Below, one piece after another: positions 1 to 64,000 of a DNA stretch of 64,000 bases; positions within the stretch are counted from its first letter, which is position 1; the number at the start of each line of letters is the position of its first letter. The translations under genes and the position numbers were made by a program. Source of the DNA: a bacterium (GTDB lineage Bacteria > Patescibacteriota > Microgenomatia > Levybacterales > UBA12049); NCBI GenBank assembly GCA_021777565.1, contig JAJYDJ010000001.1, positions 248,856 through 312,855 of the forward strand, read 5' to 3'. A model generated the notes under the pieces. The model worked only from the letters and a program-made list of their open reading frames with translations, was not told where the DNA came from and made no database searches.

Positions 1-353
1 TCCTTTTCAGGGTCAATGGCCGCGATCACAGCATCACGGTCAATATGAGATGGCAATGGGAGCTGCACGAGCATGCCATGTACTGGCTCTTCGGTTTTGT
101 GTTGAAGATAGTCCATGGTCTCAAGGAGTTCTTTCTGGGTAACGTTTTCAGGCAAATGATAGTGACTGAGGGCTGCGCCAATTTTCTCTGCACTTTTTCT
201 CTTCTGAGCGATGTAGGAGCTGCTGCCGGGATTGGTCCCAACCTGGATGACAACCAGATGAGGTTGTACTCCCTTATCGGTGTAAAGGTTGTGTACACGA
301 GTAGTAATACTATCAATAATATGATTGGCAATGGTTTTCCCTGAGATCAGCAT
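1..353 (-). CDS. folD: Bifunctional methylenetetrahydrofolate dehydrogenase/cyclohydrolase FolD, N-terminal part (gene continues beyond the window start). ATG at 353.
   Basis: Minus-frame translation from 353 reads [62 protein letters not shown]...[27 protein letters not shown], a classic FolD N-terminus (VGxNPAS, GILVQLPLP). The ORF track missed it because no stop falls inside the window. Confidence 0.8.
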   Translation of the reverse strand, partial: [117 protein letters not shown]

Positions 354-360
354 GCCTTAG

Positions 361-369
361 ATTATAGCA
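361..369 (-). promoter_or_regulatory. Extended -10 element (TGcTATAAT) ending about 7 nt before the folD ATG; implies a leaderless or near-leaderless transcript.
   Basis: Minus strand reads ...tttcTGcTATAATctaaggcATG. No good -35 element or SD is visible. Confidence 0.3.
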
Positions 370-608
370 GAAAGTTAGCCTTGCGTGCGCATTAGCTCAT
401 CAGTAAATTATGTTTTTTTACTTGAATTCTCAAGGCATTTATATTTGCTCTTAGCTAGAGATGTGGTCGAGGAAAGACAAGGATGTTATTTGGGTTGGGT
501 GAAGAAGAGAGTAAGGCGAATTTGCCTATAAATCCTTCTGCACATGGTGCACTGGTGGTTTTGACTACCCACAATGGGCCGGGGGTGAAAGGAGGTTACT
601 TCACAAAC

Positions 609-908
609 TCAACGACTCGGTCTAGCATCAACTTTAAGCTTCACGTTCTCCACAAGGTTGGCAACCAGGTGCGCTCCTAGCCAGACTACTACAAAAATGA
701 CTGCATTAGTCTTGAAGTCTTGCGACCTCGCCACTTCATACATTGCGATCAGTGTCACCAACTTAACTGCTCCTGCGAGCAGAAAAATAAGGATGATCAC
801 CACCGCTGGCCACTTGTAGCGCCCGAACCAGGTAACACACAACCGTGTGCAAACCCCATTGAAAACTATGAGACCCGCCATCAACACAAACGTTGTAATC
901 TCACTCAT
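609..908 (-). CDS. Hypothetical small integral membrane protein (99 aa, about 3 TM segments).
   Basis: ORF with hydrophobic stretches (FVLMAGLIVFNGV, AVVIILIFLLAGAVKLVTLIAMY, AVIFVVVWLGAHLVANLV). No recognisable family. Confidence 0.3.
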   Translation of the reverse strand: MSEITTFVLMAGLIVFNGVCTRLCVTWFGRYKWPAVVIILIFLLAGAVKLVTLIAMYEVARSQDFKTNAVIFVVVWLGAHLVANLVENVKLKVDARPSR

Positions 909-1552
909 GCCGTAGCTCCTTTCTGTCCTTCCACCCCCAGTAACACTTGAGAAATTCTCTCACGCATTACTGAGAGTGAAAAGTTCCAAATAACATCGCT
1001 TGTCAAAGAACCTTTCGGATACTCTCCAGGATACTATGCAAATATAATATATGGAGATTATCCTAGGCCTATAATAGCAAATTTGAAGTAGTCTGTCAAG
1101 TAGTTGTCATTATAAAGACGGCATAATTCTGTACTCAATTAGTCACTAAAAGTAATGCACTTGAGAAGATACACACATTTATGAAGCATCATAGGGAATG
1201 CCAACTCGACATGTCAGGTTCGGCTTCCAATATCAACTAGTATTTGGACTTGCTTAATAAGACAAACGTCATCTTCAGTATTCCTTTTTATTGTCTTTTA
1301 AGTTACAAAAATAGACTGTGGAAAAACGTTTTATCTTTCTTTGTATCAATAGACTATTGGTTTAATAGCCGTTTATATGACAGCAGGAGATGTGTGCCAG
1401 GTGATTACTGGATCTGTCTGGTTTGACAATAAGTTGTAATGTAGAAAAGTAAAATTGAGGGTAAGATGATTTTGTATTGGTATGGGTATATTTTGAATTA
1501 GAGACGGTCCACGGAGGGGGATCCGGGATGCATGACCGTCAGTCACTATGAC

Positions 1553-1810
1553 TTAGAAAAACCACCTCGAACACCATAGCTCGACTTGTAATCGGGCTAG
1601 ATATCCTACGATGAAGATCACTGTTGGCCCTGCCCAGTTAAGGAAGCTTACTAGGATCAGTCGCTTGCGCAAACCTTTCCATTCCTCGTCACCGTAATAC
1701 ACGGTTTCAAGTTCTTCCTTAAGAGACTCTCGTCTCCTAGACAACACCTTGGCAATCCCGTACGTCAACAACACAACTGCTCCAAGAAACCATGCTTGTG
1801 TCACGTTCAT
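1553..1810 (-). CDS. Hypothetical small membrane protein (about 85 aa). Start chosen at the internal ATG with a strong SD.
   Basis: Minus strand reads gagAGGAGaatttgtATG (MNVTQAWFLGAVVLLTYGIAKVL...), followed by two hydrophobic segments. The longer ORF-track start at 1909 has no RBS. Confidence 0.35.
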   Translation of the reverse strand: MNVTQAWFLGAVVLLTYGIAKVLSRRRESLKEELETVYYGDEEWKGLRKRLILVSFLNWAGPTVIFIVGYLARLQVELWCSRWFF

Positions 1811-2169
1811 ACAAATTCTCCTCTCTTGCATCCTCCCCCCCGCAGTATCACAATCCAAATACATTAGATTGCCATACTGCAGGGTATTGAATGCACACCT
1901 TACCCTCAATTATTAAAGTGCATCATTTTTCGATTCTCGCTAATGAGAATGAAAAATTTACTAGTTTCACTAGAACGCTATATTACCCTATAATATTTCA
2001 TTTGTCAAGTGCTCGCTATAGGAATATTGTTTTAGCAAATGAACGACTTGAGCTCAGAAAATAGTAAAAATGAAAAGTTCATAGTACATGTTTTTAATAC
2101 TATGCTGATCTAGCATGCTTAGTCCCAGATCTGCTCTGGCGTAGGCTCATCCCCTTGAGATTAGTATGT

Positions 2170-3513
2170 CTAGATGCCCATGGCTGCGGCGTTAAATCGT
2201 GCTCCCCGATCTTTATAGTCCTTAAAGAGTCCAAAGGAAGCTGCTGCCGGTGAGAGTAAAATGACGCCGCCTTTTGGTGTGTGCTCACGCGCCAGTCGCA
2301 TACACTCATGCATGGTTTGTTCTTCTGGCGTCAGTATGGTCCCAGCGAATTTGGATTGAGTGAGCGCGTGATGGATATTGTCTCGCACCTGACCAATGAG
2401 AATACAGGTTTCAACATTTTCTGAGTTGGCAATTTGCTCAGCCAATTTGTCATAGGAGAGACCTTTGTCTGATCCTCCCAAAATGATAGTCAGTGGCTCA
2501 TGAAAAGCAGTGATGGCGGCACTGGTGGCATCAGGGTTGGTAGCCGCACTATCGTTGTAGTAGGTGAATTTCCCATCGTTGCCAACATATTGCAAACGAT
2601 ATTCAAGGCCACTGAATGAAAAAATAGTGTTTTTGATATCGTCCACACTCGCACCAGCAAGCGTTGCCAAGGTGAGTGCCATCAAGATGTTTTCCAAATG
2701 ATGTTCTCCTCGTAAGGTGAGATCTTGGATATTTCCAATGTGAGTTTTTTTATTAACATTGAGGTAGATCGTATTATTTTGTGCAAACGCGCCTTGTACT
2801 TCACGTTTGGTACTGACAAGATAAACGTGTGCTTTGGTAAGTGATGAAAAGCTGAGTGATGTCTCATAATCAGCATTACAGACTACAAAATCTGATGACT
2901 TTTGATACCTGACAATTGGTTTTTTTGTTTCAATATATTTTTCTCTAGTGCCAAACCAATCAAGATGATCAGTTGTAATGTTTAACACCCCCGAGATATG
3001 GGGACTGATAGTCAGGTCAATTAGTTGTGGCGCACCCATTTCCAAAACTACCCAACTCTCTCCTGTGAGTTGTGGCAAAAGTGTCAGGACTGGTTTACCA
3101 ATGTTGCCAGCGAAAAAGACATGTTTGCCAGCTGTTTTGAGAATCTCATAGGTTAGGGTTGCGGTGGTCCCCTTGCCTTTGGTGCCAGTTACACCTATAA
3201 CCCGAGCAGGACAAAGCTCAAGAAAGAGCTGCATGGCACTGGTGATATGGGCTCCTTTTTTTTCTGTTTCCAGAATCTCAGGCAACAATCTATTAAATCC
3301 AGGAGAGCGAAAAATGATATCAAATCCAGTGAGGCCTGCTTTTAAATAATCAGGCCCCGATATCACTTGTGCATCTAGAGTCTCCCCCAATGCTTCTTTT
3401 TCTTTGCGATCAAAAATCGTGATATCGGCACCTTTCCCTTGCAAAAATTGCAGAACGTCTTGGCCTTCAATGCCAAATCCTAAAATAGCAATTTTTTTAT
3501 TGCTTACTTCCAT
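2170..3513 (-). CDS. murD: UDP-N-acetylmuramoylalanine--D-glutamate ligase
   Basis: KIAILGFGIEGQDV Rossmann N-terminus, Mur-ligase GTKGKGTT P-loop, and a C-terminal LLSPAAASFGLFKDYKDRGARF that is MurD-typical. Start taken at MEVSNKK (ATG 3513), 10 nt overlap with the murE stop. ORF-track alternative start is 3570. Confidence 0.85.
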   Translation of the reverse strand: MEVSNKKIAILGFGIEGQDVLQFLQGKGADITIFDRKEKEALGETLDAQVISGPDYLKAGLTGFDIIFRSPGFNRLLPEILETEKKGAHITSAMQLFLELCPARVIGVTGTKGKGTTATLTYEILKTAGKHVFFAGNIGKPVLTLLPQLTGESWVVLEMGAPQLIDLTISPHISGVLNITTDHLDWFGTREKYIETKKPIVRYQKSSDFVVCNADYETSLSFSSLTKAHVYLVSTKREVQGAFAQNNTIYLNVNKKTHIGNIQDLTLRGEHHLENILMALTLATLAGASVDDIKNTIFSFSGLEYRLQYVGNDGKFTYYNDSAATNPDATSAAITAFHEPLTIILGGSDKGLSYDKLAEQIANSENVETCILIGQVRDNIHHALTQSKFAGTILTPEEQTMHECMRLAREHTPKGGVILLSPAAASFGLFKDYKDRGARFNAAAMGI

Positions 3514-4985
3514 TGGAGTCGTACCTTTTCTCCTTTCAGTATTTTTTTCACTGCCTCTTGGTCTGACCAAGGATATTCTACACCTCTGTATGCAAGACTT
3601 TTCTCATGCCCTTTGCCACAGATGATGACGGTATCTCCAGGCTGTGCTTGTGTTATCGCTTGTTCAATTGCCTCTCCCCGATCCTCGATTATGTTGTATT
3701 TGTCACTCACTACCCCTGAGACCATCTGATCAAAAATGTCTGTGAGTGGTTCATGTCGTGGGTCTTCAAGAGTAAAAATACTCATGTCAGCAAGACGAGT
3801 CGCGACTCGTGCCATCTCGGGACGTTTGGTTGCGTCTCGTTGCCCGGCACATCCAAAGACAACGATAAGTTTGCCTTTGGTCGTCTTTCTCACCGTCGTA
3901 AGCGCTTGCTCGAGTGCGTTGGTCGTGTGTGCAAAATCAACAAGAACGCGTACAGGTTTCTCCTGCATGATTTCCATACGTCCGGTGATACCGGTGAACT
4001 TTTTCACTGCGCTCTGAATATCTTCCCAAGTAACACCTAGGCTTCTGGCGGCCGTGGCAGCGGCAAGAATATTCTGGATATTATAGGTGCCGGTAAGTTT
4101 AGTCGTGAACGGAATTGTTTTAGTATGTTCATGCATGAGAAAATGCATTCCCTTTGTTTGCATGGTGATATCACTGGCATAGAGATCAGTTTTATTCGTT
4201 ATGCTGTAGGACAGAATGGTACTTCCTTTCTGTGTTTTATTTTTGAGGATGTCATAAGATGGGTCATCGGCATTAAGAATATTAACCTCTGTGTTTTCAA
4301 AAAGTCTTGCCTTGGTATCACGGTAATTCTCAAATGTTTTGTGATAGTTGAGATGCTCTGGCGTGATATTGGTAATGATAGCCATATGATATTTCACTCC
4401 GGCAACACGTTCTTGAGCAATTCCTTCTGAGGTAGTCTCGAGAATGGCAATTTCTTGCTGTTTTTTAACCATCAGTGAAAGAAGTTTTTGTAGCGGCAGC
4501 GCATCAGGATTGGTCGTGTGCAGCCCTGTCTCGTATGCCCGTCCATTAATTTTGGCATTGACAGTGGAGATCATACTGACACGTCTTTTGGCTTGTCTAA
4601 GCATGGCATACAAAAGGTTGACCGTAGTTGTCTTGCCATCAGTCCCGGTGACACCAATAACGGTCAACTTTTCTGATGGATTGTCATACCAATTGGAGGC
4701 AAGAAACCCAAGCGCTTTGCGACTGTCTGGCACCTGGATGTAGGTAGTATGTTTTAACTCTAATTTTTCAGGATCTTCTTCACCTACGATTGCCACAGCA
4801 CCATTATCAATCGCTTGTGGGATAAATTGATGAGCATCCATCAAAACACCACGAACTGCGACGAAAAGGAAGCCTGGTTTTACGAGTCGAGAATTTTCTG
4901 TCAAACCAGAGATCGTGATGTCTCTGTCCCCTACGTGTTTGAGAACAGATATGCCGTTGAGCAGTGTGGAAAGTTTTTTCTTCAT
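3504..4985 (-). CDS. murE: UDP-N-acetylmuramoyl-L-alanyl-D-glutamate--2,6-diaminopimelate (or L-Lys) ligase
   Basis: Mur-ligase three-domain layout with GVTGTDGKTTT P-loop. Position between murB and murD. Confidence 0.85.
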   Translation of the reverse strand: MKKKLSTLLNGISVLKHVGDRDITISGLTENSRLVKPGFLFVAVRGVLMDAHQFIPQAIDNGAVAIVGEEDPEKLELKHTTYIQVPDSRKALGFLASNWYDNPSEKLTVIGVTGTDGKTTTVNLLYAMLRQAKRRVSMISTVNAKINGRAYETGLHTTNPDALPLQKLLSLMVKKQQEIAILETTSEGIAQERVAGVKYHMAIITNITPEHLNYHKTFENYRDTKARLFENTEVNILNADDPSYDILKNKTQKGSTILSYSITNKTDLYASDITMQTKGMHFLMHEHTKTIPFTTKLTGTYNIQNILAAATAARSLGVTWEDIQSAVKKFTGITGRMEIMQEKPVRVLVDFAHTTNALEQALTTVRKTTKGKLIVVFGCAGQRDATKRPEMARVATRLADMSIFTLEDPRHEPLTDIFDQMVSGVVSDKYNIIEDRGEAIEQAITQAQPGDTVIICGKGHEKSLAYRGVEYPWSDQEAVKKILKGEKVRLQWK

Positions 4986-6010
4986 AGATATCTGACGTAC
5001 TCGACTTCGGGTAGTAAGGTAATGCCAAATTGATCGTTCACCTGCTTTGTAATTCTCTCTGCCAACTTTTTGACATCACTCGCTGTCGCCTGTCCAGTTG
5101 CATTGGTGATGACCAAACTATTTTGTTCATACACTTGTGCTCCGCCTTCTCTTACACCTTTTAATCCTGCTTTCTCGATGAGCCATCCGGCAAAAAGTTT
5201 GATAGCATCAGTTGAAAGTTTTATAGAAGGCACATCGGGGAATGTCCGTTGTACTCTCTGAAAAACTTTGTTAGTGACAACTGGGTTTTTGAAAAATGAT
5301 CCAGCACTTCCGATAACAGTCGGGTCGGGTAATTTAGTTTTCCTTAAAAATAAAATCGCTTCTCTGAGATCTTGTACTGTTGGATGGTGTATGTGGTTTG
5401 TTTGTAAGTATGCTACTAATGACTGATAGGTTGGCTGTGGTGGTCGAGATTTCGTAAGACGAAACGAGACGTCGGTGATGATATAGCGGTCTGGGAAGTG
5501 CTTGAAAAGGCTGTTGCGATAGGAAAAGTTGACATCTTCTTTAGAGAGTGTGACCCAAGAGTGTGTGTCTCTATCATAGGCAGTGAGTGAGATAAATGCA
5601 TCTTTACATTCTTGTCCATAGGCACCGATATTTTGTACGGGTGCTGCACCAACACTACCAGGAATGCCTGAAAGACACTCAAGTCCTGAGAGACCGTTCA
5701 CAACCGTGTGTGCTACAAGATCATCCCAGAGAACACCAGCATCAGCAGTCACGACTATTTCCCCAGGTGTCAGAGTATCTTGGGTGATGGTATTGTTTTT
5801 CATGTGTAAAAAGCAGGCATTTTGGTGTTCATCACTGATGAGAAGATTACTCCCCTCCCCGATAACAAAAAGTGGTAATTGTTTCTCCTGTGCAAAATGC
5901 ACTGCCCGCACGACACTTTCTGGTGAGTCAGCCGTCAGCAGGTACCGAACAGTTCCTCCGATGTGAAAGGACGTGTAGTTGGTGAGTGATATGTTCTCTT
6001 TAATTTCCAT
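4982..6010 (-). CDS. murB: UDP-N-acetylenolpyruvoylglucosamine reductase
   Basis: FAD-binding MurB N-terminus (NYTSFHIGGTVRYLL) and MurB C-terminal domain. Start taken at MEIKEN (ATG 6010) just upstream of the murC stop; the ORF-track alternative at 6082 would overlap murC by 82 nt. Confidence 0.8.
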   Translation of the reverse strand: MEIKENISLTNYTSFHIGGTVRYLLTADSPESVVRAVHFAQEKQLPLFVIGEGSNLLISDEHQNACFLHMKNNTITQDTLTPGEIVVTADAGVLWDDLVAHTVVNGLSGLECLSGIPGSVGAAPVQNIGAYGQECKDAFISLTAYDRDTHSWVTLSKEDVNFSYRNSLFKHFPDRYIITDVSFRLTKSRPPQPTYQSLVAYLQTNHIHHPTVQDLREAILFLRKTKLPDPTVIGSAGSFFKNPVVTNKVFQRVQRTFPDVPSIKLSTDAIKLFAGWLIEKAGLKGVREGGAQVYEQNSLVITNATGQATASDVKKLAERITKQVNDQFGITLLPEVEYVRYL

Positions 6011-7400
6011 ATTCTTTCGCAATAGTTCGTATCGTGTGGTGAATCTCCCCTCCTCCGCCACACATAGCGATGACAACATCATCTTCTTTTGCGTTTTTTG
6101 TTACCCACTGGATAATGGCATCAAAGGTAGGTGGCGCACTGACGTTGGGATGATCGATACTCTGTGCCACATCCTGATTGGTCAGTCCAAAAGTTTCTTG
6201 ATCTCTTCCTGGTGAGATAGGTGCGATGATCACTTCATCCGCATCGCTGGCAACATCTTTATAGAGAGGCAAAAAGGCTTTTGTTCGAGAAAAACTATCT
6301 GGTTGGATAATAGCGATAATACGACTGTCTGGATGACGTTGTCTGAGTGCTTTCAAGGTTTCTCGAACTGCTGTGGGATGATGCGCATAATCATCATAAA
6401 AAATGACTCCTCCCGACTCCCCTACTTTCTCAAGTCGCATACCGATGCCGGTAAATGTGGCAAGAACATGTTCTGTCTCTTCAGTTTTTATGCCATACAA
6501 ATGTGCCAGGATAATCACTCCAAGTGCATTAGAAACAGTAAATAGTCCAGGCAGTGGCACAATGAACGTATGATGAAAGCTTTTCTGATTGGTAACGGTG
6601 AATGCTGTTCCACTTGGTGATGTCGTTATATCTTCTGCATGAAAGATGACGTGTACTGATGGGTCTTGTCTGTTCTCTCTGGTATAGCCGATGATATTTA
6701 TTCCCTCAGAGTTCTTTTTTATCAGTTTCAGAAGATGTCTATTGCCGGGGTCATCAAGGTTGATGATCAATTGTTTTTTCCCAGTAAGGTTAGCAACATG
6801 TTTTTGAAAACTTTCAAAAAGTTGCTTCTCGGACGTGAAAAAATCTGGATGATCAAGCTCAATGTTGTTCAGAATAATAGTCTCAGGATGATAGTATTGA
6901 AAATTGTCATAAAACTCATCTGACTCAGTAATATGTATGTCTCCTTTCCCAACACGATAATTTTCATGCCACGCATCAATAGTTGCTCCTATCATGACAC
7001 TGGGATCTCTGCCTGCATTCTCAAAGACGAGTGCTGCCATGGCAGTAGTGGTAGATTTGCCGTGTGTTCCAGCAATACAAATAACTGTTTTGTCTTTTTG
7101 AATATACTCGGCAAGAAACTCCTGCCAGGTGACGACTTTTTTTGCTTTCTGTACTTCTTCGGGAAGAGTCTCAAGCACCAGTATTGCAGGGCTTACTACC
7201 AAGAGATCAACGTCTTTGACATGATCACGATGGTGCCCAGTCTCAACAGGAATGCCACTGTTACGAAGTTCTTGGATATAGGGTGTGTTGGTATCACGAT
7301 CACAGCCTGAAACGGAATATCCGTTGGCTTTTGCCATCATGACAACGCCAGAGATGCCCCTGCCGCCTATGCCCATAAAATGAACGCGTTTTTCTTTCAT
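6000..7400 (-). CDS. murC: UDP-N-acetylmuramate--L-alanine ligase
   Basis: HFMGIGGRGISGVV N-terminus, IAGTHGKSTT P-loop, and Mur-ligase C-terminal domain. Confidence 0.9.
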   Translation of the reverse strand: MKEKRVHFMGIGGRGISGVVMMAKANGYSVSGCDRDTNTPYIQELRNSGIPVETGHHRDHVKDVDLLVVSPAILVLETLPEEVQKAKKVVTWQEFLAEYIQKDKTVICIAGTHGKSTTTAMAALVFENAGRDPSVMIGATIDAWHENYRVGKGDIHITESDEFYDNFQYYHPETIILNNIELDHPDFFTSEKQLFESFQKHVANLTGKKQLIINLDDPGNRHLLKLIKKNSEGINIIGYTRENRQDPSVHVIFHAEDITTSPSGTAFTVTNQKSFHHTFIVPLPGLFTVSNALGVIILAHLYGIKTEETEHVLATFTGIGMRLEKVGESGGVIFYDDYAHHPTAVRETLKALRQRHPDSRIIAIIQPDSFSRTKAFLPLYKDVASDADEVIIAPISPGRDQETFGLTNQDVAQSIDHPNVSAPPTFDAIIQWVTKNAKEDDVVIAMCGGGGEIHHTIRTIAKEYGN

Positions 7401-7405
7401 GGATC

Positions 7406-8686
7406 TTATGGTATCTCAGTAATATCTGCTCCCAGTGAGCGAAGATTTTTAGCAAAATCCGGATGTCCTCGATACAGCGTATCGGCATTAAGGATAATCG
7501 ACTCCCCTTCTGCGATCATGGCTGCCATAGCAAGGGCAACGGTGGCACGAATAATGTATGGTGCTTCCAGTGTCGCTCCATGCAATTTATTCCCACCGTG
7601 TACGATGACACGATGTGGATCACAAATAATAATATTGCCGCCCAGTTTGGTTAGTTCACTCGTCCAGAAAAGCGCTGATTCATACATCCAGTTATGGAAA
7701 AGCACTTGCCCATGGGGTGCACTCAGTGCCAAAGGAATAAAAAGTGGCAGTGCATCAACCGGGAGTGATGGCCATGGTTGTGCTCTGACGGTCGTTGTTT
7801 TACTTGGTGGGAGTTGTACGCAAGTCCCCTTCTCGATACTGATACTGTCACCTTTGTAGATGAGTGGAATGGCGAACTGGCGAAAGGTAGTTTCAATATG
7901 ACCAAAAAGCTCTGGGTGCGCATGGTGTACGGTAATATTTCCTCCTGTCGCCGCTGCAAGGGCGAGAAAGGTAATGACTTCCAAGTGATCAGTGAGTAAG
8001 GTGTGCTCTACTGGATGCAAGTCTTTGCCCCCCGTAATAATGAGCGTGCTTGACCCAATGCCTTGGATATCTGCTCCACATTTCACTAAAAACGTACACA
8101 AATCCTGAACCTGTGGCTCTGAGGCGGCATTAATCAGCGTTGTCGTGCCGGCAAGACTAACGGATAACATAATGCAATTTGCGGTGGCACTTGGACTCAT
8201 CTCGGTAAGCCAGATGGTGGTGGCTTTTGCTTTACTCGCATCCATGTGTGCTCGTTTTTGATCATCTTGGATGGTTACCCCAAATTTTTTAAATGCTTCG
8301 TAATGTGCATCAAGACTTCTCACCCCCAAGGTGCATCCGCCGGGTAAATCCTCAAACTTTACTTGTTTAAAGCGTGAAAGCATTGGCCCCCACAACAGTG
8401 ACGTTCCTTTCATATTACCCAGATCATCTTTATCAAGATCCTCAAATCGAAGATGGGAGTTATCTATCGTCATTGATTTTGCCTGCTCGTCCCAGGTAAT
8501 GTTACTGCCAAGTTTTTCCATGATTCTTACCAAACGAACAACGTCAGTAATATCTGGGATATTGTGAAGAGTTACAGGTCTATCAAATAAAATAGTTGCC
8601 GGGATTAGCGATACTGCAGAATTTTTACTACCAGAAGGGAATATCTCACCCGATAATACGTTGCCGCCTTGTACAGAAATATTCAT
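7406..8686 (-). CDS. murA: UDP-N-acetylglucosamine 1-carboxyvinyltransferase
   Basis: EPSP-synthase-fold MurA with conserved KNSAVSLIPATIL near the N-terminus and the catalytic Cys region. 426 aa. Confidence 0.9.
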   Translation of the reverse strand: MNISVQGGNVLSGEIFPSGSKNSAVSLIPATILFDRPVTLHNIPDITDVVRLVRIMEKLGSNITWDEQAKSMTIDNSHLRFEDLDKDDLGNMKGTSLLWGPMLSRFKQVKFEDLPGGCTLGVRSLDAHYEAFKKFGVTIQDDQKRAHMDASKAKATTIWLTEMSPSATANCIMLSVSLAGTTTLINAASEPQVQDLCTFLVKCGADIQGIGSSTLIITGGKDLHPVEHTLLTDHLEVITFLALAAATGGNITVHHAHPELFGHIETTFRQFAIPLIYKGDSISIEKGTCVQLPPSKTTTVRAQPWPSLPVDALPLFIPLALSAPHGQVLFHNWMYESALFWTSELTKLGGNIIICDPHRVIVHGGNKLHGATLEAPYIIRATVALAMAAMIAEGESIILNADTLYRGHPDFAKNLRSLGADITEIP

Positions 8687-8728
8687 GGAGCTTACCTACT
8701 ATACTCCTCTTTTCAGACAGGATGCAAG

Positions 8729-10036
8729 TTAGTGAGGAGTTTGTGGGACGTGTCTCTCAAGAACCCGCGCAATACGTGGTTGCGGTCTTCGAAGGACAAG
8801 ATTGGCGCCGGCATAGACGGCAGTCGTAGCCTGCTCCGCCCACACGCCGATGAGCGCATACAGTTGCCAGGTTGAAAGTGGTATCCCCAGAGAGCCGGCG
8901 AGCGTATCAATCAGTCCCAGCCCCATCGCGACTCCTGATCCGTAGAGTGCGCCATTGGCAATATGATTCTCTGCCTGGCCACCTGCGGCAAGAATCAGTG
9001 GATGTAAGAATCGGTTCAGTGCCGGAGAGTCCTGTGGAATGAGTTTGAACAGTTTACCAACAATACCGACCTGCTCACAGGCGTGCTGATATTCCTCTGG
9101 GCTTAGCATACGACCTTTGTGTGTGGTAAGCGCTTCATTTACCACATGCAAGGTGTTCATAAAGGCATGGGTCAAAAGTCCTGTTGCGGCAAACCCTAAA
9201 ATCCCGAAATTTGATGATAGGAAAATAGCTAATCCTACAACGGTGAGTGTCTCCCCCACTGGTGACTGAATAAAGTCAACGACCCGTTGTGGAATTGTCT
9301 TAACAAAGTCTCTTAAGCGCTCAACCATGGGAGTAGTTTTTTCAGATGTCTTGTGTTCATCTTCATGATGGTGATGCCCCTCATGGAGATGCTCATGCGT
9401 GTGCTCGTGCTCCTCGTGGTGAACATGTTCTTTTGCGAGAAAACGATGGGCAAATTTTTCTCTCATTTCATCAAAGAAACGATTAATTTTATGTGCATTA
9501 ACGGCCAGTACCTCAAAAAGCCCGTGTTGCGTTACCTGAATAATGACTTGTTGGGCCAGCTGTGGGATATCCTTGATCAGTGACAAAGCACCAGGAATAA
9601 GTGTACCGACAAACGTGAAAAATGCCGCGGTTTTGAGAATGCCTACCTCACGTGCATGAGAAGAGACGATACCAACAATAGCACCAACGACAGCAGGATT
9701 TTCACTGAGCATGAGATTGACCGCATCTACTGATTGCTCTGGCTGTGTGGCGATTTCTGGTGCTTGACCTTGAGCATCTACGGCCCTTCGCCTCACAAAG
9801 ACTTGGACATCCTCATGATGGTCATCTTCATCATGGTCATGATGTTCGTGGTGTTCATGCTCGTGGCTGTGCCCATGCGCATGACCGTGCGGATCGCCTA
9901 CTTCAACTCCCCTCACAACAAGATCAAGCTGAGGAAGATGCGTGTCCTCACTGAGTGAATCTGGCGCATGTCTTCTGGTAGCGTCTTCAAATGCACGAGT
10001 GACGTCTGGTGATAGGTGAAGTGTGATTTCGGTCAC
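8729..10036 (-). CDS. Histidine-rich polytopic membrane protein of unknown function (possibly a DUF389/TIGR00271-like hydrophobic-domain protein; family not verified).
   Basis: 435-aa ORF with two acidic His-rich tracts (HGHAHGHSHEHEHHEHHDHDEDDHHED and HVHHEEHEHTHEHLHEGHHHHEDEH) and at least four hydrophobic helices (AVVGAIVGIVS..., TLTVVGLAIFLSSNFGILGFAATGLL, GALYGSGVAMGLGLIDTLAGSLGI...). Confidence 0.5.
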   Translation of the reverse strand: MTEITLHLSPDVTRAFEDATRRHAPDSLSEDTHLPQLDLVVRGVEVGDPHGHAHGHSHEHEHHEHHDHDEDDHHEDVQVFVRRRAVDAQGQAPEIATQPEQSVDAVNLMLSENPAVVGAIVGIVSSHAREVGILKTAAFFTFVGTLIPGALSLIKDIPQLAQQVIIQVTQHGLFEVLAVNAHKINRFFDEMREKFAHRFLAKEHVHHEEHEHTHEHLHEGHHHHEDEHKTSEKTTPMVERLRDFVKTIPQRVVDFIQSPVGETLTVVGLAIFLSSNFGILGFAATGLLTHAFMNTLHVVNEALTTHKGRMLSPEEYQHACEQVGIVGKLFKLIPQDSPALNRFLHPLILAAGGQAENHIANGALYGSGVAMGLGLIDTLAGSLGIPLSTWQLYALIGVWAEQATTAVYAGANLVLRRPQPRIARVLERHVPQTPH

Positions 10037-10076
10037 GATGATGAATTATAGGACAAGCGTGAAGAACTTACAAGCC

Positions 10077-12599
10077 TTACTCTTTTTCCTCAATGCAGGT
10101 TGCTGAGGCAATCAGATCATTTACTTTAGAGAATCTCATCAAAATAACGCCCTGGGTAGCACGTGAAAGTTTTGGAATGTCCTTAATTGGCAGTTTCACG
10201 ACTTGACCTTTTTTAGACGTAATAATAACGTTGGTTGTTGCTGGTGGGAGAATTTGGGAGACTACGACTTTGCCTGTCTTTTCGGTCACATTGGCTACTT
10301 TCACGCCACTACCACCTCTGCCTTGCCCACGGAATTCTGAGGCAAGAGTTTTCTTACCAAGACCATTCTCCATAATAGTGATCAGCTGTGCTTCTTTATC
10401 ATCAGAGGCAATAACGTCCATACTAATAACTTGATCGTTCTCTGCTATCTTCAGGCCTCGCACACCCATGGTGGCACGTCCTGTTGGCCTGACATCATTC
10501 TCACTAAATCTGATAGCTTTGCCATCTTTGGAGACAAGCATGACATCATCAGTACCTGTTGTTAACTTACTCCAGACGAGTTCATCACCATTCTCCAATT
10601 TGATCGCGACAATGCCACTCTTTCGAATATTTTCAAATTCACTCACTGCAGACTTTTTGACGGTACCATTTCTGGTTGTGAGAAAAATATATTTCTTCTC
10701 TTGTTTTTTGCCGGTCGCATAGCTCAGGAAACTCTCAATCCTCTCCCCTGTCTCGATATTTAACAAATTTACAATGGCAGTGCCTTTACTGGTGCGGTTA
10801 CTCTCTGCGATTTCATAGGCTTTGATCTGATAGACCTTGCCTTTGTTGGTGAAGAACAACAGGTTATCATGAGTCTGGCAGAACTGAATTGCCATGATAT
10901 CATCTTCGTCTTTGGTGGTCATGCCTTTGACTCCCTTGCCGCCACGAGCTTGAGTCTGGAATGAGTTTGGTGATTGTCTCTTAATATAACCAGTATCAGT
11001 GATGGTGATAACGGTTGATTCATTTGGAATAAGATCTTCTTCAGAGAATTCATCAACTTTGCCTTTAAAGACACGGGTGCGTCGTGGGTCACCAAACTTT
11101 TCTCGCAGTTTTACTAATTCTTCTTTAATGACACTCAGAACTTTCTCAGGATGTGCGAGTAAGTCTTCAAGATACTTCACTGTTTCTAACAGTGCCTTGA
11201 TTTCATCCTCAATTTTTTGTCTTTCAAGTGCTGCGAGACGGCGAAGTTGCATGTCAAGAATGGCAGTCGCTTGCAGTTCTGACAGTGCAAATTTCTCCAT
11301 CAAGTTCTTCTTTGCGTCTTCCTGATCGTCTGAGTTGCGGATGGTGTGGATGACTTCATCAATGTGATCAACGGCAATTTTCAATCCTTCCAGAATGTGA
11401 AGTCTCGCCTTGGCTTGTCGCAGTTCATACTCACTTCTTCTGGTAACGACCACGAATCGATGTTTGAGATATTCTTCCAAAATTGTTTTGAGTGTCAGGG
11501 TCTGTGGGGTGCCATCAACTAGCGCCACCATGTTGGCTGGGAAGGTGGTCTGAAGTGCGGTGTATTTGAACAAATTGTTCAAGACTTTTTTGGGTGTAGC
11601 ATCGCGTTTGAGCTCGACAACGATACGCATACCATGACGATCTGATTCATCGCGAAGATCAGAAATGCCATCAACTTTCTTCTCTTTCACCAGGTCGGCA
11701 ATACGGGCAACAAGAGTTGCTTTGATGACCTGGTAAGGAATCTCGGTAATGATGATTGCTGATTTGCCACCACTGATATCTTCAATCTCAGTTTTTCCTC
11801 GCATGAGAATGCGGCCTTTGCCGGTGGAATACAAGTTTTTAATTTCCTGTTGGTCATAGATCATACCTCCTGTTGGGAAATCTGGTCCTTTGATGTATTC
11901 CATTAATTCATCAGTGGTAATCTCACTGTTCATAGTGAGCTGGTGGGTTGAAAGATGTTCGTCAGTCTCCCCTTCTTTATGTGCAGGTTTTGCAATTGCT
12001 GCTTTTTCAATCATTGCGATTACGGCATCGACGACTTCGGTCAGATTGTGTGGTGGGATCTTGGTCGCCATACCGACCGCGATACCTTCAGCACCCATCA
12101 AAAGAAGATTTGGCAATTTTGCTGGCAGATACAGTGGCTCTTTTTCTGTGCTATCAAAATTTGGCATGAATGGCACAGTTTCCTTATCAATGTCGGTAAG
12201 CATTTCGTCAGCAATCAATGCCATACGGGCTTCGGTATAACGCATGTGTGCAGGACTATCACCATCGATGGAACCAAAGTTTCCTTGTCCATCAACGAGG
12301 GGGTATCTTAGGGAGAAGTCTTGTGCCATACGCACCAGAGAGTCATAAATAGGCATGTCGCCATGTGGATGATATTTACCCATGACTTCACCGACGATCT
12401 TTGCACTTTTGGTGTATTTACTGGCGTGGGTTACTCCCATTTGGTCCATACCGAAAAGAATTCTTCGATGAACAGGTTTCAGACCATCTTTGACGTCAGG
12501 GAGCGCGCGCTGCACAATAACAGACATCGCGTAATCTAGATATGAGCGCTTAATTTCGCCCACGATTTCTGTAGGTAATAATTTCCCGATATTACTCAT
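10077..12599 (-). CDS. gyrA: DNA gyrase subunit A
   Basis: N-terminus MSNIGKLLPTEIVGEIKRSYLDYAMSVIVQRALPDVKDGLKPVHRRIL, active-site Tyr region, and C-terminal beta-pinwheel repeats. 840 aa. Confidence 0.95.
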   Translation of the reverse strand: MSNIGKLLPTEIVGEIKRSYLDYAMSVIVQRALPDVKDGLKPVHRRILFGMDQMGVTHASKYTKSAKIVGEVMGKYHPHGDMPIYDSLVRMAQDFSLRYPLVDGQGNFGSIDGDSPAHMRYTEARMALIADEMLTDIDKETVPFMPNFDSTEKEPLYLPAKLPNLLLMGAEGIAVGMATKIPPHNLTEVVDAVIAMIEKAAIAKPAHKEGETDEHLSTHQLTMNSEITTDELMEYIKGPDFPTGGMIYDQQEIKNLYSTGKGRILMRGKTEIEDISGGKSAIIITEIPYQVIKATLVARIADLVKEKKVDGISDLRDESDRHGMRIVVELKRDATPKKVLNNLFKYTALQTTFPANMVALVDGTPQTLTLKTILEEYLKHRFVVVTRRSEYELRQAKARLHILEGLKIAVDHIDEVIHTIRNSDDQEDAKKNLMEKFALSELQATAILDMQLRRLAALERQKIEDEIKALLETVKYLEDLLAHPEKVLSVIKEELVKLREKFGDPRRTRVFKGKVDEFSEEDLIPNESTVITITDTGYIKRQSPNSFQTQARGGKGVKGMTTKDEDDIMAIQFCQTHDNLLFFTNKGKVYQIKAYEIAESNRTSKGTAIVNLLNIETGERIESFLSYATGKKQEKKYIFLTTRNGTVKKSAVSEFENIRKSGIVAIKLENGDELVWSKLTTGTDDVMLVSKDGKAIRFSENDVRPTGRATMGVRGLKIAENDQVISMDVIASDDKEAQLITIMENGLGKKTLASEFRGQGRGGSGVKVANVTEKTGKVVVSQILPPATTNVIITSKKGQVVKLPIKDIPKLSRATQGVILMRFSKVNDLIASATCIEEKE

Positions 12600-12605
12600 A
12601 AAGGA

Positions 12606-13136
12606 CTATTTGGAGTTGTATCGCTCGATGCACTCGCGGATGATGACTTTAGCAGCTTCACTATCTCCCCACCCGAGGACTTTGGTGGTACCAGGTTTCT
12701 TTAAATCTTTGTAATGATTAAAGTGGAATTCGAGTTTTTGTTTCCACCTTTCACCAAGATCTTCAAGAGTCTTGATCATGTTACCATTGTCACGATTATC
12801 TGCGGGTACGGCAATAACTTTATGATCCATTTCTCCATCGTCTTCAAAATTCAGTACACCGATCACTCGTCCTTTAAGATGGACTCCTGTTGGGATTGGT
12901 TCTGGGCAAATCATCAAGACATCAAGAGGATCTTTGTCTTCATCAATAGTCTGTGGAATGAACCCGTAATTTGTTGGTTTTGGGAAGATTGCTGGCTCAA
13001 CTCGATCAATTTCAAAGGTAGCAGTATCTACTCGATATTCAATCTTTAAAATTGAACCTTCTGGGATCTCAATAACGACATTGATCTCTCCTTCATCAAC
13101 GTTCCCTGGTGTCAAAACTTTATTAAAATCAGCCAT
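12606..13136 (-). CDS. ppa: Inorganic pyrophosphatase (family I)
   Basis: Family I PPase core (EIPEGS..KIEYRVD, DPLDVLM, VIAVPADN) between gyrA and gyrB. Start taken at MADFNKV. Confidence 0.85.
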   Translation of the reverse strand: MADFNKVLTPGNVDEGEINVVIEIPEGSILKIEYRVDTATFEIDRVEPAIFPKPTNYGFIPQTIDEDKDPLDVLMICPEPIPTGVHLKGRVIGVLNFEDDGEMDHKVIAVPADNRDNGNMIKTLEDLGERWKQKLEFHFNHYKDLKKPGTTKVLGWGDSEAAKVIIRECIERYNSK

Positions 13137-13168
13137 ATATTTATTATACACACGTATATCTCATATTG

Positions 13169-15124
<1,956 letters not shown>

Positions 15125-15202
15125 CTAGCACAGCGAGGGAAAATGGACAAGGTTTGGATAAAATTTGATCTGTTTTGTCACTAATAGTGCTATACTTTCT
15201 CT

Positions 15203-16516
15203 GTGAGAAAGATACGAAAACTTATTCGCTCACTGATCCTCTGGTATCTTCGTTTCTTCGCGCGCATGCGACTAAAAAGATTGCATCCTGTAATTGTTGG
15301 CATAGGTGGTGCTAGTGGAAAATCTAGTGTCGCGACCCTTACTGCTGCAGTCCTATCTGATTATTGTACTGTCCTCTATCAAGAAGGGAAAAATAGTGAC
15401 ATCGGTATCCCCTTGGCAATTCTTGATTTGAAAATCACGAGTAATACCTGGCATAATTGGGTGAATCTTCTCCTGAGAGCGCCACTCGCTGCTATCTCGC
15501 GCAAGACGTCTTATGACGTGTATGTTGCTGAAATGGGTATTGATGGACCCACCCCACCTGATAATATGGGGTATCTTCTTGATCTTTTTGTTCCAGATAT
15601 TGCACTTCTGACCAACATCGCATTTGAACATAGTGCAAACTTTCCTGGGTCTACGGACGCGGAAGTATTTGAATCAATTGCTCGTGAAGAGTTGTCCTTG
15701 TTGCACTCGGTTGCCCAAAAAGATGGTATGGTAATTCTGAACGCTGATGATCCACGCATCATGCAAGAGAAGCTTGAGAAACATCACACAACTACCTACT
15801 CAATCAAAGATCATGCTGATCTTTTTATTACCAGACTGAGTATTACCAAACAAAAATTTGAATTAGTCTTGTCTTATGAGAGAAGAAAACATACCGTCAC
15901 ACTCCCATTTGGGCTTCCTGCACATTATGCACAAACTATCCTGGCAGTATTATCAATAGCACTTGCTCGTCATATTCGCCTCTCTGATGCCATTATGTCC
16001 CTTGAAAAACATGTCTCCCTCCCCGCTGGGAGAGCAACGATTTTCAACGGTATCAAAGAAACAACTCTTATCGATAGCTCATATAATTCATCCTTGCAGC
16101 CACTTTTGGATATGCTTGATTTTCTCAATACCATTCATGGTCGTTCCCGTCGGGTGGCTATCCTGGGAGATATGCGTGAGCTGGGTGAACAAACGCAAAG
16201 TCTTCATGAACAAGCTGCGCGTAAGATTGTTGAAACCGTAGATATGGCCATCCTTATTGGGCCAGCAATGCGCGAATATGTTCTCCCGGTCTTGAAATTG
16301 CAAAAGATACCTGTCTTGTCATTTATGACATTTAGTGATGCGCGAAGTGCCCTGTTACAAAACATCAAAAAAGGAGACATGATTTTGGTGAAGGGATCGC
16401 AAAATACACTTTTTCTTGAACGAGTTGTTGAACTTCTGCTCGCCAACCCGATGGATGCGGCCAGACTGTGCCGTCGAGGGAGTATGTGGGATCGCAAAAG
16501 AGCTCAATCAAAATGA
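15203..16516 (+). CDS. murF: UDP-N-acetylmuramoyl-tripeptide--D-alanyl-D-alanine ligase (MurF-like, short N-terminus)
   Basis: Mur-ligase central P-loop VGIGGASGKSSVA and MurF-like C-terminal domain (VAILGDMRELGEQTQSLHEQ). Opposite strand and separate from the other mur genes. Confidence 0.7.
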   Translation: MRKIRKLIRSLILWYLRFFARMRLKRLHPVIVGIGGASGKSSVATLTAAVLSDYCTVLYQEGKNSDIGIPLAILDLKITSNTWHNWVNLLLRAPLAAISRKTSYDVYVAEMGIDGPTPPDNMGYLLDLFVPDIALLTNIAFEHSANFPGSTDAEVFESIAREELSLLHSVAQKDGMVILNADDPRIMQEKLEKHHTTTYSIKDHADLFITRLSITKQKFELVLSYERRKHTVTLPFGLPAHYAQTILAVLSIALARHIRLSDAIMSLEKHVSLPAGRATIFNGIKETTLIDSSYNSSLQPLLDMLDFLNTIHGRSRRVAILGDMRELGEQTQSLHEQAARKIVETVDMAILIGPAMREYVLPVLKLQKIPVLSFMTFSDARSALLQNIKKGDMILVKGSQNTLFLERVVELLLANPMDAARLCRRGSMWDRKRAQSK

Positions 16517-17157
16517 GTAAGCAGTGTCTCCTCGAGAGCCATGCGAGCACTTACATTGGTCGAAGTAACTATCTCTTTCAATTTCAGGACTGCTATGAGT
16601 AATAAAGATTTCTCTTTCTCCCCTGCGACAAGATCACGGTGTAATACTTGTTCTGCTTTTTTAAGAAATACGAGAAATTCTTCTTTCTCTTTGGTGAGTT
16701 GTTGTGCGCTGTATAACTTTTCTCCAATTGTCCCCGACTGCCACGTTGTAAGCGTTCTCTGTATGGTTTCTACATCCTCGTCACTGATTGTAGGTGGCAC
16801 CTCAGTACGTTTAATAATCTGACATCGAGATGCTACTGTTGGCAACAGTGCACCAAGTGACGTGGTAAGAAGAAAAAAATACACATGCTCTGGCGGCTCT
16901 TCAAGAAGTTTTAAGAGTGCATTTTGTGCTGGTATGGTAAGTGTTTGCGCCTGTGGGATGATGATTGCTTTGTGTTGCCCTTGGAGTGGAGCAAGCTGCG
17001 TGTCAAGTTGGAGCTGTTTTACTTCTGCGATGCCACTAATATCGGCAAGTTGAACATCTGCTGGGTGTAAGTGCAGTGTTTGGATATATTCTTGTACCTG
17101 TGCGAGGTTATTCTCTGCATCTTGTGAGACAAAAAGAGTCGTAGTCATTGATTGCAT
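16504..17157 (-). CDS. holB: DNA polymerase III delta-prime subunit, short form lacking the N-terminal P-loop region
   Basis: NALLKLLEEPPEHVYFFLLT and SRCQ motifs of clamp-loader delta'. Only 217 aa. 13-nt convergent overlap with murF. Confidence 0.7.
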   Translation of the reverse strand: MQSMTTTLFVSQDAENNLAQVQEYIQTLHLHPADVQLADISGIAEVKQLQLDTQLAPLQGQHKAIIIPQAQTLTIPAQNALLKLLEEPPEHVYFFLLTTSLGALLPTVASRCQIIKRTEVPPTISDEDVETIQRTLTTWQSGTIGEKLYSAQQLTKEKEEFLVFLKKAEQVLHRDLVAGEKEKSLLLIAVLKLKEIVTSTNVSARMALEETLLTHFD

Positions 17158-17187
17158 TATAGTGCAAAGTTGACTACCATAATAGTA

Positions 17188-18903
17188 ATGCCCACTGATA
17201 CAAATCCTGCTCGCACTGTTTTTGATGTGTTGGTTGCTGATGGCGTGATTAGTAAAGATCAGGCCGATCAGCTTCGTGTCAAAGCGGCTACTGACAATAT
17301 CCCGCTTGATAAACTTTTAGAAACTTCTACCGTTGTTAATCCTGAACAATTGGCACAGGCGCGTGCCAAAATGCTGGGCATCCCTTACGTGCCTCTTGCA
17401 TCTACGGCATTTTCTCCTGAAGCACTAAATTTTCTCCCTCAGCCAGTGGTTGAGAGATTTCAGCTGATCCCGTTTGCTTATGATGACAGCGAGAAATCAC
17501 TTTCTATCGCGATGGCCCATCCTGAAAATGTTGAAGCACTGCAATTTGTGCAACAGAAGACAGGATTACACATCAAAACATTCGCAGCATCAGCTCAGGA
17601 AGTTGCCAGGGCTATTGCAACCCAATATCGTCAGGAATTGGTTGGAGAAGTTGGAAAAGCTATTAAAGAAACTGAAGAGCTCAAGCCAGTCAAGACTATT
17701 GATAGTGCAAAAATTGGTGAAATTATTAAAGAAGCACCAATTGCAAAAATTGTCTCCACGATTCTGGAATACGCCGTCATGAATCGCGCATCAGATATTC
17801 ACATGGAACCGCTAGATGATCGAGTGCGTGTCCGTTATCGTATTGATGGTATTCTCTATGATCGTTTGACACTTCCAAAATCTGTGCAAGAAGCAGTTGT
17901 CTCTCGTATTAAAATTCTGGCTGAAATGAAAATCGATGAACATCGTACGCCACAGGATGGTCGTTTTAACTATAAATACGCAGATAAGGAAGTAGATCTT
18001 CGTGTGTCCGTGCTGCCAACCGTCCATGGAGAGAAGATCGTTATGCGTTTACTTCGTAAATCTGGTGGGATTCCAACACTTCCAGAATTAGGGCTTGCCG
18101 GTATCGCATTGAAAAATCTAGAGACCGCAATGCTGAGACCTCATGGTATCATCATCGTCTGCGGACCTACTGGAAGTGGTAAAACAACGACTCTGTACTC
18201 TGTCCTATCCAAGCTCAATACACCAAATGTCAACATCATGTCTCTTGAAGATCCAGTCGAATACGAAATTGCCGGCGTCAATCAGGTGCAGATCAATCCA
18301 GGCGTTGGGCTTACCTTTGCCTCGGGGCTTAGAGCTTTCTTACGTCAGGATCCAAATGTTATTCTGGTCGGAGAAATTCGTGATAATGAAACAACAGATT
18401 TGGCTATTCAGGCCGCTCTGACGGGTCATTTGGTGTTCTCAACCTTGCATACCAGCTCAGCTGCAGGCGCCCTCCCTCGTCTTCTGGATTTGGGTGCTGA
18501 AGGATTTTTGCTTGCCTCGACTATGAATGCGTTGGTTGGACAACGTATTGTCCGTAAAATTTGCACTCACTGTAAAGTTGCCTACACTCCTGCGCAAGAA
18601 GTAGTAACTGAAATTCAGCAAGTATTGGGGAAGCTCTTTCCAGCACAAGGAGCAGTTCAGTTATATAAAGGACAAGGCTGCAGCGAATGTGGAGACTCAG
18701 GATACGTTGGTCGTATTGGTATCTTTGAAGTACTCCCAGTAACCGACAGGATTAGTAAGCTTATGCTTGCCCACCCTGAGGCCTCGGCACTGGAAGAAGA
18801 AGCGATCAAAGAAGGAATGATTACGATGCGCCAGGATGGCTACATGAAGGTATTACAAGGAATTACAACGATTGAAGAAGTGTTACGTGTGGCGCAAGAA
18901 TAA
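17188..18903 (+). CDS. pilB: Type IV pilus assembly ATPase PilB (GspE family)
   Basis: T2SSE N-terminal domains, Walker A GPTGSGKTTT, Asp/His boxes, and tetracysteine motif CTHCKVAY...CSECGDSGYVGR. Start probably MPTDTNP (17188); the ORF-track start at 17152 would overlap holB. Confidence 0.9.
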   Translation: MPTDTNPARTVFDVLVADGVISKDQADQLRVKAATDNIPLDKLLETSTVVNPEQLAQARAKMLGIPYVPLASTAFSPEALNFLPQPVVERFQLIPFAYDDSEKSLSIAMAHPENVEALQFVQQKTGLHIKTFAASAQEVARAIATQYRQELVGEVGKAIKETEELKPVKTIDSAKIGEIIKEAPIAKIVSTILEYAVMNRASDIHMEPLDDRVRVRYRIDGILYDRLTLPKSVQEAVVSRIKILAEMKIDEHRTPQDGRFNYKYADKEVDLRVSVLPTVHGEKIVMRLLRKSGGIPTLPELGLAGIALKNLETAMLRPHGIIIVCGPTGSGKTTTLYSVLSKLNTPNVNIMSLEDPVEYEIAGVNQVQINPGVGLTFASGLRAFLRQDPNVILVGEIRDNETTDLAIQAALTGHLVFSTLHTSSAAGALPRLLDLGAEGFLLASTMNALVGQRIVRKICTHCKVAYTPAQEVVTEIQQVLGKLFPAQGAVQLYKGQGCSECGDSGYVGRIGIFEVLPVTDRISKLMLAHPEASALEEEAIKEGMITMRQDGYMKVLQGITTIEEVLRVAQE

Positions 18904-18906
18904 TAT

Positions 18907-19974
18907 ATGGCGATTCAAGATTTATTGGAAGTAACCGTGCAGAATAGAGCCTCAGATTTACATCTGATGGCTAATACCACGCCGTACCTTCGTATTGATG
19001 GAGCTCTCGTCCCACTTCAGAGTGTTGGTGCGCTCACGCCAGCGATGGTTGAAGAGATGCTTTTTACTATCATGCTCCCCGAGCAGAAAACACTCCTTTT
19101 GGCAAACAAAGAGCTTGATTTTTCAGTCCCTTATGTGAGTAAAGATGGAACACAACGAGGACGGTTTCGTGTCAATGCGTATTATCAAAAGGCTACGATC
19201 GCAGTGGCATTCAGATACCTTACAGAAGCTATTGCCGGTATTGATGATTTGCATCTCCCAAAGATTTGTCACTCATTTACTGGATTAAAGCAAGGACTGG
19301 TTTTGGTAACTGGTCCAACTGGTCAAGGGAAATCTACTACGCTCGCTGCCATGACTCAAGAAATCAATTTGACTCGACCTGCACATATTATCACTATTGA
19401 AGACCCAATTGAGTATGTTTATCCACAAGGGAAAAGTATTATTTCTCAACGTGAAATGAAGATTGATACTCACTCTTGGAGCATGGCTCTTCGTAGCGCT
19501 CTGCGTGAAGATCCTGATGTAGTACTTATTGGAGAAATGCGTGATAGTGATACGATGGCTGCAGCAATGACGATTGCAGAGACTGGACACTTGGTTTTCT
19601 CAACACTGCATACCAACTCTGCTTCCCAGAGTATTGATCGTATTATCGACTCATTCCCAGAGCATCAGCAAATGCAGATTAGGACACAGTTATCTTTTAT
19701 TTTGAAAGGCATTATTTCACAAAGACTTCTTCCCCAAATTGGTGGTGGCAGAATCCCTGCCGTTGAAATATTAATTGGCAATCAAGCAGTCGCAAGTAAT
19801 ATTCGTGAGGGGAAGACTCATTTGATTGACTCTATTGTCCAAACATCTTCAGATCAAGGGATGGTTCCACTTGAAGCATCCTTGGCACAATTGGTGATGG
19901 CGGGGACGGTCACGCTGGAGACTGCAAAAGGGTATGCGCTCCATGTTGACGAATTCCTCAGACTAATTTCCTAA
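18907..19974 (+). CDS. pilT: Type IV pilus retraction ATPase PilT
   Basis: 355 aa, Walker A GLVLVTGPTGQGKSTT, PilT-type C-terminus, no N-terminal GspE domains. Confidence 0.85.
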   Translation: MAIQDLLEVTVQNRASDLHLMANTTPYLRIDGALVPLQSVGALTPAMVEEMLFTIMLPEQKTLLLANKELDFSVPYVSKDGTQRGRFRVNAYYQKATIAVAFRYLTEAIAGIDDLHLPKICHSFTGLKQGLVLVTGPTGQGKSTTLAAMTQEINLTRPAHIITIEDPIEYVYPQGKSIISQREMKIDTHSWSMALRSALREDPDVVLIGEMRDSDTMAAAMTIAETGHLVFSTLHTNSASQSIDRIIDSFPEHQQMQIRTQLSFILKGIISQRLLPQIGGGRIPAVEILIGNQAVASNIREGKTHLIDSIVQTSSDQGMVPLEASLAQLVMAGTVTLETAKGYALHVDEFLRLIS

Positions 19975-19975
19975 T

Positions 19976-21181
19976 ATGAAATTTATTTATAAAGCAGCTT
20001 CACTAGATGGAAAGCTTATTGAAGGAGAGATGGATGCTCGTGACAAAGACGAAGCAGCATTTTTCCTCAAAAACAAGAACTACATTCCAGTCATATTGAA
20101 AGAAAAATCAGATAAAATCTTTTCCCTGTCTTCTTTTATGAAAAAGAGACAGTCGACAAATGACTTGGTCCTTTTTACCAGACAGCTTTCTTCTATGTTG
20201 ACTGCGGGACTAACTCTTATGCAGTCTCTCACTATTTTACAGGAGCAACTTGAGGATAATTCACTATCCCCGATTGTGAATTACTTGATTACGCAGGTCA
20301 GTGAGGGAAAAAGTCTAGCTGAAGCTATGGCTCATTATCCAAAACTATTCTCCCCTGTCTATCTCTCCTTGATCCGTGCTGGAGAGACTTCAGGCTTTTT
20401 AGACAAAATTCTTGATCGTCTGGCAAATAACCTGGAAAAGAGTCAAAAGCTGCGTAGTACTATCTCCTCGGCACTTCTCTACCCTATTATTATCGTTATC
20501 TTAATGGTTGTGGTCATGGGACTTATGATGGTGTTTGTTATTCCTCAGCTTACTTCGCTGTATGCCAATTTAGGTATTGACCTGCCACTCCCAACGAGAA
20601 TTGTCGTTGGCGTCTCTAATTTCACCATCAACTTCTGGCCTTTGGTGATTGGTGTGGTTGTTCTTATCATATTTGGGTATAACCGCTGGATGAAAACAGA
20701 GACAGGCAGACTGATTCGTGATCAGGTAGTTATTAAAATCCCAGTATTTGGTCGACTTGTCGTGCTTTCTTTATTGACAGAGTTTGTCAGAACCCTGGGG
20801 CTTCTGATTGGTGCAGGTACACTGGTAGTAGAATCTCTCCAAGAAGGTGCTGATGTCGCGGGGAATCTGGTATATAAAAATGCAATTTTGGATATTGCGG
20901 ACAGAGTAGAAAAAGGTATTGGTATTGGCGATGCGATGAGTACCTATCCAATTTTTCCTCCTATTATGGTGCAAATGGTGCGTATTGGTGAACAGACAGG
21001 AAAACTTGATGAATCACTCTTGAAAGTCTCAGAATATTTCGAACGTGAAGTTGAGACAGGGGTTAAGGGACTAACGACGGCAATAGAACCATTTATTATG
21101 ATTATTTTGGGTATTGGTGTAGCGTTTCTTATTATTTCTGTTATTACGCCAATTTACAGCCTGACGTCAAGTATCCAATAG
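19976..21181 (+). CDS. pilC: Type IV pilus platform protein PilC (GspF family)
   Basis: Two GspF repeats, three TM helices, 401 aa, immediately after pilT. Confidence 0.85.
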   Translation: MKFIYKAASLDGKLIEGEMDARDKDEAAFFLKNKNYIPVILKEKSDKIFSLSSFMKKRQSTNDLVLFTRQLSSMLTAGLTLMQSLTILQEQLEDNSLSPIVNYLITQVSEGKSLAEAMAHYPKLFSPVYLSLIRAGETSGFLDKILDRLANNLEKSQKLRSTISSALLYPIIIVILMVVVMGLMMVFVIPQLTSLYANLGIDLPLPTRIVVGVSNFTINFWPLVIGVVVLIIFGYNRWMKTETGRLIRDQVVIKIPVFGRLVVLSLLTEFVRTLGLLIGAGTLVVESLQEGADVAGNLVYKNAILDIADRVEKGIGIGDAMSTYPIFPPIMVQMVRIGEQTGKLDESLLKVSEYFEREVETGVKGLTTAIEPFIMIILGIGVAFLIISVITPIYSLTSSIQ

Positions 21182-21230
21182 AGTTCCCTCTTGACAGCAG
21201 GAAAATGAATGTGTTTGACTAGATATAGGT

Positions 21231-21812
21231 ATGAAAACAAACGTAAAGCGATTCCTGCAAAGTAAAGCTAAAAAAGGCTTTACCCTTATTGAACTTTTGG
21301 TCGTTATTGGCATTCTTGGTATTCTGGCTTCTGCATTGGTTGCGACCATCGATCCTTTCGAACAGCTTAAGAAAGCAAATGATGCGAACGTGAAGAACAT
21401 TTTGGTTGAGTTTAACAACGCAACTATTCGTTACTATGCGACACACAATGCGTACCCATGGGATTCTGCAGCAAATGGCGGCGGTGGATGTAATACAAAT
21501 ACTGCGCCATCTGAGATGCAACTGTCTGGAACTGCGGGGACAAGTTGTGTGACTGCCTTGGTGGGAGATAATGAGCTAAAACAGTCATTCTCTGCTGCTA
21601 CTGGTGACCTTGCCAAGATTTATGTTACCTATGATTCAACCAACAATCTGGTCATTGGTTGTTTCCAACCTCAATCCAAATCTGGTCAGAATGACGCAAA
21701 CACAAAGTTTAATGGTGACGGTACTGCAGGGTCAGGCACGAAATCTTGTGCAACCGATTCTCTGGGTAATCCAGCGAACATGAACGGCGGCTGCTTCTGG
21801 TGCACACGCTAA
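21231..21812 (+). CDS. Major type IV prepilin (class III signal peptide with 16-aa leader)
   Basis: MKTNVKRFLQSKAKKG|FTLIELLVVIGILGILASALVA has Gly-1, Phe+1, Glu+5 and a hydrophobic alpha1-N. First and most upstream pilin after pilC. Paired Cys residues in the C-terminal half. Confidence 0.85.
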   Translation: MKTNVKRFLQSKAKKGFTLIELLVVIGILGILASALVATIDPFEQLKKANDANVKNILVEFNNATIRYYATHNAYPWDSAANGGGGCNTNTAPSEMQLSGTAGTSCVTALVGDNELKQSFSAATGDLAKIYVTYDSTNNLVIGCFQPQSKSGQNDANTKFNGDGTAGSGTKSCATDSLGNPANMNGGCFWCTR

Positions 21813-22588
21813 TGCTGCAATCAGGAATTACTATACTTTCCTTTATTCTTGGGATATGTGTTGGCTCGTTTCTCCTCGTAGTTGTAACACGACTTGCAGA
21901 GAATAAATCTTTTCTTTCAGGTAGATCAGCGTGCGATGCGTGTGGCCACACTCTTTCTCCATTTGATCTCGTTCCCCTCTTCTCCTACATCCTTCTCAAG
22001 GGCCATTGTCGCTATTGTCACTCAGTATTGTCCCCATTCTACTGGATAGTAGAACTTGTAACAGGCTTTATTTTTGCACTTACGAGCCTCAGTCTGATGC
22101 CACTTTTGCCATCAGTGCTCTTTTTCGAAATGTTGATTGGTATGTGGTTTGTCATCGGGGGTCTAGAAGTTATTTTTTTCTCCGATCTGTGGTATGGATA
22201 TATCCCCGATGGTGCAACAATCTTGATTGGGATTATTGGTATCTTACATGCCTGGCAATTTCATGCTCTTTTCTCGTCTCTTTTTGCCGGGATTGGGGCA
22301 GGTCTCTTCTTCTTACTTCTGCTAGTTGGCACCAAAGGACGAGGTATGGGGTGGGGAGATGTAAAATATGTTGTCGCAATGGGATTTCTTTTAGGTATTG
22401 GGTCAACTTTGGTTGGTCTGTATATTGCCTTTATCACAGGAGCACTCGTCGCTCTTGCGCTGGTGATTTTTCATAAAATGAAGCTTCGGGGTAGCACTAT
22501 TCCATTTGGGCCATTTTTGGTATTTGGTACGCTTGCAGCACTTACCTATGGTGAGGTACTCTGGAAGTGGTATCTACATTTTATATGA
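21800..22588 (+). CDS. pilD: Prepilin peptidase (A24 family) PilD
   Basis: N-terminal zinc-binding CDACGH...CRYCH tetracysteine, polytopic membrane topology, and catalytic Asp regions. Overlaps the pilin stop and the next start (ATGA). Confidence 0.85.
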   Translation: MHTLMLQSGITILSFILGICVGSFLLVVVTRLAENKSFLSGRSACDACGHTLSPFDLVPLFSYILLKGHCRYCHSVLSPFYWIVELVTGFIFALTSLSLMPLLPSVLFFEMLIGMWFVIGGLEVIFFSDLWYGYIPDGATILIGIIGILHAWQFHALFSSLFAGIGAGLFFLLLLVGTKGRGMGWGDVKYVVAMGFLLGIGSTLVGLYIAFITGALVALALVIFHKMKLRGSTIPFGPFLVFGTLAALTYGEVLWKWYLHFI

Positions 22589-23088
22589 ATCGTGGATTTA
22601 CACTCATAGAAATGGTTGTCACCATTGGAATTTTGGCTGCTTTGACGGCCGTGTTGATGGTCACACTTGATCCTCTCGGTCAACTCAATAAAGCTCAGAA
22701 TTCCAATCGTGAACAAGGGCTGACGGCAGTAAAAGCTGCCCTTGAAGAGTATATAAGTGATCAGAAATGCTACCCGGTTTCCCTTACCTTTGGTAGTAAT
22801 TTGACCGTCAGTGGGAAGACCTACATTTCCCTCCCTCAAGATCCTAATTGTCATAAAGGAGGTTGGTGTTATATTTATGAAACAGATGGGTCTACGTGTC
22901 CACAATGGTATGTTATTTATTATTCCTTGCAGCAGACTAATACAAATCTCACCCAGCAGTGCCCGCTTGCTACTCAGCAGAATTGTCTTCCTCCAAATAT
23001 GCTCTCAACGAAGTACAACTCATGCTTCACCTCAGAAGACTATAATTGCTCGTATATTAGCCAGCATGATATAACTCCCCTTCAGTAA
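22585..23088 (+). CDS. Prepilin-like protein (minor pilin/pseudopilin), paralog of 23127..23915
   Basis: MNRG|FTLIEMVVTIGILAALTAV class III signal. Globular part KCYPVSLTFG...QDPNCHKGGWCYIYETDGSTCPQW is alignable to the next gene. Confidence 0.8.
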   Translation: MNRGFTLIEMVVTIGILAALTAVLMVTLDPLGQLNKAQNSNREQGLTAVKAALEEYISDQKCYPVSLTFGSNLTVSGKTYISLPQDPNCHKGGWCYIYETDGSTCPQWYVIYYSLQQTNTNLTQQCPLATQQNCLPPNMLSTKYNSCFTSEDYNCSYISQHDITPLQ

Positions 23089-23126
23089 AGCATTTACGTT
23101 TTCCAAAGAAATGGGTATGCTAATAA

Positions 23127-23915
23127 GTGATGAGACTGTATCAGCGTGGATTTACCCTCATAGAATTATTAGTAGTTATTGGTATTCTTGGTATTCTTCT
23201 TATTGGTCTTCTCATGGCATTTAATCCAATCGAACAACTCAACAAGGCACGAGATGGGAAAAGAGAGTCAGAATTTCAGACAATCAAAAGTGCGCTGGAT
23301 ACTTACTACAATGATCATGGCTGTTACCCTACTTCCGTGAACTTTGGATATCCATGGACGTCTGGAAGTACAACCTACCTCCGACTGGTTCCTCAAGACC
23401 CTTCGTGTGGAAGTGCCTCAGGACTTTGTTATGCGTATCAGACGGATGGATCTACCTGCCCACAGTGGAATGTCCTCTATGCCAAGTTGCAATCAAGTAC
23501 CGCTAAAGTTCATGCATGTGCTTTGGCTAGCTTGACCCAAGGAAATACCGCTATCCAGTGTCTCCCCTCAAACTACACGTCGCTGGGCTATAACTATTGT
23601 GCGTTCTCAGGAAATATTGATTGTAGTATCATCTCACAAGGGACTATCCAGCCATCAGGACAGGGTCAAGGGCAAATTATTATTACTCCTGGCCCATCAC
23701 CTACCCCAACTCCTCGTCCATCGCCAACTCCTGTGCCAACTGATACCTGCACGCCTCGACTGTACGGCTGTGCGCCAGCTATCGTAAATAATCAAAGTAT
23801 TACTATCTGTAAAGATATGGGTATTGATCCTCAGACAGGACAAGGCGCAGGATCTTTCTGTGGATACCCGGGATGCCAAGGGAATGCCTGTTGTAACTAT
23901 GCATGTACTCAATAA
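23127..23915 (+). CDS. Prepilin-like protein with Pro/Thr linker and Cys-rich C-terminal module (candidate tip adhesin)
   Basis: MMRLYQRG|FTLIELLVVIGILGIL class III signal. Pilin-like domain homologous to 22585..23088, then IITPGPSPTPTPRPSPTPVPT linker, then 8 Cys in about 55 aa (CTPRLYGC...CKDMG...FCGYPGCQGNACCNYAC). Confidence 0.8.
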   Translation: MMRLYQRGFTLIELLVVIGILGILLIGLLMAFNPIEQLNKARDGKRESEFQTIKSALDTYYNDHGCYPTSVNFGYPWTSGSTTYLRLVPQDPSCGSASGLCYAYQTDGSTCPQWNVLYAKLQSSTAKVHACALASLTQGNTAIQCLPSNYTSLGYNYCAFSGNIDCSIISQGTIQPSGQGQGQIIITPGPSPTPTPRPSPTPVPTDTCTPRLYGCAPAIVNNQSITICKDMGIDPQTGQGAGSFCGYPGCQGNACCNYACTQ

Positions 23916-24405
23916 ATTATCGCGTGGATTTACTCTGATTGAACTCATTGTTGTTATGGGTATTTTAGGGATACTTGCTACGGCAACAATAGCCGTGATG
24001 GATCCTCTCGGCCAAATTCATAAATCTGATGATGTGAAGCGAAAGTCTGATCTTGCGACCGTCCAGAAAGCCCTAGAACAGTATTATCAAGATTTTGGGA
24101 AATATCCGGCAGCGGCAAGTAATGAGATTGTAGATTTCAAAACGACACAACCTATGCCATGGGGAACTACATGGTCCCCTTACCTAGTCGTTTTGCCAAA
24201 GGATCCAACAAGTAATAGATCCTATGTCTATGTTGTGCGCTCAGATATGCAAGGATACTGGCTGTATGCCAGTCTTGAGAGAACAAGTGACCCGCAGTTG
24301 TGTAATAGTGGCAATCCATGTGCCAGTGCTGTGACCAATAATGTTTCGAATGCCTGTGGCACCGCGTGTAACTATGTTGTAAGTAGTCCAAATGTTGTAA
24401 AGTAG
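23899..24405 (+). CDS. Prepilin-like protein (minor pilin)
   Basis: MHVLNKLSRG|FTLIELIVVMGILGILATATIAV class III signal. 17-nt overlap with the preceding stop; the ORF-track start at 23824 lies inside the previous gene. Confidence 0.75.
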   Translation: MHVLNKLSRGFTLIELIVVMGILGILATATIAVMDPLGQIHKSDDVKRKSDLATVQKALEQYYQDFGKYPAAASNEIVDFKTTQPMPWGTTWSPYLVVLPKDPTSNRSYVYVVRSDMQGYWLYASLERTSDPQLCNSGNPCASAVTNNVSNACGTACNYVVSSPNVVK

Positions 24406-24409
24406 AAGT

Positions 24410-24898
24410 ATGAGAGTGAATAAAGGATTTACACTGGTAGAATTATTAGTCGTTATTGCGATTATTGGTGTGTTATCAACGCTGGTGATGGCTAACTTTA
24501 TTGGTATTAGACAACGTGCCCGTGATGCACAACGAAAAGCTGATCTTCGCCAAATTCAGTCAGCGCTTGAAATTTATCGAGCAGACATTGGCTCATACAA
24601 AACAACAGCTGTTGGGACATACTATCTGAATACTTCTGTCTGCCCAGGAAGTTCTAGTTTTGTTTCTGGTAATAATACGTATATGCAAAGTGTCCCTTGT
24701 GATCCTAGTGGATCCGGAGTCTATAATGGAGGGAATTACTACTATTACAGTAACAATGGCACCACGTATACCCTTGCTGCCTGCATAGAAAACACTGGGG
24801 ACTCTGACTCTCATGTCTCTCAAACTGCTCCAAATCCTGCGCCACCTAGCAATAGTACCTGTAGTAGTGGGTACTATTACATCCTACAAAATCCATAA
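24410..24898 (+). CDS. Prepilin-like protein (minor pilin)
   Basis: MRVNKG|FTLVELLVVIAIIGVLSTLVMA class III signal. Confidence 0.8.
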   Translation: MRVNKGFTLVELLVVIAIIGVLSTLVMANFIGIRQRARDAQRKADLRQIQSALEIYRADIGSYKTTAVGTYYLNTSVCPGSSSFVSGNNTYMQSVPCDPSGSGVYNGGNYYYYSNNGTTYTLAACIENTGDSDSHVSQTAPNPAPPSNSTCSSGYYYILQNP

Positions 24899-25443
24899 TG
24901 AACATGTTTAAATATCGTGGTTTTACTTTGGTCGAACTGGTCGTCGTACTTGCTATTTTAAGTCTCCTCTCTGCGGCAAGTATTGCGGCATTTGTGTCGT
25001 ACAATCGTGCACAAGGTGTATCAGTTGGTGGACAGGAAGTGCGTACAATACTCTATACTGCCAGGTCCTATGCACTCGCTCAGGCAAATACCCCTCAGGA
25101 ATGTTACAGTGGGCAGTGTCAGTGTCCATCTGGGCAGACATTTGTCGGATATCGTGTTGTTTTCTGCTGCGCTTCAGGAGGTGGACAAAATTGTCCTAAC
25201 ACCTGCATCGTAAATGATAGTGCTGAACATTATGAATTAAATTTGCTTTGTAGTAGTAGCTCGTTTACTGTCGAAACAGATCACTTCCCGACAGGAGTCA
25301 GCGTCTCCAATGCCAGCACGTCTCGGTCCTTCTCGTTTGAAGCAGTTACGGGTGCTGTTACTGGTGCCGGGATGTTGCGTATTGGGAATGCGTTCAGTCA
25401 AACAAATGATATTACAGTATCAGCATTGGGGGTTATACAATGA
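24898..25443 (+). CDS. Prepilin-like protein (minor pilin, GspH/FimT-like size)
   Basis: MNMFKYRG|FTLVELVVVLAILSLLSAASIAAF class III signal. ATGA overlap with the upstream gene. Confidence 0.8.
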   Translation: MNMFKYRGFTLVELVVVLAILSLLSAASIAAFVSYNRAQGVSVGGQEVRTILYTARSYALAQANTPQECYSGQCQCPSGQTFVGYRVVFCCASGGGQNCPNTCIVNDSAEHYELNLLCSSSSFTVETDHFPTGVSVSNASTSRSFSFEAVTGAVTGAGMLRIGNAFSQTNDITVSALGVIQ

Positions 25444-25958
25444 ACATAAAACAAAAGGGTCAAACACTTATTGAAATTCTCGTTGCGCTTTCTATTGCTG
25501 CGGTTTTAGTCTCTGCAACATCGGTTGCCGTACTCAGTGCACTTTCTAATGCAGAATTTGCTAAGCAACAGAGCCTCGCTTCTCAATATGCGGATCAAGG
25601 TATCGAAATCATACGTTCCATGCGTAATAACGATTATAGTAACTTTCAGCAACTCTCAGGGACATACTGTATGGCATCGTCCTGCAACAGTCTGGTAAAT
25701 ACGTCTTCAAATGCCTGTGGTATCTCAACCGACCCTACGGGGGTAATCTCATGTGGTCAGAATGTATCAACATTTGTAAGAACAGTGAATGTCTCACCAA
25801 CAAATGCTGGAGCGACTGATTGTAATACGGCTGGATATAAAGTGTCGGTAAATGTCGCGTGGGCCGATGCTAAGTGCACAGATTCTACCAAACCATTTTG
25901 TCATATCTTGACAATCAGTACGTGTTTATCTAATTATCAAATTGAACCAACACCATGA
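25440..25958 (+). CDS. Prepilin-like protein with Gln at +1 (PilV-like minor pilin)
   Basis: MNIKQKG|QTLIEILVALSIAAVLVSATSVAVL. Glu+5 is retained while Phe+1 is replaced by Gln. Confidence 0.7.
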   Translation: MNIKQKGQTLIEILVALSIAAVLVSATSVAVLSALSNAEFAKQQSLASQYADQGIEIIRSMRNNDYSNFQQLSGTYCMASSCNSLVNTSSNACGISTDPTGVISCGQNVSTFVRTVNVSPTNAGATDCNTAGYKVSVNVAWADAKCTDSTKPFCHILTISTCLSNYQIEPTP

Positions 25959-26497
25959 AAAAATATAGATCACAAAAAGGGTTTACTCTCATAGAGTTAT
26001 TAGCTGCACTGTTAGTGTTGGTAGTCGTTGGATCAATCATTGCCCAAATTCTGGTGACCGCATTTCGAACATCCAAAAAAAGTGATTCTATAGCACTCAT
26101 TAAACAGAGTGGTAATTTTGCTCTGACGGAAATGGCAAAAACTATTCGTAATGCCAGAGAGCTTATGACTCCCTATCCTTGTGGGACGCCAAGTAGTCCG
26201 ACGACCTCAAATTCTCTCCAAATTATATCTCCAGATGGGAGGCAAATTACGCTCTCCTGTGATTTGACAAATAACCTATTGGCATCAGATTCTGTCTCGT
26301 TGATCGATAACCAGACCCTCCAACTCTCTGCTCCTTGTAACTTTGTTTGTAGTCAGGTCAGTAGTACTGATCTTCCCTTGATTACGATCTCCTTTGGATT
26401 GCAACAGAAAGTTACGAGTAGCTTTGTTGAAAATGTTGCTGCACCCTCCCCGATTCTTTTTACGACCTCAGTTACCTTAAGGAACCTGACACGCTGA
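25955..26497 (+). CDS. Prepilin-like protein (PilW/PilE-like minor pilin)
   Basis: MKKYRSQKG|FTLIELLAALLVLVVVGSIIAQIL class III signal. Confidence 0.8.
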   Translation: MKKYRSQKGFTLIELLAALLVLVVVGSIIAQILVTAFRTSKKSDSIALIKQSGNFALTEMAKTIRNARELMTPYPCGTPSSPTTSNSLQIISPDGRQITLSCDLTNNLLASDSVSLIDNQTLQLSAPCNFVCSQVSSTDLPLITISFGLQQKVTSSFVENVAAPSPILFTTSVTLRNLTR

Positions 26498-26538
26498 GTT
26501 CATTGACAGTCATAAGGCATGCTTGATAGGCTAAAGGT

Positions 26539-27348
26539 ATGGATAGATATTCTCAACGTGGCCAAACGCTCCTGGTCATTGTTTTGGTGATGGTCGTTGC
26601 ATTGACGGTCAGTCTTTCCATTGCTGCTCGTATGGTGACTACTCTTCGTGTTTCTTCAGAAGAAGCCAATTCTGAGAAGGCATTTCAGGCAGCTGAGTCA
26701 GGAGTAGATTACGTTCTCAAGTCAGGACAACAAATTACAACAGCCCAGGATCTTGGTAATCATGCCGTCATTGCTTCAGCTACGTATTCTGATCTTCGCA
26801 ACATCTCGCAATACATTATTCGAAACGGTGTGATTGTCGCGCAAGATGATGGTATCGATGTCTGGCTCTCAGACTATTCACCACAGAAATCACTTATTTA
26901 TAACAATCCCTGGAGCGGAGGGCTAACGGTTTATTGGAGTCTTCCCTCAGATAATTGTGGTGCGACTCCCCCACAGGCGGCAGCCCTTTCATTGATCTTG
27001 ATTTCAGGTTCAAAAACTGCTCCAACTATTCATAGATATGCAGTCGATCCATGTTCTCGATTGAATGGATTTAGTCCAGCTGGGGCCGGTACAACGATTG
27101 GTACGGTCGTATTTAAAAACTCATATCATATTGGTGGGATCACCAATGGGTTGTTACTTCGTATCATTCCTCTTTATTCAGGGACTATTCTTGGTATCAA
27201 GCTAGATGCAGGGTCCGCTAACTTTCCATCACAAGGGAAAATCATTACTTCCAGAGGAAGTTCTGGCACCACTACACGACAAATAAGCTATTTCCAAGGC
27301 TATGACAGTGTACCATCTGAATTTTTCTATTCGCTTTTTTCACAATAA
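26539..27348 (+). CDS. PilX-like minor pilin (Gln at +1)
   Basis: MDRYSQRG|QTLLVIVLVMVVALTVSLSIAA followed by an AFQAAESG motif reminiscent of the PilX N-terminal domain. 269 aa, the largest in the set. Confidence 0.7.
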   Translation: MDRYSQRGQTLLVIVLVMVVALTVSLSIAARMVTTLRVSSEEANSEKAFQAAESGVDYVLKSGQQITTAQDLGNHAVIASATYSDLRNISQYIIRNGVIVAQDDGIDVWLSDYSPQKSLIYNNPWSGGLTVYWSLPSDNCGATPPQAAALSLILISGSKTAPTIHRYAVDPCSRLNGFSPAGAGTTIGTVVFKNSYHIGGITNGLLLRIIPLYSGTILGIKLDAGSANFPSQGKIITSRGSSGTTTRQISYFQGYDSVPSEFFYSLFSQ

Positions 27349-28376
27349 TGGCATTAAATACTTTTGGACTAGATTTAGGATCAAAACACGTACGAGCTGT
27401 ATGGCTTGATAGTACGGGTGAGCATGCGTTTAGCCTAAGCTCTGCCTTCTCTGCTCCCATGCCTGAGAAAGGATTACAATCAGAGTCTCCTCTTGATCAA
27501 CAACAAGTAGCACAGGTCATCGGACAGGTTGTGAGTGAGGCACACATTACCGTAAAAAGTGTAAACATTGCACTGCCTGAAAACCAAGTATATACCCGTG
27601 TTGTAGAAACACCAGTCCTTTCAGATAAAGAGCTCACTTCAGCAATTTACTGGATTGCAGAGCAGCAAATTCCAATTCCTCTTAAGAGTGTAACATTGGA
27701 TTATCGTATCTTACACAAACCTACCCCTGAGGAAAAATCAACTACCATGCAGGTTCTTCTCGTTGGTGCGCCAACGGCCCTTCTTGATAGATATGAACAT
27801 GTCCTTTCACTGATTGGCCTTTCTATCGCCAGTGTGGAGACAGATACACTCGCTGCTCTTCGTGTCTTGACCAAACCTGACAAAATTGGCCGTATGGTTT
27901 TAAACGTCGGACTTGCGAGTAGCACACTGTCTCTGGCCGTTGGGAATGACCTCCGGGTTGTCTACTCAATTCCAACAGGCACAATGGCATTGACCCGCGC
28001 GATCTCAACCAATCTCAATATGTCGCTTACTCAGGCAGAAGCATATAAAAATACGTATGGAGTTACCCCGGGACATGGAAATTCTTTGGAAGTTGCGGTC
28101 GAACCTATTTTAAATGTTATGGTGAGCGAAGTGAAAAAAGCTATCTCCTTTTTTAGAGAGAAGCTCCCCGATGCGACACTATCTGAAATGTTATTGATTG
28201 GAGATGACGCCCAGGTCCCAGGGCTTGCTCAATATTTTCAGGCACGTACAGGGCTTACAACTCATGGAGCTGATCCATGGGGTATGCTGGGAATAAAAAA
28301 CCTCCCCAAAGAGCTGGTAGATGAAGGCCCTGCATATGCCGTAGCACTGGGCCTTGCTATGCGAACATATGAGTAA
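27348..28376 (+). CDS. pilM: Type IV pilus assembly protein PilM (actin-like ATPase fold)
   Basis: MALNTFGLDLGSKHVRAVWLD N-terminus, 342 aa, immediately upstream of pilN/pilO. Confidence 0.8.
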   Translation: MALNTFGLDLGSKHVRAVWLDSTGEHAFSLSSAFSAPMPEKGLQSESPLDQQQVAQVIGQVVSEAHITVKSVNIALPENQVYTRVVETPVLSDKELTSAIYWIAEQQIPIPLKSVTLDYRILHKPTPEEKSTTMQVLLVGAPTALLDRYEHVLSLIGLSIASVETDTLAALRVLTKPDKIGRMVLNVGLASSTLSLAVGNDLRVVYSIPTGTMALTRAISTNLNMSLTQAEAYKNTYGVTPGHGNSLEVAVEPILNVMVSEVKKAISFFREKLPDATLSEMLLIGDDAQVPGLAQYFQARTGLTTHGADPWGMLGIKNLPKELVDEGPAYAVALGLAMRTYE

Positions 28377-28908
28377 AACTGATGTAAATTTGATGGTCCA
28401 AAGAAGGAAGCAAGGTGAAACGAGTGAGAGACTACGTATCTTAAGTATTCGACTCGCCTATATCTTTGTAGCGCTTACGATAGTAATTTCAGTGGTATTT
28501 TTTATATTGTCACGCGATAGTACTGCCGCGACGCTTCAAGCACAACAAAATCAAACAGAGACGGCAATCATGCTCCTGAAAGATAAAGCGAGTAGTATTT
28601 TTCTTTTGAAAAAAAGAATTGCATTGGCCAGCTCGATCTTGAAATCTCGCAAGAATTATGATGTACTCCTCTCCTCTACGCTTTCTGGACTCGGGGCTGA
28701 TACCAGAGTGGATACATACTCAATTACGTCAAAAACAATTTCAGTTACCGCATCATCAAGTAATTTATCATCCCTTAATTCATGGCTTGATACACTGAAG
28801 ACACAGACAAATCCCAAAGGACTTTTCTCAAAATTAAGTATTGATAACTTTATTCTCGATACAAAATCTGGGCTCTATAGCTTGAGTATCACCGTAACCT
28901 TTTTATGA
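28369..28908 (+). CDS. pilN: Type IV pilus assembly protein PilN (bitopic)
   Basis: Short cytoplasmic N-terminus, single TM (YIFVALTIVISVVFFIL), then coiled-coil/periplasmic region. Start at 28369 assumed; ORF-track start is 28354. Confidence 0.7.
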   Translation: MSKTDVNLMVQRRKQGETSERLRILSIRLAYIFVALTIVISVVFFILSRDSTAATLQAQQNQTETAIMLLKDKASSIFLLKKRIALASSILKSRKNYDVLLSSTLSGLGADTRVDTYSITSKTISVTASSSNLSSLNSWLDTLKTQTNPKGLFSKLSIDNFILDTKSGLYSLSITVTFL

Positions 28909-29561
28909 TGCCTAACCAAACAACACTAAGAATTTTATTGTATAAATATCGGGATTTTCTGTTCCCGGTAGGAACTATTGTGGTGTGTTTACTCATCATG
29001 GTAGTTATCCTCATCCCAGAAGGAGTAAATATTGTGAATCAGGAGAATAATGTGCAAGTACTGCGAAATGATATTGCCTCTTTACAGACAAATCTTTCTG
29101 TCATTGAAAAATATGATACGTCTCAACTGCACCTTAATACGAGTCGTGTTAATCGTGCCGTACCAACCTCTAAGGATTTTGGTGTTGTCATCGATACGCT
29201 TCAGCGAGCTGCCAATGCATCAAATGTGGCCTTGAGTGACTACACATTTCAGGTGGGAGATTTGGCCGATACGAGGCCACAAGTAAAATCATCAACCAAT
29301 GCGAGCACATTTTTGGTCTCAGTGGTTCTGTTGGGTGATGCCAAATCTGTTGCGGCATTTTTACGTTCAGTCGAACATCAACTCCCTCTCGCTGATGTGA
29401 GTGACGTGAAAGGGACGATACAAAGTGCTGGTGTGACACTTTTGTTTTATTACCAACCTCAGACGAGTGTGACGGTACAGGCAACGGATAACTTCACCTC
29501 CCTCACTCCATCGGAACAGTCAACATTAAGTACTCTTGCCACCTACGACACGATAAAGTAG
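28905..29561 (+). CDS. pilO: Type IV pilus assembly protein PilO (bitopic)
   Basis: Single TM (VGTIVVCLLIMVVILI), coiled-coil, then C-terminal globular domain. Last gene of the pil run. Confidence 0.7.
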   Translation: MMPNQTTLRILLYKYRDFLFPVGTIVVCLLIMVVILIPEGVNIVNQENNVQVLRNDIASLQTNLSVIEKYDTSQLHLNTSRVNRAVPTSKDFGVVIDTLQRAANASNVALSDYTFQVGDLADTRPQVKSSTNASTFLVSVVLLGDAKSVAAFLRSVEHQLPLADVSDVKGTIQSAGVTLLFYYQPQTSVTVQATDNFTSLTPSEQSTLSTLATYDTIK

Positions 29562-30254
29562 TTATTTTTTTAGGAGGTCGGGGCGATGTGTCTGTGTTAG
29601 TTTTTTTGCTTCTTGCTCTCTCCATCTGGCTATCTCTTGATGATTGCCTGACACGAGTACTTCCGGGACAGATTCGCCTTCATATTCTCGTGGGTTCGTA
29701 TATTGGGGGAATTCAACCAGCTGTTCGCCACCTCCCTGGATAGCAAATGATTCGATGTCAGTCGCATCCTCTTTCAAAACTCCTGGGACAAGTCTCGCGA
29801 TAGCATCAACTATCAGCATTGTTGGGATTTCTCCGCCAGTCGTGACGAAATTGCCAATAGAAATAGTCTGATCGACATAGCCCCTGATACGCTCATCATA
29901 TCCTTCATAATGTCCACAAATGAAAATGAGGTGCTCATGAGTACTTAATCCTTTTGCTTTTTGTTGGACAAATGTTTCACCCCGTGGATCAAGCAGTATA
30001 ACAGTATGGGTGAGGTCTTTATGGTTTTCTTTTGCCTTTTCTATCGCTTGGTGCAGCACATCAACACGCATCACCATGCCTACTCCTCCACCATAAGGTC
30101 TATCATCGACCTCTTGGTGTCGACCAATACCAAAATCTCGAATACTGATATAGTCAATGGTTATTTTCTTGTCTTGGACGGCACGTTTAATGATAGAGTG
30201 GTCAAAAGGACCGGTGAACATGTCGGGAAATAGAGTAACAATGGAGATAACCAT
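29562..30254 (-). CDS. trmD: tRNA (guanine37-N1)-methyltransferase
   Basis: SPOUT-fold TrmD motifs (ISIVTLFPDMF, ILLDPRG, GHYEGYDERI). Its stop abuts the pilO stop (convergent). Confidence 0.9.
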   Translation of the reverse strand: MVISIVTLFPDMFTGPFDHSIIKRAVQDKKITIDYISIRDFGIGRHQEVDDRPYGGGVGMVMRVDVLHQAIEKAKENHKDLTHTVILLDPRGETFVQQKAKGLSTHEHLIFICGHYEGYDERIRGYVDQTISIGNFVTTGGEIPTMLIVDAIARLVPGVLKEDATDIESFAIQGGGEQLVEFPQYTNPREYEGESVPEVLVSGNHQEIARWREQEAKKLTQTHRPDLLKK

Positions 30255-30490
30255 TAGGCTTGATCTTTGACACGAATAAAGATTTTTTTATCTTCTTTCA
30301 TGGCAATGATCTTCATGACGTTTCGAATTGCGCGGATAACTTTTCCTTCTTTACCAATGACTTTTCCGGTATCTTCAGGATCAGTGTAGATAGTTAATTC
30401 ATCAATGTCGTTCACGCGCTCCATTTCAACGACTACTTTTTCTGGATGATCTACCAGTGAACTTACGATGAATGTTAATGCTTCTTTCAT
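30254..30490 (-). CDS. KH-domain RNA-binding protein (UPF0109/YlqC-like)
   Basis: 78 aa, GKVIGKEGKVIRAIR KH-type GXXG loop. Sits between rpsP and trmD as in many bacteria. Confidence 0.75.
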   Translation of the reverse strand: MKEALTFIVSSLVDHPEKVVVEMERVNDIDELTIYTDPEDTGKVIGKEGKVIRAIRNVMKIIAMKEDKKIFIRVKDQA

Positions 30491-30496
30491 AGGGTA

Positions 30497-30727
30497 TTAG
30501 AGACCAAGAACCTTTTTGGCAGTTGGTGTCATTTGTGCACCAACAGAAATCCAGTGTTTGACGCGCTCCATTTTGAAGACTTTGGTTTCTTGACCACCGA
30601 CGCGCTTTTCGTAGTGACCAAGATATTCTACCGCACTGCCATCTCGGCGATCACGGCGTTCTTTGACAACAAGACGATATTTACTCTCGCCTTTTTTGCC
30701 TGTTTTCATGAGTCGAATTACTAACAT
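30497..30727 (-). CDS. rpsP: 30S ribosomal protein S16
   Basis: MLVIRLMKTGKKGESKYRLVV matches the S16 N-terminus. Confidence 0.9.
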   Translation of the reverse strand: MLVIRLMKTGKKGESKYRLVVKERRDRRDGSAVEYLGHYEKRVGGQETKVFKMERVKHWISVGAQMTPTAKKVLGL

Positions 30728-30739
30728 AAGCCTATTTTA

Positions 30740-31402
30740 TCATTTTTCCTCAAGCTTCTCAAGGGCGAGCTTCGCTGCCTCTTCTTCAGCTTCTTGCTTG
30801 GATTTTCCACTCCCCGTCCCATATGCCACGTTGGCAACTTTTACTTCGATGGTGAAGGTACGCGCATGTGCTGGACCTTCTTCATTTATAACTTGATAGA
30901 CAGGAGATCCCTTCTTTTGTGCCTGTGTATACTCTTGAAGCAGACTCTTTGGGTCTTTAAATGACTTCTGAGCGACAATGTCTGGGATTTTCACGAGTAA
31001 GCTGTCACTGACGAACTGCTTGGTAACCTCTTCGCCACTATCGATAAAGAGTGCGCCAACAAATGCTTCAAAACAATCTGCCAAAAGACTCTGGTTTTTA
31101 TTGCCTCCTGCTTCCCTCTCACCTTTGGAAAGCTTTAATAAATCACCAAAACTTAATTCCTGAGACAGCTGGGCAAGACTTTTGGTGTTGACCAGAAGAG
31201 ATCGCAAGTTCGTGAGAACCCCCTCATCATATTGAGGGTACGTACGATAGAGATAATCAGAAACGAAAAACGAGAGGATACTATCCCCTAAGAACTCAAG
31301 TCGTTCGTTGGATTCTACATTGTCTGGTGCTTCATTCAGGTATGAGCGGTGAATAAAGGCCTGCTCGAACAATTTTGGATTTTTAAATGTTGGTAATGTC
31401 AT
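30740..31402 (-). CDS. rnc: Ribonuclease III
   Basis: ERLEFLGDSIL catalytic signature and C-terminal dsRBD. 220 aa. Confidence 0.9.
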   Translation of the reverse strand: MTLPTFKNPKLFEQAFIHRSYLNEAPDNVESNERLEFLGDSILSFFVSDYLYRTYPQYDEGVLTNLRSLLVNTKSLAQLSQELSFGDLLKLSKGEREAGGNKNQSLLADCFEAFVGALFIDSGEEVTKQFVSDSLLVKIPDIVAQKSFKDPKSLLQEYTQAQKKGSPVYQVINEEGPAHARTFTIEVKVANVAYGTGSGKSKQEAEEEAAKLALEKLEEK

Positions 31403-31426
31403 AGATGTATTATACCCACTCCTTTG

Positions 31427-31771
31427 CTATTTTTCTATTAACTTGCCTAGGGCCCCGTTAATGAAGGATGGAGAGGAATCTCCACCAAATTCTTTGGCGA
31501 GCTCAATAGCCTCATTGATACAGACTTTCGGTGGGACATTTTTAGCAATTTCCATCTCGTAGACCCCGAGGCGCAAAATGGCAAGGTCAACCTTATTGAT
31601 CTTATCAATGGGATATTCAGGGGCGATGCGGGCAATTGTCCCGTCAATCTCCTCTAAATGCTCGATAACATGCTTAGTGTCTTCGTGGGTTGGTTGTTCA
31701 TGAAAGGAGATACTGAAAAGTTCTTGGACAATTTCTTGGCGCTTAACGTGCCGTGGATCTAAAGTACTCAT
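31427..31771 (-). CDS. nusB: Transcription antitermination factor NusB
   Basis: MSTLDPRHVKRQEIVQELF... all-alpha NusB fold. Start chosen 4 nt inside the rpmF stop; ORF-track alternative is 31837. Confidence 0.75.
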   Translation of the reverse strand: MSTLDPRHVKRQEIVQELFSISFHEQPTHEDTKHVIEHLEEIDGTIARIAPEYPIDKINKVDLAILRLGVYEMEIAKNVPPKVCINEAIELAKEFGGDSSPSFINGALGKLIEK

Positions 31772-31974
31772 GCTACACGCTTGACAGTGGTCTTTTGCTT
31801 TTTGGCAATCACTGGTTTCCCTTTGTAGTAGCCGCAAACAGCACAGACGGTGTGTGGCTTTGCTGGTGCTCCACAGTTACTGCAGATAATCGCTTTTGGA
31901 GCACTGAGCTTGATGGCAGCTCTGCGCTGTCCTTTACGCTCAGTTGAATGACGTCGTTTTGGTTCGTGTGCCAT
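31768..31974 (-). CDS. rpmF: 50S ribosomal protein L32
   Basis: MAHEPKRRHSTERKGQRRAA...CSNCGAPAKPHTVCAVCGYYKG matches L32 with a zinc ribbon. The ORF-track start at 32010 adds a non-native extension. Confidence 0.85.
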   Translation of the reverse strand: MAHEPKRRHSTERKGQRRAAIKLSAPKAIICSNCGAPAKPHTVCAVCGYYKGKPVIAKKQKTTVKRVA

Positions 31975-32022
31975 GCGGATAGTATAGCAGAAACCCTGTG
32001 TGTGCGACAAGAGTGTTCTCTT

Positions 32023-34053
32023 CTAGTCAGGGTTGATAGCTTTGGAGGCACTGTCTTCAACCTTTTTCTTCAATTCTGGATACTTCTCCAAATCTGGATA
32101 GAGTTTCTCAGCCACAGTTTTGGCTCTCTCAATAAGGGCGATATCTGAGAAAGAAGCAACTTTGAGGATATTGTGCCCGGATTGGGCAGTTCCATAGATG
32201 TCTCCCCCACCTCGTATTTCCAAATCCAATTCTGCCAGTCGTGGGCCAGAATGAATACTCTCAAGTGCTCTCAGTCTCTCGCGAGTAGCCTGACTGTCTG
32301 ATTCTGTGAAAAGAAGACAGTATGACTTCTTCTCGCCTCGTCCGACACGGCCTCTGAGCTGATGAAGCTGAGCGAGCCCAAATCTGTCGGCAGCCTCAAC
32401 AAGCATGATCGTCGCATTAGGGATATCGATACCAACTTCAACCACTGGTGTGGCTACCAAGATATCAAATTTCCTCGCGCGAAAGTCCAAAAGAATTTGT
32501 TCTTTTTCTTTAGATTTCATCCTTCCATGCAGGAGTCCCAGGCGTGCGGAGGTGAAAATTTTCTTTAATTTTTCATATTCTTCAGTTACCGCCTTTACAG
32601 TCGTCATAGACTCTGATGGCTCAATAAAGGGACAAATGACAAAGGCTTGATCCCCTGATTCCTGTATTTGCTTCTGAATCCAGGTATAGGAACTGTCTCT
32701 CTTACTATTTGGTACTAGCCACGTTTTAATTTCTTGTCTATTCAGTGGCATCTCGTCAATCACGGACAAGTCCAGATCGCCATAAACAGTCAAAGCAACC
32801 GTACGTGGGATTGGTGTGGCAGTCATGGAGAGAAGATGTGGGTTGATGCCTTTACTTTTTAATTTTCCTCGCTGCTCTACTCCGAAGCGTTGTTGCTCAT
32901 CAATAACGATAAAGCCAAGACGATCAAAGTCTACTCCGTCAGTCAGGATGGCATGGGTTCCGATAAGAATATCTGGCTTTTCTGATGTCTTTTTCAATCC
33001 TTTGACACTGCCTGTTTGCAAAACCACGTGAAGACCAAGAGGAGATAAAAGTCGAGAGATAGTTTCAAAATGTTGTTGAGCCAAAATTTCTGTTGGCGCC
33101 ATGAGCGCGGATTGGTATCCGTTGAGATAGGCCAGATACATGATGATGGCAGCAACGACTGTTTTCCCACTCCCTACATCTCCCAAAAGTAAACGGTTCA
33201 TCGGTGTATTTGTGTGCACATCTCGCAGGATCTCATGAATGACTCTCATTTGTGCGTTGGTGAGCGTAAATGGCAGGCTGTTCCAGAGTGCTTCAAGTTT
33301 AGCTTGATGCATATCAACATCCATCACAGGAGCCTGCTTTTGCGCTTTCCATTCACTCTTTCTCTTCTCAGCTCCCATCTCCAAAAGGAGCATTTCATCA
33401 AAGGCGAGACGGTCACGCGCTTTTTGTGCCTCCTCTAGTGTCGTTGGAAAATGAAGGTGGTTGAGTGCTTCTGGCAAATCCTCCATCTTGAGATCTGTGA
33501 GGAGTGATGATGGCAGGTATTCATTAATTTCACTTTTATAACTGGTCATAGTGGTATAGATTTGGCGTCTGAGCCATTTGGAACTGACTCCTTTAGTCTC
33601 AGGATAGATAGGGACCAGCCTTCCCGTGTGTAGTAGTGGTGTGTTGGGACTGATGACTTCATAGTCTGGGGAAATCATTTTTCTGGGGAATCCGATTTCT
33701 TCGATACGCCCTGAGAGTGCTACTTGTGATCCTGCGATGATGGTTTTGGTGATAAATGGCTGGTTAAACCACATGACATGCACTTCTCCTGTGTCATCGC
33801 TGATAACTGCCTGCTGGAGTTGTTTACGTGATCTGGTGAATGTATTCTTTATCTGTTTGACCATCCCCTGGATCGTGACATCCTCACCAGGTTTGGCATC
33901 TTTGATAGTTACTACCTGAGAATGGTCTTCATAGCGACTTGGCACATGATAGAGAAAATCCTCAAGTGTCGCGATATTGAGATTAGCTAGCCTGGATGCA
34001 TACATTTTCATGCTACGTCCGGCATCGGTGACAGGTGATGTGAGTGTGAGCAT
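32023..34053 (-). CDS. recG: ATP-dependent DNA helicase RecG
   Basis: N-terminal wedge/OB region, helicase motif I LLGDVGSGKT, motif II VIDEQQRFG, and motif VI QLRGRVGRG. 676 aa. Confidence 0.9.
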   Translation of the reverse strand: MLTLTSPVTDAGRSMKMYASRLANLNIATLEDFLYHVPSRYEDHSQVVTIKDAKPGEDVTIQGMVKQIKNTFTRSRKQLQQAVISDDTGEVHVMWFNQPFITKTIIAGSQVALSGRIEEIGFPRKMISPDYEVISPNTPLLHTGRLVPIYPETKGVSSKWLRRQIYTTMTSYKSEINEYLPSSLLTDLKMEDLPEALNHLHFPTTLEEAQKARDRLAFDEMLLLEMGAEKRKSEWKAQKQAPVMDVDMHQAKLEALWNSLPFTLTNAQMRVIHEILRDVHTNTPMNRLLLGDVGSGKTVVAAIIMYLAYLNGYQSALMAPTEILAQQHFETISRLLSPLGLHVVLQTGSVKGLKKTSEKPDILIGTHAILTDGVDFDRLGFIVIDEQQRFGVEQRGKLKSKGINPHLLSMTATPIPRTVALTVYGDLDLSVIDEMPLNRQEIKTWLVPNSKRDSSYTWIQKQIQESGDQAFVICPFIEPSESMTTVKAVTEEYEKLKKIFTSARLGLLHGRMKSKEKEQILLDFRARKFDILVATPVVEVGIDIPNATIMLVEAADRFGLAQLHQLRGRVGRGEKKSYCLLFTESDSQATRERLRALESIHSGPRLAELDLEIRGGGDIYGTAQSGHNILKVASFSDIALIERAKTVAEKLYPDLEKYPELKKKVEDSASKAINPD

Positions 34054-34183
34054 TGGTTGTATTGTACCACAGAGAAACTATCTCACAGGAATAAATGGCA
34101 ACACAGAAGTGGCAATAAGTGCCAGACTAGAGACAATGACGATGGCTTTCCATAGCCATTGATGTTTCTTAAATTGATGCATA

Positions 34184-35377
34184 TTATTTCTTGCTAACTT
34201 TTACAAAATTTCTTTTGCCGACCTTTACCAGGACGCTGTCAGTAAGAGTAGTCTCGCCATTCACATCAGTAATGCGATCGTTATCAATCTCGACTCCCCC
34301 CTGTTCGATAAGACGCTTTGCCTCTCCCCGACTCCCTGCGAGGTTGGTCTCTACCAACAGATCCACATAACTGATGAGTCCATCATCGGTGGTTATAGCC
34401 ACCTCAGGAATGTCAGTTGGTAATTCTTTTTTTTGTACGGTCTGCTCGAAATGTGCTGCAGCAGTCTGTGCACTCTCGCTATCATGCAGTTCAGTGACTA
34501 TATATGCGGCCACATCCTTTTTGACAGTCATTGGATTCTCTCCACTATCCAGCCGCTTCTTGAGTTCATTAATTTGTGAAAGTGGCATATTTGATCCAAG
34601 CGTTGCATACTCGATGATGAGATCATCATTCATGGCCATGAGTTTACCATACATACTGTTAGGCTCTTCATCAAGCCAGACACCATTGCCCCAGGATTTA
34701 CTCATCTTTCTCCCATCAGTGCCCGAAAGGAATGGATTGGTCATGACAAAGGATTCTTTATCACGAAGTTTACGCTGCAAAATTCTCCCCGCTTGCATGT
34801 TAAAGGTCTGATCAGTTCCACCAAGCTGGATATCAGTATCCATCACGTAGCTGTCGTATCCTTGCATGAGTGGATAGAGTGTCTCGTCTAGTCTGATATG
34901 TTTACCCTCTTTCAGTCTCTTGGCGATGAGTTCACGACTAATAAAGTCATTGAGTGAAAATTGTTGGGTGAGTTTAATAATTTCAGCAAAGGTGAGTTTT
35001 TTGAGCCAGTCGCTATTGTGCACAATGGTAACTTTGGAGAAATCCAAAATCTTCTCTGCTTGTTTTTGATAATCTTTAAAATTTGCTTCGATCTCTTCAG
35101 AAGTTAGGATTGGTCTTTCTGATTCTTTGTCTGAAGTATCACCCACAAGTGCGGTAAAGTCCCCGATCAGAAATGTGACCTTGTGACCTAATTCTAAGAA
35201 CTTTTGCAATTTTCTCAGCGGTACAGCATTGCCAAGATGCAGATGAGTGGCAGTTGGATCGGCACCAATATATATGTTGAGTTTTTTGCCAGAGAGTAAC
35301 AGCTCCTCTAATTCTTTCTTGCCAGGAATGATATTGGCAACACCGCGGGTAAGGATTTCTTCAATTTGTTCTTGCAT
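34184..35377 (-). CDS. tyrS: Tyrosine--tRNA ligase
   Basis: HIGH-class motif (HLHLGN), KMSKS present (KMSKSWGN), and C-terminal S4-like domain. Confidence 0.85.
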   Translation of the reverse strand: MQEQIEEILTRGVANIIPGKKELEELLLSGKKLNIYIGADPTATHLHLGNAVPLRKLQKFLELGHKVTFLIGDFTALVGDTSDKESERPILTSEEIEANFKDYQKQAEKILDFSKVTIVHNSDWLKKLTFAEIIKLTQQFSLNDFISRELIAKRLKEGKHIRLDETLYPLMQGYDSYVMDTDIQLGGTDQTFNMQAGRILQRKLRDKESFVMTNPFLSGTDGRKMSKSWGNGVWLDEEPNSMYGKLMAMNDDLIIEYATLGSNMPLSQINELKKRLDSGENPMTVKKDVAAYIVTELHDSESAQTAAAHFEQTVQKKELPTDIPEVAITTDDGLISYVDLLVETNLAGSRGEAKRLIEQGGVEIDNDRITDVNGETTLTDSVLVKVGKRNFVKVSKK

Positions 35378-35398
35378 ACACCAAGTATACCAACTTGT

Positions 35399-35956
35399 TT
35401 ACGCTTTTTCGAGAGGATTTTTGCGCGCGAGTGCATAAAAAGTCGTTATATTGTCCTGATGATCCTCAATGTCTTCAATGAGAATGGGAATATGATACTC
35501 TTCTGCTGCCTCGCGGGATGCGATATAGCCAGTCTGTGGCTCAATATGCTGGAGCGCCTCCGTACAACTGCGTGCACTGATACAACGAGCGTGAGGCAGG
35601 TGTTTTGCAATCCATTTCTCACATTGAGCAAAAATATGTGCATGGGAATAGAGCATGTGGATGTCTGACAGACGCTCCTCAGTGGAAAGGAGCATGTGGT
35701 GAATTGGCAGATCGACTGTCTGGATAACTTCCAGGTCAGGATGCATTGCCAGATCAAGATGGTGCTGCATAGTACCAGCAATAGAGTTGTGTATGGGTAC
35801 GATAGCTATATCAACTGATTCATGCCTGAGTCCATCAATGAGATCATCGACCGTTTCATACGGTTTGAGAAGGGTATGCGGATATAACTTCTGTGCACAC
35901 AGATCAGAGTAGGTCCCCACTGGTCCTAAGAATCCAACAGTATGTTCTCGTTTCAT
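35399..35956 (-). CDS. pheA: Prephenate dehydratase catalytic (PDT) domain protein without ACT domain
   Basis: VGFLGPVGTYSD...HNSIAGTM... PDT-domain pattern. About 185 aa with no regulatory ACT domain. Start assumed at MKREHTV. Confidence 0.6.
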   Translation of the reverse strand: MKREHTVGFLGPVGTYSDLCAQKLYPHTLLKPYETVDDLIDGLRHESVDIAIVPIHNSIAGTMQHHLDLAMHPDLEVIQTVDLPIHHMLLSTEERLSDIHMLYSHAHIFAQCEKWIAKHLPHARCISARSCTEALQHIEPQTGYIASREAAEEYHIPILIEDIEDHQDNITTFYALARKNPLEKA

Positions 35957-36138
35957 AAAAAAGCCTCCGGGTTGGGGAGGCAGAACGAGTGTCGTATGCC
36001 TCCTCTTTACGAGGTAGGAATAAGGACACACTTGCTCAATTGTTTACTCATACTATGAGTGTAACACAGTTGCATTTGTCTCACAATGACATGAGTGTTA
36101 GATTTGCAATCTTTTTTCCTGCCCGATACAATAAGGCT

Positions 36139-38397
36139 ATGCTGCAAAGCAGAAGGCGATCACTCTCAAGCTCAAAAGTATTTATCTGGAGCAAGATCAG
36201 TTCAATAATCCTGTTTGGGACAATAGGTCTGGTGCTTGTTACCGTGTTTCTCTTCATCTGGTATGGCAAGGATTTACCAGCTCCTGGTAAGCTCATCGAT
36301 GTACAACAGTCCCAATCCACCAGAATTTATGATCGCAACGGCATTCTTCTCTATTCGGTCTATAAAGACACCAATCGTGTATATGTGAAACTTCCTAACA
36401 TCCCGAAATACTTACAGGAAGCAACCGTAGCAACAGAAGACAAAAATTTTTATACCAATGGGTCGTTTCCTATCATGGGGTATTTGCGTGCATTTCGTGA
36501 TATTCTTCTCTTTCGTGGGGTGACTGGTGGATCAGGTATCCCCCAGCAGCTGGTGCGTAACACCCTTATCTCGAATGAGCGCACGATTACTCGTAAAATT
36601 AAAGAGTTGATTCTCTCAATTCAGATTAATAAGGTCTACACCAAAGACCAGATTCTGGAAATGTATCTCAATGATGTCCCGTATGGGGGTAATAATAGTG
36701 GTGTTGAGGCGGCGGCTGAAACTTATTTTGGTAAGCATGTGAACGAATTGGATTTGGCAGAGTGTGCATTTTTGGCTGGTCTGCCACAAAGTCCGACAAC
36801 CTACTCGCCATTTAGTGGAAATAAATATTACATCGACCGTACCCAAGGGGTCTTAAGCAGTATGGTTGCCGGGAATTACATCACTCAAAAACAAGCTGAT
36901 GATGCGCTCGCTGAGATCAAAGCATACAATTTCTCTCAGCAAGATACCTCTATTAAAGCACCACATTTTGTGATGTATGTAAAAAATCTTGCGGTAAAAC
37001 AATTTGGTGAAGATCGTGTCCAAAATGGCGGACTGCAGATTTACACCACTCTTGATTACAACATTCAAAAGCAGGCAGAACAGATTGTTAGCAGTGAACT
37101 TGATAAGATCAAAAACTATAACGTAACCAATGGCGCTGCTATGGTTGAGGATCCGCGAACAGGTGAAATCCTTGCAATGGTAGGCTCGAAAGATTATTTT
37201 GATACTGCCAATGATGGGAATTTTAACGTTGCCACCATGGCACAAAGACAACCTGGTTCATCCATGAAACCAATTGCCTATGCGGTAGCTTTCCAGAAAG
37301 GATACACGCCAGCATCTATGTTCATGGATGTGAAGACAGACTTCACCACTGGTCAGCCCGGTGAGCCAGATTATATTCCAGTCAACTATGACCAGAAGGA
37401 TCATGGTCCGATGCAACTGCGTTTTGCACTGGGTAACTCAGATAACGTCATCGCAGTAAAACTTCTTGCCAAGATTGGGATTAAAGATGTGATGCAACAG
37501 GCGTATGACATGGGTGTGACGAGCTGGGAGCCTACGCCACAGAATATGCAGGATGTCGGACTTTCACTGGTTCTTGGTGGACGATATGTTCACATGATTG
37601 ATGAGATGACAGCGTACGGCGTCTTCGCAACCGGTGGATATAAGTATGATCCCGTGGCGATCACGAGCGTGAAAGATGGCAATGGCAATACGATTTACAC
37701 GGCTCCTCACCAGCAAGGAACTAAAGTTCTTGGTGCAGATGTGGCATTCTTAATCTCACACATCCTCTCTGACAATAACGCTCGTGCAGCAGAATTTGGA
37801 CTAAATTCATACTTGGTCGTCCCAGGGAGAACCGTCGCGGTTAAGACCGGTACCACTGATGATAAACGCGACAACTGGGCATACGGATACACACCATCCT
37901 ATGTGGTCGGCGTATGGGTTGGAAATAATGATAATTCACCAATGAATCAGGCTATCGCCTCTGGAGAAACTGGTGCCTCTCCTATCTGGCAGAAACTCAT
38001 GATGGCAGTACTCAAAGGCAAGCCATCTGAAGATTTCAAAGTGCCAGATAATGTGACTGCCTTGATGGTAGATAGTGTGGGTGGAGGTCTGCCAAGTGAT
38101 GGCAAGCCAACTCGTTCAGAATACTTTATCAAAGGCACTGAACCTACCGCGCCATCAGCGATTTATCAAAAGCTAAAACTTTCTAACCATCAACAAGGCA
38201 AACTGGCCAATGCGGACGAAATTTCACATGGGGACTTTAGTACGAAAGACTTTATTGTGTATCAAGAATCAGATCCAGTAAGTACGGATGGCAAGAATCG
38301 TTGGCAGGATGGGATAAATGACTGGATTCACAAGACCTATTCTGCGGCCAATCCAGAATATTTCCCACCAACAGAAACCTCAGACTATAAGTACTAA
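36139..38397 (+). CDS. Class A penicillin-binding protein (bifunctional glycosyltransferase GT51/transpeptidase, PBP1A-like)
   Basis: N-terminal TM anchor. GT51 motifs (ATVATEDKNFY, RKIKELILSIQ, YLNDVPYGGN), transpeptidase SxxK (PGSSMKP), SxN and KTGT motifs. Start chosen at MLQSRRRS (36139) so as not to overlap pheA. Confidence 0.85.
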   Translation: MLQSRRRSLSSSKVFIWSKISSIILFGTIGLVLVTVFLFIWYGKDLPAPGKLIDVQQSQSTRIYDRNGILLYSVYKDTNRVYVKLPNIPKYLQEATVATEDKNFYTNGSFPIMGYLRAFRDILLFRGVTGGSGIPQQLVRNTLISNERTITRKIKELILSIQINKVYTKDQILEMYLNDVPYGGNNSGVEAAAETYFGKHVNELDLAECAFLAGLPQSPTTYSPFSGNKYYIDRTQGVLSSMVAGNYITQKQADDALAEIKAYNFSQQDTSIKAPHFVMYVKNLAVKQFGEDRVQNGGLQIYTTLDYNIQKQAEQIVSSELDKIKNYNVTNGAAMVEDPRTGEILAMVGSKDYFDTANDGNFNVATMAQRQPGSSMKPIAYAVAFQKGYTPASMFMDVKTDFTTGQPGEPDYIPVNYDQKDHGPMQLRFALGNSDNVIAVKLLAKIGIKDVMQQAYDMGVTSWEPTPQNMQDVGLSLVLGGRYVHMIDEMTAYGVFATGGYKYDPVAITSVKDGNGNTIYTAPHQQGTKVLGADVAFLISHILSDNNARAAEFGLNSYLVVPGRTVAVKTGTTDDKRDNWAYGYTPSYVVGVWVGNNDNSPMNQAIASGETGASPIWQKLMMAVLKGKPSEDFKVPDNVTALMVDSVGGGLPSDGKPTRSEYFIKGTEPTAPSAIYQKLKLSNHQQGKLANADEISHGDFSTKDFIVYQESDPVSTDGKNRWQDGINDWIHKTYSAANPEYFPPTETSDYKY

Positions 38398-38667
38398 TTA
38401 CTTATTATGGATGTAGGTACTCCAGAGCCTTTTGAAGAATGGAAGAGAAAGAGTTGAAAGAAAGAACCCAATAGTGGGCACGATTGCATTAATCCAAGGA
38501 TTTACACGTAGTACAAAAGCAAAATAAATCGCAAGCATGACATAGGTTGTTATAAGGATTGCGATCTTTCTTGACCAACTTGTCTCCCATGCTTTATCCT
38601 GCTCTACTCGTTTATTTCTCTGTTCGATTGCATGTACTCGTTTCTCAAGGTCTTCAATATTACTCAT
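38398..38667 (-). CDS. Hypothetical small membrane protein (coiled-coil N-terminus plus 2 TM)
   Basis: 89-aa ORF with N-terminal LEKRVHAIEQRNKRVEQ and two hydrophobic helices. Confidence 0.4.
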   Translation of the reverse strand: MSNIEDLEKRVHAIEQRNKRVEQDKAWETSWSRKIAILITTYVMLAIYFAFVLRVNPWINAIVPTIGFFLSTLSLPFFKRLWSTYIHNK

Positions 38668-39268
38668 AGAAAAATCGTGTTTTGCACAGTTCCAGTACTA
38701 TGGGAAGTTCTGTGAGTGCTGATCCGAGATGTCCTCCCCCAGTCAGGATAATTTTTTGTCCACTGGTCAGCGTTGCAAATTCTTCATTGTACTTCTGTGG
38801 CACATAGGGATCATTGGTACTAAAGACGCTATAGGTGACGCCCAAAAGTGGTTTAACAACGTCATAATCTACAGGGTGTTCATAAAATGAATGATTGATA
38901 ACATCAAAGGTTGGATTACCAATATCTTGAAGAAATGGCGCGACGAAGATAGAGCTATCTAGTTGCAGATGATGTTTACTAACTGCTTGGAGAATAAATG
39001 CTGGGGCGAGTGAATGTCCGACAAAACAAATTTTTTCATCTGTTTTTAGTTGTGGCAAGAGTTCTCTTTCGAAGGTCTCCATCCAACTGGTCAATGATTC
39101 TTTTGGATTGGTATAGGTTTCAGGAGATTTCTGGACGACTGACATGTCATCAACAGGAAATTGGATTGCAAAGACAGTCTGTCCGAGTTTTTCTAAATTC
39201 TCTTTTAGCCATGGAAACCAGTTCTCATCAATACTACTGAATGTGCCATGAAAAATTACAAACTGCAT
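38660..39268 (-). CDS. Alpha/beta-fold serine hydrolase (RBBP9/YdeN-like)
   Basis: MQFVIFHGTFSS N-terminus, nucleophile elbow FVGHSLA, and C-terminal GGGH. 202 aa. Confidence 0.6.
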   Translation of the reverse strand: MQFVIFHGTFSSIDENWFPWLKENLEKLGQTVFAIQFPVDDMSVVQKSPETYTNPKESLTSWMETFERELLPQLKTDEKICFVGHSLAPAFILQAVSKHHLQLDSSIFVAPFLQDIGNPTFDVINHSFYEHPVDYDVVKPLLGVTYSVFSTNDPYVPQKYNEEFATLTSGQKIILTGGGHLGSALTELPIVLELCKTRFFYE

Positions 39269-39277
39269 ATCTGTGAA

Positions 39278-40330
39278 TTACTCTGTAGGAAAAGATTTCT
39301 TCATGTCGATAACGTATCGTTTAGCCATGTTCTTCTCCATCAAAGACTCCCAGGCGTTATTAATGTCTTGGATGTTGATCACTTCAATCTCAGGAAGGAT
39401 ATGATGCTCTGCACTATAGGCAAGCATTTCTTCTGTCTCTTTCATTCCGCCAATCCCTGATCCTGCAACTGATCGCTGTCCATGGATGACATCCCCACTG
39501 TGAAAGCCTGGCATCGGTTCGATAGCTCCGACGATACAGAGAACGCCATGGATATTAAGAAGTTTTATATAAGGAGACAGATCGTGGGCTTTAGGGATGG
39601 TGTTGAGTAAGAAATCAAATGAATTGGCGGCGTGTGCCATATCCTCTTCTGAACTTGAGACGATAACGCCTTTCGCACCGTATGACTCTGCTGCTGCTTT
39701 CTTCTCGGGTGAGGAGGTAATGACCCAGACCTCAGCTCCCATCGCGACGGCATATTTCACTCCCATGTGTCCGAGTCCTCCCAGTCCAATAATACCGACT
39801 TTCATCCCCGGCCCTATCTTCCAGTGACTCAGTGGTGAAAATGTCGTGATACCAGCACACAGAAGTGGTGCTGCATGAGCAGAATCCAAAGATTCAGGGA
39901 TAGACACTACGAAATGTTCAGGGACGACCATCAGTGTAGAATAACCACCTTTCGTATCGGTGCCATCCACGGGGTCTTTGGAGCTATATGTCCAGATGGT
40001 CTCTTCAAAACAACTATTCTCAAATCCTCTTTTGCAGGCATCACACGTCCCACAACTATTCACCATGCACCCCACACCGACTCTGTCGCCTACTTTGAAC
40101 TTTGTTACGTTACTTCCGACACGAGTTACGATACCAATTATTTCGTGACCTGGGACACAGGGGTACTCTACTTCTCCCCAGTCACCACGAGCGGTATGAA
40201 TATCAGAATGGCACACGCCACAATACTGGACTTCCAGTTCTACATCATCTGGGGTAGGTTCACGACGATCAAATTCGTAGTATTCAAGTGGTTTATCTGC
40301 ACTGGGGGCTGCAAAAGACTTGGCTTTCAT
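39278..40330 (-). CDS. Zinc-dependent alcohol dehydrogenase (cinnamyl-ADH/YahK-like, NADP-type)
   Basis: GVCHSDIH catalytic zinc motif, structural-zinc Cys cluster CGTCDACKRG, and Rossmann GLGGLGHMGVKYA. Confidence 0.85.
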   Translation of the reverse strand: MKAKSFAAPSADKPLEYYEFDRREPTPDDVELEVQYCGVCHSDIHTARGDWGEVEYPCVPGHEIIGIVTRVGSNVTKFKVGDRVGVGCMVNSCGTCDACKRGFENSCFEETIWTYSSKDPVDGTDTKGGYSTLMVVPEHFVVSIPESLDSAHAAPLLCAGITTFSPLSHWKIGPGMKVGIIGLGGLGHMGVKYAVAMGAEVWVITSSPEKKAAAESYGAKGVIVSSSEEDMAHAANSFDFLLNTIPKAHDLSPYIKLLNIHGVLCIVGAIEPMPGFHSGDVIHGQRSVAGSGIGGMKETEEMLAYSAEHHILPEIEVINIQDINNAWESLMEKNMAKRYVIDMKKSFPTE

Positions 40331-40371
40331 GTGATTATTTTCTCACAATACGTCCAGATCTACAATCTTTA

Positions 40372-40611
40372 TTATTTCTTCTTCCACCTCGGGGCGAAGG
40401 CGATCATTTGGGTGAAGATCCAGGCTTGAATGGGATTCATGCCATTCTTACGCATGCCCTGATAGGCGTACTTTTGAAAAGTCTTGAGATCGCTCTCTGG
40501 ATGGATGAGTTTGCCATTCTTACAGCAGTTACTGCAGTATCGTGGGTCTCCACTCTTCCCCGTGTCCTGAGATAGTGGCATCATGCACGACTCACAATTC
40601 TTTGGCTTCAT
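40372..40611 (-). CDS. Small zinc-ribbon protein (putative Zn_ribbon_2-like)
   Basis: 79 aa, CESCMMPL...YCSNCCKNGKL CxxC...CxxCC spacing typical of the 'putative zinc ribbon domain' family. Confidence 0.5.
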   Translation of the reverse strand: MKPKNCESCMMPLSQDTGKSGDPRYCSNCCKNGKLIHPESDLKTFQKYAYQGMRKNGMNPIQAWIFTQMIAFAPRWKKK

Positions 40612-40658
40612 GATTTTAGTGTAGGACGAATCTCATTTGTTAGCAATCTACCTTTTCT

Positions 40659-41957
40659 TTATTGAAGAGATTGGATTTGAGTTCTCAAAGCTTCAAGCTT
40701 CTTCGGGATGGTTTCTTTCTCTTCAAAATCTATACCAAATTTTTTCTTATAAGTATCCTGAAAGTGAGGGTGTTTTCTGAGTTCGTTAAACAAGGGCCAA
40801 GTTTTATATTCTTCTTCAGAAATCTTCTCTGATGGAATCGACTCCATAAGTTTTAATGCCTTATCAAATTCATCTTTTAGCACACATATAGCTAGCTTAT
40901 ACATGTCATCTTTTGCACTCCAGTCTTCATCATCGATTAACTGCGTACATTGTGCTTTATCTCCATGAAATTTATATGCTGCTGCTCCATTGATTAGGAT
41001 CATGCATTTTGTCTCTTCAGATGAATAATCATTTAATTTTTTCCCAAGGTTGAGAATCTGTATTGTTATGTTATATTTTTCCCCTTTGAGTGACTCATAT
41101 GATAGTTGTCTTAAACTTATATCTGCTTTATCCTTGTCCTTAGGTAGGATTTTTCTGCGAATAAGCTGCTCGGTTATAATACCGGCTTCATAAAATGTTT
41201 CACATGCCTTTGCAAAGTATTCGGGGCGTATTGTTAATGAGCGGCCTAAATCTATACTAGATATGTCAACATCATTAGCTTTACATACTTCTAGATATTG
41301 CTTAGAAGCAATACCATTGTTGTGGATAATTACATTCCTTCTCTCACTGATTTCTATCAGTTGTGGCCACATGTCAATTTTCTCTATAATTTTTACATTA
41401 GAAATTTTCTCTAAAAATTTAAATCTATCTGTTATACTGCCTCTTAGGAACTCATCAACTTCTTGGGAAATGATATTTTCTTTAACATCAGTTAATGATG
41501 AATATTTAAGAACATCTGGATAACTAATCTTCTTCTCAGATCCTACTAAAACCTCCGGGTGGATCTCATAGATGTCTCTCAAAAGGTCAGCTAAAAATAT
41601 ATCGAATTTTGTTATTAGAGCAACTAAATACATTTCTCGTACAGTTGCTTTAGACATAAGATGGATAGCAGTCTCTCTGATGAGTTCATGCAGAATATCA
41701 AACGTAGCATCGTCGATTTTTACTGGTCCTTTTTGAAATTTGGTAGCAAATGAATTTATTTCAGTAGAGTCTTTAGTAATAATGCTCGTTAGAACAGTTT
41801 CAATTAATGGTAATGTCTGATCTAAAGACTGGATCTCCAGATTTAGCTTATTGATTGCGGTATCAAAAGGTTGAATTTTCTCTCTATTGGTTTTGCGTCT
41901 CGCGAGCCTTACTTCCCTCTTTTTTTTACCTTTTTGATTTTTTGGCTTTGATTTCAT
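40659..41957 (-). CDS. Hypothetical all-alpha protein with a HEPN-like Rx4H motif (candidate RNase/abortive-infection-type protein). Basic N-terminus.
   Basis: 432 aa. Lys/Arg-rich N-terminus (MKSKPKNQKGKKKREVRLARRKTNREK). ...ISERRNVIIHNNG (R-x4-H) near residue 214 inside a predicted helical domain. Visibly AT-richer than its neighbours. Start shares TAATG with the pheT stop. Confidence 0.55.
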   Translation of the reverse strand: MKSKPKNQKGKKKREVRLARRKTNREKIQPFDTAINKLNLEIQSLDQTLPLIETVLTSIITKDSTEINSFATKFQKGPVKIDDATFDILHELIRETAIHLMSKATVREMYLVALITKFDIFLADLLRDIYEIHPEVLVGSEKKISYPDVLKYSSLTDVKENIISQEVDEFLRGSITDRFKFLEKISNVKIIEKIDMWPQLIEISERRNVIIHNNGIASKQYLEVCKANDVDISSIDLGRSLTIRPEYFAKACETFYEAGIITEQLIRRKILPKDKDKADISLRQLSYESLKGEKYNITIQILNLGKKLNDYSSEETKCMILINGAAAYKFHGDKAQCTQLIDDEDWSAKDDMYKLAICVLKDEFDKALKLMESIPSEKISEEEYKTWPLFNELRKHPHFQDTYKKKFGIDFEEKETIPKKLEALRTQIQSLQ

Positions 41958-43912
41958 TACTTCACTTCTCCTTCAAATGCCTTCTTGAGGTGGGAGAGGA
42001 TCTTTTCTCTGACTGGGGTGATGTCATCAGTCGTGAGGTTACGAGTATCACTCTGGTACACGATGTGGAAAGTTCGTGAAGAATTGTAGCGGCTTGTCAT
42101 GGAGACCTCTTTGATCAGATCACTCTGTCTTTTGATATCACTCACGATATTACCAGTGGGCACAGCGTCATCAATGACGACGGTGATGTCCTCTTCTAGC
42201 CCAGGGAATTTGGAGGCTTCGGTATATCTTTTTTTCATGTGTGCATACTTCCCGACCAAAAGTTCGAAGTTAATTTCTGCTGTAACGAGCTCGTGAGGAT
42301 AGACATGAATTTCACCGATCACTTCCTTCTCGATACTCACAGGGACCACTAGAATATTTTCTCTCTGTGTTGGAGTCTGCCAATTTAGCACTATACCCAT
42401 GTCGAGTGCTAACTGTTCCAGTACTCCCTTCATGTGTGTAAACTTACCAAACTTCCCATGTAGTAAAATTCCCAACAACTCTCTCTCTTCTGGTAATGTC
42501 CCCTTGCGGTATGGGTACACTTTGGCTAGTTCAAAGATAGTGATATCTTTTCTCCCCTTGTTCAAGTGAGTCACTTCTAGAAGACTTGGGGTTAACGATT
42601 GGCGCATGAATACGTGCTGTTCGTCAAGTGGGTTACTCAGCTGATAATATTCTTTGCCTTCTTCTTTTAATTCTTTGCTCACCATCGAGTAAGTGTACAC
42701 TTCGGTCAGTCCCCAGAATTTCAGTGCATCCCGTACTCGCCTCTCCCAATAGAACAAGTCTTTGGCTTGATGATAGCTCGCAGCAGTGGTGTAGGGTGGC
42801 AGGACATTTGGCAGTGTATGATAGCCGATCATGCGAGCGATCTCCTCTACCACGTCAGCATCCATGGTAATATCATCGACTCTCCAGGATGGTGGCGTGA
42901 CTAAAAGTCCTGTGTCTGTTGTCTCCATGTCAAAGCCTAAAAGCTTGAGACACGCCACTGCTTTCTTGCCGTCTACATCGATCCCAATCAGTGTGTTTAT
43001 TTTTTCAAAAGAAACTGAAACTTCTTTGATTTTTACGGGGTGTGGGTAGATATCGATGATCTCCTCCACCACTTTAGCCTGTGCATATTTCTCGTAGAGT
43101 TCCAGACCTCTCAAAAGTGCCGTCATAGCGAGCTCAGGATCAACATCTTTTTCATTGATCACGGCGGCATCGGTACGAATACCAAGCCCCATGGAGGTCT
43201 TTCTAATATGCGTTGGATCATTGTTGTCGACAAAGAAGAGTACGCGTGTGGTCTCGTCAGTGATGGCACTATTGGCAAGTCCCATGACTCCCGCCAGATC
43301 AATGATACGACCGGTGGCATCTTCGATCATAATGTCTCCACCATGTAGCGTGTGTTCTTTGTCATCCAGGGTCATGATCTTCTCGCCTTTTTTGGATGGG
43401 CGGATCGTCATAGTGTGGGTATTAAGCTGATCAAAATCGAAAGCATGGGTGGGATGTCCGATCTCGAGCATGACGTAGTTAGTGATGTCGATGAGAATAT
43501 TAAGTGGTCTGATATTGGCCTCTTCAAGGCGTTTCTTCATAAATTCTGGTGTTTCTTTTTGCGTGACTTCCAACTCTACTGCGCAAATACGACGAACGAG
43601 CGTGGGATCATTAACGATCTTGAGATGTTTGGTATGGGTCACGGTCTCTGGTGTTTTGAATTTTTCTTCATGGTAGGTGGCATGGATATTTGCACCGGTG
43701 AGTGAGGCAGCAATTTCTTTGGACAGTCCTCTGACACCCATCATATCCACACGATTACTGGTGATCTCGAATTCATAGGCGATGTCTTCTGTCAAATATT
43801 CTACTTTTTCCACAGATGCACTACGTAGAGAAACTTCGCGTGCGATATCCTCCGGTGTAGCATCGGTAGTAACAAACTCTCTGATATGACTATCTAAAAT
43901 ACGTATATCCAT
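41957..43912 (-). CDS. pheT: Phenylalanine--tRNA ligase beta subunit
   Basis: B3/B4 and B5 domains (FDFDQL, GVMGLANS), C-terminal anticodon-binding FDBD. Start taken at MDIRILD (ATG 43912); the ORF-track start at 44032 adds a 40-aa non-homologous extension. Confidence 0.85.
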   Translation of the reverse strand: MDIRILDSHIREFVTTDATPEDIAREVSLRSASVEKVEYLTEDIAYEFEITSNRVDMMGVRGLSKEIAASLTGANIHATYHEEKFKTPETVTHTKHLKIVNDPTLVRRICAVELEVTQKETPEFMKKRLEEANIRPLNILIDITNYVMLEIGHPTHAFDFDQLNTHTMTIRPSKKGEKIMTLDDKEHTLHGGDIMIEDATGRIIDLAGVMGLANSAITDETTRVLFFVDNNDPTHIRKTSMGLGIRTDAAVINEKDVDPELAMTALLRGLELYEKYAQAKVVEEIIDIYPHPVKIKEVSVSFEKINTLIGIDVDGKKAVACLKLLGFDMETTDTGLLVTPPSWRVDDITMDADVVEEIARMIGYHTLPNVLPPYTTAASYHQAKDLFYWERRVRDALKFWGLTEVYTYSMVSKELKEEGKEYYQLSNPLDEQHVFMRQSLTPSLLEVTHLNKGRKDITIFELAKVYPYRKGTLPEERELLGILLHGKFGKFTHMKGVLEQLALDMGIVLNWQTPTQRENILVVPVSIEKEVIGEIHVYPHELVTAEINFELLVGKYAHMKKRYTEASKFPGLEEDITVVIDDAVPTGNIVSDIKRQSDLIKEVSMTSRYNSSRTFHIVYQSDTRNLTTDDITPVREKILSHLKKAFEGEVK

Positions 43913-44142
43913 ATATATTTTTTCTTTTTTATCGTTCTTTTGTATCGACAAAAGAACCAAAAACTCTTGCGCTGAGAAAGTCGGGCTATTTTTCTCACTC
44001 ACTCGTCTGGGAAATGCTGCCCCTTCAGACATCCGTCAGAGACGGAGTCTGGCTTCCCCTGATGTCGTTCGTTCAAAAAACTTCAAGCCCTTTGTTTCTA
44101 CGCGCAAAGTCTAATTACACAACGATGTTCATGTGCTTTTCT

Positions 44143-45198
44143 CTAAAACTGTTCTAGAAATTCCAAGGAATTCCCATACATGAGTCGCAAATCATTCAGT
44201 TCTAGTCCTTCTTTCATCATCATGCATCGCTCTACTCCCCATCCGAAGGCAAATCCTGAATACTCATTAGGATCTATGCCCACACTTTTTAAAACATTTG
44301 GATGTACCATACCAGCTCCTCCGAGCTCCATCCATCCACCCTTGCAGACGCGGCAGGTGTCACCATTGGTAAGTTTGCCTGTGCCATGGCAGACTCCACA
44401 GTCAACATCTACTTCAAATGATGGTTCAGTGAATTGGAAATGATACGGGCGGATACGGAAATTTCTATCTTCACCATAGAATGATTTCATGAAGTGGTTA
44501 AGAACACCACGAAGGTGCGTGATAGAGATGCCTTTATCGACGACCAATCCTTCGAATTGGTGAAACATCTGGGTGTGTCTGGTGTCTGACTGACGGCGAT
44601 ACGTTTTGGCAATATTAATCATGCGTACCGGTGGCTTGATACGCTGCATTTCACGGATTTGTCCACTTGAGGTATGTGGGGTCAGAATCATACGACCATA
44701 GGTCTTATGTGCTTCCTCTTCCATGAAAAAGGTTTCCCAATCATCTCGAGCTGGATGGTCTTCTGGAAAGTTGAGTGCCGTAAATGCATACCAATCCCAC
44801 TCTATCTCGGGATAGCGCACCCGACTCAGACCGATTTTTTCAAAGATGGCAGAAATTTCATCAATTGCTTGCGTGACCAGATGCAGATGCCCGAGTGGTG
44901 GCTTGATACCAGGATCAGTGACATCAAGTAAGGATTTTTGTTTGGTGATGTGACTGGATTGGAGTGATTTCTGTTTTTGCGCGATGGCATCAGTGATGAT
45001 GGTCTTAACTTCGTTGGCAACTCTGCCCAGTGGTCCCCTTTCCTCCAGTGGGAGTTTAGGAAGTTCTTTTAACAGGGTGGTAAGCTTACCAGAACGGCCC
45101 AAGAACTGCAGATAGACCTGCTCGAGTGTCTTACTATCATCAGCATCAATGATGAGTGATAGGCAGTCATTTTTGAGTTGCATGAGTTGTTCTTGCAT
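44143..45198 (-). CDS. pheS: Phenylalanine--tRNA ligase alpha subunit
   Basis: Class II aaRS motifs (HPARDDWETFF motif 2 region, GFAFGWGVERCMMM motif 3) and N-terminal coiled coil. Confidence 0.9.
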   Translation of the reverse strand: MQEQLMQLKNDCLSLIIDADDSKTLEQVYLQFLGRSGKLTTLLKELPKLPLEERGPLGRVANEVKTIITDAIAQKQKSLQSSHITKQKSLLDVTDPGIKPPLGHLHLVTQAIDEISAIFEKIGLSRVRYPEIEWDWYAFTALNFPEDHPARDDWETFFMEEEAHKTYGRMILTPHTSSGQIREMQRIKPPVRMINIAKTYRRQSDTRHTQMFHQFEGLVVDKGISITHLRGVLNHFMKSFYGEDRNFRIRPYHFQFTEPSFEVDVDCGVCHGTGKLTNGDTCRVCKGGWMELGGAGMVHPNVLKSVGIDPNEYSGFAFGWGVERCMMMKEGLELNDLRLMYGNSLEFLEQF

Positions 45199-45287
45199 AG
45201 ATTTATTGTATCATGTCCTTTCTTTTTCCCATAAAAAAATCCCCGGGTGGGGATGTGTGTGGCTAAGAAAAGTCAGCAAGCGATCGC

Positions 45288-45629
45288 TTACTTCAATTTC
45301 TCAACCACGCTTTTAAAACTCTCGGCATCTGACACGATCATGTCAGCGAGAATTTTACGATCAAGAGCGATATTAGCATCCTTGAGCTTTTTAATAAGAG
45401 TACTGTAGTTCATACCATATTCGGTGATGGCGTGAGAAATACGGGTAATCCAAAGTGCGCGAATGTCTCGCTTCTTGTTCTTGCGGCCTTGGAATGCATA
45501 GGCACCTGAGTGCAATACAGCTGCGGTAGCGGTACGAATGAGCTTGTGGCGTGTTCCACGATAGCCCTTCGCAAGTCCTAATACTTTCTTATGCTTTCTT
45601 TTAGAAACAATACCTCGTTTTACTCTCAT
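45288..45629 (-). CDS. rplT: 50S ribosomal protein L20
   Basis: MRVKRGIVSKRKHKKVLGLAKGYRG matches the L20 N-terminus. Confidence 0.9.
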   Translation of the reverse strand: MRVKRGIVSKRKHKKVLGLAKGYRGTRHKLIRTATAAVLHSGAYAFQGRKNKKRDIRALWITRISHAITEYGMNYSTLIKKLKDANIALDRKILADMIVSDAESFKSVVEKLK

Positions 45630-45632
45630 GGG

Positions 45633-45857
45633 TTATTTTACTGCCTTTCTTTTACGCTTGGTGGATGTACCGAGCATAAATCGTACTTTTCGTGCAAATC
45701 CTTCTGCCAAAACTCCTGGGATGTTGAGTCGACGCTTGCGACTTCCAGACTTGTGTGTCATCAAATGACCATTGTATTGATGAGCAAACAAGACCTTACC
45801 AGTCTTTGTTACTTTAAATCTTTTTGATACTGCTGATTTAATTTTCTTTTTTGGCAT
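45633..45857 (-). CDS. rpmI: 50S ribosomal protein L35
   Basis: MPKKKIKSAVSKRFKVTKTGKV matches L35. Confidence 0.85.
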   Translation of the reverse strand: MPKKKIKSAVSKRFKVTKTGKVLFAHQYNGHLMTHKSGSRKRRLNIPGVLAEGFARKVRFMLGTSTKRKRKAVK

Positions 45858-45858
45858 G

Positions 45859-46425
45859 TCATTCTCCTTCTGTTTTGTTTTTCTTCTTATCTGGGGAGAG
45901 AACCATCATAAGTTGTTTCCCCATTAAGTTAGGCTCTTTGTCGACTTTTGAAACATCTGCGAGAATTTCGGTCACGCGCTTAAGAACGTTGTATCCGAAT
46001 TCCGGATGAATAATCTGTCGACCCTTGAACTTTACAACGAGTTTGACCTTGTTGCCTTCGTCCAAAAAGCCTCGTATCTTGTCAACTCCAATCTGCAAGT
46101 CGTTCTCCTGCGTATGTGGTCCGAATCTAACTTCTTTCGTCTCGGTCACTTTCGCTTTCTTTTTCTCTTCTTGCTTCTTCTTGGATTGCTGGTAGAGAAA
46201 TTTATTAAAATCAATAATCTTTGCAACTGGAGGCACTGCCTGACCGGCTACCTCTACCAAGTCTAGTTCCTGTTCTCTTGCGAGATTCAGGGCTTCAGCC
46301 TTGGACATGACACCGATCTGTTTGTTCTCACTATCCAGTACGCGAAGTTCTGGAGAGTTGATCCTTTCGTTTATGCGAAAGTCCCATCTCGGGTCGTGTT
46401 GTTGATTATGTGCTCTTCGTATCAA
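45859..46425 (-). CDS. infC: Translation initiation factor IF-3
   Basis: FRINERINSPELRVLD...GVMSKAEALNLAREQELDLVEV is the IF3 N-domain; C-domain present. infC-rpmI-rplT operon order. Confidence 0.85.
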   Translation of the reverse strand: MIRRAHNQQHDPRWDFRINERINSPELRVLDSENKQIGVMSKAEALNLAREQELDLVEVAGQAVPPVAKIIDFNKFLYQQSKKKQEEKKKAKVTETKEVRFGPHTQENDLQIGVDKIRGFLDEGNKVKLVVKFKGRQIIHPEFGYNVLKRVTEILADVSKVDKEPNLMGKQLMMVLSPDKKKNKTEGE

Positions 46426-48154
46426 TTTTATCTACCAAGAAAGAAATAAAGGACTCCTGGGACATCTTCCCGAGGTCCTCTCCCTCGCGGGTTCGAACGG
46501 CTACTGCCTGCTCGTTTTCTTCTTTCTCTCCAATTATAGCTAAAATAGGCACCCGTTGTAAAGTGTGGGTACGTATCTTAGCCTGGAGACGCTCACTGGA
46601 GGCATCTAATTCTACCCGAATTCCCTTACTTTCAAGCATTTCTTTCACTTTTTGGGCGTACTCTGCCTGTTTGTCGGTGATAGGAAGCAGTGCCACTTGG
46701 ACTGGTGCGAGCCAGAGTGGGAGGTTACCAGCATAGTGTTCCAGAAGAATCATCATCATACGCTCCGGTGAGCCGATGATCGCGCGATGGATCATGATTG
46801 GGTGTTTCTCTTTGCCATCACTATCTGTATAGACCAGATCGAATCGTTCTGGTTGGACATAATCTATTTGAATGGTTGAAAGCTGCCACTCGCGTCCCAG
46901 TGAGTCTGTAGCGATCAAGTCCATTTTAGGTGCATAAAATGCGGCCTCCCCTGGCCCATCAAAGTACTCTATATTATTTCGCTTCATGATCTCCTCTGCC
47001 CACTTCTCTACCTTGTCCCAGATAGCTTTATCTCCCAGGTATTTCTCTGGATGTTGGGGATCTCTAGTAGAAAGACGATATTTATAGGAAAATCCCAGTG
47101 TCTGCATGACTTTTTTCGTCATCTCTAGCGCTTTATCGATCTCAGCATCGACCTGATCTTCTCGACAGAAGATATGACAATCATCCTGTGAGAATGCTCT
47201 GGTCCTGCCAAGCCCGTTTAGCTCGCCTGGTCTCTCATCTCGATACAACATAGCAAAGTCTGTCATGCGAATAGGAAGATCGCGGTAACTGTGCATTTTA
47301 CTGGCATAAATTTGGGTGTGTTGTGGACAATTCATTGGTTTGAGATACATCTCTTCCTCTGAATAGTTAGACTTCACATGGAACATGTCCTCATGGTATT
47401 TATCATAGTGGCCTGAACGTTTGAAAAGCTCAGCTTTGGCAATTTGTGGGGTCCACACTTGCTGATACCCCTCGGCCGTCTGCAACTCTTCGATGTAGTT
47501 ATTCAGTGTTCTTCTGATGAGTGCCCCACGTTGGGTATAGAGTGGTAGTCCACTTCCCACCAAATCTGAAAAAGTAAATAGATCCAGATCACGTCCAATT
47601 TTACGGTGGTCACGTTTCTTGGCCTCTTCAAGCATCGTGAGATAGTTATCTAATTCTTCTTTCTTAAAAAATGCCGTGCCATAAATGCGGGTAAGCATTT
47701 TATTCTTCTCATCTCCTCGCCAGTAGGCACCAGCAAGTTTCATGAGCTTAAAATATTTCAAATCTTCTGATGGATTATTGTCATGTCCCCCACGGCACAG
47801 ATCAGAAAAGTCTCCTGACTGATAGAATGTAATTGGCTCCCCTTTGCCGACTATTTCATCAATCAACTCAAGTTTATATGGATTGTCTGCATAGGCTTTT
47901 CGTGCTTCTTCTTCGGTGACGTCTTGTTTGGCAAATCCTTTCCAAGAAGAAACAAGTTCATGCATTTTATCCTCAATCTTTGCTAAATCACTTTCTGAGA
48001 TTTTCACGTCACCAAAGTCAAAATCATAGTAAAAGCCTTCATCGATGGCAGGGCCTATCGTGCGAAGGGTGTGTGGATACAGTTCCATCACGGCAGCAGC
48101 AAGCAAATGCGCTGCGGAATGTCTCAAATGTTGTAATTGTTCTTTATCGTTCAT
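46406..48154 (-). CDS. thrS: Threonine--tRNA ligase (short form without N-terminal TGS domain)
   Basis: Class II core with HRAIIGSPERMM (motif 3-like), zinc ligands, and anticodon-binding C-terminus. Start at MNDKEQL (ATG 48154). Confidence 0.85.
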   Translation of the reverse strand: MNDKEQLQHLRHSAAHLLAAAVMELYPHTLRTIGPAIDEGFYYDFDFGDVKISESDLAKIEDKMHELVSSWKGFAKQDVTEEEARKAYADNPYKLELIDEIVGKGEPITFYQSGDFSDLCRGGHDNNPSEDLKYFKLMKLAGAYWRGDEKNKMLTRIYGTAFFKKEELDNYLTMLEEAKKRDHRKIGRDLDLFTFSDLVGSGLPLYTQRGALIRRTLNNYIEELQTAEGYQQVWTPQIAKAELFKRSGHYDKYHEDMFHVKSNYSEEEMYLKPMNCPQHTQIYASKMHSYRDLPIRMTDFAMLYRDERPGELNGLGRTRAFSQDDCHIFCREDQVDAEIDKALEMTKKVMQTLGFSYKYRLSTRDPQHPEKYLGDKAIWDKVEKWAEEIMKRNNIEYFDGPGEAAFYAPKMDLIATDSLGREWQLSTIQIDYVQPERFDLVYTDSDGKEKHPIMIHRAIIGSPERMMMILLEHYAGNLPLWLAPVQVALLPITDKQAEYAQKVKEMLESKGIRVELDASSERLQAKIRTHTLQRVPILAIIGEKEENEQAVAVRTREGEDLGKMSQESFISFLVDKIDTKST

Positions 48155-48298
48155 ATGGTTATTATACAAAAAAAATCCCCTTTCGGGGACTGCATCTCTG
48201 ACACGACACAACCCCCAATCCTATCGGGTAGTGGTTGTGGTCAATGTCACTGCTTGGTTCATTGCAATCATTATCATACTCATATGTCTTTTTGTCAA

Positions 48299-48850
48299 CT
48301 AGAGCTCTAAATCTTCATGGATATTCTGCATTTCAGTCAGACAAATAGTCACAAATTCCAGAAGAGGCATGCCAAGTTTCTCTTCACAGAGATAAATTTG
48401 TGTTCTATCAGCTCCAGAAGCAAATGCAGGCTGTTTCATCTTCTTAATGACAAATTCATTGGTTACTGCAGAGAGTTTTTTCTCAGGTAAGATCAGTGCA
48501 CAGGCAACGATAATACCTGTCAGCGTATCACAACAGGTTATGGCCCAGTCCATACGGGATTTGGGTGTGACGCCGTTTCTCTCGTAGTTGTGTGATTTGA
48601 TTGCATAGGTTATGTCTTCTGGAATGTCCTTCTCGTTCTGGAAAAGTAACAGTCCATGCTGTTCAGGCTTGCCCTTACTCATCTCATAATCGGCATCATG
48701 TAACAATCCTACTATCCCCCATTTGTCCTCGTCATCGCCAAAATATCTAGCGAGTCCCCGCATAGACGCTTCAGCCGCAAGGCAGTGCTTGATAAGGTTT
48801 TTATTGGTCAGGTATTTCATGAGGATGTCGTAGGCTTCTTGTCTGGTCAT
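48299..48850 (-). CDS. HD-domain phosphohydrolase
   Basis: H...HD metal-binding pattern (LIKHCLAAE ... GLLHDADYE). 183 aa. Confidence 0.6.
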   Translation of the reverse strand: MTRQEAYDILMKYLTNKNLIKHCLAAEASMRGLARYFGDDEDKWGIVGLLHDADYEMSKGKPEQHGLLLFQNEKDIPEDITYAIKSHNYERNGVTPKSRMDWAITCCDTLTGIIVACALILPEKKLSAVTNEFVIKKMKQPAFASGADRTQIYLCEEKLGMPLLEFVTICLTEMQNIHEDLEL

Positions 48851-48922
48851 AGTTTAAGTATATCAGCATGCGAGAGTTGGTGGCAAGAAATGTGCTAGTA
48901 AGCGTTCGTATTTTGTTGTAGA

Positions 48923-49642
48923 ATGCCGGATATGACAAATGAGGGTGATCCATGTGGCAACATGGTGCACATTGATGTGTATACCCGAGACGTTTTTGCC
49001 CAGATGGGGACTGAGGGTGTGTACGATCCCGTTCTTCAAGACGCCACCTCCCTGATCCAATATGGTGCCTGGGGCTTACGTAATCTTTCTGGTATGGGCT
49101 ACATGGCCCGGGAGGAAATCTGCCTAGCTTCCATGACTTCAGGAGTTGATCCTGAACATCCTCAACCAATGGTGAGGCGATGGGAGTCTATATCACAGGA
49201 CAGAGAGCCATTTATGATGGTTGCCTGGGATATCCATACTGGTGTGGTAGGCGTGGTGGAAGGTCGTGTGTATACCTATGCTCCGACCGGTGATAAGGCT
49301 ATTTTTATTTATTGGGTCGTTGTGCGTGATACGGGTGATGGAGATCAAATACTCAGCTATCAAGGACGTGGCGTGGGCAGGCAGTTATATGAGCAGGTTG
49401 AAGCATTTGCTCGAGCACGAGGTGTGGATGTGATCATTGCTGGTGTGCATACAGAGAACACAAACTCACAGCATTTTCACGCATCCAGAGGATTTCATAA
49501 TGAGACCTGCTCAGGTGGTGATACGTGCCCGCATGCGACACCGTGCGGTGTCTACATCCCACCGTATCCAATTGCAGATATTGATGAACAAGGAGAATTC
49601 CGTACTGGCCAACTCGCCTTCTGGTCAAAAAGATTGAGGTAA
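48923..49642 (+). CDS. GNAT-family N-acetyltransferase
   Basis: Acetyl-CoA motif A QGRGVGRQLYEQVEAFARARG (Q/RxxGxG/A). 239 aa. Upstream TGtTAGAAT extended -10 about 7 nt before the ATG. Confidence 0.6.
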   Translation: MPDMTNEGDPCGNMVHIDVYTRDVFAQMGTEGVYDPVLQDATSLIQYGAWGLRNLSGMGYMAREEICLASMTSGVDPEHPQPMVRRWESISQDREPFMMVAWDIHTGVVGVVEGRVYTYAPTGDKAIFIYWVVVRDTGDGDQILSYQGRGVGRQLYEQVEAFARARGVDVIIAGVHTENTNSQHFHASRGFHNETCSGGDTCPHATPCGVYIPPYPIADIDEQGEFRTGQLAFWSKRLR

Positions 49643-49673
49643 GTGAGGGTATGAGAGAGAATTCTCTTGCTGC

Positions 49674-50534
49674 TTATTTCCCTAAAAATCCAATACCCAG
49701 GATTGCCACGATGACAAGTGCAATCCCAACCCAATTTTTAACAGATATTTTATCTTTCAAGAAAATCTGCGCAAGAACGATTGTTACCACCGGATATGTT
49801 GAGGTAATTGGTGAAGCAATTGATGCCAGAGTAAAGTTGAAGGAGACAAAGAGAAATAATGTTCCAACTGCTGTTGCGAGTGTCCCCCAGAGTAAAAATG
49901 TGTAATCCTTAAGATTTTTTAGCATTCCCGTAAATTGTTGTACAGATTGATGCTGAAGCTTCATATAGCCAAAACTCACAATGACTTGCGCAATTGCTGC
50001 GTACACAAAGAAATTCCATACAGATGTATCAGTTATATATCGTTTACTCAAGGTGTCGGATGCCCCAATTGCCACAGCTGCCCCAATAGCCCACAAAATT
50101 GGAGATAATTTGTGCAGTTCTTCTTTATCTATTTTGTCTGGGAAAGCAACGATAATTGTTCCAAGAACTGCCAAAAACACACAGATTCCTGTAAAAAGAT
50201 CTATTTGTTCGTGGTTAAAGAGTATGGAAAAGATGACTGTATAAATTGAGTAACTTGCAAGTATTGGGACATTAATACTTAATTCACCCTTTGAAAGGGC
50301 ATGAAAATATATACCTTGGCCAAGGATTGCCGTTGAAAACCCAACCAAGGTCCCATAGAGAAGATTCCCCGGTGTAAAGCCAAACAGGATTCCGACTCCT
50401 CCCCAGCAAATAAGACAAACGAGTGCAAATATGAAGAAAGAGGCTGACGGAGAAAAAGTCGTGAAACTTTTTTTCATCAAGACATTTGCAATGCCAATTA
50501 CTAATGACCCACAAAGTGCAAAAAATATACCCAT
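49674..50534 (-). CDS. EamA/DMT-superfamily transporter (10 TM)
   Basis: Two EamA-like 5-TM halves, hydrophobic throughout. 286 aa. Confidence 0.65.
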   Translation of the reverse strand: MGIFFALCGSLVIGIANVLMKKSFTTFSPSASFFIFALVCLICWGGVGILFGFTPGNLLYGTLVGFSTAILGQGIYFHALSKGELSINVPILASYSIYTVIFSILFNHEQIDLFTGICVFLAVLGTIIVAFPDKIDKEELHKLSPILWAIGAAVAIGASDTLSKRYITDTSVWNFFVYAAIAQVIVSFGYMKLQHQSVQQFTGMLKNLKDYTFLLWGTLATAVGTLFLFVSFNFTLASIASPITSTYPVVTIVLAQIFLKDKISVKNWVGIALVIVAILGIGFLGK

Positions 50535-50617
50535 GATGAGATTATACCAAAGTTTACGTAGGTCTGTGATTTAGGAAACAATATGCCTGAAGACTTAGAG
50601 AGTGAAATATCTGAGGG

Positions 50618-50691
50618 TGGAGCTAACTGGACTCGAACCAGTGACCTTTACAATGTCAATGTAACGCTCTAACCAACTGAGCTATAGCTCC
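50618..50691 (-). tRNA. tRNA-Val (anticodon GAC)
   Basis: Reverse complement GGAGCTATAGCTCAGTTGGTTAGAGCGTTACATTGACATTGTAAAGGTCACTGGTTCGAGTCCAGTTAGCTCCA folds as a cloverleaf; anticodon loop TTGACAT. CCA not encoded. Confidence 0.85.
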
Positions 50692-50747
50692 AAAGATAGC
50701 TCTATTATAGCGAATCTACGATATGTGAGCAACGTGAAGACGGTTAA

Positions 50748-51518
50748 TCAACCTGATTTGGCAGCATTGGTCTCGGAATTCACAATATCACTTCTCTGTT
50801 TGGGCTTAAATCTTCCCATCATGCCGCCTGATTTGGCCTTCTGACTTTGTGGCTGGCCAAACTGCCCCTGCATGTTTCTCTTGCCTTGTACGGCTCTCTG
50901 CCACGTGCCTGACTCACTACTGCGCTGCTGTACATCCCTGGCAAGGGATAACAAGTTACTCAGGACACTGGAAGTTGCCTTATCAGGGGTCATCCCTGGG
51001 CCTGTTGCTTGGATAAGCTCTCTTTGCAGCGAGGCATCTTTGGTTGTCGCCGCAATACGCTGAATTTCCCCAAGAATTTCCTGGCTACTTCGCTGCATTT
51101 TTTGTCTCTCTTCACCTTCAGCCTTTTTACTTGCGTTGATAAGATCTCTTGCATAATTTGGTGTCTCGATCCCCGCTTCGATATGCACTGGCTTCTTCTC
51201 TGGAACTACTCCTTTGAGTTCACCTGGATTTTTATTGAGAGAGGCCAGATCGATTGCGGTACCAGGCTGCATCTCACCTTTTTTGCCAAGCATGGGCGAT
51301 AGGTCGATGCCCGTGATATTTTCAACGGCCTGTCCAAAGCCTGTTTTGGCATGTTCTTGGACTGTTTTTCCCACACTTTTGGGCATTTCTTTCAGGATCT
51401 CAAATCCATCAGTAGTTGGACGAGGCGGTGTAGGCGTCTTTTTGGGCGGTTGGAAAGGATTTGGGCTTTTTTGCAAGACCCCGAAGGTTTGTGCGGGTTT
51501 ACCCCATGAATCGGCCAT
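50748..51518 (-). CDS. Hypothetical low-complexity protein (Pro-rich N-terminus, Gln/Lys-rich C-terminus; probably disordered)
   Basis: 256-aa ORF on the same strand as tig. PNPFQPPKKTPTPPRPT. No domain recognised. Confidence 0.4.
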   Translation of the reverse strand: MADSWGKPAQTFGVLQKSPNPFQPPKKTPTPPRPTTDGFEILKEMPKSVGKTVQEHAKTGFGQAVENITGIDLSPMLGKKGEMQPGTAIDLASLNKNPGELKGVVPEKKPVHIEAGIETPNYARDLINASKKAEGEERQKMQRSSQEILGEIQRIAATTKDASLQRELIQATGPGMTPDKATSSVLSNLLSLARDVQQRSSESGTWQRAVQGKRNMQGQFGQPQSQKAKSGGMMGRFKPKQRSDIVNSETNAAKSG

Positions 51519-51530
51519 ATATGTATCGTC

Positions 51531-52382
51531 TTAGAGATTGGCTAAGAAATCAAGCGTTTTCTGTTGGCGAAGGATTGTCGTGACCATGTAGATGTTTTTT
51601 TGGATAGCTTCTTTTTCTTCTGGTGACTTGGCAGTAGCAAGTGCTTCATCAATCTCTTTCTGTCCTACCTCAAGCTTGGCATCATTAGCAATAGCCTGGA
51701 GAATAAATTCGAGTGCGATATCTCCTCGTGCCTTCCCTTCGTATTCAGCCTTGAGTGTCTCGATGGTTTTGCCTGTGGATGCCATGTACTGATCCAAAGA
51801 AAGGCCCAATTTCTTGATCTCACCCAAAAGTTGGGACAAGAGTCTCTCTGCTTCGCCTTCGATAAGCACCTGTGGGACTTTCACGGTAACTTTTTCTAAA
51901 AGTACTTTGACGATATCTTCAAGTTTTGGTTTCTGCACTTCAGTCTGTCCTGGCTTAAGGATTTTGCCAGCGGCGGTTACTGCTTGAACATCCTTTTTGT
52001 AGTCTCCCAAGACGACTTCTGGGGTTTCACAGGTGATAGCCTCAAATTCCCAGTCCCCTTCGTCATCAAGTTTGGTCACATTGATGCGTGGGTTGATGAT
52101 TGGTTTTACTTTTTGCTCATTCACAGCCATGACATAGGCGGTTGGAAGTAGTTGTTTTAAGGTAGCTTCTCGTACTTTCTCAGGATCAAGTTTGGTCTCA
52201 ATCATTTCCTTTGGTGCTTTGCCAGCACGGAATCCTGGAAGTTTGGCAGCTTGTGCCATCTTTGCTACTTCTTCTTTGCGGACTTTTTCTACTTCTGCTT
52301 TTGGGAGTGTAATGGTGAAGACGATATCGCCGTTCTCTTCTCGCTTGACTGTTGTTGGATAGGGGCTGGTAGTTGCTGCCAT
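51531..52382 (-). CDS. tig: Trigger factor (short form: ribosome-binding + PPIase-like regions only)
   Basis: GFRAGKAPKEMIE is the trigger-factor ribosome-binding signature (GFRxGxxP). About 283 aa versus about 430 aa typical. Confidence 0.75.
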   Translation of the reverse strand: MAATTSPYPTTVKREENGDIVFTITLPKAEVEKVRKEEVAKMAQAAKLPGFRAGKAPKEMIETKLDPEKVREATLKQLLPTAYVMAVNEQKVKPIINPRINVTKLDDEGDWEFEAITCETPEVVLGDYKKDVQAVTAAGKILKPGQTEVQKPKLEDIVKVLLEKVTVKVPQVLIEGEAERLLSQLLGEIKKLGLSLDQYMASTGKTIETLKAEYEGKARGDIALEFILQAIANDAKLEVGQKEIDEALATAKSPEEKEAIQKNIYMVTTILRQQKTLDFLANL

Positions 52383-52425
52383 AGTGAGCATAGTTTAGCA
52401 GAGATTACCGTGGTGAGCAAGGCTA

Positions 52426-52511
52426 TGGTGCCGGGAAAAGGACTTGAACCTTCACGCCCTCACGGGCACATGGTCCTAAACCATGCGTGTCTACCATTTC
52501 ACCACCCCGGC
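52426..52511 (-). tRNA. tRNA-Leu (anticodon TAG)
   Basis: Reverse complement GCCGGGGTGGTGAAATGGTAGACACGCATGGTTTAGGACCATGTGCCCGTGAGGGCGTGAAGGTTCAAGTCCTTTTCCCGGCACCA. Long variable arm; anticodon loop TTTAGGA. CCA encoded. Confidence 0.85.
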
Positions 52512-52566
52512 AAATTACCTAAAGATAGGTGTAGTATAGCGTAGTTAGGCTGTGTTGGGAACTCTT

Positions 52567-53118
52567 TTACAAAGAGATTGTGAGGTTTCGTGCGTCAAAA
52601 TCGTGCTTAAAGTTCTCAATGTCTTGCATGAAGTAACTCACATGTGAGGCCCATGCTGGATTTGAGGCATAGTGATGGCCAAGTTTGTAAATGTCAGTAT
52701 CTCCCCACTGGTTAATGTATTGCTGACGAATACCTTGTGAGACCGTGTGAATACCTTCAGGATATGAGTTAAAACAGACCATGTTCGTGCCAAAGATTCC
52801 CCAACCCCAGGCATTGATACAAGGGACTGCCTGTCCAAAGTTGGATTCAACTCCAGAAATAGCCAGAACAAGATCCCATGGGAGTTGATAGGCATCAGCT
52901 TCCTGTACGAAGTTAGCAGCGTAGGGTGCAAGTGGTGAGTTACGTTTCTCCAGATACGCACGAGCAGCCTGGATACGGGTATCAGCCACGATAGTAGTCT
53001 GGGCATCGATATTGAGTATTGCGGATGAACCAGAAGCCTTTTCTTGGGCATGTGCTGCTTGCAATGGGAAAACCATCAGAATTGCGAGAAGGTAAGTTGT
53101 TGTAAGAATGTGTTTCAT
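52567..53118 (-). CDS. Secreted glucosaminidase-domain (GH73/FlgJ-like) putative peptidoglycan hydrolase, paralog A
   Basis: Signal peptide MKHILTTTYLLAILMVFPLQAAHA|QE. ISGVESNFGQ (E-S-x-x-G), then NAWGWGIFG and FNSYPEGI match the glucosaminidase-domain pattern. Start taken at ATG 53118; the ORF-track GTG at 53154 would overlap a terminator. Confidence 0.6.
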   Translation of the reverse strand: MKHILTTTYLLAILMVFPLQAAHAQEKASGSSAILNIDAQTTIVADTRIQAARAYLEKRNSPLAPYAANFVQEADAYQLPWDLVLAISGVESNFGQAVPCINAWGWGIFGTNMVCFNSYPEGIHTVSQGIRQQYINQWGDTDIYKLGHHYASNPAWASHVSYFMQDIENFKHDFDARNLTISL

Positions 53119-53152
53119 ACTCGGGTCTTTACAGACCGTATGGGTGTGAGCC

Positions 53153-53196
53153 ACAAAAAAATCCTAACGTATGCATTTGAGAGGCATACCTTAGGA
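53153..53196 (-). terminator. Rho-independent terminator between the two GH73-like paralogs
   Basis: Minus strand reads CCTAAGGTATGC-CTCTCAAAT-GCATACGTTAGG (12-bp stem, 1 mismatch) followed by ATTTTTTTG. Confidence 0.55.
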
Positions 53197-53322
53197 TCTG
53201 TTGACATAATAACAAACTATTATAGGTTTGTCAAGGGGTTAATTATAGGACGTTTGAGGCTAAAATAACCCAAAAATAGGGCAATTTTGCTTTAGTTGTT
53301 GAAATTGGAACAGCAAATGAGG

Positions 53323-53907
53323 CTATATCTGATCCATGAAGGAAGACACGTTTTGGATCCAGTTATTGGTATTGGTAGGGTTGTACACCGGGCCAATCTG
53401 CTCTGGCGTAATAAGGCCTTGAGAGACATAGTGAACACCCAGGGATTTGCTGACCGTAATGATGGCATCTTCATAGTTATCAAAGGTGACTACCTGCCCT
53501 CCATGGATGCCATATCCCCAGCAATTATGCGTGCCTGGCATTTCAGTCTTGCACAGCGTAGACTCCTGCATGCCTATGGCTACTAACAGGCGGTAATCAA
53601 GCTTATTTTTATCTGCCTCACGCACAAATACCTGAGCAAAAGGTGCCAGAGGCGAGTGATATCTTCTCAGGAAGGATTCCAATCTGAGCGTGCGCGAGTC
53701 AGTCTCCCCGACCGTCGTAGTGATAGTGTCTGCTGCCGTAGGTAAGGCCGCGTAGGCGACCTTTTTGGCGGGCGTAATATGTCCAATAAGGGGGAAAACC
53801 AGTCCTGAGCTATGCGCGTAGCCAAAATAGCCATATAACATTATGGCAGCAACAAGTAACCCTGGGGTGAAGGTGAAGAATGATAGAAGTAGAAATAACT
53901 TCTTCAT
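53323..53907 (-). CDS. Secreted/membrane-anchored glucosaminidase-domain (GH73/FlgJ-like) putative peptidoglycan hydrolase, paralog B
   Basis: N-terminal hydrophobic anchor MKKLFLLLSFFTFTPGLLVAAIMLYGYF. IGMQESTLCK, NCWGYGIHGG and FDNYEDAI parallel paralog A. Confidence 0.6.
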   Translation of the reverse strand: MKKLFLLLSFFTFTPGLLVAAIMLYGYFGYAHSSGLVFPLIGHITPAKKVAYAALPTAADTITTTVGETDSRTLRLESFLRRYHSPLAPFAQVFVREADKNKLDYRLLVAIGMQESTLCKTEMPGTHNCWGYGIHGGQVVTFDNYEDAIITVSKSLGVHYVSQGLITPEQIGPVYNPTNTNNWIQNVSSFMDQI

Positions 53908-53981
53908 GCTGTCTTTATCGTGTCACTTTGTGCGTATGGTTGTCAAGTTGAGCTCAGATTGGTACAATTGTTGTGTTGTCA

Positions 53982-54064
53982 GCCCAGATGGCGAAATGGT
54001 AGACGCGCTAGTTTCAGGTACTAGTCCTCGCAAGGGGGTGGAGGTTCGAGTCCTCTTCTGGGCA
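53982..54064 (+). tRNA. tRNA-Leu (anticodon CAG)
   Basis: GCCCAGATGGCGAAATGGTAGACGCGCTAGTTTCAGGTACTAGTCCTCGCAAGGGGGTGGAGGTTCGAGTCCTCTTCTGGGCA. Long variable arm; anticodon loop TTCAGGT. No CCA. Confidence 0.85.
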
Positions 54065-54078
54065 CAACAGAGCATCTG

Positions 54079-54825
54079 CTATTTGTCCCCTAGTGCATCG
54101 CGTAAGGTATAACGATCAGCCATAAGATACCACTTAATACGCAACAAATCGGTGAGTGACAAGATAATATCACGAGGGAAATGGACCTTGGTATGAACAT
54201 CATTTGACCAGCTGACCGGGACCTCCTTTACTGAAAACCCACGCTTGATGGCAAGCGTGATAACTTCACAATCAAAACCCCATCGATCAATGTGTGAACG
54301 TGTGAAAATTTCTTTACTTGCTTTATGAGAAAATGCTTTAAATCCACACGTGAAGTCAGAAACAGGTACACGAAGTAACACCTGAGAAAACTTCGTAAAA
54401 CTTTTTCCCAAAAATTCTCTCAACCATGGCTGATGATGCTTTATCTTGGCACCTTTGGTTTTGCGTGATCCGATCACGACATCATGGGATGACAGTAAAG
54501 GAAGGAAATCAATCAGCGTGTCCAGTGGGGTTGAAAGATCCACATCCATAAAAAGATGGTAACGTCCTTGTGCCCGGAGCATCCCTACTCTGATAGCATG
54601 GCCTTTCCCTTTATTGGCCGAATAGCCGATAATTCTGACGTGTGGGTGTTTTTTTGCAAAGGCAATGAGTTTATCTCGCGTCTTATCACTACTCCCGTCA
54701 TCAACAAAAATAATTTCAGTCGTAAATTTTTGTCGTGAAAAAAAAGTGGTAATTACGGGCAAGGTATGTAAACGCTTCTGCTCGTTATAGACAGGGATGA
54801 TGACTGATAAGTATGGCCTTTTCAT
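54079..54825 (-). CDS. GT2-family glycosyltransferase, polyprenyl-phosphate sugar synthase-like (DPM1/GtrB/ArnC-type)
   Basis: MKRPYLSVIIPVYNE...IIFVDDGSSDKT...GKGHA GT-A signature (DxD-type). Soluble, about 248 aa. Start at MKRPY (54825). Confidence 0.75.
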   Translation of the reverse strand: MKRPYLSVIIPVYNEQKRLHTLPVITTFFSRQKFTTEIIFVDDGSSDKTRDKLIAFAKKHPHVRIIGYSANKGKGHAIRVGMLRAQGRYHLFMDVDLSTPLDTLIDFLPLLSSHDVVIGSRKTKGAKIKHHQPWLREFLGKSFTKFSQVLLRVPVSDFTCGFKAFSHKASKEIFTRSHIDRWGFDCEVITLAIKRGFSVKEVPVSWSNDVHTKVHFPRDIILSLTDLLRIKWYLMADRYTLRDALGDK

Positions 54826-55559
54826 ACGGTCCGCTTTTGTGCAACGCAAAAAAGTGTCGTCCCGAACGGCACAGGAAGAATACGCATCCACACCGACTCT
54901 ATCCAAAACAAAAGTGAAAAAAGTGTATTAACCAAACTGTTGGTGTGAGAAAAATCCGAGGGATATGATTTACCTTTATATAACAATGATTTTACATATC
55001 GAACTACGTATGCAGGAATGAAAAGGAACGAATAACGATACGTCATTTCACGAATACTAAACCCATTCTTCACCAATACCTCATACAATGACTTTCTAGT
55101 ATAACGTCTCTTGTGGTGCAGCACTTCATCCCATGTGCTCCAAAGGAATGGAAAGGCAGGGACACTGAGAATGAGATATCCATTTTTCTTTAATACTCGC
55201 GCGCATTCATTAAGCGCCTGTCCCTCACTCTCTATATGTTCGAGAACATCAAGAAGCGTAATACCATCAAAGGTCTGTGCTGGGAAAGGTAAGTGCTCAG
55301 CATCCCCTTTTACTACTTGCGTCAATCCTCTTTTGTGACAGAAGCGTAATGCATCCGCGGATGGGTCTACTCCATAGGCATCCCCTATCATTGACCATTT
55401 CTGTACATTATTTCCTGTGCCACATCCCACATCCAAAATCTTTGCGTTGGGGGTAGTCACGAAGCGACGAAGATAGTCGAAAATCGTGCCTGTTTTTGCT
55501 CTATGCCACCAATGCTTTTGTTCAGTAACAAAGAGATCTTTATATAAATATCGTTCCAT
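54822..55559 (-). CDS. Class I SAM-dependent methyltransferase
   Basis: Motif I ILDVGCGTGNN and motif II/post-I FDGITLLDVLEHI. 4-nt overlap with the GT2 start. Confidence 0.75.
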   Translation of the reverse strand: MERYLYKDLFVTEQKHWWHRAKTGTIFDYLRRFVTTPNAKILDVGCGTGNNVQKWSMIGDAYGVDPSADALRFCHKRGLTQVVKGDAEHLPFPAQTFDGITLLDVLEHIESEGQALNECARVLKKNGYLILSVPAFPFLWSTWDEVLHHKRRYTRKSLYEVLVKNGFSIREMTYRYSFLFIPAYVVRYVKSLLYKGKSYPSDFSHTNSLVNTLFSLLFWIESVWMRILPVPFGTTLFCVAQKRTV

Positions 55560-55609
55560 ATACGAGGCTACATTTTATAGTATATACTAATGCTTGAGCA
55601 TACAGAAAG

Positions 55610-57214
55610 ATGAAATTTTTATATAACCCCAGGAATAGATGGATTGCTTTGCTTTTTTCCGTTATTGTCCTGCTTACCTATCGAGATGTTTGGTTTATTT
55701 ACTTCCAGCAAGATGAATGGTTCTGGTTTAAGAAAATTCTTTTATTCGATCACTACGGCATCTGGAATCACTTTCAGGTTGTGAGTAATCACTTTACTCC
55801 CCTTTTCTCCTTGCAGTTTGATCTTATGATGCGTCTTTTTGGATTTAATACTTTTTTTTATGGCCTTTATAACTTTGTTTTGCATTACATCAATACAGTT
55901 CTTGTCTTTGTCTTTGCAAAAAAGGTAACACGGAGTGAAAAGATTGGTATTATTGCCGGTGCTCTTTTTGCAGTCGCAGCGACACCGGTGGAGGCGGTTA
56001 CCTGGTATGGGACGTCTCCCATGTCTCTTCCTTCGACCACCTGTGGACTGTTCGCCTTACTGCTTTTTCATAGTTACTTACAAAAAGGACAAATAAAAAA
56101 ACTTATCCAAAGTCTTGCTCTTATCATCATCGGGAGTTTGTTTTATGAAAGTCTTATCGCCTTATTTCTTTTTCTGATTGTGTGGGCACTTATAGAAAAA
56201 CGAAATCGGAAAGATACTATTAGTTGGTCCATGCTCGTTGGTGTCCTCTTTTTTATCTTCAGGTCTCTCTTACAAGTGACACAAGGGATTACCATAAAGG
56301 TCTCCTATGCGACTTATCTGGCAACGGTTGTTCATCACCTGATAAAATTTATTCCTCTAGGATTTTCTCAACTCTTTGTCCCTACAGAGTGGGTATACCA
56401 AACCTCGCTTGCACTTATTCAATATAATCAGCCGGACATATTGCAGATGATTCCAAAAGAGTGGGATATGTATTTCAATCTTGATAATCTGATGCGCACA
56501 TTCTTTCTGTCATTTACGGTCATCATTGTCTTGAGTCTTCTTATTTACATCGCTATCCCTTTTGCCCAAAGAGAGAGAAAAAAATATATTATTCTTTTCT
56601 TTCTTTTTTGTATCATTAATTTCCTTCCCTTTTCGCTTCTGCCCCAGAGTGGACTTGAGTCTCGTCATTTTTATTTCATCACCATAGGGAGTTCTGTCAT
56701 GTTGGGAATTATTATTGAGAGATTTTTTGAGAAGATTGGGTCGCCAATCGGCAAACTTCTTATTATCTTTCTCGTGACTTATTATATGGGTTTTCAAATC
56801 CATTTTATTCGAGATGCGGTAGTTGCTCTGGGACGTGTAAGTGCCGTCAGAGCAACAATAGTTCACGATGTTGTGTCCACATACAAGACAGTGCCACCTC
56901 GTGTGATTTTCTATTCAACGACTGGGGTTCTGCCATTTCAATCAGGATTTGGAGAGACGCTTATGGTCAACTACGCATCACAACACTCATATATCCCTTT
57001 CTTTAAAACCGAATTCCTGACCCACATGGGAGAACAAGGATATCAGGAAATGGATGGTGTCGGATTTGGCTACTTTAGTGAATATGCACTCCTCAAGCAG
57101 GCATATGATGCCTATCACCTGCAGCCATCGGATGTCTATGCCTTTGCGTGGGATAATGTGAATAAAAAGCTCATTGACCAATCTGTGCAAATCAGGGCCA
57201 AGCTCTCTCAATAA
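55610..57214 (+). CDS. Polytopic membrane protein, putative GT-C-fold glycosyltransferase (GT39/GT83, PMT/ArnT-like)
   Basis: 534 aa, at least 11 predicted TM helices. Asp-Glu pair in the first extracytoplasmic loop (FQQDEWFWF) as in PMT/ArnT-type GT-C enzymes. Divergent from the GT2+MTase pair. Confidence 0.5.
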   Translation: MKFLYNPRNRWIALLFSVIVLLTYRDVWFIYFQQDEWFWFKKILLFDHYGIWNHFQVVSNHFTPLFSLQFDLMMRLFGFNTFFYGLYNFVLHYINTVLVFVFAKKVTRSEKIGIIAGALFAVAATPVEAVTWYGTSPMSLPSTTCGLFALLLFHSYLQKGQIKKLIQSLALIIIGSLFYESLIALFLFLIVWALIEKRNRKDTISWSMLVGVLFFIFRSLLQVTQGITIKVSYATYLATVVHHLIKFIPLGFSQLFVPTEWVYQTSLALIQYNQPDILQMIPKEWDMYFNLDNLMRTFFLSFTVIIVLSLLIYIAIPFAQRERKKYIILFFLFCIINFLPFSLLPQSGLESRHFYFITIGSSVMLGIIIERFFEKIGSPIGKLLIIFLVTYYMGFQIHFIRDAVVALGRVSAVRATIVHDVVSTYKTVPPRVIFYSTTGVLPFQSGFGETLMVNYASQHSYIPFFKTEFLTHMGEQGYQEMDGVGFGYFSEYALLKQAYDAYHLQPSDVYAFAWDNVNKKLIDQSVQIRAKLSQ

Positions 57215-57288
57215 AATGAGCATAGCCCCCTTTAGGTAGCAGCCTCTAGGCGACAGGGCAGTTTTTTGCTATAATTTTGTCAATCCAA

Positions 57289-57371
57289 GCGGATGTGGTG
57301 AAATGGTATACACGCTACCTTGAGGTGGTAGTGCTCGAAAGGGCGTGGAGGTTCAAGTCCTCTCATCCGCA
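57289..57371 (+). tRNA. tRNA-Leu (anticodon GAG)
   Basis: GCGGATGTGGTGAAATGGTATACACGCTACCTTGAGGTGGTAGTGCTCGAAAGGGCGTGGAGGTTCAAGTCCTCTCATCCGCA. Anticodon loop TTGAGGT; long variable arm. Confidence 0.85.
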
Positions 57372-57386
57372 CCGTTCCTTACGTAA

Positions 57387-57463
57387 GGATCCATAGCTCA
57401 GCTGGTTAGAGCGTCTGTTTTACACACAGAAGGTCAGAGGTCCGAATCCTCTTGGATCCACCA
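57387..57463 (+). tRNA. tRNA-Val (anticodon TAC)
   Basis: GGATCCATAGCTCAGCTGGTTAGAGCGTCTGTTTTACACACAGAAGGTCAGAGGTCCGAATCCTCTTGGATCCACCA. Anticodon loop TTTACAC; CCA encoded. Confidence 0.85.
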
Positions 57464-57490
57464 ATCAGGATTGGTACAATAAAATAGTTC

Positions 57491-57563
57491 GCCGAGGTAG
57501 CCAAGGTGGTCAAGGCACCTGTCTGAAGAACAGGCTATATCAGTTCGACTCTGATCCTCGGCA
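57491..57563 (+). tRNA. tRNA-Phe (anticodon GAA)
   Basis: GCCGAGGTAGCCAAGGTGGTCAAGGCACCTGTCTGAAGAACAGGCTATATCAGTTCGACTCTGATCCTCGGCA. Anticodon loop CTGAAGA. No CCA. Confidence 0.7.
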
Positions 57564-57852
57564 CAGCACTTCTTGCTCTTCTGATAATTTCCTCTCTATA
57601 CTATTAGTATGATAGTCAAAAGAAAAAATGGCTATTATGTCCTCTCTGAAAAGACCAGACGTAATTTGGGTGGCCCATATGCAACGCGAGAAGAGGCTGT
57701 AAAACGGCTGCGACAGGTGGAATTCTTCAAATATCGCACAAAATAGCAATTTTTATATAGTTTGATCTACTTTGTACTCTTTTCTTTCGTAAATTTTACT
57801 GGTATACTACCTTTATCTTAGTAATAAGATATATCTCGCAAGAGATGCAAAG

Positions 57853-57877
57853 AGGACTCCGCAAGGGGTCTTTTTTG
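57853..57877 (+). terminator. Rho-independent terminator (+ strand hairpin GACUCC-GCAA-GGGGUC plus U6), directly abutting the stop of the minus-strand FMN reductase gene
   Basis: aggactccgcaaggggtcttttttgtg. Stem includes one G-U pair. Confidence 0.55.
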
Positions 57878-57880
57878 TGT

Positions 57881-58462
57881 TTATTTTGAAGGAGTTGTTA
57901 ATTCTTCGCGGATGGGCTTGAGCTTCTCAGCCCAGAAGACAAGTTGTTCGACAAGTCCATCGCCACTTTTTTCAATAAGTGAAAAATCATACTGTCCTTG
58001 GTCATTGAGATGGCTCCAGTACAGAGGCATATGGACATTGTTACGCATTGGGTGCATTTGTAACTCCAGTAAAACTTCTTTCAGTTGTTGCACTGCTCTC
58101 GTTCCCCCGGCTGGTCCCCCATAACTAATAAAGGCTGCTGGTTTATGATTCCATTCTTTATATACATAATCAAGAGCATTTTTTAATACAGCACTATATC
58201 CATGATTATATTCTGGAGTGATAAAAATATACCCATCCCCTTCTGCAACCTTTTGGGTCCACTTCACTACTTCTGGGTTGGTAAAAGGTGTTGGCGACGA
58301 ATTAGGTGATGCTGGTTCTTCAAAAAATGGCAGTGGATAGTCTCTCAGGTCAAGAAGTTCTGCATCAATCCCTTTCTCCTGAAGCTTTTTCACGATCCAG
58401 TTACCTGGTTGTTCAGAAAATCTTTTTTGTCTGGTACTTCCGAGAATGACTTGAATTTTCAT
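57881..58462 (-). CDS. NAD(P)H-dependent FMN reductase (flavodoxin-like fold)
   Basis: MKIQVILGSTRQKRFSE N-terminus typical of NADPH-dependent FMN reductases. 193 aa. Confidence 0.7.
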   Translation of the reverse strand: MKIQVILGSTRQKRFSEQPGNWIVKKLQEKGIDAELLDLRDYPLPFFEEPASPNSSPTPFTNPEVVKWTQKVAEGDGYIFITPEYNHGYSAVLKNALDYVYKEWNHKPAAFISYGGPAGGTRAVQQLKEVLLELQMHPMRNNVHMPLYWSHLNDQGQYDFSLIEKSGDGLVEQLVFWAEKLKPIREELTTPSK

Positions 58463-58514
58463 AGGTTCTCTATTAGAATAATCCCACTACTTTGTTTTGT
58501 AAAGTAGTTACCTT

Positions 58515-58814
58515 TTGGAAAGTATGGAATGCGGTGTATCAAAAACAATGAAAATCTTAGGGAGTAAGTGGACAGGCATGATCCTCTACTATCTGCTGGA
58601 TGGAACTAGGAGATTTGGTGAATTAGAAAGATTTTTAGTAGGCATCAGCCCAAAGACACTTGCCCTTCGTTTACAAGAATTAGAGTCAGAAGGAATTGTG
58701 GTAAAGAAAGTATTTGCTGAAGTTCCCCTCCATGTTGAGTACTCTCTTACTGAAAAAGGAAAATCATTAAGTGACATTTTTCGCCACATGGAATTGTGGG
58801 ATAAACAACATTAA
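58515..58814 (+). CDS. HxlR-family winged-helix transcriptional regulator
   Basis: CGVSKTMKILGSKWTGMILYYLLDGTRRFGEL matches the HxlR N-terminal consensus (CPV..tL.liGgKW). Divergent from the FMN reductase gene. Confidence 0.75.
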   Translation: MESMECGVSKTMKILGSKWTGMILYYLLDGTRRFGELERFLVGISPKTLALRLQELESEGIVVKKVFAEVPLHVEYSLTEKGKSLSDIFRHMELWDKQH

Positions 58815-58883
58815 CCTCCTGTCAGCATAGATTCATAAATCTGTGATATAACATACATATACAATGAGAAAGGGGGTGAGATT

Positions 58884-59639
58884 ATGATAAAGCAAACCAT
58901 ACTTACAGGCTTGTTTGTTACTATTCTTTCTGGATCTCTGGTCGGTACCGCATTTGCTCAATCTGTTACCCCTGAGTTAGGGAAACCTCTCAGAGGTGCG
59001 GCACGAAATGCAACAACGCTTGATACACTTTGTACCAATGCGATCAATCAACGACTTACCTCACTCAACACGATAAAAACGAGAGTGAGTAATCTCGTAA
59101 AGCTATCTGACACACAAAAACAGCAATTTACCAGTGAGATCACAACTGATATCACTGCATTGCAGGCACTGCAAACACAATGTACGACTGATTTCAATGC
59201 AGGTAACACAACAGCCCTCAAGACTGATTATCACGACATCTTTACTCAGTACCGTATCTACGCAATCTTTATCCCACAGGTTGACCTGTTGGCAGCAGCA
59301 GATACGATGAGTGTTACTGCGACAAAGCTGTCTGACTTTGCAACAAAGTTACAAAGTCGTATTCAGTCCGCAGGTAGTCCAAGTAATCTGACGTCACTGT
59401 TGAGTGATATGCAGGCAAAGATTAGTGATGCCAATACACAGGTGAATACGATTAATTCATCAGTAACATCACTTACTCCACAAAGCTATAACACAGATCC
59501 GGGTGGTTCTAGTGCCACGATGAAAAGTGCTCGCGCTGATCTGAAGACCGGTCGAGCGGATCTTGATACTGCGTGGAAAGATGCCAAGCAGATCTTACAA
59601 GGATTAAAAGTCACGCTTACTCCAACTCCTGGTAGTTAG
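58884..59639 (+). CDS. Secreted alpha-helical/coiled-coil protein of unknown function (Thr/Gln/Ser-rich)
   Basis: Sec signal MIKQTILTGLFVTILSGSLVGTAFA|QS. Heptad-like Thr/Gln/Leu-rich body. 251 aa. Confidence 0.5.
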   Translation: MIKQTILTGLFVTILSGSLVGTAFAQSVTPELGKPLRGAARNATTLDTLCTNAINQRLTSLNTIKTRVSNLVKLSDTQKQQFTSEITTDITALQALQTQCTTDFNAGNTTALKTDYHDIFTQYRIYAIFIPQVDLLAAADTMSVTATKLSDFATKLQSRIQSAGSPSNLTSLLSDMQAKISDANTQVNTINSSVTSLTPQSYNTDPGGSSATMKSARADLKTGRADLDTAWKDAKQILQGLKVTLTPTPGS

Positions 59640-59659
59640 TAAGTACGTGAGAAAGGAAA

Positions 59660-59693
59660 AGCCGTCTTCTTGTTACGAGAGGGCGGTTTTTTT
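59660..59693 (+). terminator. Rho-independent terminator (hairpin CCGUCUUC...GAGAGGGCGG plus U7), bidirectional position between convergent genes
   Basis: gccgtcttcttgttacgagagggcggttttttt directly after the 58884..59639 stop. The minus gene 59705..60022 stops 12 nt beyond it. Confidence 0.5.
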
Positions 59694-59704
59694 ATGGAGA
59701 ATTT

Positions 59705-60022
59705 TTATTGTTGAGGGACGTCAAGTGATGAGTTATTACTGTCCTGAATGGTAGTATTTTGATCTTGCTGGAGCTTGTTCATGCTATTTTGAATATCTTG
59801 TGAGTCTTTGTTGAGCTGCTGATTACTGGTATCGGTAGTGTTGGATAGTCCCCCAGCATTGGTCGCCGATGGAGATGGTTGATTCATCTGTTGTGACGGG
59901 GCAGGCGTCATGGTTGGGAGGGATTTTGCATAGTAGTGGTGCCATACTTTGTAGCCTGCGTAGCCACCGACACCGAGGACAACTATTACTGCAAGCACAA
60001 TAAATAGTGATCTAGATTGCAT
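59705..60022 (-). CDS. Hypothetical small bitopic protein (N-terminal TM, Gln/Asn/Ser-rich tail)
   Basis: MQSRSLFIVLAVIVVLGVGGYAGYKVW TM, then a low-complexity polar tail. 105 aa. Confidence 0.4.
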   Translation of the reverse strand: MQSRSLFIVLAVIVVLGVGGYAGYKVWHHYYAKSLPTMTPAPSQQMNQPSPSATNAGGLSNTTDTSNQQLNKDSQDIQNSMNKLQQDQNTTIQDSNNSSLDVPQQ

Positions 60023-60092
60023 ATATATGTTGTAACAGGTGGAATTTGAGTTGTCAATAAAGGTGAATTCTTGGTATAATGACCTTACCCAC

Positions 60093-60167
60093 GCGGGCGT
60101 AGTTCACCGGTAGAACGTCTCCTTGCCAAGGAGAAGGTAGTGGGTTCGATCCCCATCGCCCGCTCCA
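60093..60167 (+). tRNA. tRNA-Gly (anticodon GCC)
   Basis: GCGGGCGTAGTTCACCGGTAGAACGTCTCCTTGCCAAGGAGAAGGTAGTGGGTTCGATCCCCATCGCCCGCTCCA. Anticodon loop TTGCCAA; CCA encoded. Confidence 0.85.
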
Positions 60168-60187
60168 AAGAATAAAGCATATTTCAA

Positions 60188-60466
60188 CTATGCCTTCTTT
60201 GCAGATTGTATCTCCTTATACCACTTCGCTATCCAGCTATTGATATACTCTAGTTTCTTGGGATCATTATCTTGCCAATAGAACTTATCAGAAAGAATAT
60301 CAATCTTTGTAATATACTCACCTGGGAGTACGTTAAAGTATGAGAGGTATTTTCTAAGTTTATCTGGTAAATCTTGTAAGGTTATGCGTTTCTCAAAGCA
60401 ATCGACAATCGCCTGATCAACGATTTGTTGAATCTTGAATATTTCATCTTTAGTAACATTATCCAT
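60188..60466 (-). CDS. Hypothetical protein (92 aa, AT-rich)
   Basis: ORF only. No recognisable motif. Codon-plausible, Lys/Ile/Asp/Tyr-rich. Confidence 0.35.
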   Translation of the reverse strand: MDNVTKDEIFKIQQIVDQAIVDCFEKRITLQDLPDKLRKYLSYFNVLPGEYITKIDILSDKFYWQDNDPKKLEYINSWIAKWYKEIQSAKKA

Positions 60467-60522
60467 ATGTTAATAATAACAAAAAAAGAATAGTGATCAT
60501 GTTTGAAAAGGAGATGAGGGGG

Positions 60523-61299
60523 TTACACTACTTCTTCAAATACTCTCTGAGTGTGGTGGGGCTCATATTGGTATCTGAACCACCTAATGCCATATTGTGG
60601 ACAGATTTCATGCTCAAGCGCATTTCTCAGTTCTTCATCTACTATCGCTTTTTGGTCTTCGCGAGACATCCCTCGTGGCGTTCTGGCCTTGACCCTTCTT
60701 TCGACTTCATTGTTCCAGTACACAATTCTCTCATCTATTTCTTGTTTTGTGAGTTTGGGTGAGTTGGGCCCTCTGAAGAGAAGATGCCAGTCATCCAGAC
60801 AAGCGACCCCAATAGACGTGTGCGCCTCAGGATAGGAATCTGGTGACAAAAGTAAGGTAAAGATATCTTTAGCAGATGGAGCTCCTAAGGTGCTTCTAGA
60901 ATGTGGGTGTGGGACCTGAGCCACGAGTCGGTTCTGTCGTCTCATGATGTCAGTACTTGTAGGATCAATGATTTGCACATCTAATGCCTCGAGGGTGACT
61001 CTACTCCGTATCCCCCACACCGGCGGTAGATCCAGGTCTGGCTCTACGGTAAATGTCCCATCGGTATTGACATAAAATGCCCTATAACATTCTCTCATCT
61101 CCGGATCAGAGAAGGATTCCCTGACAAGCTCCAAATAGATCGCACCCAACGAACCCGCCTGGATGCGATGTGTATTAGCATCAAGGACTCTACCCGGGGT
61201 GAGGGATGTCTGGACAAGTACTTCCTGTAGTGTTGGGATTTGGCCGGTAGATTCCTGAGATTCTGGGTGACCATCATGCCCATCTGGTGACTGCATCAT
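60523..61299 (-). CDS. Hypothetical protein (258 aa)
   Basis: ORF only. No recognisable motif. Immediately upstream, on the minus strand, lies the giant repeat protein gene. Confidence 0.4.
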   Translation of the reverse strand: MMQSPDGHDGHPESQESTGQIPTLQEVLVQTSLTPGRVLDANTHRIQAGSLGAIYLELVRESFSDPEMRECYRAFYVNTDGTFTVEPDLDLPPVWGIRSRVTLEALDVQIIDPTSTDIMRRQNRLVAQVPHPHSRSTLGAPSAKDIFTLLLSPDSYPEAHTSIGVACLDDWHLLFRGPNSPKLTKQEIDERIVYWNNEVERRVKARTPRGMSREDQKAIVDEELRNALEHEICPQYGIRWFRYQYEPHHTQRVFEEVV

Positions 61300-61341
61300 T
61301 CAGGGGATTTTATCCTATATTTATCGAAAAGGCAAATGCCC

Positions 61342-64000
61342 TTATGGTGCTTGTCTGTCGTCTTGCCAGGTGCGGACGTAATCCCAATTAGCCGTAATGG
61401 CGCCATCTCCCCCATTCTCGACTTTAAGATAGATATCCATAGGACTTGTGGCTCCCGGCTGATTGGAAGTAGTTGCCACACGAGTTATCGTTGTCCCATC
61501 ATCTACGGTACAAATAGTCTCGGGAGTTGATCCACTTCTCACCTCTACCCTCAGACGGTACCAGGTGCTCGTGTTAATCGTTACTCCCGTTGTTGTGTAG
61601 TTGTCTGTTGCACCACCGTCGTCGGTAATACATTGCCACTGGGTATCAGTGGAGCGCTTCCCGATGTAGGCATGGTGGGTACTTGCATTGGTATCTCCCC
61701 CATAGGCAACTTTTGTATTGGTAAATCCTGCATAAATTCGTGCATTGGTTGTATTACTGAGTGAAAGTTTGGTCTCAAAAACTGGATTGTTGCCTCTCTG
61801 ATAGAATCCATTTGATAGTGTTGCTTGTGTACTGAGGTCACACCCTCGGCCTGCAGTGGTAGAAGTCGTAAATTGCAGAATGCCATTCAATCCTGCGGTA
61901 CCGGTGATAAAGGTAGCTGAACAGGTGTTCCCCGCACCACTGGTACTGATGGCTTGCCATTTGGTAGTTGTGTCTAGTGCTCTTCCCATGAAGTCATCTC
62001 CAAAGGTATTCATATTTGGCCAGTCAATCATGCCATGCTGCAATTCGACATCCAAATAGCCAGTGCCACCGTTTTTCAGGTTAAGTGTTGTAAAGTTATT
62101 CTGTGCTGTACTTGCGACATTGCCAATATTTGCATTGACATAACTAGTAGTGTTCGCAGGAGAACCTTCTACTGTATTTAAAGTCAAAGCACCTGATGCA
62201 AGCGTAAATCCATTGGATGCAGTCAAAAGTCCTGCGGAGGTAATCGTGCCAGTGCCGGTCGTAGAGATATTCGTGGTGGTACTATTTCCCCTCGTAGTCA
62301 CACTCTGGAGAGTATCTGCCTCAGTGGAGGTTATTGTCATGGTGGATCCTGAACCAGTTACAGCGGTGATACCTGATCCCAAGATAGTGAGCGTTCCCCC
62401 CAGGGATACGCTCGCAGTCCCTGAATTGCCAGCAACAGTTAGTCCTGAGTTTTGCAAATTAGCATTGGTGATGCCAGCTGTACCTGAAAGGTTTGCATTG
62501 GTGAGTCCGGATATAGTGTTGCTCCCTGCGGCAATTATTTTGTTAGTTAACGTACCACTACTGGTAAGACCTACCAAGGTATCTGAAGCATTTGGAAGTG
62601 TAAATGCCGTGCTGTCTGTCCCACTAAGTGAAAAAGAGTTATTCACCGTAAATGTTTTCCCAGCAGCAAGAGACAACGTGTTCGTGCCGTTGTTGGTAAT
62701 AGTAAGTCCGTTGATAGTAGTAAATGCAGGTGTTGCAGAGGTGGCAAACGTAACGCCACCAGTGCCATTATTGTTGGTCGTCATATTTGTCCCTGCGGTA
62801 AGGGTGACTGTCCCCCCTTGAGCGATTGATGAATCCGATCCTGTTGATGCTTTCAGGCCAAAAAGTGTCCCACCACTCGTCAGACACGTAGGGCATGAAA
62901 GTGAGAGAGATCCTCCAAGAGCGACCAATCCTCCCCCACTGAGTGGCCCAGAGGTGCTAACGGTGAGTGACGAGTTTTGCAAATTAGCATTCGTGATACC
63001 AGCCGTGCCCGAGAGATTAGAGTTTGTCAGCCCTGAGATCGTGTTACTTCCTGCGGCAATGGTTTTATTGGTCAGCGTGTCGTTACTTGCTAGTCCTACT
63101 AGCGTATCGGAGGCACTGGGAAGGGTGAAGGTTGTTCCGTCCGTGCCGGTAAAGGTAAGTGAGCGGTTGACCGTGAGTGTTTTGCCCGCGGCGATAGCAA
63201 GGGTATTTGTTCCATTATTTGTGATTGTTAAGCCATTAATAGTAGTGAAGGTTGGAGTTGTGGAAGTGGCGAACGTGATGGTACCGGCACCATTATTTGT
63301 TGTCGTGATGTTTGTGCCTGAAGCAAGTGAAAGCGTGCCTCCCATATCTATGCTCGAGTTTGCCCCTGAGGAAGCGATGGCAGTGAAAAGTGCACCAGAG
63401 CTGGTCAGACAGGTGGGGCATGAGAGTGTCAGTGATCCACCCAGAGATACAGTACCTCCGCCACTTAATGGTCCGGATGTGTTGACGGTAAGTGATGAGT
63501 TTAAAAGATTGGCGTTGGTAATGCCTGCTGTCCCTGAAAGATTAGCATTAGTTATACCAGAAATAGTGTTGCTGCCAGCAGCGATTGTTTTATTAGACAA
63601 AATATTTGATGATGAGGCCGTTGTGTAGCCACTATCATTGTTCCATTGTGAAACTGCGTTTGACCCGAAGTTAGTAACCGTCAGTCCACTGATGGCAGTA
63701 TTGGTCACGTTCGTAACTCGTCCTCTGGCATCAGTCGTAAAGACCGGAATACTACTGCCTGCACCATAGGTTCCAGCAGTCCCTACGGGTTTGAGCGCGA
63801 CACTCCCTGTCGCATCAACAGTTATATCCCCACTGAGTGCTTGAGAAACCCAGGCAGTCCCACTGCCGACAAGGATATTGCCTGTACTTGCGGTCGTAGT
63901 GCCTAACACTGCTCCACGAATATTACTCACAATACTTGCACCCGGTGTCCCTGTCACATCACCATTAAAGTTCACTGACGCAGGGGTCTGCCACGAAGGG
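61342..64000 (-). CDS. Very large Thr/Gly/Ser/Asn-rich tandem-repeat surface protein with C-terminal ConA-like/LamG-like lectin domain (N-terminus beyond the window end)
   Basis: More than 880 aa open to the window edge. Three ~175-aa repeats (NKTIAAGSNTISGLTNANLSGTAGITNANLQNSSLTV...SCPTCLTSGG...). C-terminal about 230 aa rich in beta-strand pattern (YRLRVEVRSG..., WDYVRTW) resembling a jelly-roll lectin/glucanase domain. Confidence 0.7.
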   Translation of the reverse strand, partial: PSWQTPASVNFNGDVTGTPGASIVSNIRGAVLGTTTASTGNILVGSGTAWVSQALSGDITVDATGSVALKPVGTAGTYGAGSSIPVFTTDARGRVTNVTNTAISGLTVTNFGSNAVSQWNNDSGYTTASSSNILSNKTIAAGSNTISGITNANLSGTAGITNANLLNSSLTVNTSGPLSGGGTVSLGGSLTLSCPTCLTSSGALFTAIASSGANSSIDMGGTLSLASGTNITTTNNGAGTITFATSTTPTFTTINGLTITNNGTNTLAIAAGKTLTVNRSLTFTGTDGTTFTLPSASDTLVGLASNDTLTNKTIAAGSNTISGLTNSNLSGTAGITNANLQNSSLTVSTSGPLSGGGLVALGGSLSLSCPTCLTSGGTLFGLKASTGSDSSIAQGGTVTLTAGTNMTTNNNGTGGVTFATSATPAFTTINGLTITNNGTNTLSLAAGKTFTVNNSFSLSGTDSTAFTLPNASDTLVGLTSSGTLTNKIIAAGSNTISGLTNANLSGTAGITNANLQNSGLTVAGNSGTASVSLGGTLTILGSGITAVTGSGSTMTITSTEADTLQSVTTRGNSTTTNISTTGTGTITSAGLLTASNGFTLASGALTLNTVEGSPANTTSYVNANIGNVASTAQNNFTTLNLKNGGTGYLDVELQHGMIDWPNMNTFGDDFMGRALDTTTKWQAISTSGAGNTCSATFITGTAGLNGILQFTTSTTAGRGCDLSTQATLSNGFYQRGNNPVFETKLSLSNTTNARIYAGFTNTKVAYGGDTNASTHHAYIGKRSTDTQWQCITDDGGATDNYTTTGVTINTSTWYRLRVEVRSGSTPETICTVDDGTTITRVATTSNQPGATSPMDIYLKVENGGDGAITANWDYVRTWQDDRQAP
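62150..63650. repeat. Intragenic tandem direct repeats (about 520-540 nt period, about 3 copies, diverged) inside the giant surface-protein gene
   Basis: The antisense ORFs 62150..62821 and 62954..63628 are near-identical shadows (EFCKLALVMPAVPERFALVSPDIVLLPAAI / EFCKLAFVIPAVPERLEFVSPEIVLLPAAM / EFKRLALVMPAVPERLALVIPEIVLLPAAI), revealing the repeat at nucleotide level. Confidence 0.7.

Follow-up and report, generated by a model that had tools for sequence, protein, structure and literature searches.

Two conserved GH73-like peptidoglycan hydrolase genes beside tRNA-Leu genes in a CPR bacterium, and a candidate regulatory hairpin in the leader of one of them

Results

The locus lies in a window of 64,000 nucleotides, the whole stretch of DNA that was analysed. 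Gene A (52567 to 53118, minus strand; 183 aa from the ATG) encodes a secreted GH73-like peptidoglycan hydrolase and gene B (53323 to 53907, minus strand; 194 aa) a membrane-anchored GH73-like paralog; the two genes are adjacent and their products share 35% identity over 162 aa (E 6e-22). As the original prediction from the sequence had it, this pair of paralogous minus-strand genes is bracketed by two tRNA-Leu genes. That for tRNA-Leu(UAG), at 52426 to 52511 on the minus strand (ARAGORN; 53.9 bits with the Rfam tRNA model), is located immediately downstream of A on the same strand, and nearly all related loci have it in this place, directly after A. That for tRNA-Leu(CAG), at 53982 to 54065 on the plus strand (ARAGORN), opens a tRNA cluster prone to rearrangement (Leu-CAG, Leu-GAG, Val-UAC, Phe, Gly), which in the window is split by a 3.1-kb glycosylation cassette.

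The A protein begins with a signal peptide (MKHIL...AAHA, followed by QEKA) and has its catalytic residue, Glu91, encoded at 52848-52846; an alternative in-frame GTG start at 53154 would give a 195-aa form, as in the public annotation P0001. The B protein consists of an N-terminal transmembrane helix (residues 2-34), a linker (35-70), and a catalytic domain (71-194), with the catalytic Glu115 encoded at 53565-53563. The glucosaminidase-type motif series that had been noticed is present in both proteins (VESNFG...NAWGWGIFG...FNSY in A and QESTLC...NCWGYGIHG...FDNY in B), but its first element has the form E-S-x-x-G in A only. No cell-wall-binding modules typical of autolysins were found in A or B by domain searches.

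A and B are divergent GH73-like enzymes with a lysozyme-like fold. When single sequences were searched against the PDB, the top matches were spurious (the designed kelch-like protein 7ONH and FixC) and the sole meaningful match was a weak one to 8YXK, and the question was settled by profile search. The family profile, built from 51 members, matched the solved structures of GH73 glucosaminidases with E values from 1e-8 to 1e-11, the best match being the glucosaminidase domain of Ecd09610 (8YXK; E 2.4e-11, profile positions 43-176), followed by the GH73 domain of LytB (7PJ3/4Q2W; E 1.7e-8), whereas goose-type lysozyme and MltF gave E values of 0.77 or higher. All 51 A- and B-type sequences in the alignment share one Glu (E91 in A, E115 in B), which aligns with E585 of LytB, the residue that is Gln in 7PJ4. 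E585 is an essential acid of LytB, and 7PJ4 is the E585Q mutant (PMC10434722); moreover, it is the sole essential acid of that enzyme, in which a short catalytic loop lacks a second carboxylate (PMC4633669). The YAT/SD motif retains its Tyr in at least 90% of the members (Y150 in A, Y175 in B), and the Asp of the motif is replaced (YASNP in A, YAASP in most A-type proteins, and YNPTN in B); in LytB, the D657A substitution only slows the enzyme, and in AtlWM the corresponding mutant retains nearly full activity (PMC4633669). In the AlphaFold2 model of B (pLDDT 87.3), residues 2-34 form the transmembrane helix, and the top Foldseek matches were LytB, Ecd09610, AtlE, TM0633, and FlgJ. The proposal that the two proteins are glucosaminidase-like, keep the catalytic Glu, and carry either an export signal or a membrane anchor was supported: the GH73 fold superposes and the Glu is present.

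In the Pfam search, the A protein (19.9 bits, E 1.3e-3) was below the gathering score of PF01832 (30.2 bits) and the B protein gave no match, although 40 of the 51 relatives matched the model weakly at E<=0.1 (best 1.3e-6) and a few have a precomputed PF01832 call. The SLT models matched 13 of the 51 members; the matches to SLT_2, SLT, MltB, and MltF were weak and lay around the Glu-Ser motif. As marks of an SLT/GH23-type lytic transglycosylase, an SLT or SLT_2 match above threshold and a lytic transglycosylase as the closest fold were sought, and neither was found.

The pair is present in all of the 80 Levyibacteriota-type loci compared, which are species-level and come from different species, and in 79 of them the two genes are adjacent, at the same position, in the order [tRNA cluster]-B-A-tRNA-Leu(UAG)-trigger factor (tig). 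L058 alone departs from this order: its B gene is inverted and stands apart from A, with two tRNA-Leu genes in between, but A-tRNA-Leu(UAG)-tig is kept. More than 532 genome stretches matched the family, and at 50% identity no fewer than 460 clusters reached E<=1e-30. The GC content of the pair (0.44-0.49) equals that of the flanks. Neither an integrase-like open reading frame in 52.4-54.1 kb nor an immunity-like neighbouring gene was found, and a search for att-like direct repeats at the locus gave only a 14-nt, 86% chance pair inside B. The locus thus does not qualify as a tRNA-targeted island on any of the features looked for (variable presence, integrase, repeats of a tRNA 3' end, and deviant composition); within the window, variability in a tRNA-flanked segment is confined to the glycosylation cassette (54079-57214) and does not extend to the hydrolase genes. 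Upstream of B, the tRNA cluster differs in arrangement from species to species.

Judged from the sequence, A and B each have their own conserved promoter. The predicted promoter of A (53206 to 53234, minus strand) is a near-consensus sigma70-type element, with TTGACA, a 17-nt spacer, and TG-n-TATTAT; with 11 of 12 consensus matches and the extended TG, it outscores every other promoter match in 20 kb, and it was found in all of the 79 related loci examined as well as in the window. The spacer holds a nearly invariant box, CCTATAAT, at 53226-53219, and a second copy of this CCTATA(A/G)T box (53242 to 53249, minus strand) lies about 23 nt further upstream, in most relatives as well as here. The promoter-like region of B (53917 to 53946, minus strand; TTGACA, an 18-nt spacer, and TG-a-CACGAT) ends 9 nt before the ATG, so the leader of B would be very short; relatives have an equivalent, CTTGACAA...TGnnAnnnT, upstream of B. 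Because the promoter of each gene is conserved across relatives, the independent transcription originally predicted for the two genes is plausible, but the hairpin between them is not a plain inter-gene terminator, as described below.

A hairpin followed by a U-tract, here called HP1, occupies 53155 to 53199 on the minus strand, downstream and not upstream of the promoter of A. It is composed of a 5' arm (53197-53184), a loop (53183-53175; CUCUCAAAU), a 3' arm (53174-53161), and a U-tract (53160-53155); the stem of 14 layers consists of 7 bp, a G·G mismatch, and 6 bp, and the loop is of the CCAAA type. The predicted folding energy is about -16 to -19 kcal/mol, the fold of the whole intergenic region has z = -4.3, and the covariance model score is 74 bits. 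The transcription start (+1) of A is predicted at about 53199. The gap between the -10 element and HP1 is 8-10 nt, which equals the -10-to-ATG spacing of the leaderless genes of this genome plus 1-3 nt. A second small hairpin, GGUCU-GUAA-AGACC (53124 to 53137, minus strand), lies between HP1 and the ATG of A; on inspection, relatives have a variable second hairpin before A, at times with its own U-run.

HP1 and the promoter are present in every locus examined. Among 94 distinct HP1 sequences, 99% of the cells in the paired positions are paired and 6 of the 13 pairs show compensatory double changes, whereas register-shifted controls gave at most 48% of cells paired. The CCAA(A/C) loop and the G·G mismatch are kept even where the stem is entirely different (L069, L040, and L074). 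A covariance-model search of about 1.7 Mb found a single copy in each locus, immediately 5' of A every time, L058 included; in the window, the only match besides this single strong copy was at 45228-45258 (21 bits), an ordinary short terminator. When 52300-54200 was compared with the 4227 families of Rfam 15, HP1 gave no match even at E<=10, and only tRNAs passed the gathering score in the whole window. In a metagenome scan with the promoter 16-mer, about half of the matches were due to chance and had no hairpin; the matches that had HP1 and enough flanking sequence all had B upstream and A downstream.

The inter-gene hairpin had previously been read as a clean Rho-independent terminator (53153-53196). 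The hairpin with its T-run is real, but the role assigned to it needs revision: it is a covarying hairpin conserved phylum-wide at the predicted transcription start of A, and it stays with A when B is moved. The stem and the U-tract (U7) expected of a terminator are present; however, HP1 has a 9-11-nt loop, against 3-8 nt in a canonical terminator with its short G+C-rich stem, and a conserved mismatch, the consensus terminator scan did not call it, and the generic terminators of this genome have short GC stems and 4-nt loops. Other terminators of the genome end in ...GGAU-U7. In a variant class of loci, HP1 has no U-tract and is followed by a separate A-tract/hairpin/U8 terminator, and thus termination is seemingly selected apart from the recognition features of HP1. 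An AUG occurs within a few nucleotides of the U-tract in 39 of the 80 loci and is often the true start of A; the loci in which the AUG of A follows the U-tract directly make up about a fifth to a third.

Discussion

We consider it probable that A and B form a housekeeping pair, passed on vertically, of small single-domain GH73-like peptidoglycan glycosidases in a Levyibacteriota-type (CPR/Patescibacteria) bacterium, and that HP1 is an attenuator leader of A. The enzymes are ordinary, and the leader is a new candidate regulatory RNA. The proteins are of modest importance in themselves; they represent a family of at least 460 clusters of minimal, module-less GH73-like enzymes that are core genes of a CPR phylum, mostly recorded as "hypothetical protein" in public databases, and they offer a handle on peptidoglycan remodelling and splitting in ultra-small, wall-bearing bacteria.

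Compared with LytB of Streptococcus pneumoniae, with which the window proteins share about 24% identity, a Glu at the position of the single essential acid of LytB and the Tyr of the YAT/SD motif are common features. However, choline-binding repeats and SH3b/WW modules make LytB a large multidomain protein, whereas A and B are bare catalytic domains of about 125 residues accompanied only by a signal peptide or a transmembrane anchor and a linker, and the position of D657 in LytB is occupied by N or S in the A subfamily and by T or N in the B subfamily. Ecd09610, from a Clostridioides difficile prophage, has a compact glucosaminidase domain of similar size; the protein is a phage endolysin with an additional endopeptidase domain (PMC9405191). 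It has no secretion signal, in contrast to A and B, and the A and B genes are chromosomal, syntenic core genes. In topology, B is similar to SagB of Staphylococcus aureus (SagB-SpdC, 6U0O), which also has an N-terminal membrane helix and an extracytoplasmic GH73 domain; 6U0O was among the Foldseek matches of B (rank 17, probability 0.92), and no SpdC-like partner was identified next to B. SagB trims or releases nascent glycan, and by analogy B, held at the membrane by its uncleaved helix, would act on nascent or membrane-proximal glycan. The A protein, once released by signal peptidase, would act in the wall, in remodelling or in the separation of daughter cells.

With the Asp replaced, the bond that the enzymes cut may be that of a glucosaminidase, or that of a muramidase or lytic transglycosylase. 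If they had the lysozyme-like fold but belonged to the lytic transglycosylases or muramidases, they would cut MurNAc-beta-1,4-GlcNAc and would not be GH73 N-acetylglucosaminidases. The weak SLT-type matches around the Glu-Ser motif would suit such an activity, as would the presence of one catalytic Glu without a second carboxylate and the missing Asp (compare PMC4633669); however, we think it decidedly improbable, since the profile finds the GH73 structures and not goose-type lysozyme or MltF, PF01832 matches 40 of the 51 members and the SLT models 13, and the GH73 Tyr is retained. More improbable still is the suggestion that the pair is an accessory insertion between tRNA genes that encodes secreted effectors against the wall of a host or a competitor, which had been raised because tRNA genes are frequent points of integration. 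Both proteins are predicted to be exported and lack the wall-binding modules of autolysins, the organism belongs to the CPR, many members of which are episymbionts, and the arrangement of the tRNA cluster upstream of B differs among species. Against this, the position of the pair beside tRNA-Leu(UAG) and the trigger factor gene is fixed in 79 of the 80 loci, the one exception displacing B alone; its composition is that of the flanks, no integrase, att-like repeat, or immunity-like neighbour accompanies it, and the tRNA-flanked segment that does vary is the glycosylation cassette. Neither the insertion nor the accessory effector role was therefore borne out, and the universally conserved position is the very observation that had been named as speaking against them. 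Even a strictly conserved enzyme, if secreted, could have a host cell wall as its target.

As for the leader, HP1 is most likely an attenuator-type leader, or gives rise to a tiny RNA, that would gate the expression of the secreted hydrolase; a start at about 53199 and an end of transcription at the U-tract are both predicted from the sequence. Transcription of A would proceed from the near-consensus promoter, and the transcript is predicted to begin directly with HP1, followed by the U-tract. We infer a default-off arrangement, in which most transcripts would end at the U-tract to give an RNA of about 45 nt, and a putative factor recognising the loop and the mismatch would set how often RNA polymerase reads through into the autolysin gene; HP1 would end B transcripts too. 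The short RNA itself might be functional. A protein or an RNA is a more likely partner than a small molecule, because HP1 is too simple to offer an obvious ligand pocket. We tentatively propose, as a possibility short of an expectation, that HP1 and the conserved promoter, with its spacer and upstream box CCTATAGT, form a new phylum-wide RNA system in which the hairpin is read by such a partner, which would switch the promoter between the terminated RNA and read-through into the secreted autolysin gene.

Two rival roles for HP1 were weighed. It may be a 5'-terminal protective hairpin and translation element, the blunt hairpin shielding the mRNA from 5'-end-dependent RNases and the U-tract loading the ribosome at the next AUG. 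The location of HP1 at the predicted +1 without a 5' overhang fits this role, and so do the many leaderless genes in the genome, the lack of enrichment of Shine-Dalgarno sequences (7 of 57 open reading frames, a background level), and the nearby AUG in 39 of the 80 loci, in many of which it is the true start of A. Nevertheless, protection would leave the conserved loop and mismatch without explanation, the variant class adds a canonical terminator when HP1 loses its U-tract, and many loci have a second terminator-like hairpin before A; we regard it as unlikely. Somewhat less likely is that HP1 is only the intrinsic terminator of B, conserved incidentally, and that A depends on read-through or on a different promoter. 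Downstream of B there is indeed a stable stem with U6-9 after it, and the ...GGAU-U7 ending is shared with other terminators of the genome. However, the promoter directly 5' of HP1 is itself conserved base-for-base, and in many loci there is no room for another promoter before A. Furthermore, HP1 remains with A in L058 despite the inversion of B and the two tRNA genes that lie between B and A there; the CCAA(A/C) loop and the G·G mismatch persist with a wholly different stem in L069, L040, and L074; and the 9-11-nt loop and 14-layer stem differ from those of generic terminators.

Several other roles were considered and rejected. Sequestration of a Shine-Dalgarno sequence by the 3' arm (UUAGGAU) does not fit with the frequency of Shine-Dalgarno-like tetramers upstream of 57 long open reading frames, which is at or below background (12%), or with the divergent HP1 versions of L040 and L074, which have no AGGA. 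A leader peptide or upstream open reading frame coupled to A was suggested by 16 in-frame fusions and 19 upstream frames ending between -10 and +15 nt of the A start; by a rough estimate these counts are not clearly above chance, and TTG starts arise trivially from the T-run followed by G. On inspection, no consistent covariation was seen between the variants of the CCAAA loop and the downstream sequence, as a pseudoknot with the UGG after the U-tract would require. Mimicry of tRNA-Leu or T-box-like sensing was prompted by UUAGGA of HP1, which equals the anticodon loop of tRNA-Leu(UAG); a shared 6-mer is expected by chance, and the CUN varies at a covarying pair, where the occurrence of all four bases is trivial. 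A palindrome or operator acting as DNA is disfavoured by the G·U and U·G pairs and the one-sided U-tract; moreover, the stem sequence turns over completely while the hairpin stays, and the arms vary but the CCTATAGT boxes stay constant. Neither a dispersed repeat nor a generic terminator agrees with the one copy per locus in the sequence searched, the other match in the window being the ordinary short terminator.

The leader matters more than the enzymes, as CPR bacteria have few recognisable regulators and their gene control is little known. In the literature, we found nothing specific on leaderless transcription in the CPR, on glucosaminidases of Patescibacteria, or on RNA motifs of Microgenomates. 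If the proposed function is true, HP1 would be the first described gene-control RNA specific to Levyibacteriota, in a largely leaderless genome. A covariation-supported hairpin with a conserved loop, placed at the predicted +1 before a potentially self-lytic enzyme, is directly testable, and its study could reveal a new RNA-binding regulator or a small RNA that controls autolysis.

In PyrR, TRAP, and LicT-RAT leaders and in lambda nut boxB, a promoter-proximal hairpin with a sequence-specific loop is combined with an intrinsic terminator, termination is the default, and read-through is set by a trans-acting binder. The likeness of HP1 to these systems is architectural only. Unlike attenuators of this type, the main class of HP1 appears to merge the recognition hairpin and the terminator and leaves no space for a competing antiterminator structure. 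Upstream of wall-hydrolase genes, several conserved RNA structures, one of them in a CPR phylum (TM7), have been reported in presumed 5' UTRs, namely the lysM-TM7, lysM-Actino, lysM-Prevotella, and M23 motifs and the c-di-AMP (ydaO) riboswitches (PMC5737381). HP1 shares with the lysM, M23, and ydaO RNAs the location in the 5' UTR of a wall-hydrolase gene and the support by covariation; it differs from them in being a single 14-layer hairpin that begins at the predicted +1 and is also a terminator-like element.

Genomic context of the hydrolase pair

Genes A and B, which encode the two wall hydrolases, lie on the minus strand at 52567..53118 (183 aa from the ATG) and 53323..53907 (194 aa), flanked by tRNA-Leu(UAG) (52426-52511, minus strand) and tRNA-Leu(CAG) (53982-54065, plus strand). 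The ORFs, the ARAGORN and Rfam tRNA calls and an identity of 35% between A and B over 162 residues (E 6e-22) agree with the original prediction of two adjacent paralogs between tRNA-Leu genes. A scan of the genome collection returned more than 532 related stretches, and the best 80, from different species-level genomes, were compared (L001-L080); their record titles are mostly Levyibacteriota, Levybacteria, Microgenomates or Patescibacteria, several being obviously generic or mislabelled TPA titles. In all 80 loci, as far as the contig reaches, tRNA-Leu(UAG) and then the trigger factor gene come after A. B is the next gene upstream, on the strand of A, in 79; in the exception, L058, its orientation is reversed and two tRNA-Leu genes stand between it and A. 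Upstream of B the neighbour varies (tRNA-Leu(CAG), tRNA-Gly, tRNA-Val, tRNA-Phe or none), and these tRNAs belong to a single cluster whose order and orientation differ from species to species.

The proposal that the pair was inserted between the tRNA genes, possibly as an accessory island of effectors, does not agree with this fixed position, an outcome that had been named beforehand as speaking against it. Furthermore, the GC content of the pair (0.44-0.49) is that of the trigger factor gene and the other flanks, no att-like direct repeats were found around the pair, and none of the ORFs there is an integrase or immunity-like gene. The insertion was therefore rejected. A and B are conserved GH73-like hydrolases, rather likely with a housekeeping role, and are neither an island nor demonstrated effectors. 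The only long repeat at the pair consists of the flanking tRNA-Leu genes, an 89-nt, 72%-complementary inverted repeat (52423-52511 and 53982-54070), which could mediate inversions of the upstream tRNA cluster among relatives.

The tRNA-flanked variable insert of the window looks like a glycosylation cassette (54079-57214) rather than the hydrolase pair. It lies between tRNA-Leu(CAG) and tRNA-Leu(GAG) (57289-57373), which in many relatives are only 20-150 nt apart, and thus splits the tRNA cluster in the window. Its genes encode a GT2 glycosyltransferase, a SAM methyltransferase and a PMT_2/GT-C-type membrane glycosyltransferase (534 aa), and its GC content (0.37-0.43) falls below the level of the flanks. 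On the other side, the trigger factor (51531-52391, minus strand), whose gene keeps its place beside the hydrolase pair in nearly all relatives, has only 286 aa, with Trigger_N and Trigger_C and no PPIase (FKBP) domain between them. Downstream of it, a Gln/Pro/Lys-rich ORF of 256 aa (50748-51518, minus strand) has no Pfam match; a minority of related loci have a weak homologue (23-39% identity) at this place.

A divergent GH73-like subfamily

In single-sequence searches, A matched the Pfam Glucosaminidase family PF01832 at 19.9 bits, under the 30.2-bit cutoff, and B did not match this family; both gave marginal SLT/MltB/MltF matches around the Glu-Ser motif. We recovered 64 relatives, nearly all of them unnamed or "hypothetical" Patescibacteria/Levyibacteriota proteins with 170-205 aa. 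A profile of 51 members matched the glucosaminidase domain of Ecd09610 (8YXK, E 2.4e-11) and the GH73 domain of pneumococcal LytB (7PJ3/4Q2W, E 1.7e-8), and 40 of the 51 members match PF01832 at E<=0.1. The catalytic Glu, whose presence was to be checked, is invariant in the family (E91 of A, E115 of B) and aligns with the residue that is Gln in 7PJ4, the inactive LytB E585Q structure. In LytB, E585 is the single acidic residue that is essential (PMC4633669; PMC10434722). No second conserved carboxylate was found in the family between the Glu and the F-x-x-Y motif, a feature shared with LytB. Of the YAT/SD signature, only the Tyr is retained (YASNP in A, YNPTN in B).

The predicted structure of B (pLDDT 87.3) consists of a transmembrane helix (residues 2-34), a disordered linker (35-70) and a catalytic domain (71-194). 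Its best Foldseek matches are the GH73 enzymes LytB, 8YXK, AtlE, TM0633, FlgJ and Auto, in agreement with the expected fold; the membrane-anchored SagB (6U0O), with a topology like that of B, is also among the matches. Profile, catalytic Glu and fold point to GH73, with both proteins sub-threshold for PF01832, and given these departures from textbook GH73 we treat A and B as a divergent GH73-like subfamily, a class assignment that we regard as quite likely. They most probably work like LytB, by one general-acid Glu with substrate assistance. LytB and the Ecd09610 domain are the closest known enzymes. Compared with known GH73 systems, A and B are bare catalytic domains, lack the Asp of YATD, score below the PF01832 cutoff and form a fixed pair of one secreted and one anchored enzyme. 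As originally worded the finding is largely ordinary; its value lies partly in this large, essentially unannotated subfamily, core to a CPR phylum. An hmmsearch of 1.84 billion representatives gave 460 clusters at E<=1e-30 and 2366 at E<=1e-10, and the best 150 are all small proteins (127-268 aa).

The two types differ outside the catalytic core. In the family alignment, A-type proteins have a cleavable signal peptide, an EKASGSSA-like conserved mature N-terminus right after the cleavage site and a C-terminal L-S-I-S-L (more generally L-(S/P)-I-S-L), and B-type proteins have a long hydrophobic N-terminal helix followed by an AYAALP motif; these extra-core motifs lie in regions of low pLDDT. 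A Cys pair (ES-T-L-C...N-C-WG) flanks the catalytic loop in the B type, and A of the window and its close relatives have another (VPC...VCF); each pair probably forms a disulfide, these being exported enzymes.

Promoters and predicted transcript starts

Each gene has its own conserved promoter. That of B is ordinary (CTTGACAA...TG-n-n-A-n-n-n-T, 3-10 nt before the ATG), and no hairpin was found in its region. That of A, CTTGACA-AACCTATAGTT-n5-TG-n-TATAAT, is near-consensus, with the spacer conserved too, and lies directly 5' of the hairpin HP1 in every locus examined; a second CCTATAGT box usually occurs about 23 nt farther upstream. In the window this promoter (53234..53206, boxes CCTATAAT) outscores every other promoter match in 20 kb. 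The motif CCTATA(G/A)T occurs twice in direct orientation, about 23 nt apart, once upstream of the -35 box (53242-53249, minus strand) and once within the promoter spacer (53219-53226, minus strand), and both copies are conserved across the phylum. Since a conserved spacer is unusual, this suggests an operator for a DNA-binding regulator besides the RNA hairpin.

Strong -10 boxes (TATAAT) stand 6-7 nt before the ATG in nine of 61 ORFs, about ten-fold over other offsets, and Shine-Dalgarno-like motifs are at background level in the window (seven of 57 long ORFs); leaderless mRNAs thus seem to be common in this genome, judging from these counts. The -10 box of A lies 8-10 nt before the AUCCU of HP1, and by the same spacing its transcript is predicted to begin 1-3 nt before the first paired base. 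A stretch of about 25 nt can hold a terminator, a -10 box and an ATG together; an example is 48191..48140 (48174-48140, minus strand).

A conserved hairpin at the predicted 5' end of the A transcript

HP1 (53197..53155) consists of a stem of 14 layers, one of them a G·G mismatch, that closes a 9-nt loop and is followed by U7, and the 204-nt intergenic RNA folds with z = -4.3 relative to shuffles. The stem-loop and T-run of the predicted "clean Rho-independent terminator" are thus present, but the element lies 3' of the A promoter and is a conserved leader hairpin. The B-A spacers of relatives contain a hairpin of nearly identical sequence, commonly AGAUCCUAAGGUAUGCC-UUUCCAAAU-GCAUACGUUAGGAU followed by U6-9, although the flanking proteins are only 40-55% identical. 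Among 49 hand-anchored sequences, 92% of cells pair, with double compensatory changes in six of 14 pairs; in a model-guided alignment of 94 distinct sequences the values are 99.1% and six of 13 pairs (63 cells), against 21-48% pairing in register-shifted controls. The basal UCCU/AGGA pairs and the G·G mismatch after the seventh pair are near-invariant. In three loci (L069, L040 and L074) the stems are completely different in sequence, yet the hairpin and a CCAA(A/C)-containing loop are kept. This stem turnover, together with the G·U pairs and the one-sided U-tract, argues for selection at the RNA level and disfavours a DNA operator palindrome.

With a covariance model, each locus gave a single strong match, which lies just 5' of A in every case, including L058 with its moved B. 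A metagenome scan with the promoter 16-mer added roughly 57 further B-promoter-HP1-A loci and no case of the promoter-hairpin unit before any other gene. By this placement, HP1 belongs to gene A. In public collections, A is a 195-aa form (P0001) starting at an in-frame GTG (53154) directly after the U-tract; the ATG that opens the signal-peptide-like N-terminus lies 36 nt farther downstream (53118). For about one fifth to one third of relatives, an AUG directly after the U-tract is the sole plausible start, so the ancestral 5' UTR may have been HP1 and its U-tract alone.

No Rfam 15 family matches HP1, and it is not a member of any described RNA family. The nearest precedents are orphan leader motifs upstream of wall-hydrolase genes, namely lysM-TM7, lysM-Actino, lysM-Prevotella, M23 and c-di-AMP riboswitches (PMC5737381); protein-dependent attenuators are a further one. 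This new, well-supported candidate regulatory RNA, with its unusually conserved promoter before the secreted paralog, is the other part of the value of the finding.

Possible roles of HP1

By analogy with SagB, B may be a type-II membrane-anchored enzyme acting near the membrane. A would be released into the wall and, like LytB, take part in remodelling or cell separation. One possible explanation of HP1, which we favour tentatively, is a default-off attenuator: the strong promoter would yield mostly a terminated RNA of about 45 nt, and a trans-acting factor that recognises the loop and mismatch would adjust how often transcription runs on into A, a potentially self-lytic enzyme. In at least 11 loci, HP1 lacks the U-tract and a separate canonical A-tract/hairpin/U8 terminator follows 2 nt later, and many loci of the main class carry, ahead of the ATG of A, another hairpin of variable sequence that in some cases has a U-run of its own. 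These variants suggest that termination is itself under selection and that the loop and mismatch serve recognition separately from it.

It is unlikely, in our estimate, that HP1 is instead a 5' stabiliser and ribosome-loading element, a role that its place at the predicted 5' end would allow and beside which the apparent selection for termination must be set. Somewhat less probable still is a plain terminator of B. The stem-loop and T-run would suit that role, and under attenuation too HP1 would also terminate B transcripts, but it lies 3' of the A promoter and is unlike the ordinary terminators of this genome, which have GC stems of 5-7 bp and 4-nt loops (e.g., 45254..45239 and 48191..48174). 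Because the loop is conserved, a trans-acting partner is implied in all three cases.

Two natural rearrangements bear on the same unit. In L058 (4662-6558), the two tRNA-Leu genes lie between the inverted B and the promoter-HP1-A unit, and in L041 (4086-5920) an insertion of about 1.8 kb separates B from the A promoter; in either case, A has kept its promoter and HP1.

What the first reader, a model, noticed from the sequence alone, without database searches (positions are those of the whole stretch)
54079..57214. Three-gene glycosylation module: polyprenyl-P-sugar synthase-like GT2 + SAM methyltransferase, divergent from a GT-C membrane transferase
A soluble DPM1/GtrB/ArnC-type GT2 (DxD, about 248 aa) overlaps a class I SAM methyltransferase by 4 nt. 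Divergently across a 50-nt gap sits a 534-aa protein with at least 11 TM helices and a first-loop DE motif typical of GT-C (PMT/ArnT, GT39/83) enzymes. This is the canonical two-step logic: the GT2 loads a sugar onto a polyprenyl phosphate at the cytoplasmic face, and the GT-C transfers it to an extracytoplasmic acceptor. In an organism without LPS, the acceptor is likely a protein (O-mannosylation-like) or a wall glycopolymer; the pilins, the giant Thr/Ser-rich surface protein and the PT-linker pilin are candidate substrates. The methyltransferase suggests a methylated sugar.
Basis: partly seen in the sequence, partly recalled or inferred. Interest (0 to 1): 0.5.

Follow-up and report, generated by a model that had tools for sequence, protein, structure and literature searches.

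The report
Lipid-linked sugar glycosylation module, Patescibacteria
Three adjacent genes in a small-genome (candidate phyla radiation) bacterium most likely load a sugar onto a membrane lipid, methylate it, and transfer it to an unknown target outside the cell; the logic is known, but the membrane enzyme belongs to an uncharacterised family.

Summary
A 248-aa TM-less GT2 (54079-54825, -) overlaps a 245-aa class I SAM methyltransferase (54822-55559, -) by ATGA. A 534-aa membrane protein (55610-57214, +) lies 50 nt away, divergent.

The GT2's best solved relatives are GtrB, Pyrococcus DPMS and ArnC, and it keeps both Dol-P-phosphate arginines (R121, R136). In 9 of the 10 informative loci holding one of its 12 closest relatives, a 437-722-aa polytopic membrane protein lies beside it or one gene away.

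A methyltransferase is the immediate neighbour of 34 of 87 family GT-C genes. Two neighbours are GT2-methyltransferase fusions.

The two-step reading is supported. The sugar, the methylation step, the flippase and the acceptor remain unknown. This is a new variant of a known kind, of moderate interest.

The parts
54079..54825 (-). GT2 glycosyltransferase, 248 aa, no TM segment; predicted polyprenyl-phosphate hexose synthase (ALG5/DPM1/GtrB/ArnC-like)
   Evidence: Pfam Glycos_transf_2 at 4.5e-25. Best PDB sequence relatives are PfDPMS at 6e-16, GtrB sll0501 at 1e-15 and ArnC. The family profile gives GtrB 1.8e-22, PfDPMS 3.9e-22 over positions 5-207, and ArnC 1e-17. The family is large, about 240 aa, 50-59% identical, and JGI labels it dolichyl-phosphate beta-glucosyltransferase. 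No TM segment.
54538..54546 (-). DxD motif D94-V-D96 of the GT2 (aligned with D89-A-D91 of PfDPMS)
   Evidence: Alignment to 5mlz read against PMC5526996. D94 and D96 are invariant in 22 homologues.
54822..55559 (-). Class I SAM-dependent methyltransferase, 245 aa, first gene of the two-gene operon; its stop overlaps the GT2 start (ATGA)
   Evidence: Pfam Methyltransf_11 at 2.3e-23, Methyltransf_25 and Methyltransf_23. An orthologous family of 238-258 aa, 40-59% identical over the full length, named Patescibacteria or Gottesmanbacteria where named. Overlap read.
55413..55439 (-). SAM-binding motif I (I41-LDVGCGTG-49) of the methyltransferase
   Evidence: Read from the translation; lies inside the Methyltransf_11/25 match, residues 41-131.
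55560..55609 (.). 50-nt divergent intergenic region between the methyltransferase-GT2 operon and the GT-C gene
   Evidence: Sequence read. It is AT-rich and contains TATAGT and TATACT. The consensus scan found no sigma-70 pair inside it.
55610..57214 (+). GT-C-fold membrane glycosyltransferase, 534 aa, 11 predicted TM helices, N-terminus in and C-terminus out; member of an uncharacterised Patescibacteria family
55700..55720 (+). YFQQDEW motif (residues 31-37) in the first extracytoplasmic loop; D35-E36 is the predicted catalytic acidic pair
   Evidence: F32, Q34, D35 and E36 are invariant in alignment A1. D35 and E36 are 79/79 and W37 78/79 in family members from independent genomes.
56882..57211 (+). 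C-terminal extracytoplasmic alpha/beta domain (residues 425-534) with conserved LPFQSGFG and GFGYF motifs; predicted acceptor-binding domain

Best explanation
This is a compact module for extracytoplasmic glycosylation using a lipid-linked monosaccharide donor.

Step 1 (inferred from homology and context). The soluble GT2 acts at the cytoplasmic face of the membrane. It transfers a hexose from a nucleotide sugar onto a polyprenyl monophosphate, as DPM1, ALG5, GtrB and ArnC do. The sugar may be glucose, judging only by the ALG5-like label.

Step 2 (inferred from linkage and fusions). The co-translated class I SAM methyltransferase has no signal peptide or TM segment, so it must work in the cytoplasm. 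It most likely methylates that sugar at the lipid-linked stage, in the way auxiliary epimerases modify undecaprenyl-P-ribofuranose in other three-component systems.

Step 3 (not identified). A flippase moves the donor to the outer leaflet.

Step 4 (fold and motif shown, chemistry inferred). The GT-C enzyme uses the invariant D35-E36 pair in its first outer loop, together with conserved outer-face residues E180, R352 and R414. It transfers the (methyl)hexose onto an acceptor held by its family-specific C-terminal outer domain.

The acceptor is unresolved. A Ser/Thr-rich surface protein or pilin and a cell-envelope glycopolymer are about equally likely.
For: GT-C fold and motif:
- A confident model and exclusive GT-C top hits.
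- The DE pair is invariant in 79/79 relatives; E180 is 77/79, R352 74/79 and R414 78/79.
- Positive-inside topology places all of these residues outside.
- Some family members carry an extra C-terminal F5/8 type C domain (Pfam accessions PF00754 and PF22633; the name is from my own knowledge). That fits an extracellular C-terminus.

GT2 as a lipid-phosphate sugar synthase:
- The top solved relatives are GtrB, PfDPMS and ArnC. Only lipid-P sugar synthases align over nearly the full length; other GT2s align over the N-terminal half only.
- R121 and R136 align with PfDPMS R117 and R131, which bind the Dol-P phosphate (PMC5526996). Both are invariant in the family.
- Of the 12 closest GT2 relatives (154-297 bits), 10 sit in loci long enough to judge. 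In 9 of these, a 437-722-aa polytopic membrane protein lies beside the GT2 or one gene away. Three of nine such proteins tested are Pfam-recognisable as GT-C-type or related (GT-C_AftD; PTPS_related with a weak YfhO hit; PMT below cutoff).
- Of 44 GT2 genes within 1.5 kb of a family GT-C, 27 carry the C-terminal TM anchor typical of GtrB/ArnC/DPMS. Several others are the soluble type seen here.

Methyltransferase linkage:
- A methyltransferase is the immediate neighbour of 34 of 87 family GT-C genes, and both a methyltransferase and a GT2 lie within 1.5 kb of 25 of 87.
- Methyltransferases fill 20% of neighbour slots, against 7.8% of other genes in the same loci, and against 1 methyltransferase-like ORF in the 64-kb window.
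- Orthologous methyltransferase-GT2 pairs in the same order occur in L073, L074, L076 and L077.
- A PMT_2 - GT2(244) - methyltransferase(243) trio occurs in L157. In L156 the methyltransferase is divergent from GT87-like and PMT_2 genes.
- GT2-methyltransferase fusion proteins lie directly beside family GT-C genes in L041 and L016.

Precedents:
- Cytoplasmic auxiliary enzymes act on lipid-P-sugars in three-component systems (PMC11127046).
Against: - No biochemical data exist for any of the three families.
- The GT2 lacks the TM anchor of GtrB, ArnC and PfDPMS.
- Three PfDPMS functional residues are not conserved: Q93 becomes S98, S135 becomes G140 and K178 becomes D185.
- No GtrA, SMR, MATE or Wzx-type flippase lies next to the module. 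The only nearby candidate is an EamA/DMT protein 5 kb away.
- The trio is not universal. The GT-C's closest subgroup is instead paired with a Kelch beta-propeller and a GT1. GT2 genes are not enriched as immediate neighbours beyond the high GT2 content of these loci (13% against 12%).
- The methyltransferase shows no similarity to a sugar methyltransferase beyond the generic class I core.
- The methyltransferases next to family GT-C genes are not all orthologous to one another.
Confidence: 0.65

Rival explanations
1. Protein O-glycosylation, PMT-like. The module specifically O-glycosylates Ser/Thr of secreted proteins such as the type IV pilins or the Ser/Thr-rich surface protein. This mirrors Pmt/Ppm1 in Actinobacteria and GT39 in Caldicellulosiruptor. 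It is a more specific version of the best explanation, differing only in the acceptor.
For: - A DE pair after TM1 and 11 TM helices with the N-terminus in match PMT topology (the PMT features are from my own knowledge).
- The PMT_2 hit is above cutoff.
- Candidate substrates exist in the window: seven GFTL[IV]E prepilins at 21231-26497, and an ORF of at least 877 aa with 31% Ser+Thr at 61342-63975, 4 kb from the module.
- A bacterial GT39 near its substrate gene is documented (PMC6151902).
Against: - There is no PF02366 (PMT) match and no MIR domain. The outer domain is C-terminal and has no structural relative.
- STT3, ALG12, AftA and ArnT score nearly as high as PMTs, so the fold does not discriminate between acceptors.
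- In other genomes the family sits in tandem paralogue arrays, among nucleotide-sugar modification genes and other GTs. That looks more like glycopolymer assembly.
- The pilin genes are 26-34 kb away.
Confidence: 0.3
2. Glycopolymer or glycolipid decoration, GtrV/YfhO/ArnT/Aft-like. The GT-C adds a (methyl)hexose side branch to a cell-wall polysaccharide, a teichoic-acid-like polymer or a membrane glycolipid, outside the membrane. This too differs from the best explanation only in the acceptor.
For: - Related loci show repeated GT2-methyltransferase-GT-C units (for example L007, with two GT2-methyltransferase-GT-C units followed by a further GT2-methyltransferase pair) and tandem GT-C paralogues. 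These sit among epimerase/dehydratase, DegT aminotransferase and GT1 genes.
- Three-component systems that decorate polysaccharides are widespread, and their GT-C enzymes carry extra outer substrate-binding domains (PMC11127046).
- The window has peptidoglycan synthesis genes, read from the N-terminal sequences listed and not checked against a family library. Two secreted proteins with weak similarity to wall hydrolases lie next to the module.
Against: - The window's module has no polysaccharide assembly genes nearby: no other GT, no Wzx/Wzy or ABC exporter and no nucleotide-sugar genes.
- The C-terminal domain is not a recognisable carbohydrate-binding module.
Confidence: 0.3
3. Generic clustering. 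The GT2 is an ordinary Leloir transferase that builds a cytoplasmic or undecaprenyl-PP-linked oligosaccharide. The methyltransferase is unrelated (it is database-labelled UbiE-like). The GT-C uses some other donor. The three genes lie together only because envelope genes tend to cluster.
For: - GT2 genes are no more frequent as immediate GT-C neighbours than elsewhere in the same loci (13% against 12%).
- Several PfDPMS functional residues are not conserved.
- JGI labels the methyltransferase orthologues as UbiE.
- NCBIfam gives only sub-threshold hits for all three proteins.
Against: - GT2-methyltransferase gene fusions lie directly beside family GT-C genes.
- The 4-nt translational coupling is conserved in orthologous pairs.
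- In 9 of the 10 informative loci among the 12 closest GT2 relatives, a large polytopic membrane protein lies beside the GT2 or one gene away, even though the family of that protein changes.
- The top solved relatives are all lipid-P sugar synthases, and both phosphate-binding arginines are retained.
- In the 64-kb window these are the only GT2-like and methyltransferase-like genes.
Confidence: 0.1

Closest known systems
Three-component extracytoplasmic glycosylation systems (GtrA/GtrB/GtrV of Shigella and Salmonella; ArnC/ArnEF/ArnT; CsbB/GtcA/YfhO; Citrobacter ORF15/14/12, which founded GT136)
   Same: A cytoplasmic-face enzyme makes a polyprenyl-monophosphate sugar, and a GT-C-fold enzyme transfers it outside the membrane. 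The GT-C may carry an extra outer substrate-binding domain. Auxiliary cytoplasmic enzymes can modify the lipid-linked sugar before export (PMC11127046). The window's GT2 is closest to GtrB, DPMS and ArnC.
   Different: No flippase gene lies in or next to the module. The GT2 has no TM anchor. The auxiliary enzyme is a methyltransferase, which I know of in no described three-component system (own knowledge; none was found in the searches). The GT-C has no sequence match to any solved GT-C.
Protein O-mannosyltransferases (PMT, CAZy GT39) with Dol-P-Man or polyprenyl-P-Man synthase (DPM1/Ppm1)
Soluble or partner-dependent polyprenyl-P sugar synthases (human DPM1, mycobacterial PpgS and Ppm1 catalytic domain, haloarchaeal Dol-P hexose transferase, eukaryotic ALG5 catalytic domain)
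   Same: A GT-A domain of about 210-250 aa without its own TM anchor. NCBIfam alignments to the haloarchaeal Dol-P hexose transferase (residues 13-208) and PpgS (8-205) cover nearly the whole protein. DxD and both phosphate-binding Arg equivalents are present.
   Different: All NCBIfam scores are far below the equivalog cutoffs. The motif after the DxD is L-S-T, where PfDPMS and GtrB have L-Q-H/D. The K178 equivalent is Asp. No small membrane partner gene is evident.
Lipid-stage methylation in archaeal N-glycosylation (Halobacterium salinarum transient methylation of dolichyl oligosaccharides)
   Same: It sets a precedent for a SAM-dependent methylation acting on a lipid-linked glycan before transfer (PMC11407970, citing Lechner et al. 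1985).
   Different: That case is archaeal, acts on an oligosaccharide, and the enzyme was not compared here. Homology between the enzymes was not tested.

Membership tests
GT-C fold glycosyltransferase superfamily | Polytopic membrane protein (7-13 TM helices) whose three-dimensional fold matches solved GT-C enzymes | tested here: met
GT-C fold glycosyltransferase superfamily | Conserved acidic catalytic residue(s) in the first extracytoplasmic loop after TM1 | tested here: met
   D35-E36 in YFQQDEW. Both are 79/79 in family members from independent genomes. The loop is placed outside by the positive-inside rule.
GT-C fold glycosyltransferase superfamily | Uses a lipid-phosphate-linked sugar donor | not testable with these tools
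   Supported only indirectly, by linkage to lipid-P sugar synthase-like GT2 genes.
CAZy GT39 (PMT protein O-mannosyltransferases) | Significant sequence match to the PMT family model (PF02366) | tested here: not met
   Only PMT_2 (PF13231) at 31.5 bits, and EpsG below cutoff. No PF02366 hit at E<=0.1.
CAZy GT39 (PMT protein O-mannosyltransferases) | Lumenal or outer MIR domain in the large late loop (a feature of eukaryotic PMTs; own knowledge) | tested here: not met
CAZy GT83 (ArnT-like) | Sequence similarity to ArnT | tested here: not met
Polyprenyl/dolichyl-phosphate sugar synthases of GT2 (DPM1/ALG5/GtrB/ArnC type) | GT-A domain with a DxD metal and donor motif | tested here: met
   Glycos_transf_2 at 4.5e-25. 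D94-V-D96 aligns with D89-A-D91 of PfDPMS and is invariant.
Polyprenyl/dolichyl-phosphate sugar synthases of GT2 (DPM1/ALG5/GtrB/ArnC type) | Basic residues that bind the acceptor lipid phosphate (PfDPMS R117 and R131) | tested here: met
   R121 and R136 align with R117 and R131 (with PMC5526996). Both are invariant in 22 homologues.
Polyprenyl/dolichyl-phosphate sugar synthases of GT2 (DPM1/ALG5/GtrB/ArnC type) | PfDPMS S135, K178 and Q93 equivalents | tested here: not met
   These align with G140, D185 and S98. PMC5526996 notes that GtrB also lacks clear counterparts of R131 and S135, so they are not universal to the class.
Polyprenyl/dolichyl-phosphate sugar synthases of GT2 (DPM1/ALG5/GtrB/ArnC type) | Membrane anchoring by C-terminal TM helices or a partner subunit | tested here: not met
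   No TM-grade segment (max KD19 1.12). By contrast, 27 of 44 GT2 genes beside family GT-C genes in other genomes do carry C-terminal TM segments.
Polyprenyl/dolichyl-phosphate sugar synthases of GT2 (DPM1/ALG5/GtrB/ArnC type) | Closest characterised relatives are lipid-P sugar synthases, with alignment through the acceptor half | tested here: met
   The profile against PDB gives GtrB 1.8e-22, PfDPMS 3.9e-22 (positions 5-207 of 241) and ArnC 1.2e-17 to 2.1e-16. Other GT2s align only to about position 90-128. The same pattern appears in NCBIfam.
Three-component Gtr-type system | Dedicated lipid-sugar flippase (GtrA, SMR, MATE or Wzx type) encoded with the synthase and the GT-C | tested here: not met
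   No such ORF lies adjacent. The window's only multi-TM ORFs are PilC, the prepilin peptidase, an EamA protein (49674-50534), a 99-aa ORF with no Pfam hit, and antisense ORFs. The rest of the roughly 953-kb genome could not be searched.
Class I SAM-dependent methyltransferases | Rossmann-like SAM-binding domain with a glycine-rich motif I | tested here: met
   Methyltransf_11 at 2.3e-23, Methyltransf_25 at 1.4e-18 and Methyltransf_23 at 4.4e-17. Motif ILDVGCGTG at residues 41-49.
Sugar O-methyltransferases | Specific similarity to a methyltransferase with a known sugar substrate | tested here: inconclusive
   The PDB hits are generic. D-glucose O-methyltransferase (6uv6) appears only at 4.4e-8, among many unrelated methyltransferases. 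NCBIfam MftM is at 7.9e-7, far below cutoff.

The most novel reading that the evidence does not exclude
The Patescibacteria GT-C family defined by YFQQDEW and a fold-orphan C-terminal domain would be a new glycosyltransferase family. Its donors would be methylated polyprenyl-phosphate sugars made by a coupled, sometimes fused, GT2-methyltransferase pair. Methylation at the lipid-linked stage would be an integral step, for example marking the donor or enabling its translocation without a dedicated flippase. That recalls the 'transient methylation' reported only once before, in Halobacterium. The product would decorate the pili or surface proteins that these episymbiotic bacteria use to attach to hosts.
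Probability: 0.15. Interest if true: 0.65.

Novelty: new variant of a known kind. Interest (0 to 1): 0.4.

Why it matters
Patescibacteria (the candidate phyla radiation) are a very large, mostly uncultured branch of bacteria that live attached to other microbes, and almost nothing is known about their surface chemistry.

This module, and the roughly 770-cluster GT-C family behind it, point to a lineage-typical way of decorating the cell surface with lipid-delivered, probably methylated, sugars. That yields concrete and testable enzyme targets: a soluble lipid-phosphate sugar synthase, a coupled methyltransferase, and a new GT-C family with an unrecognised outer domain.

If the methyltransferase really acts on the lipid-linked sugar, it would add a new kind of auxiliary step to the three-component glycosylation paradigm.

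If not, the locus is an ordinary envelope-glycosylation gene set, correctly read by the first stage.

Tried and rejected
1. Genomic island between tRNA genes. The module is bracketed by tRNA-Leu(CAG) at 53982-54065 and by the tRNA-Leu(GAG), Val and Phe genes at 57289-57564. Its GC content is slightly low (0.41 against about 0.44). However, the only long flanking direct repeat is the pair of tRNA-Leu genes themselves (79% alike). No att-like repeat, integrase or mobility gene is present, so the idea was dropped.
2. Sequence searches of the GT-C against solved structures found nothing, either with the single sequence or with the family profile. NCBIfam also gave no hit.
4. The AlphaFold-database fold search (afdb50) was not available.
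5. The promoter and terminator scan of 53900-57400 found fewer sites than shuffled sequence would give, and none inside the 50-nt gap.
6. Flippase search. No GtrA-like or other small multi-TM ORF with a Pfam match was found near the module, nor in the small ORFs next to family members in L004 and L006.
7. Methyltransferase substrate. PDB and NCBIfam comparisons return only the generic class I core.
8. Organism name. The exact-sequence cluster look-up returned no names, only that the genes lie on a 953,194-bp NCBI contig. The genome-contig scan did not retrieve the window's own genome. The lineage is therefore inferred from relatives only.
9. Literature. No paper combines Patescibacteria with GT-C glycosyltransferases.

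Full report
**1. Observation**

- The GT2 ORF runs 54079..54906 (-) from a TTG. The ATG at 54825 gives 248 aa beginning MKRPYLSVIIPVYNE, which matches the N-termini of its homologues.
- The methyltransferase occupies 54822..55559 (-) and is 245 aa.
- Read on the minus strand, the junction is ...ACC GTA TGA with ATG at 54825-54823. This is a 4-nt ATGA overlap.
- The membrane protein occupies 55610..57214 (+) and is 534 aa. The gap is 50 nt.
- Pfam gives Glycos_transf_2 (4.5e-25), Methyltransf_11 (2.3e-23) and PMT_2 (2.5e-7; 31.5 bits against a cutoff of 26.1).
- Neither the GT2 nor the methyltransferase has a TM-grade hydrophobic segment.

The window comes from a 953-kb contig. It carries a type IV pilus cluster and, judging from N-terminal sequences only, peptidoglycan synthesis genes. 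The relatives of all three proteins are almost all Patescibacteria: Levy-, Woese-, Davies-, Gottesman- and Shapirobacteria, Saccharimonadales and Parcubacteria. The source organism is therefore inferred to be a candidate-phyla-radiation bacterium.

**2. The membrane protein is a GT-C enzyme of an uncharacterised family**

The word-indexed search found only 21 relatives, the nearest 31-32% identical. An exhaustive profile search found 767 cluster representatives at E<=1e-30. There were also 32,645 at E<=1e-10, which I take, without having examined them, to be the wider GT-C superfamily.

By sequence, however, neither the protein nor its family profile matches any solved structure. NCBIfam has no model for it.

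Hydropathy, model helices and the positions of Lys/Arg-rich loops give 11 TM helices, with the N-terminus inside and a 110-residue C-terminal domain outside. Directly after TM1 lies YFQQDEW. Across 79 distinct full-length family members from independent genomes, conservation is as follows:
- D35 and E36: 79/79
- W37: 78/79
- E180: 77/79
- R352: 74/79
- R414: 78/79

All of these lie on the predicted outer side.

**3. The GT2 looks like a lipid-phosphate sugar synthase**

The GT2 belongs to a very large family of roughly 240-aa proteins, 50-59% identical, which JGI labels dolichyl-phosphate beta-glucosyltransferase. Its best solved relatives are Pyrococcus DPMS, GtrB (sll0501) and ArnC. This holds with the single sequence and with a 22-sequence profile (GtrB 1.8e-22; DPMS 3.9e-22 over positions 5-207; ArnC about 1e-17). 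Other GT2 enzymes align only over the N-terminal nucleotide-binding half. NCBIfam shows the same pattern.

I mapped the alignment onto the residue roles described for PfDPMS (PMC5526996):
- Conserved: D94-x-D96 corresponds to D89-x-D91. R121 and R136 correspond to R117 and R131, which hold the Dol-P phosphate. All four are invariant in the family.
- Not conserved: Q93 becomes S98, S135 becomes G140 and K178 becomes D185.

The protein is therefore of the same kind as DPMS but is not a DPMS orthologue, and the sugar cannot be named.

**4. The three genes form a recurrent unit**

*From the GT-C side.* I used 72 loci, of which two duplicates were dropped for the neighbour-share counts. They held 87 distinct full-length family GT-C genes.
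- A class I methyltransferase lies within 300 bp of 34.
- A GT2 lies within 300 bp of 23.
- One or the other lies within 1.5 kb of 59, and both of 25.
- The commonest layout is GT2 (about 320 aa) - methyltransferase (about 240 aa) - GT-C in one operon.
- Divergent layouts like the window's, but with the two small genes in the opposite order, occur in L013 and L033.

Methyltransferases fill 20% of immediate-neighbour slots, against 7.8% of the other genes in these already sugar-rich loci. The 64-kb window has only one methyltransferase-like ORF. GT2 genes are not specifically enriched as immediate neighbours (13% against 12%), though they are very abundant in these loci. Of the 44 GT2 genes within 1.5 kb of a family GT-C, 27 have the C-terminal TM anchor typical of GtrB, ArnC and DPMS. 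Several others are the soluble type found here.

*From the GT2 side.* Of the 12 closest relatives (154-297 bits), 10 lie in loci long enough to judge. In 9 of these a 437-722-aa polytopic membrane protein lies beside the GT2 or one gene away. None of these proteins belongs to the window's GT-C family. Three of nine tested have a GT-C-type or related Pfam match (GT-C_AftD; PTPS_related with weak YfhO; PMT below cutoff). An orthologous methyltransferase (247-261 bits) sits directly upstream of the GT2 in L073, L074, L076 and L077.

*From the methyltransferase side.* L157 reads PMT_2 (552 aa) - GT2 (244) - methyltransferase (243) - GT2 (326). In L156 the methyltransferase is divergent from a GT87-like and a PMT_2 protein.

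*Fusions.* Two proteins directly next to family GT-C genes are GT2-methyltransferase fusions: L041 8641-10107 and L016 5325-6965. Both were confirmed by Pfam.

**5. Mechanism**

- Shown here: the fold, the topology prediction, the conserved motifs, the gene linkage and the fusions.
- Inferred: the GT2 makes a polyprenyl-P-hexose. The methyltransferase must act in the cytoplasm, since it has no export signal and SAM is cytoplasmic. It modifies that sugar, most simply at the lipid-linked stage. The donor is flipped. The GT-C transfers it using D35/E36 to an acceptor bound by the C-terminal domain.
- Precedents: cytoplasmic auxiliary enzymes act on lipid-P-sugars in three-component systems (PMC11127046). 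Lipid-stage methylation occurs in Halobacterium (PMC11407970).
- Unknown: the sugar, the position of the methyl group, the flippase and the acceptor.

No flippase candidate lies next to the module. The nearest is an EamA/DMT protein at 49674-50534.

The two acceptor hypotheses cannot be separated. Favouring protein O-glycosylation: the best fold match is a PMT, there is a DE motif, and Ser/Thr-rich secreted proteins and pilins are present in the window. Favouring glycopolymer decoration: in other genomes the family occurs as tandem paralogues, among nucleotide-sugar and other GT genes.

**6. Comparison with known systems and novelty**

The logic is that of Gtr/Arn/PMT-type lipid-phosphate sugar glycosylation. 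It differs in four ways:
- The GT-C family cannot be assigned by sequence to GT39 or GT83, and it has an orphan outer domain.
- The synthase has no TM anchor.
- The methyltransferase is tightly coupled and sometimes fused.
- No flippase is encoded alongside.

I found no literature on GT-C enzymes in Patescibacteria.

I rate this a new variant of a known kind, of moderate interest. The added value is the family-level picture and the evidence for methyltransferase coupling.

**7. Dead ends**

These were the tRNA-flanked island idea, the promoter scan, the fold search of the C-terminal domain, inference of the methyltransferase substrate, the organism name and the unavailable afdb50 library.

Noticed in passing
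window 17152-29561: A type IV pilus gene cluster, identified from N-terminal sequences and sizes only. It has PilB-, PilT- and PilC-like ORFs (17152-21181), a seven-TM ORF at the prepilin peptidase position (21800-22588), and seven ORFs with a GFTL[IV]E prepilin motif (21231, 22567, 23127, 23824, 24410, 24898, 25955). One further ORF has GQTLIE (25440), and a PilM-like ORF lies at 27348-28376. Nothing links them to the module.
   Followed up: partly
window 61342-63975 (-): An ORF of at least 877 aa with 31% Ser+Thr and no Pfam match. It probably continues beyond the window end. It lies 4 kb from the module and could be a glycosylation substrate. The antisense ORFs at 62150-62821 and 62954-63628 look spurious.
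   Followed up: partly
window 53982-54065 and 57289-57564: The module is bracketed by tRNA genes: Leu(CAG) on one side and Leu(GAG), Val(TAC) and Phe(GAA) on the other. Further tRNAs lie at 50615, 52426 and 60093, so seven tRNA genes fall within 10 kb. The two flanking tRNA-Leu genes are 79% alike. No mobility genes or att-like repeats were found.
   Followed up: yes
window 52567-53154 (-) and 53323-53907 (-): Two paralogous ORFs of about 195 aa, each with a hydrophobic N-terminal segment, share a ...SPLAP(Y/F)A..FV(Q/R)EAD... core. One has weak, sub-threshold similarity to the Glucosaminidase and SLT_2 wall-hydrolase domains. They lie directly next to the module, interleaved with tRNA genes.
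   Followed up: partly
window 49674-50534 (-): An EamA/DMT-superfamily membrane protein of 286 aa, with weaker hits to nucleotide-sugar transporter families (TPT, UAA). ArnE/ArnF-type lipid-sugar flippases are, from my own knowledge, small relatives of this superfamily. That makes it the only flippase candidate in the window, at 5 kb from the module. This is untested.
   Followed up: no
L002, L003, L004, L010 (about 3500-7500 in each): The subgroup of GT-C relatives closest to the window protein (28-30% identity) is not paired with a GT2 and methyltransferase. Instead it is paired with a divergent two-gene unit: a 319-330-aa Kelch beta-propeller protein plus a GT1/GT4 glycosyltransferase. This is a second, unexplained conserved context for the family.
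   Followed up: partly
L007 1-13707; L001 6001-9241; L014, L021, L027, L029, L060: Family GT-C genes often occur as tandem paralogues, sometimes each with its own GT2 and methyltransferase. L007 reads GT2-MT-GTC-epimerase-GT2-MT-GTC-GT2-MT (MT = methyltransferase, GTC = GT-C). This suggests that several different lipid-linked donors are used in one pathway.
   Followed up: partly
P0001 (ENA contig of 39,578 bp): A second assembly carries the same GT-C gene, 100% identical, but as a 487-aa product that lacks the last 47 residues of the C-terminal domain. This could be an assembly or gene-calling difference, or a natural truncation.
   Followed up: no
L009-L072 record titles: Many GTDB species-representative MAGs that carry this family are titled 'uncultured Gammaproteobacteria bacterium'. 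Yet several have chromosome-scale contigs of only 0.78-0.94 Mb and Patescibacteria-type gene content. These titles look like placeholder mislabels.
   Followed up: no
L073 4280-5008 (+): An orthologue of the window's methyltransferase (259 bits) lies upstream of the GT2 in this NCBI contig. It was not among the called genes, and it overlaps the called 481-aa GT1 gene on the other strand by about 390 nt. One of the two gene calls is probably wrong.
   Followed up: no
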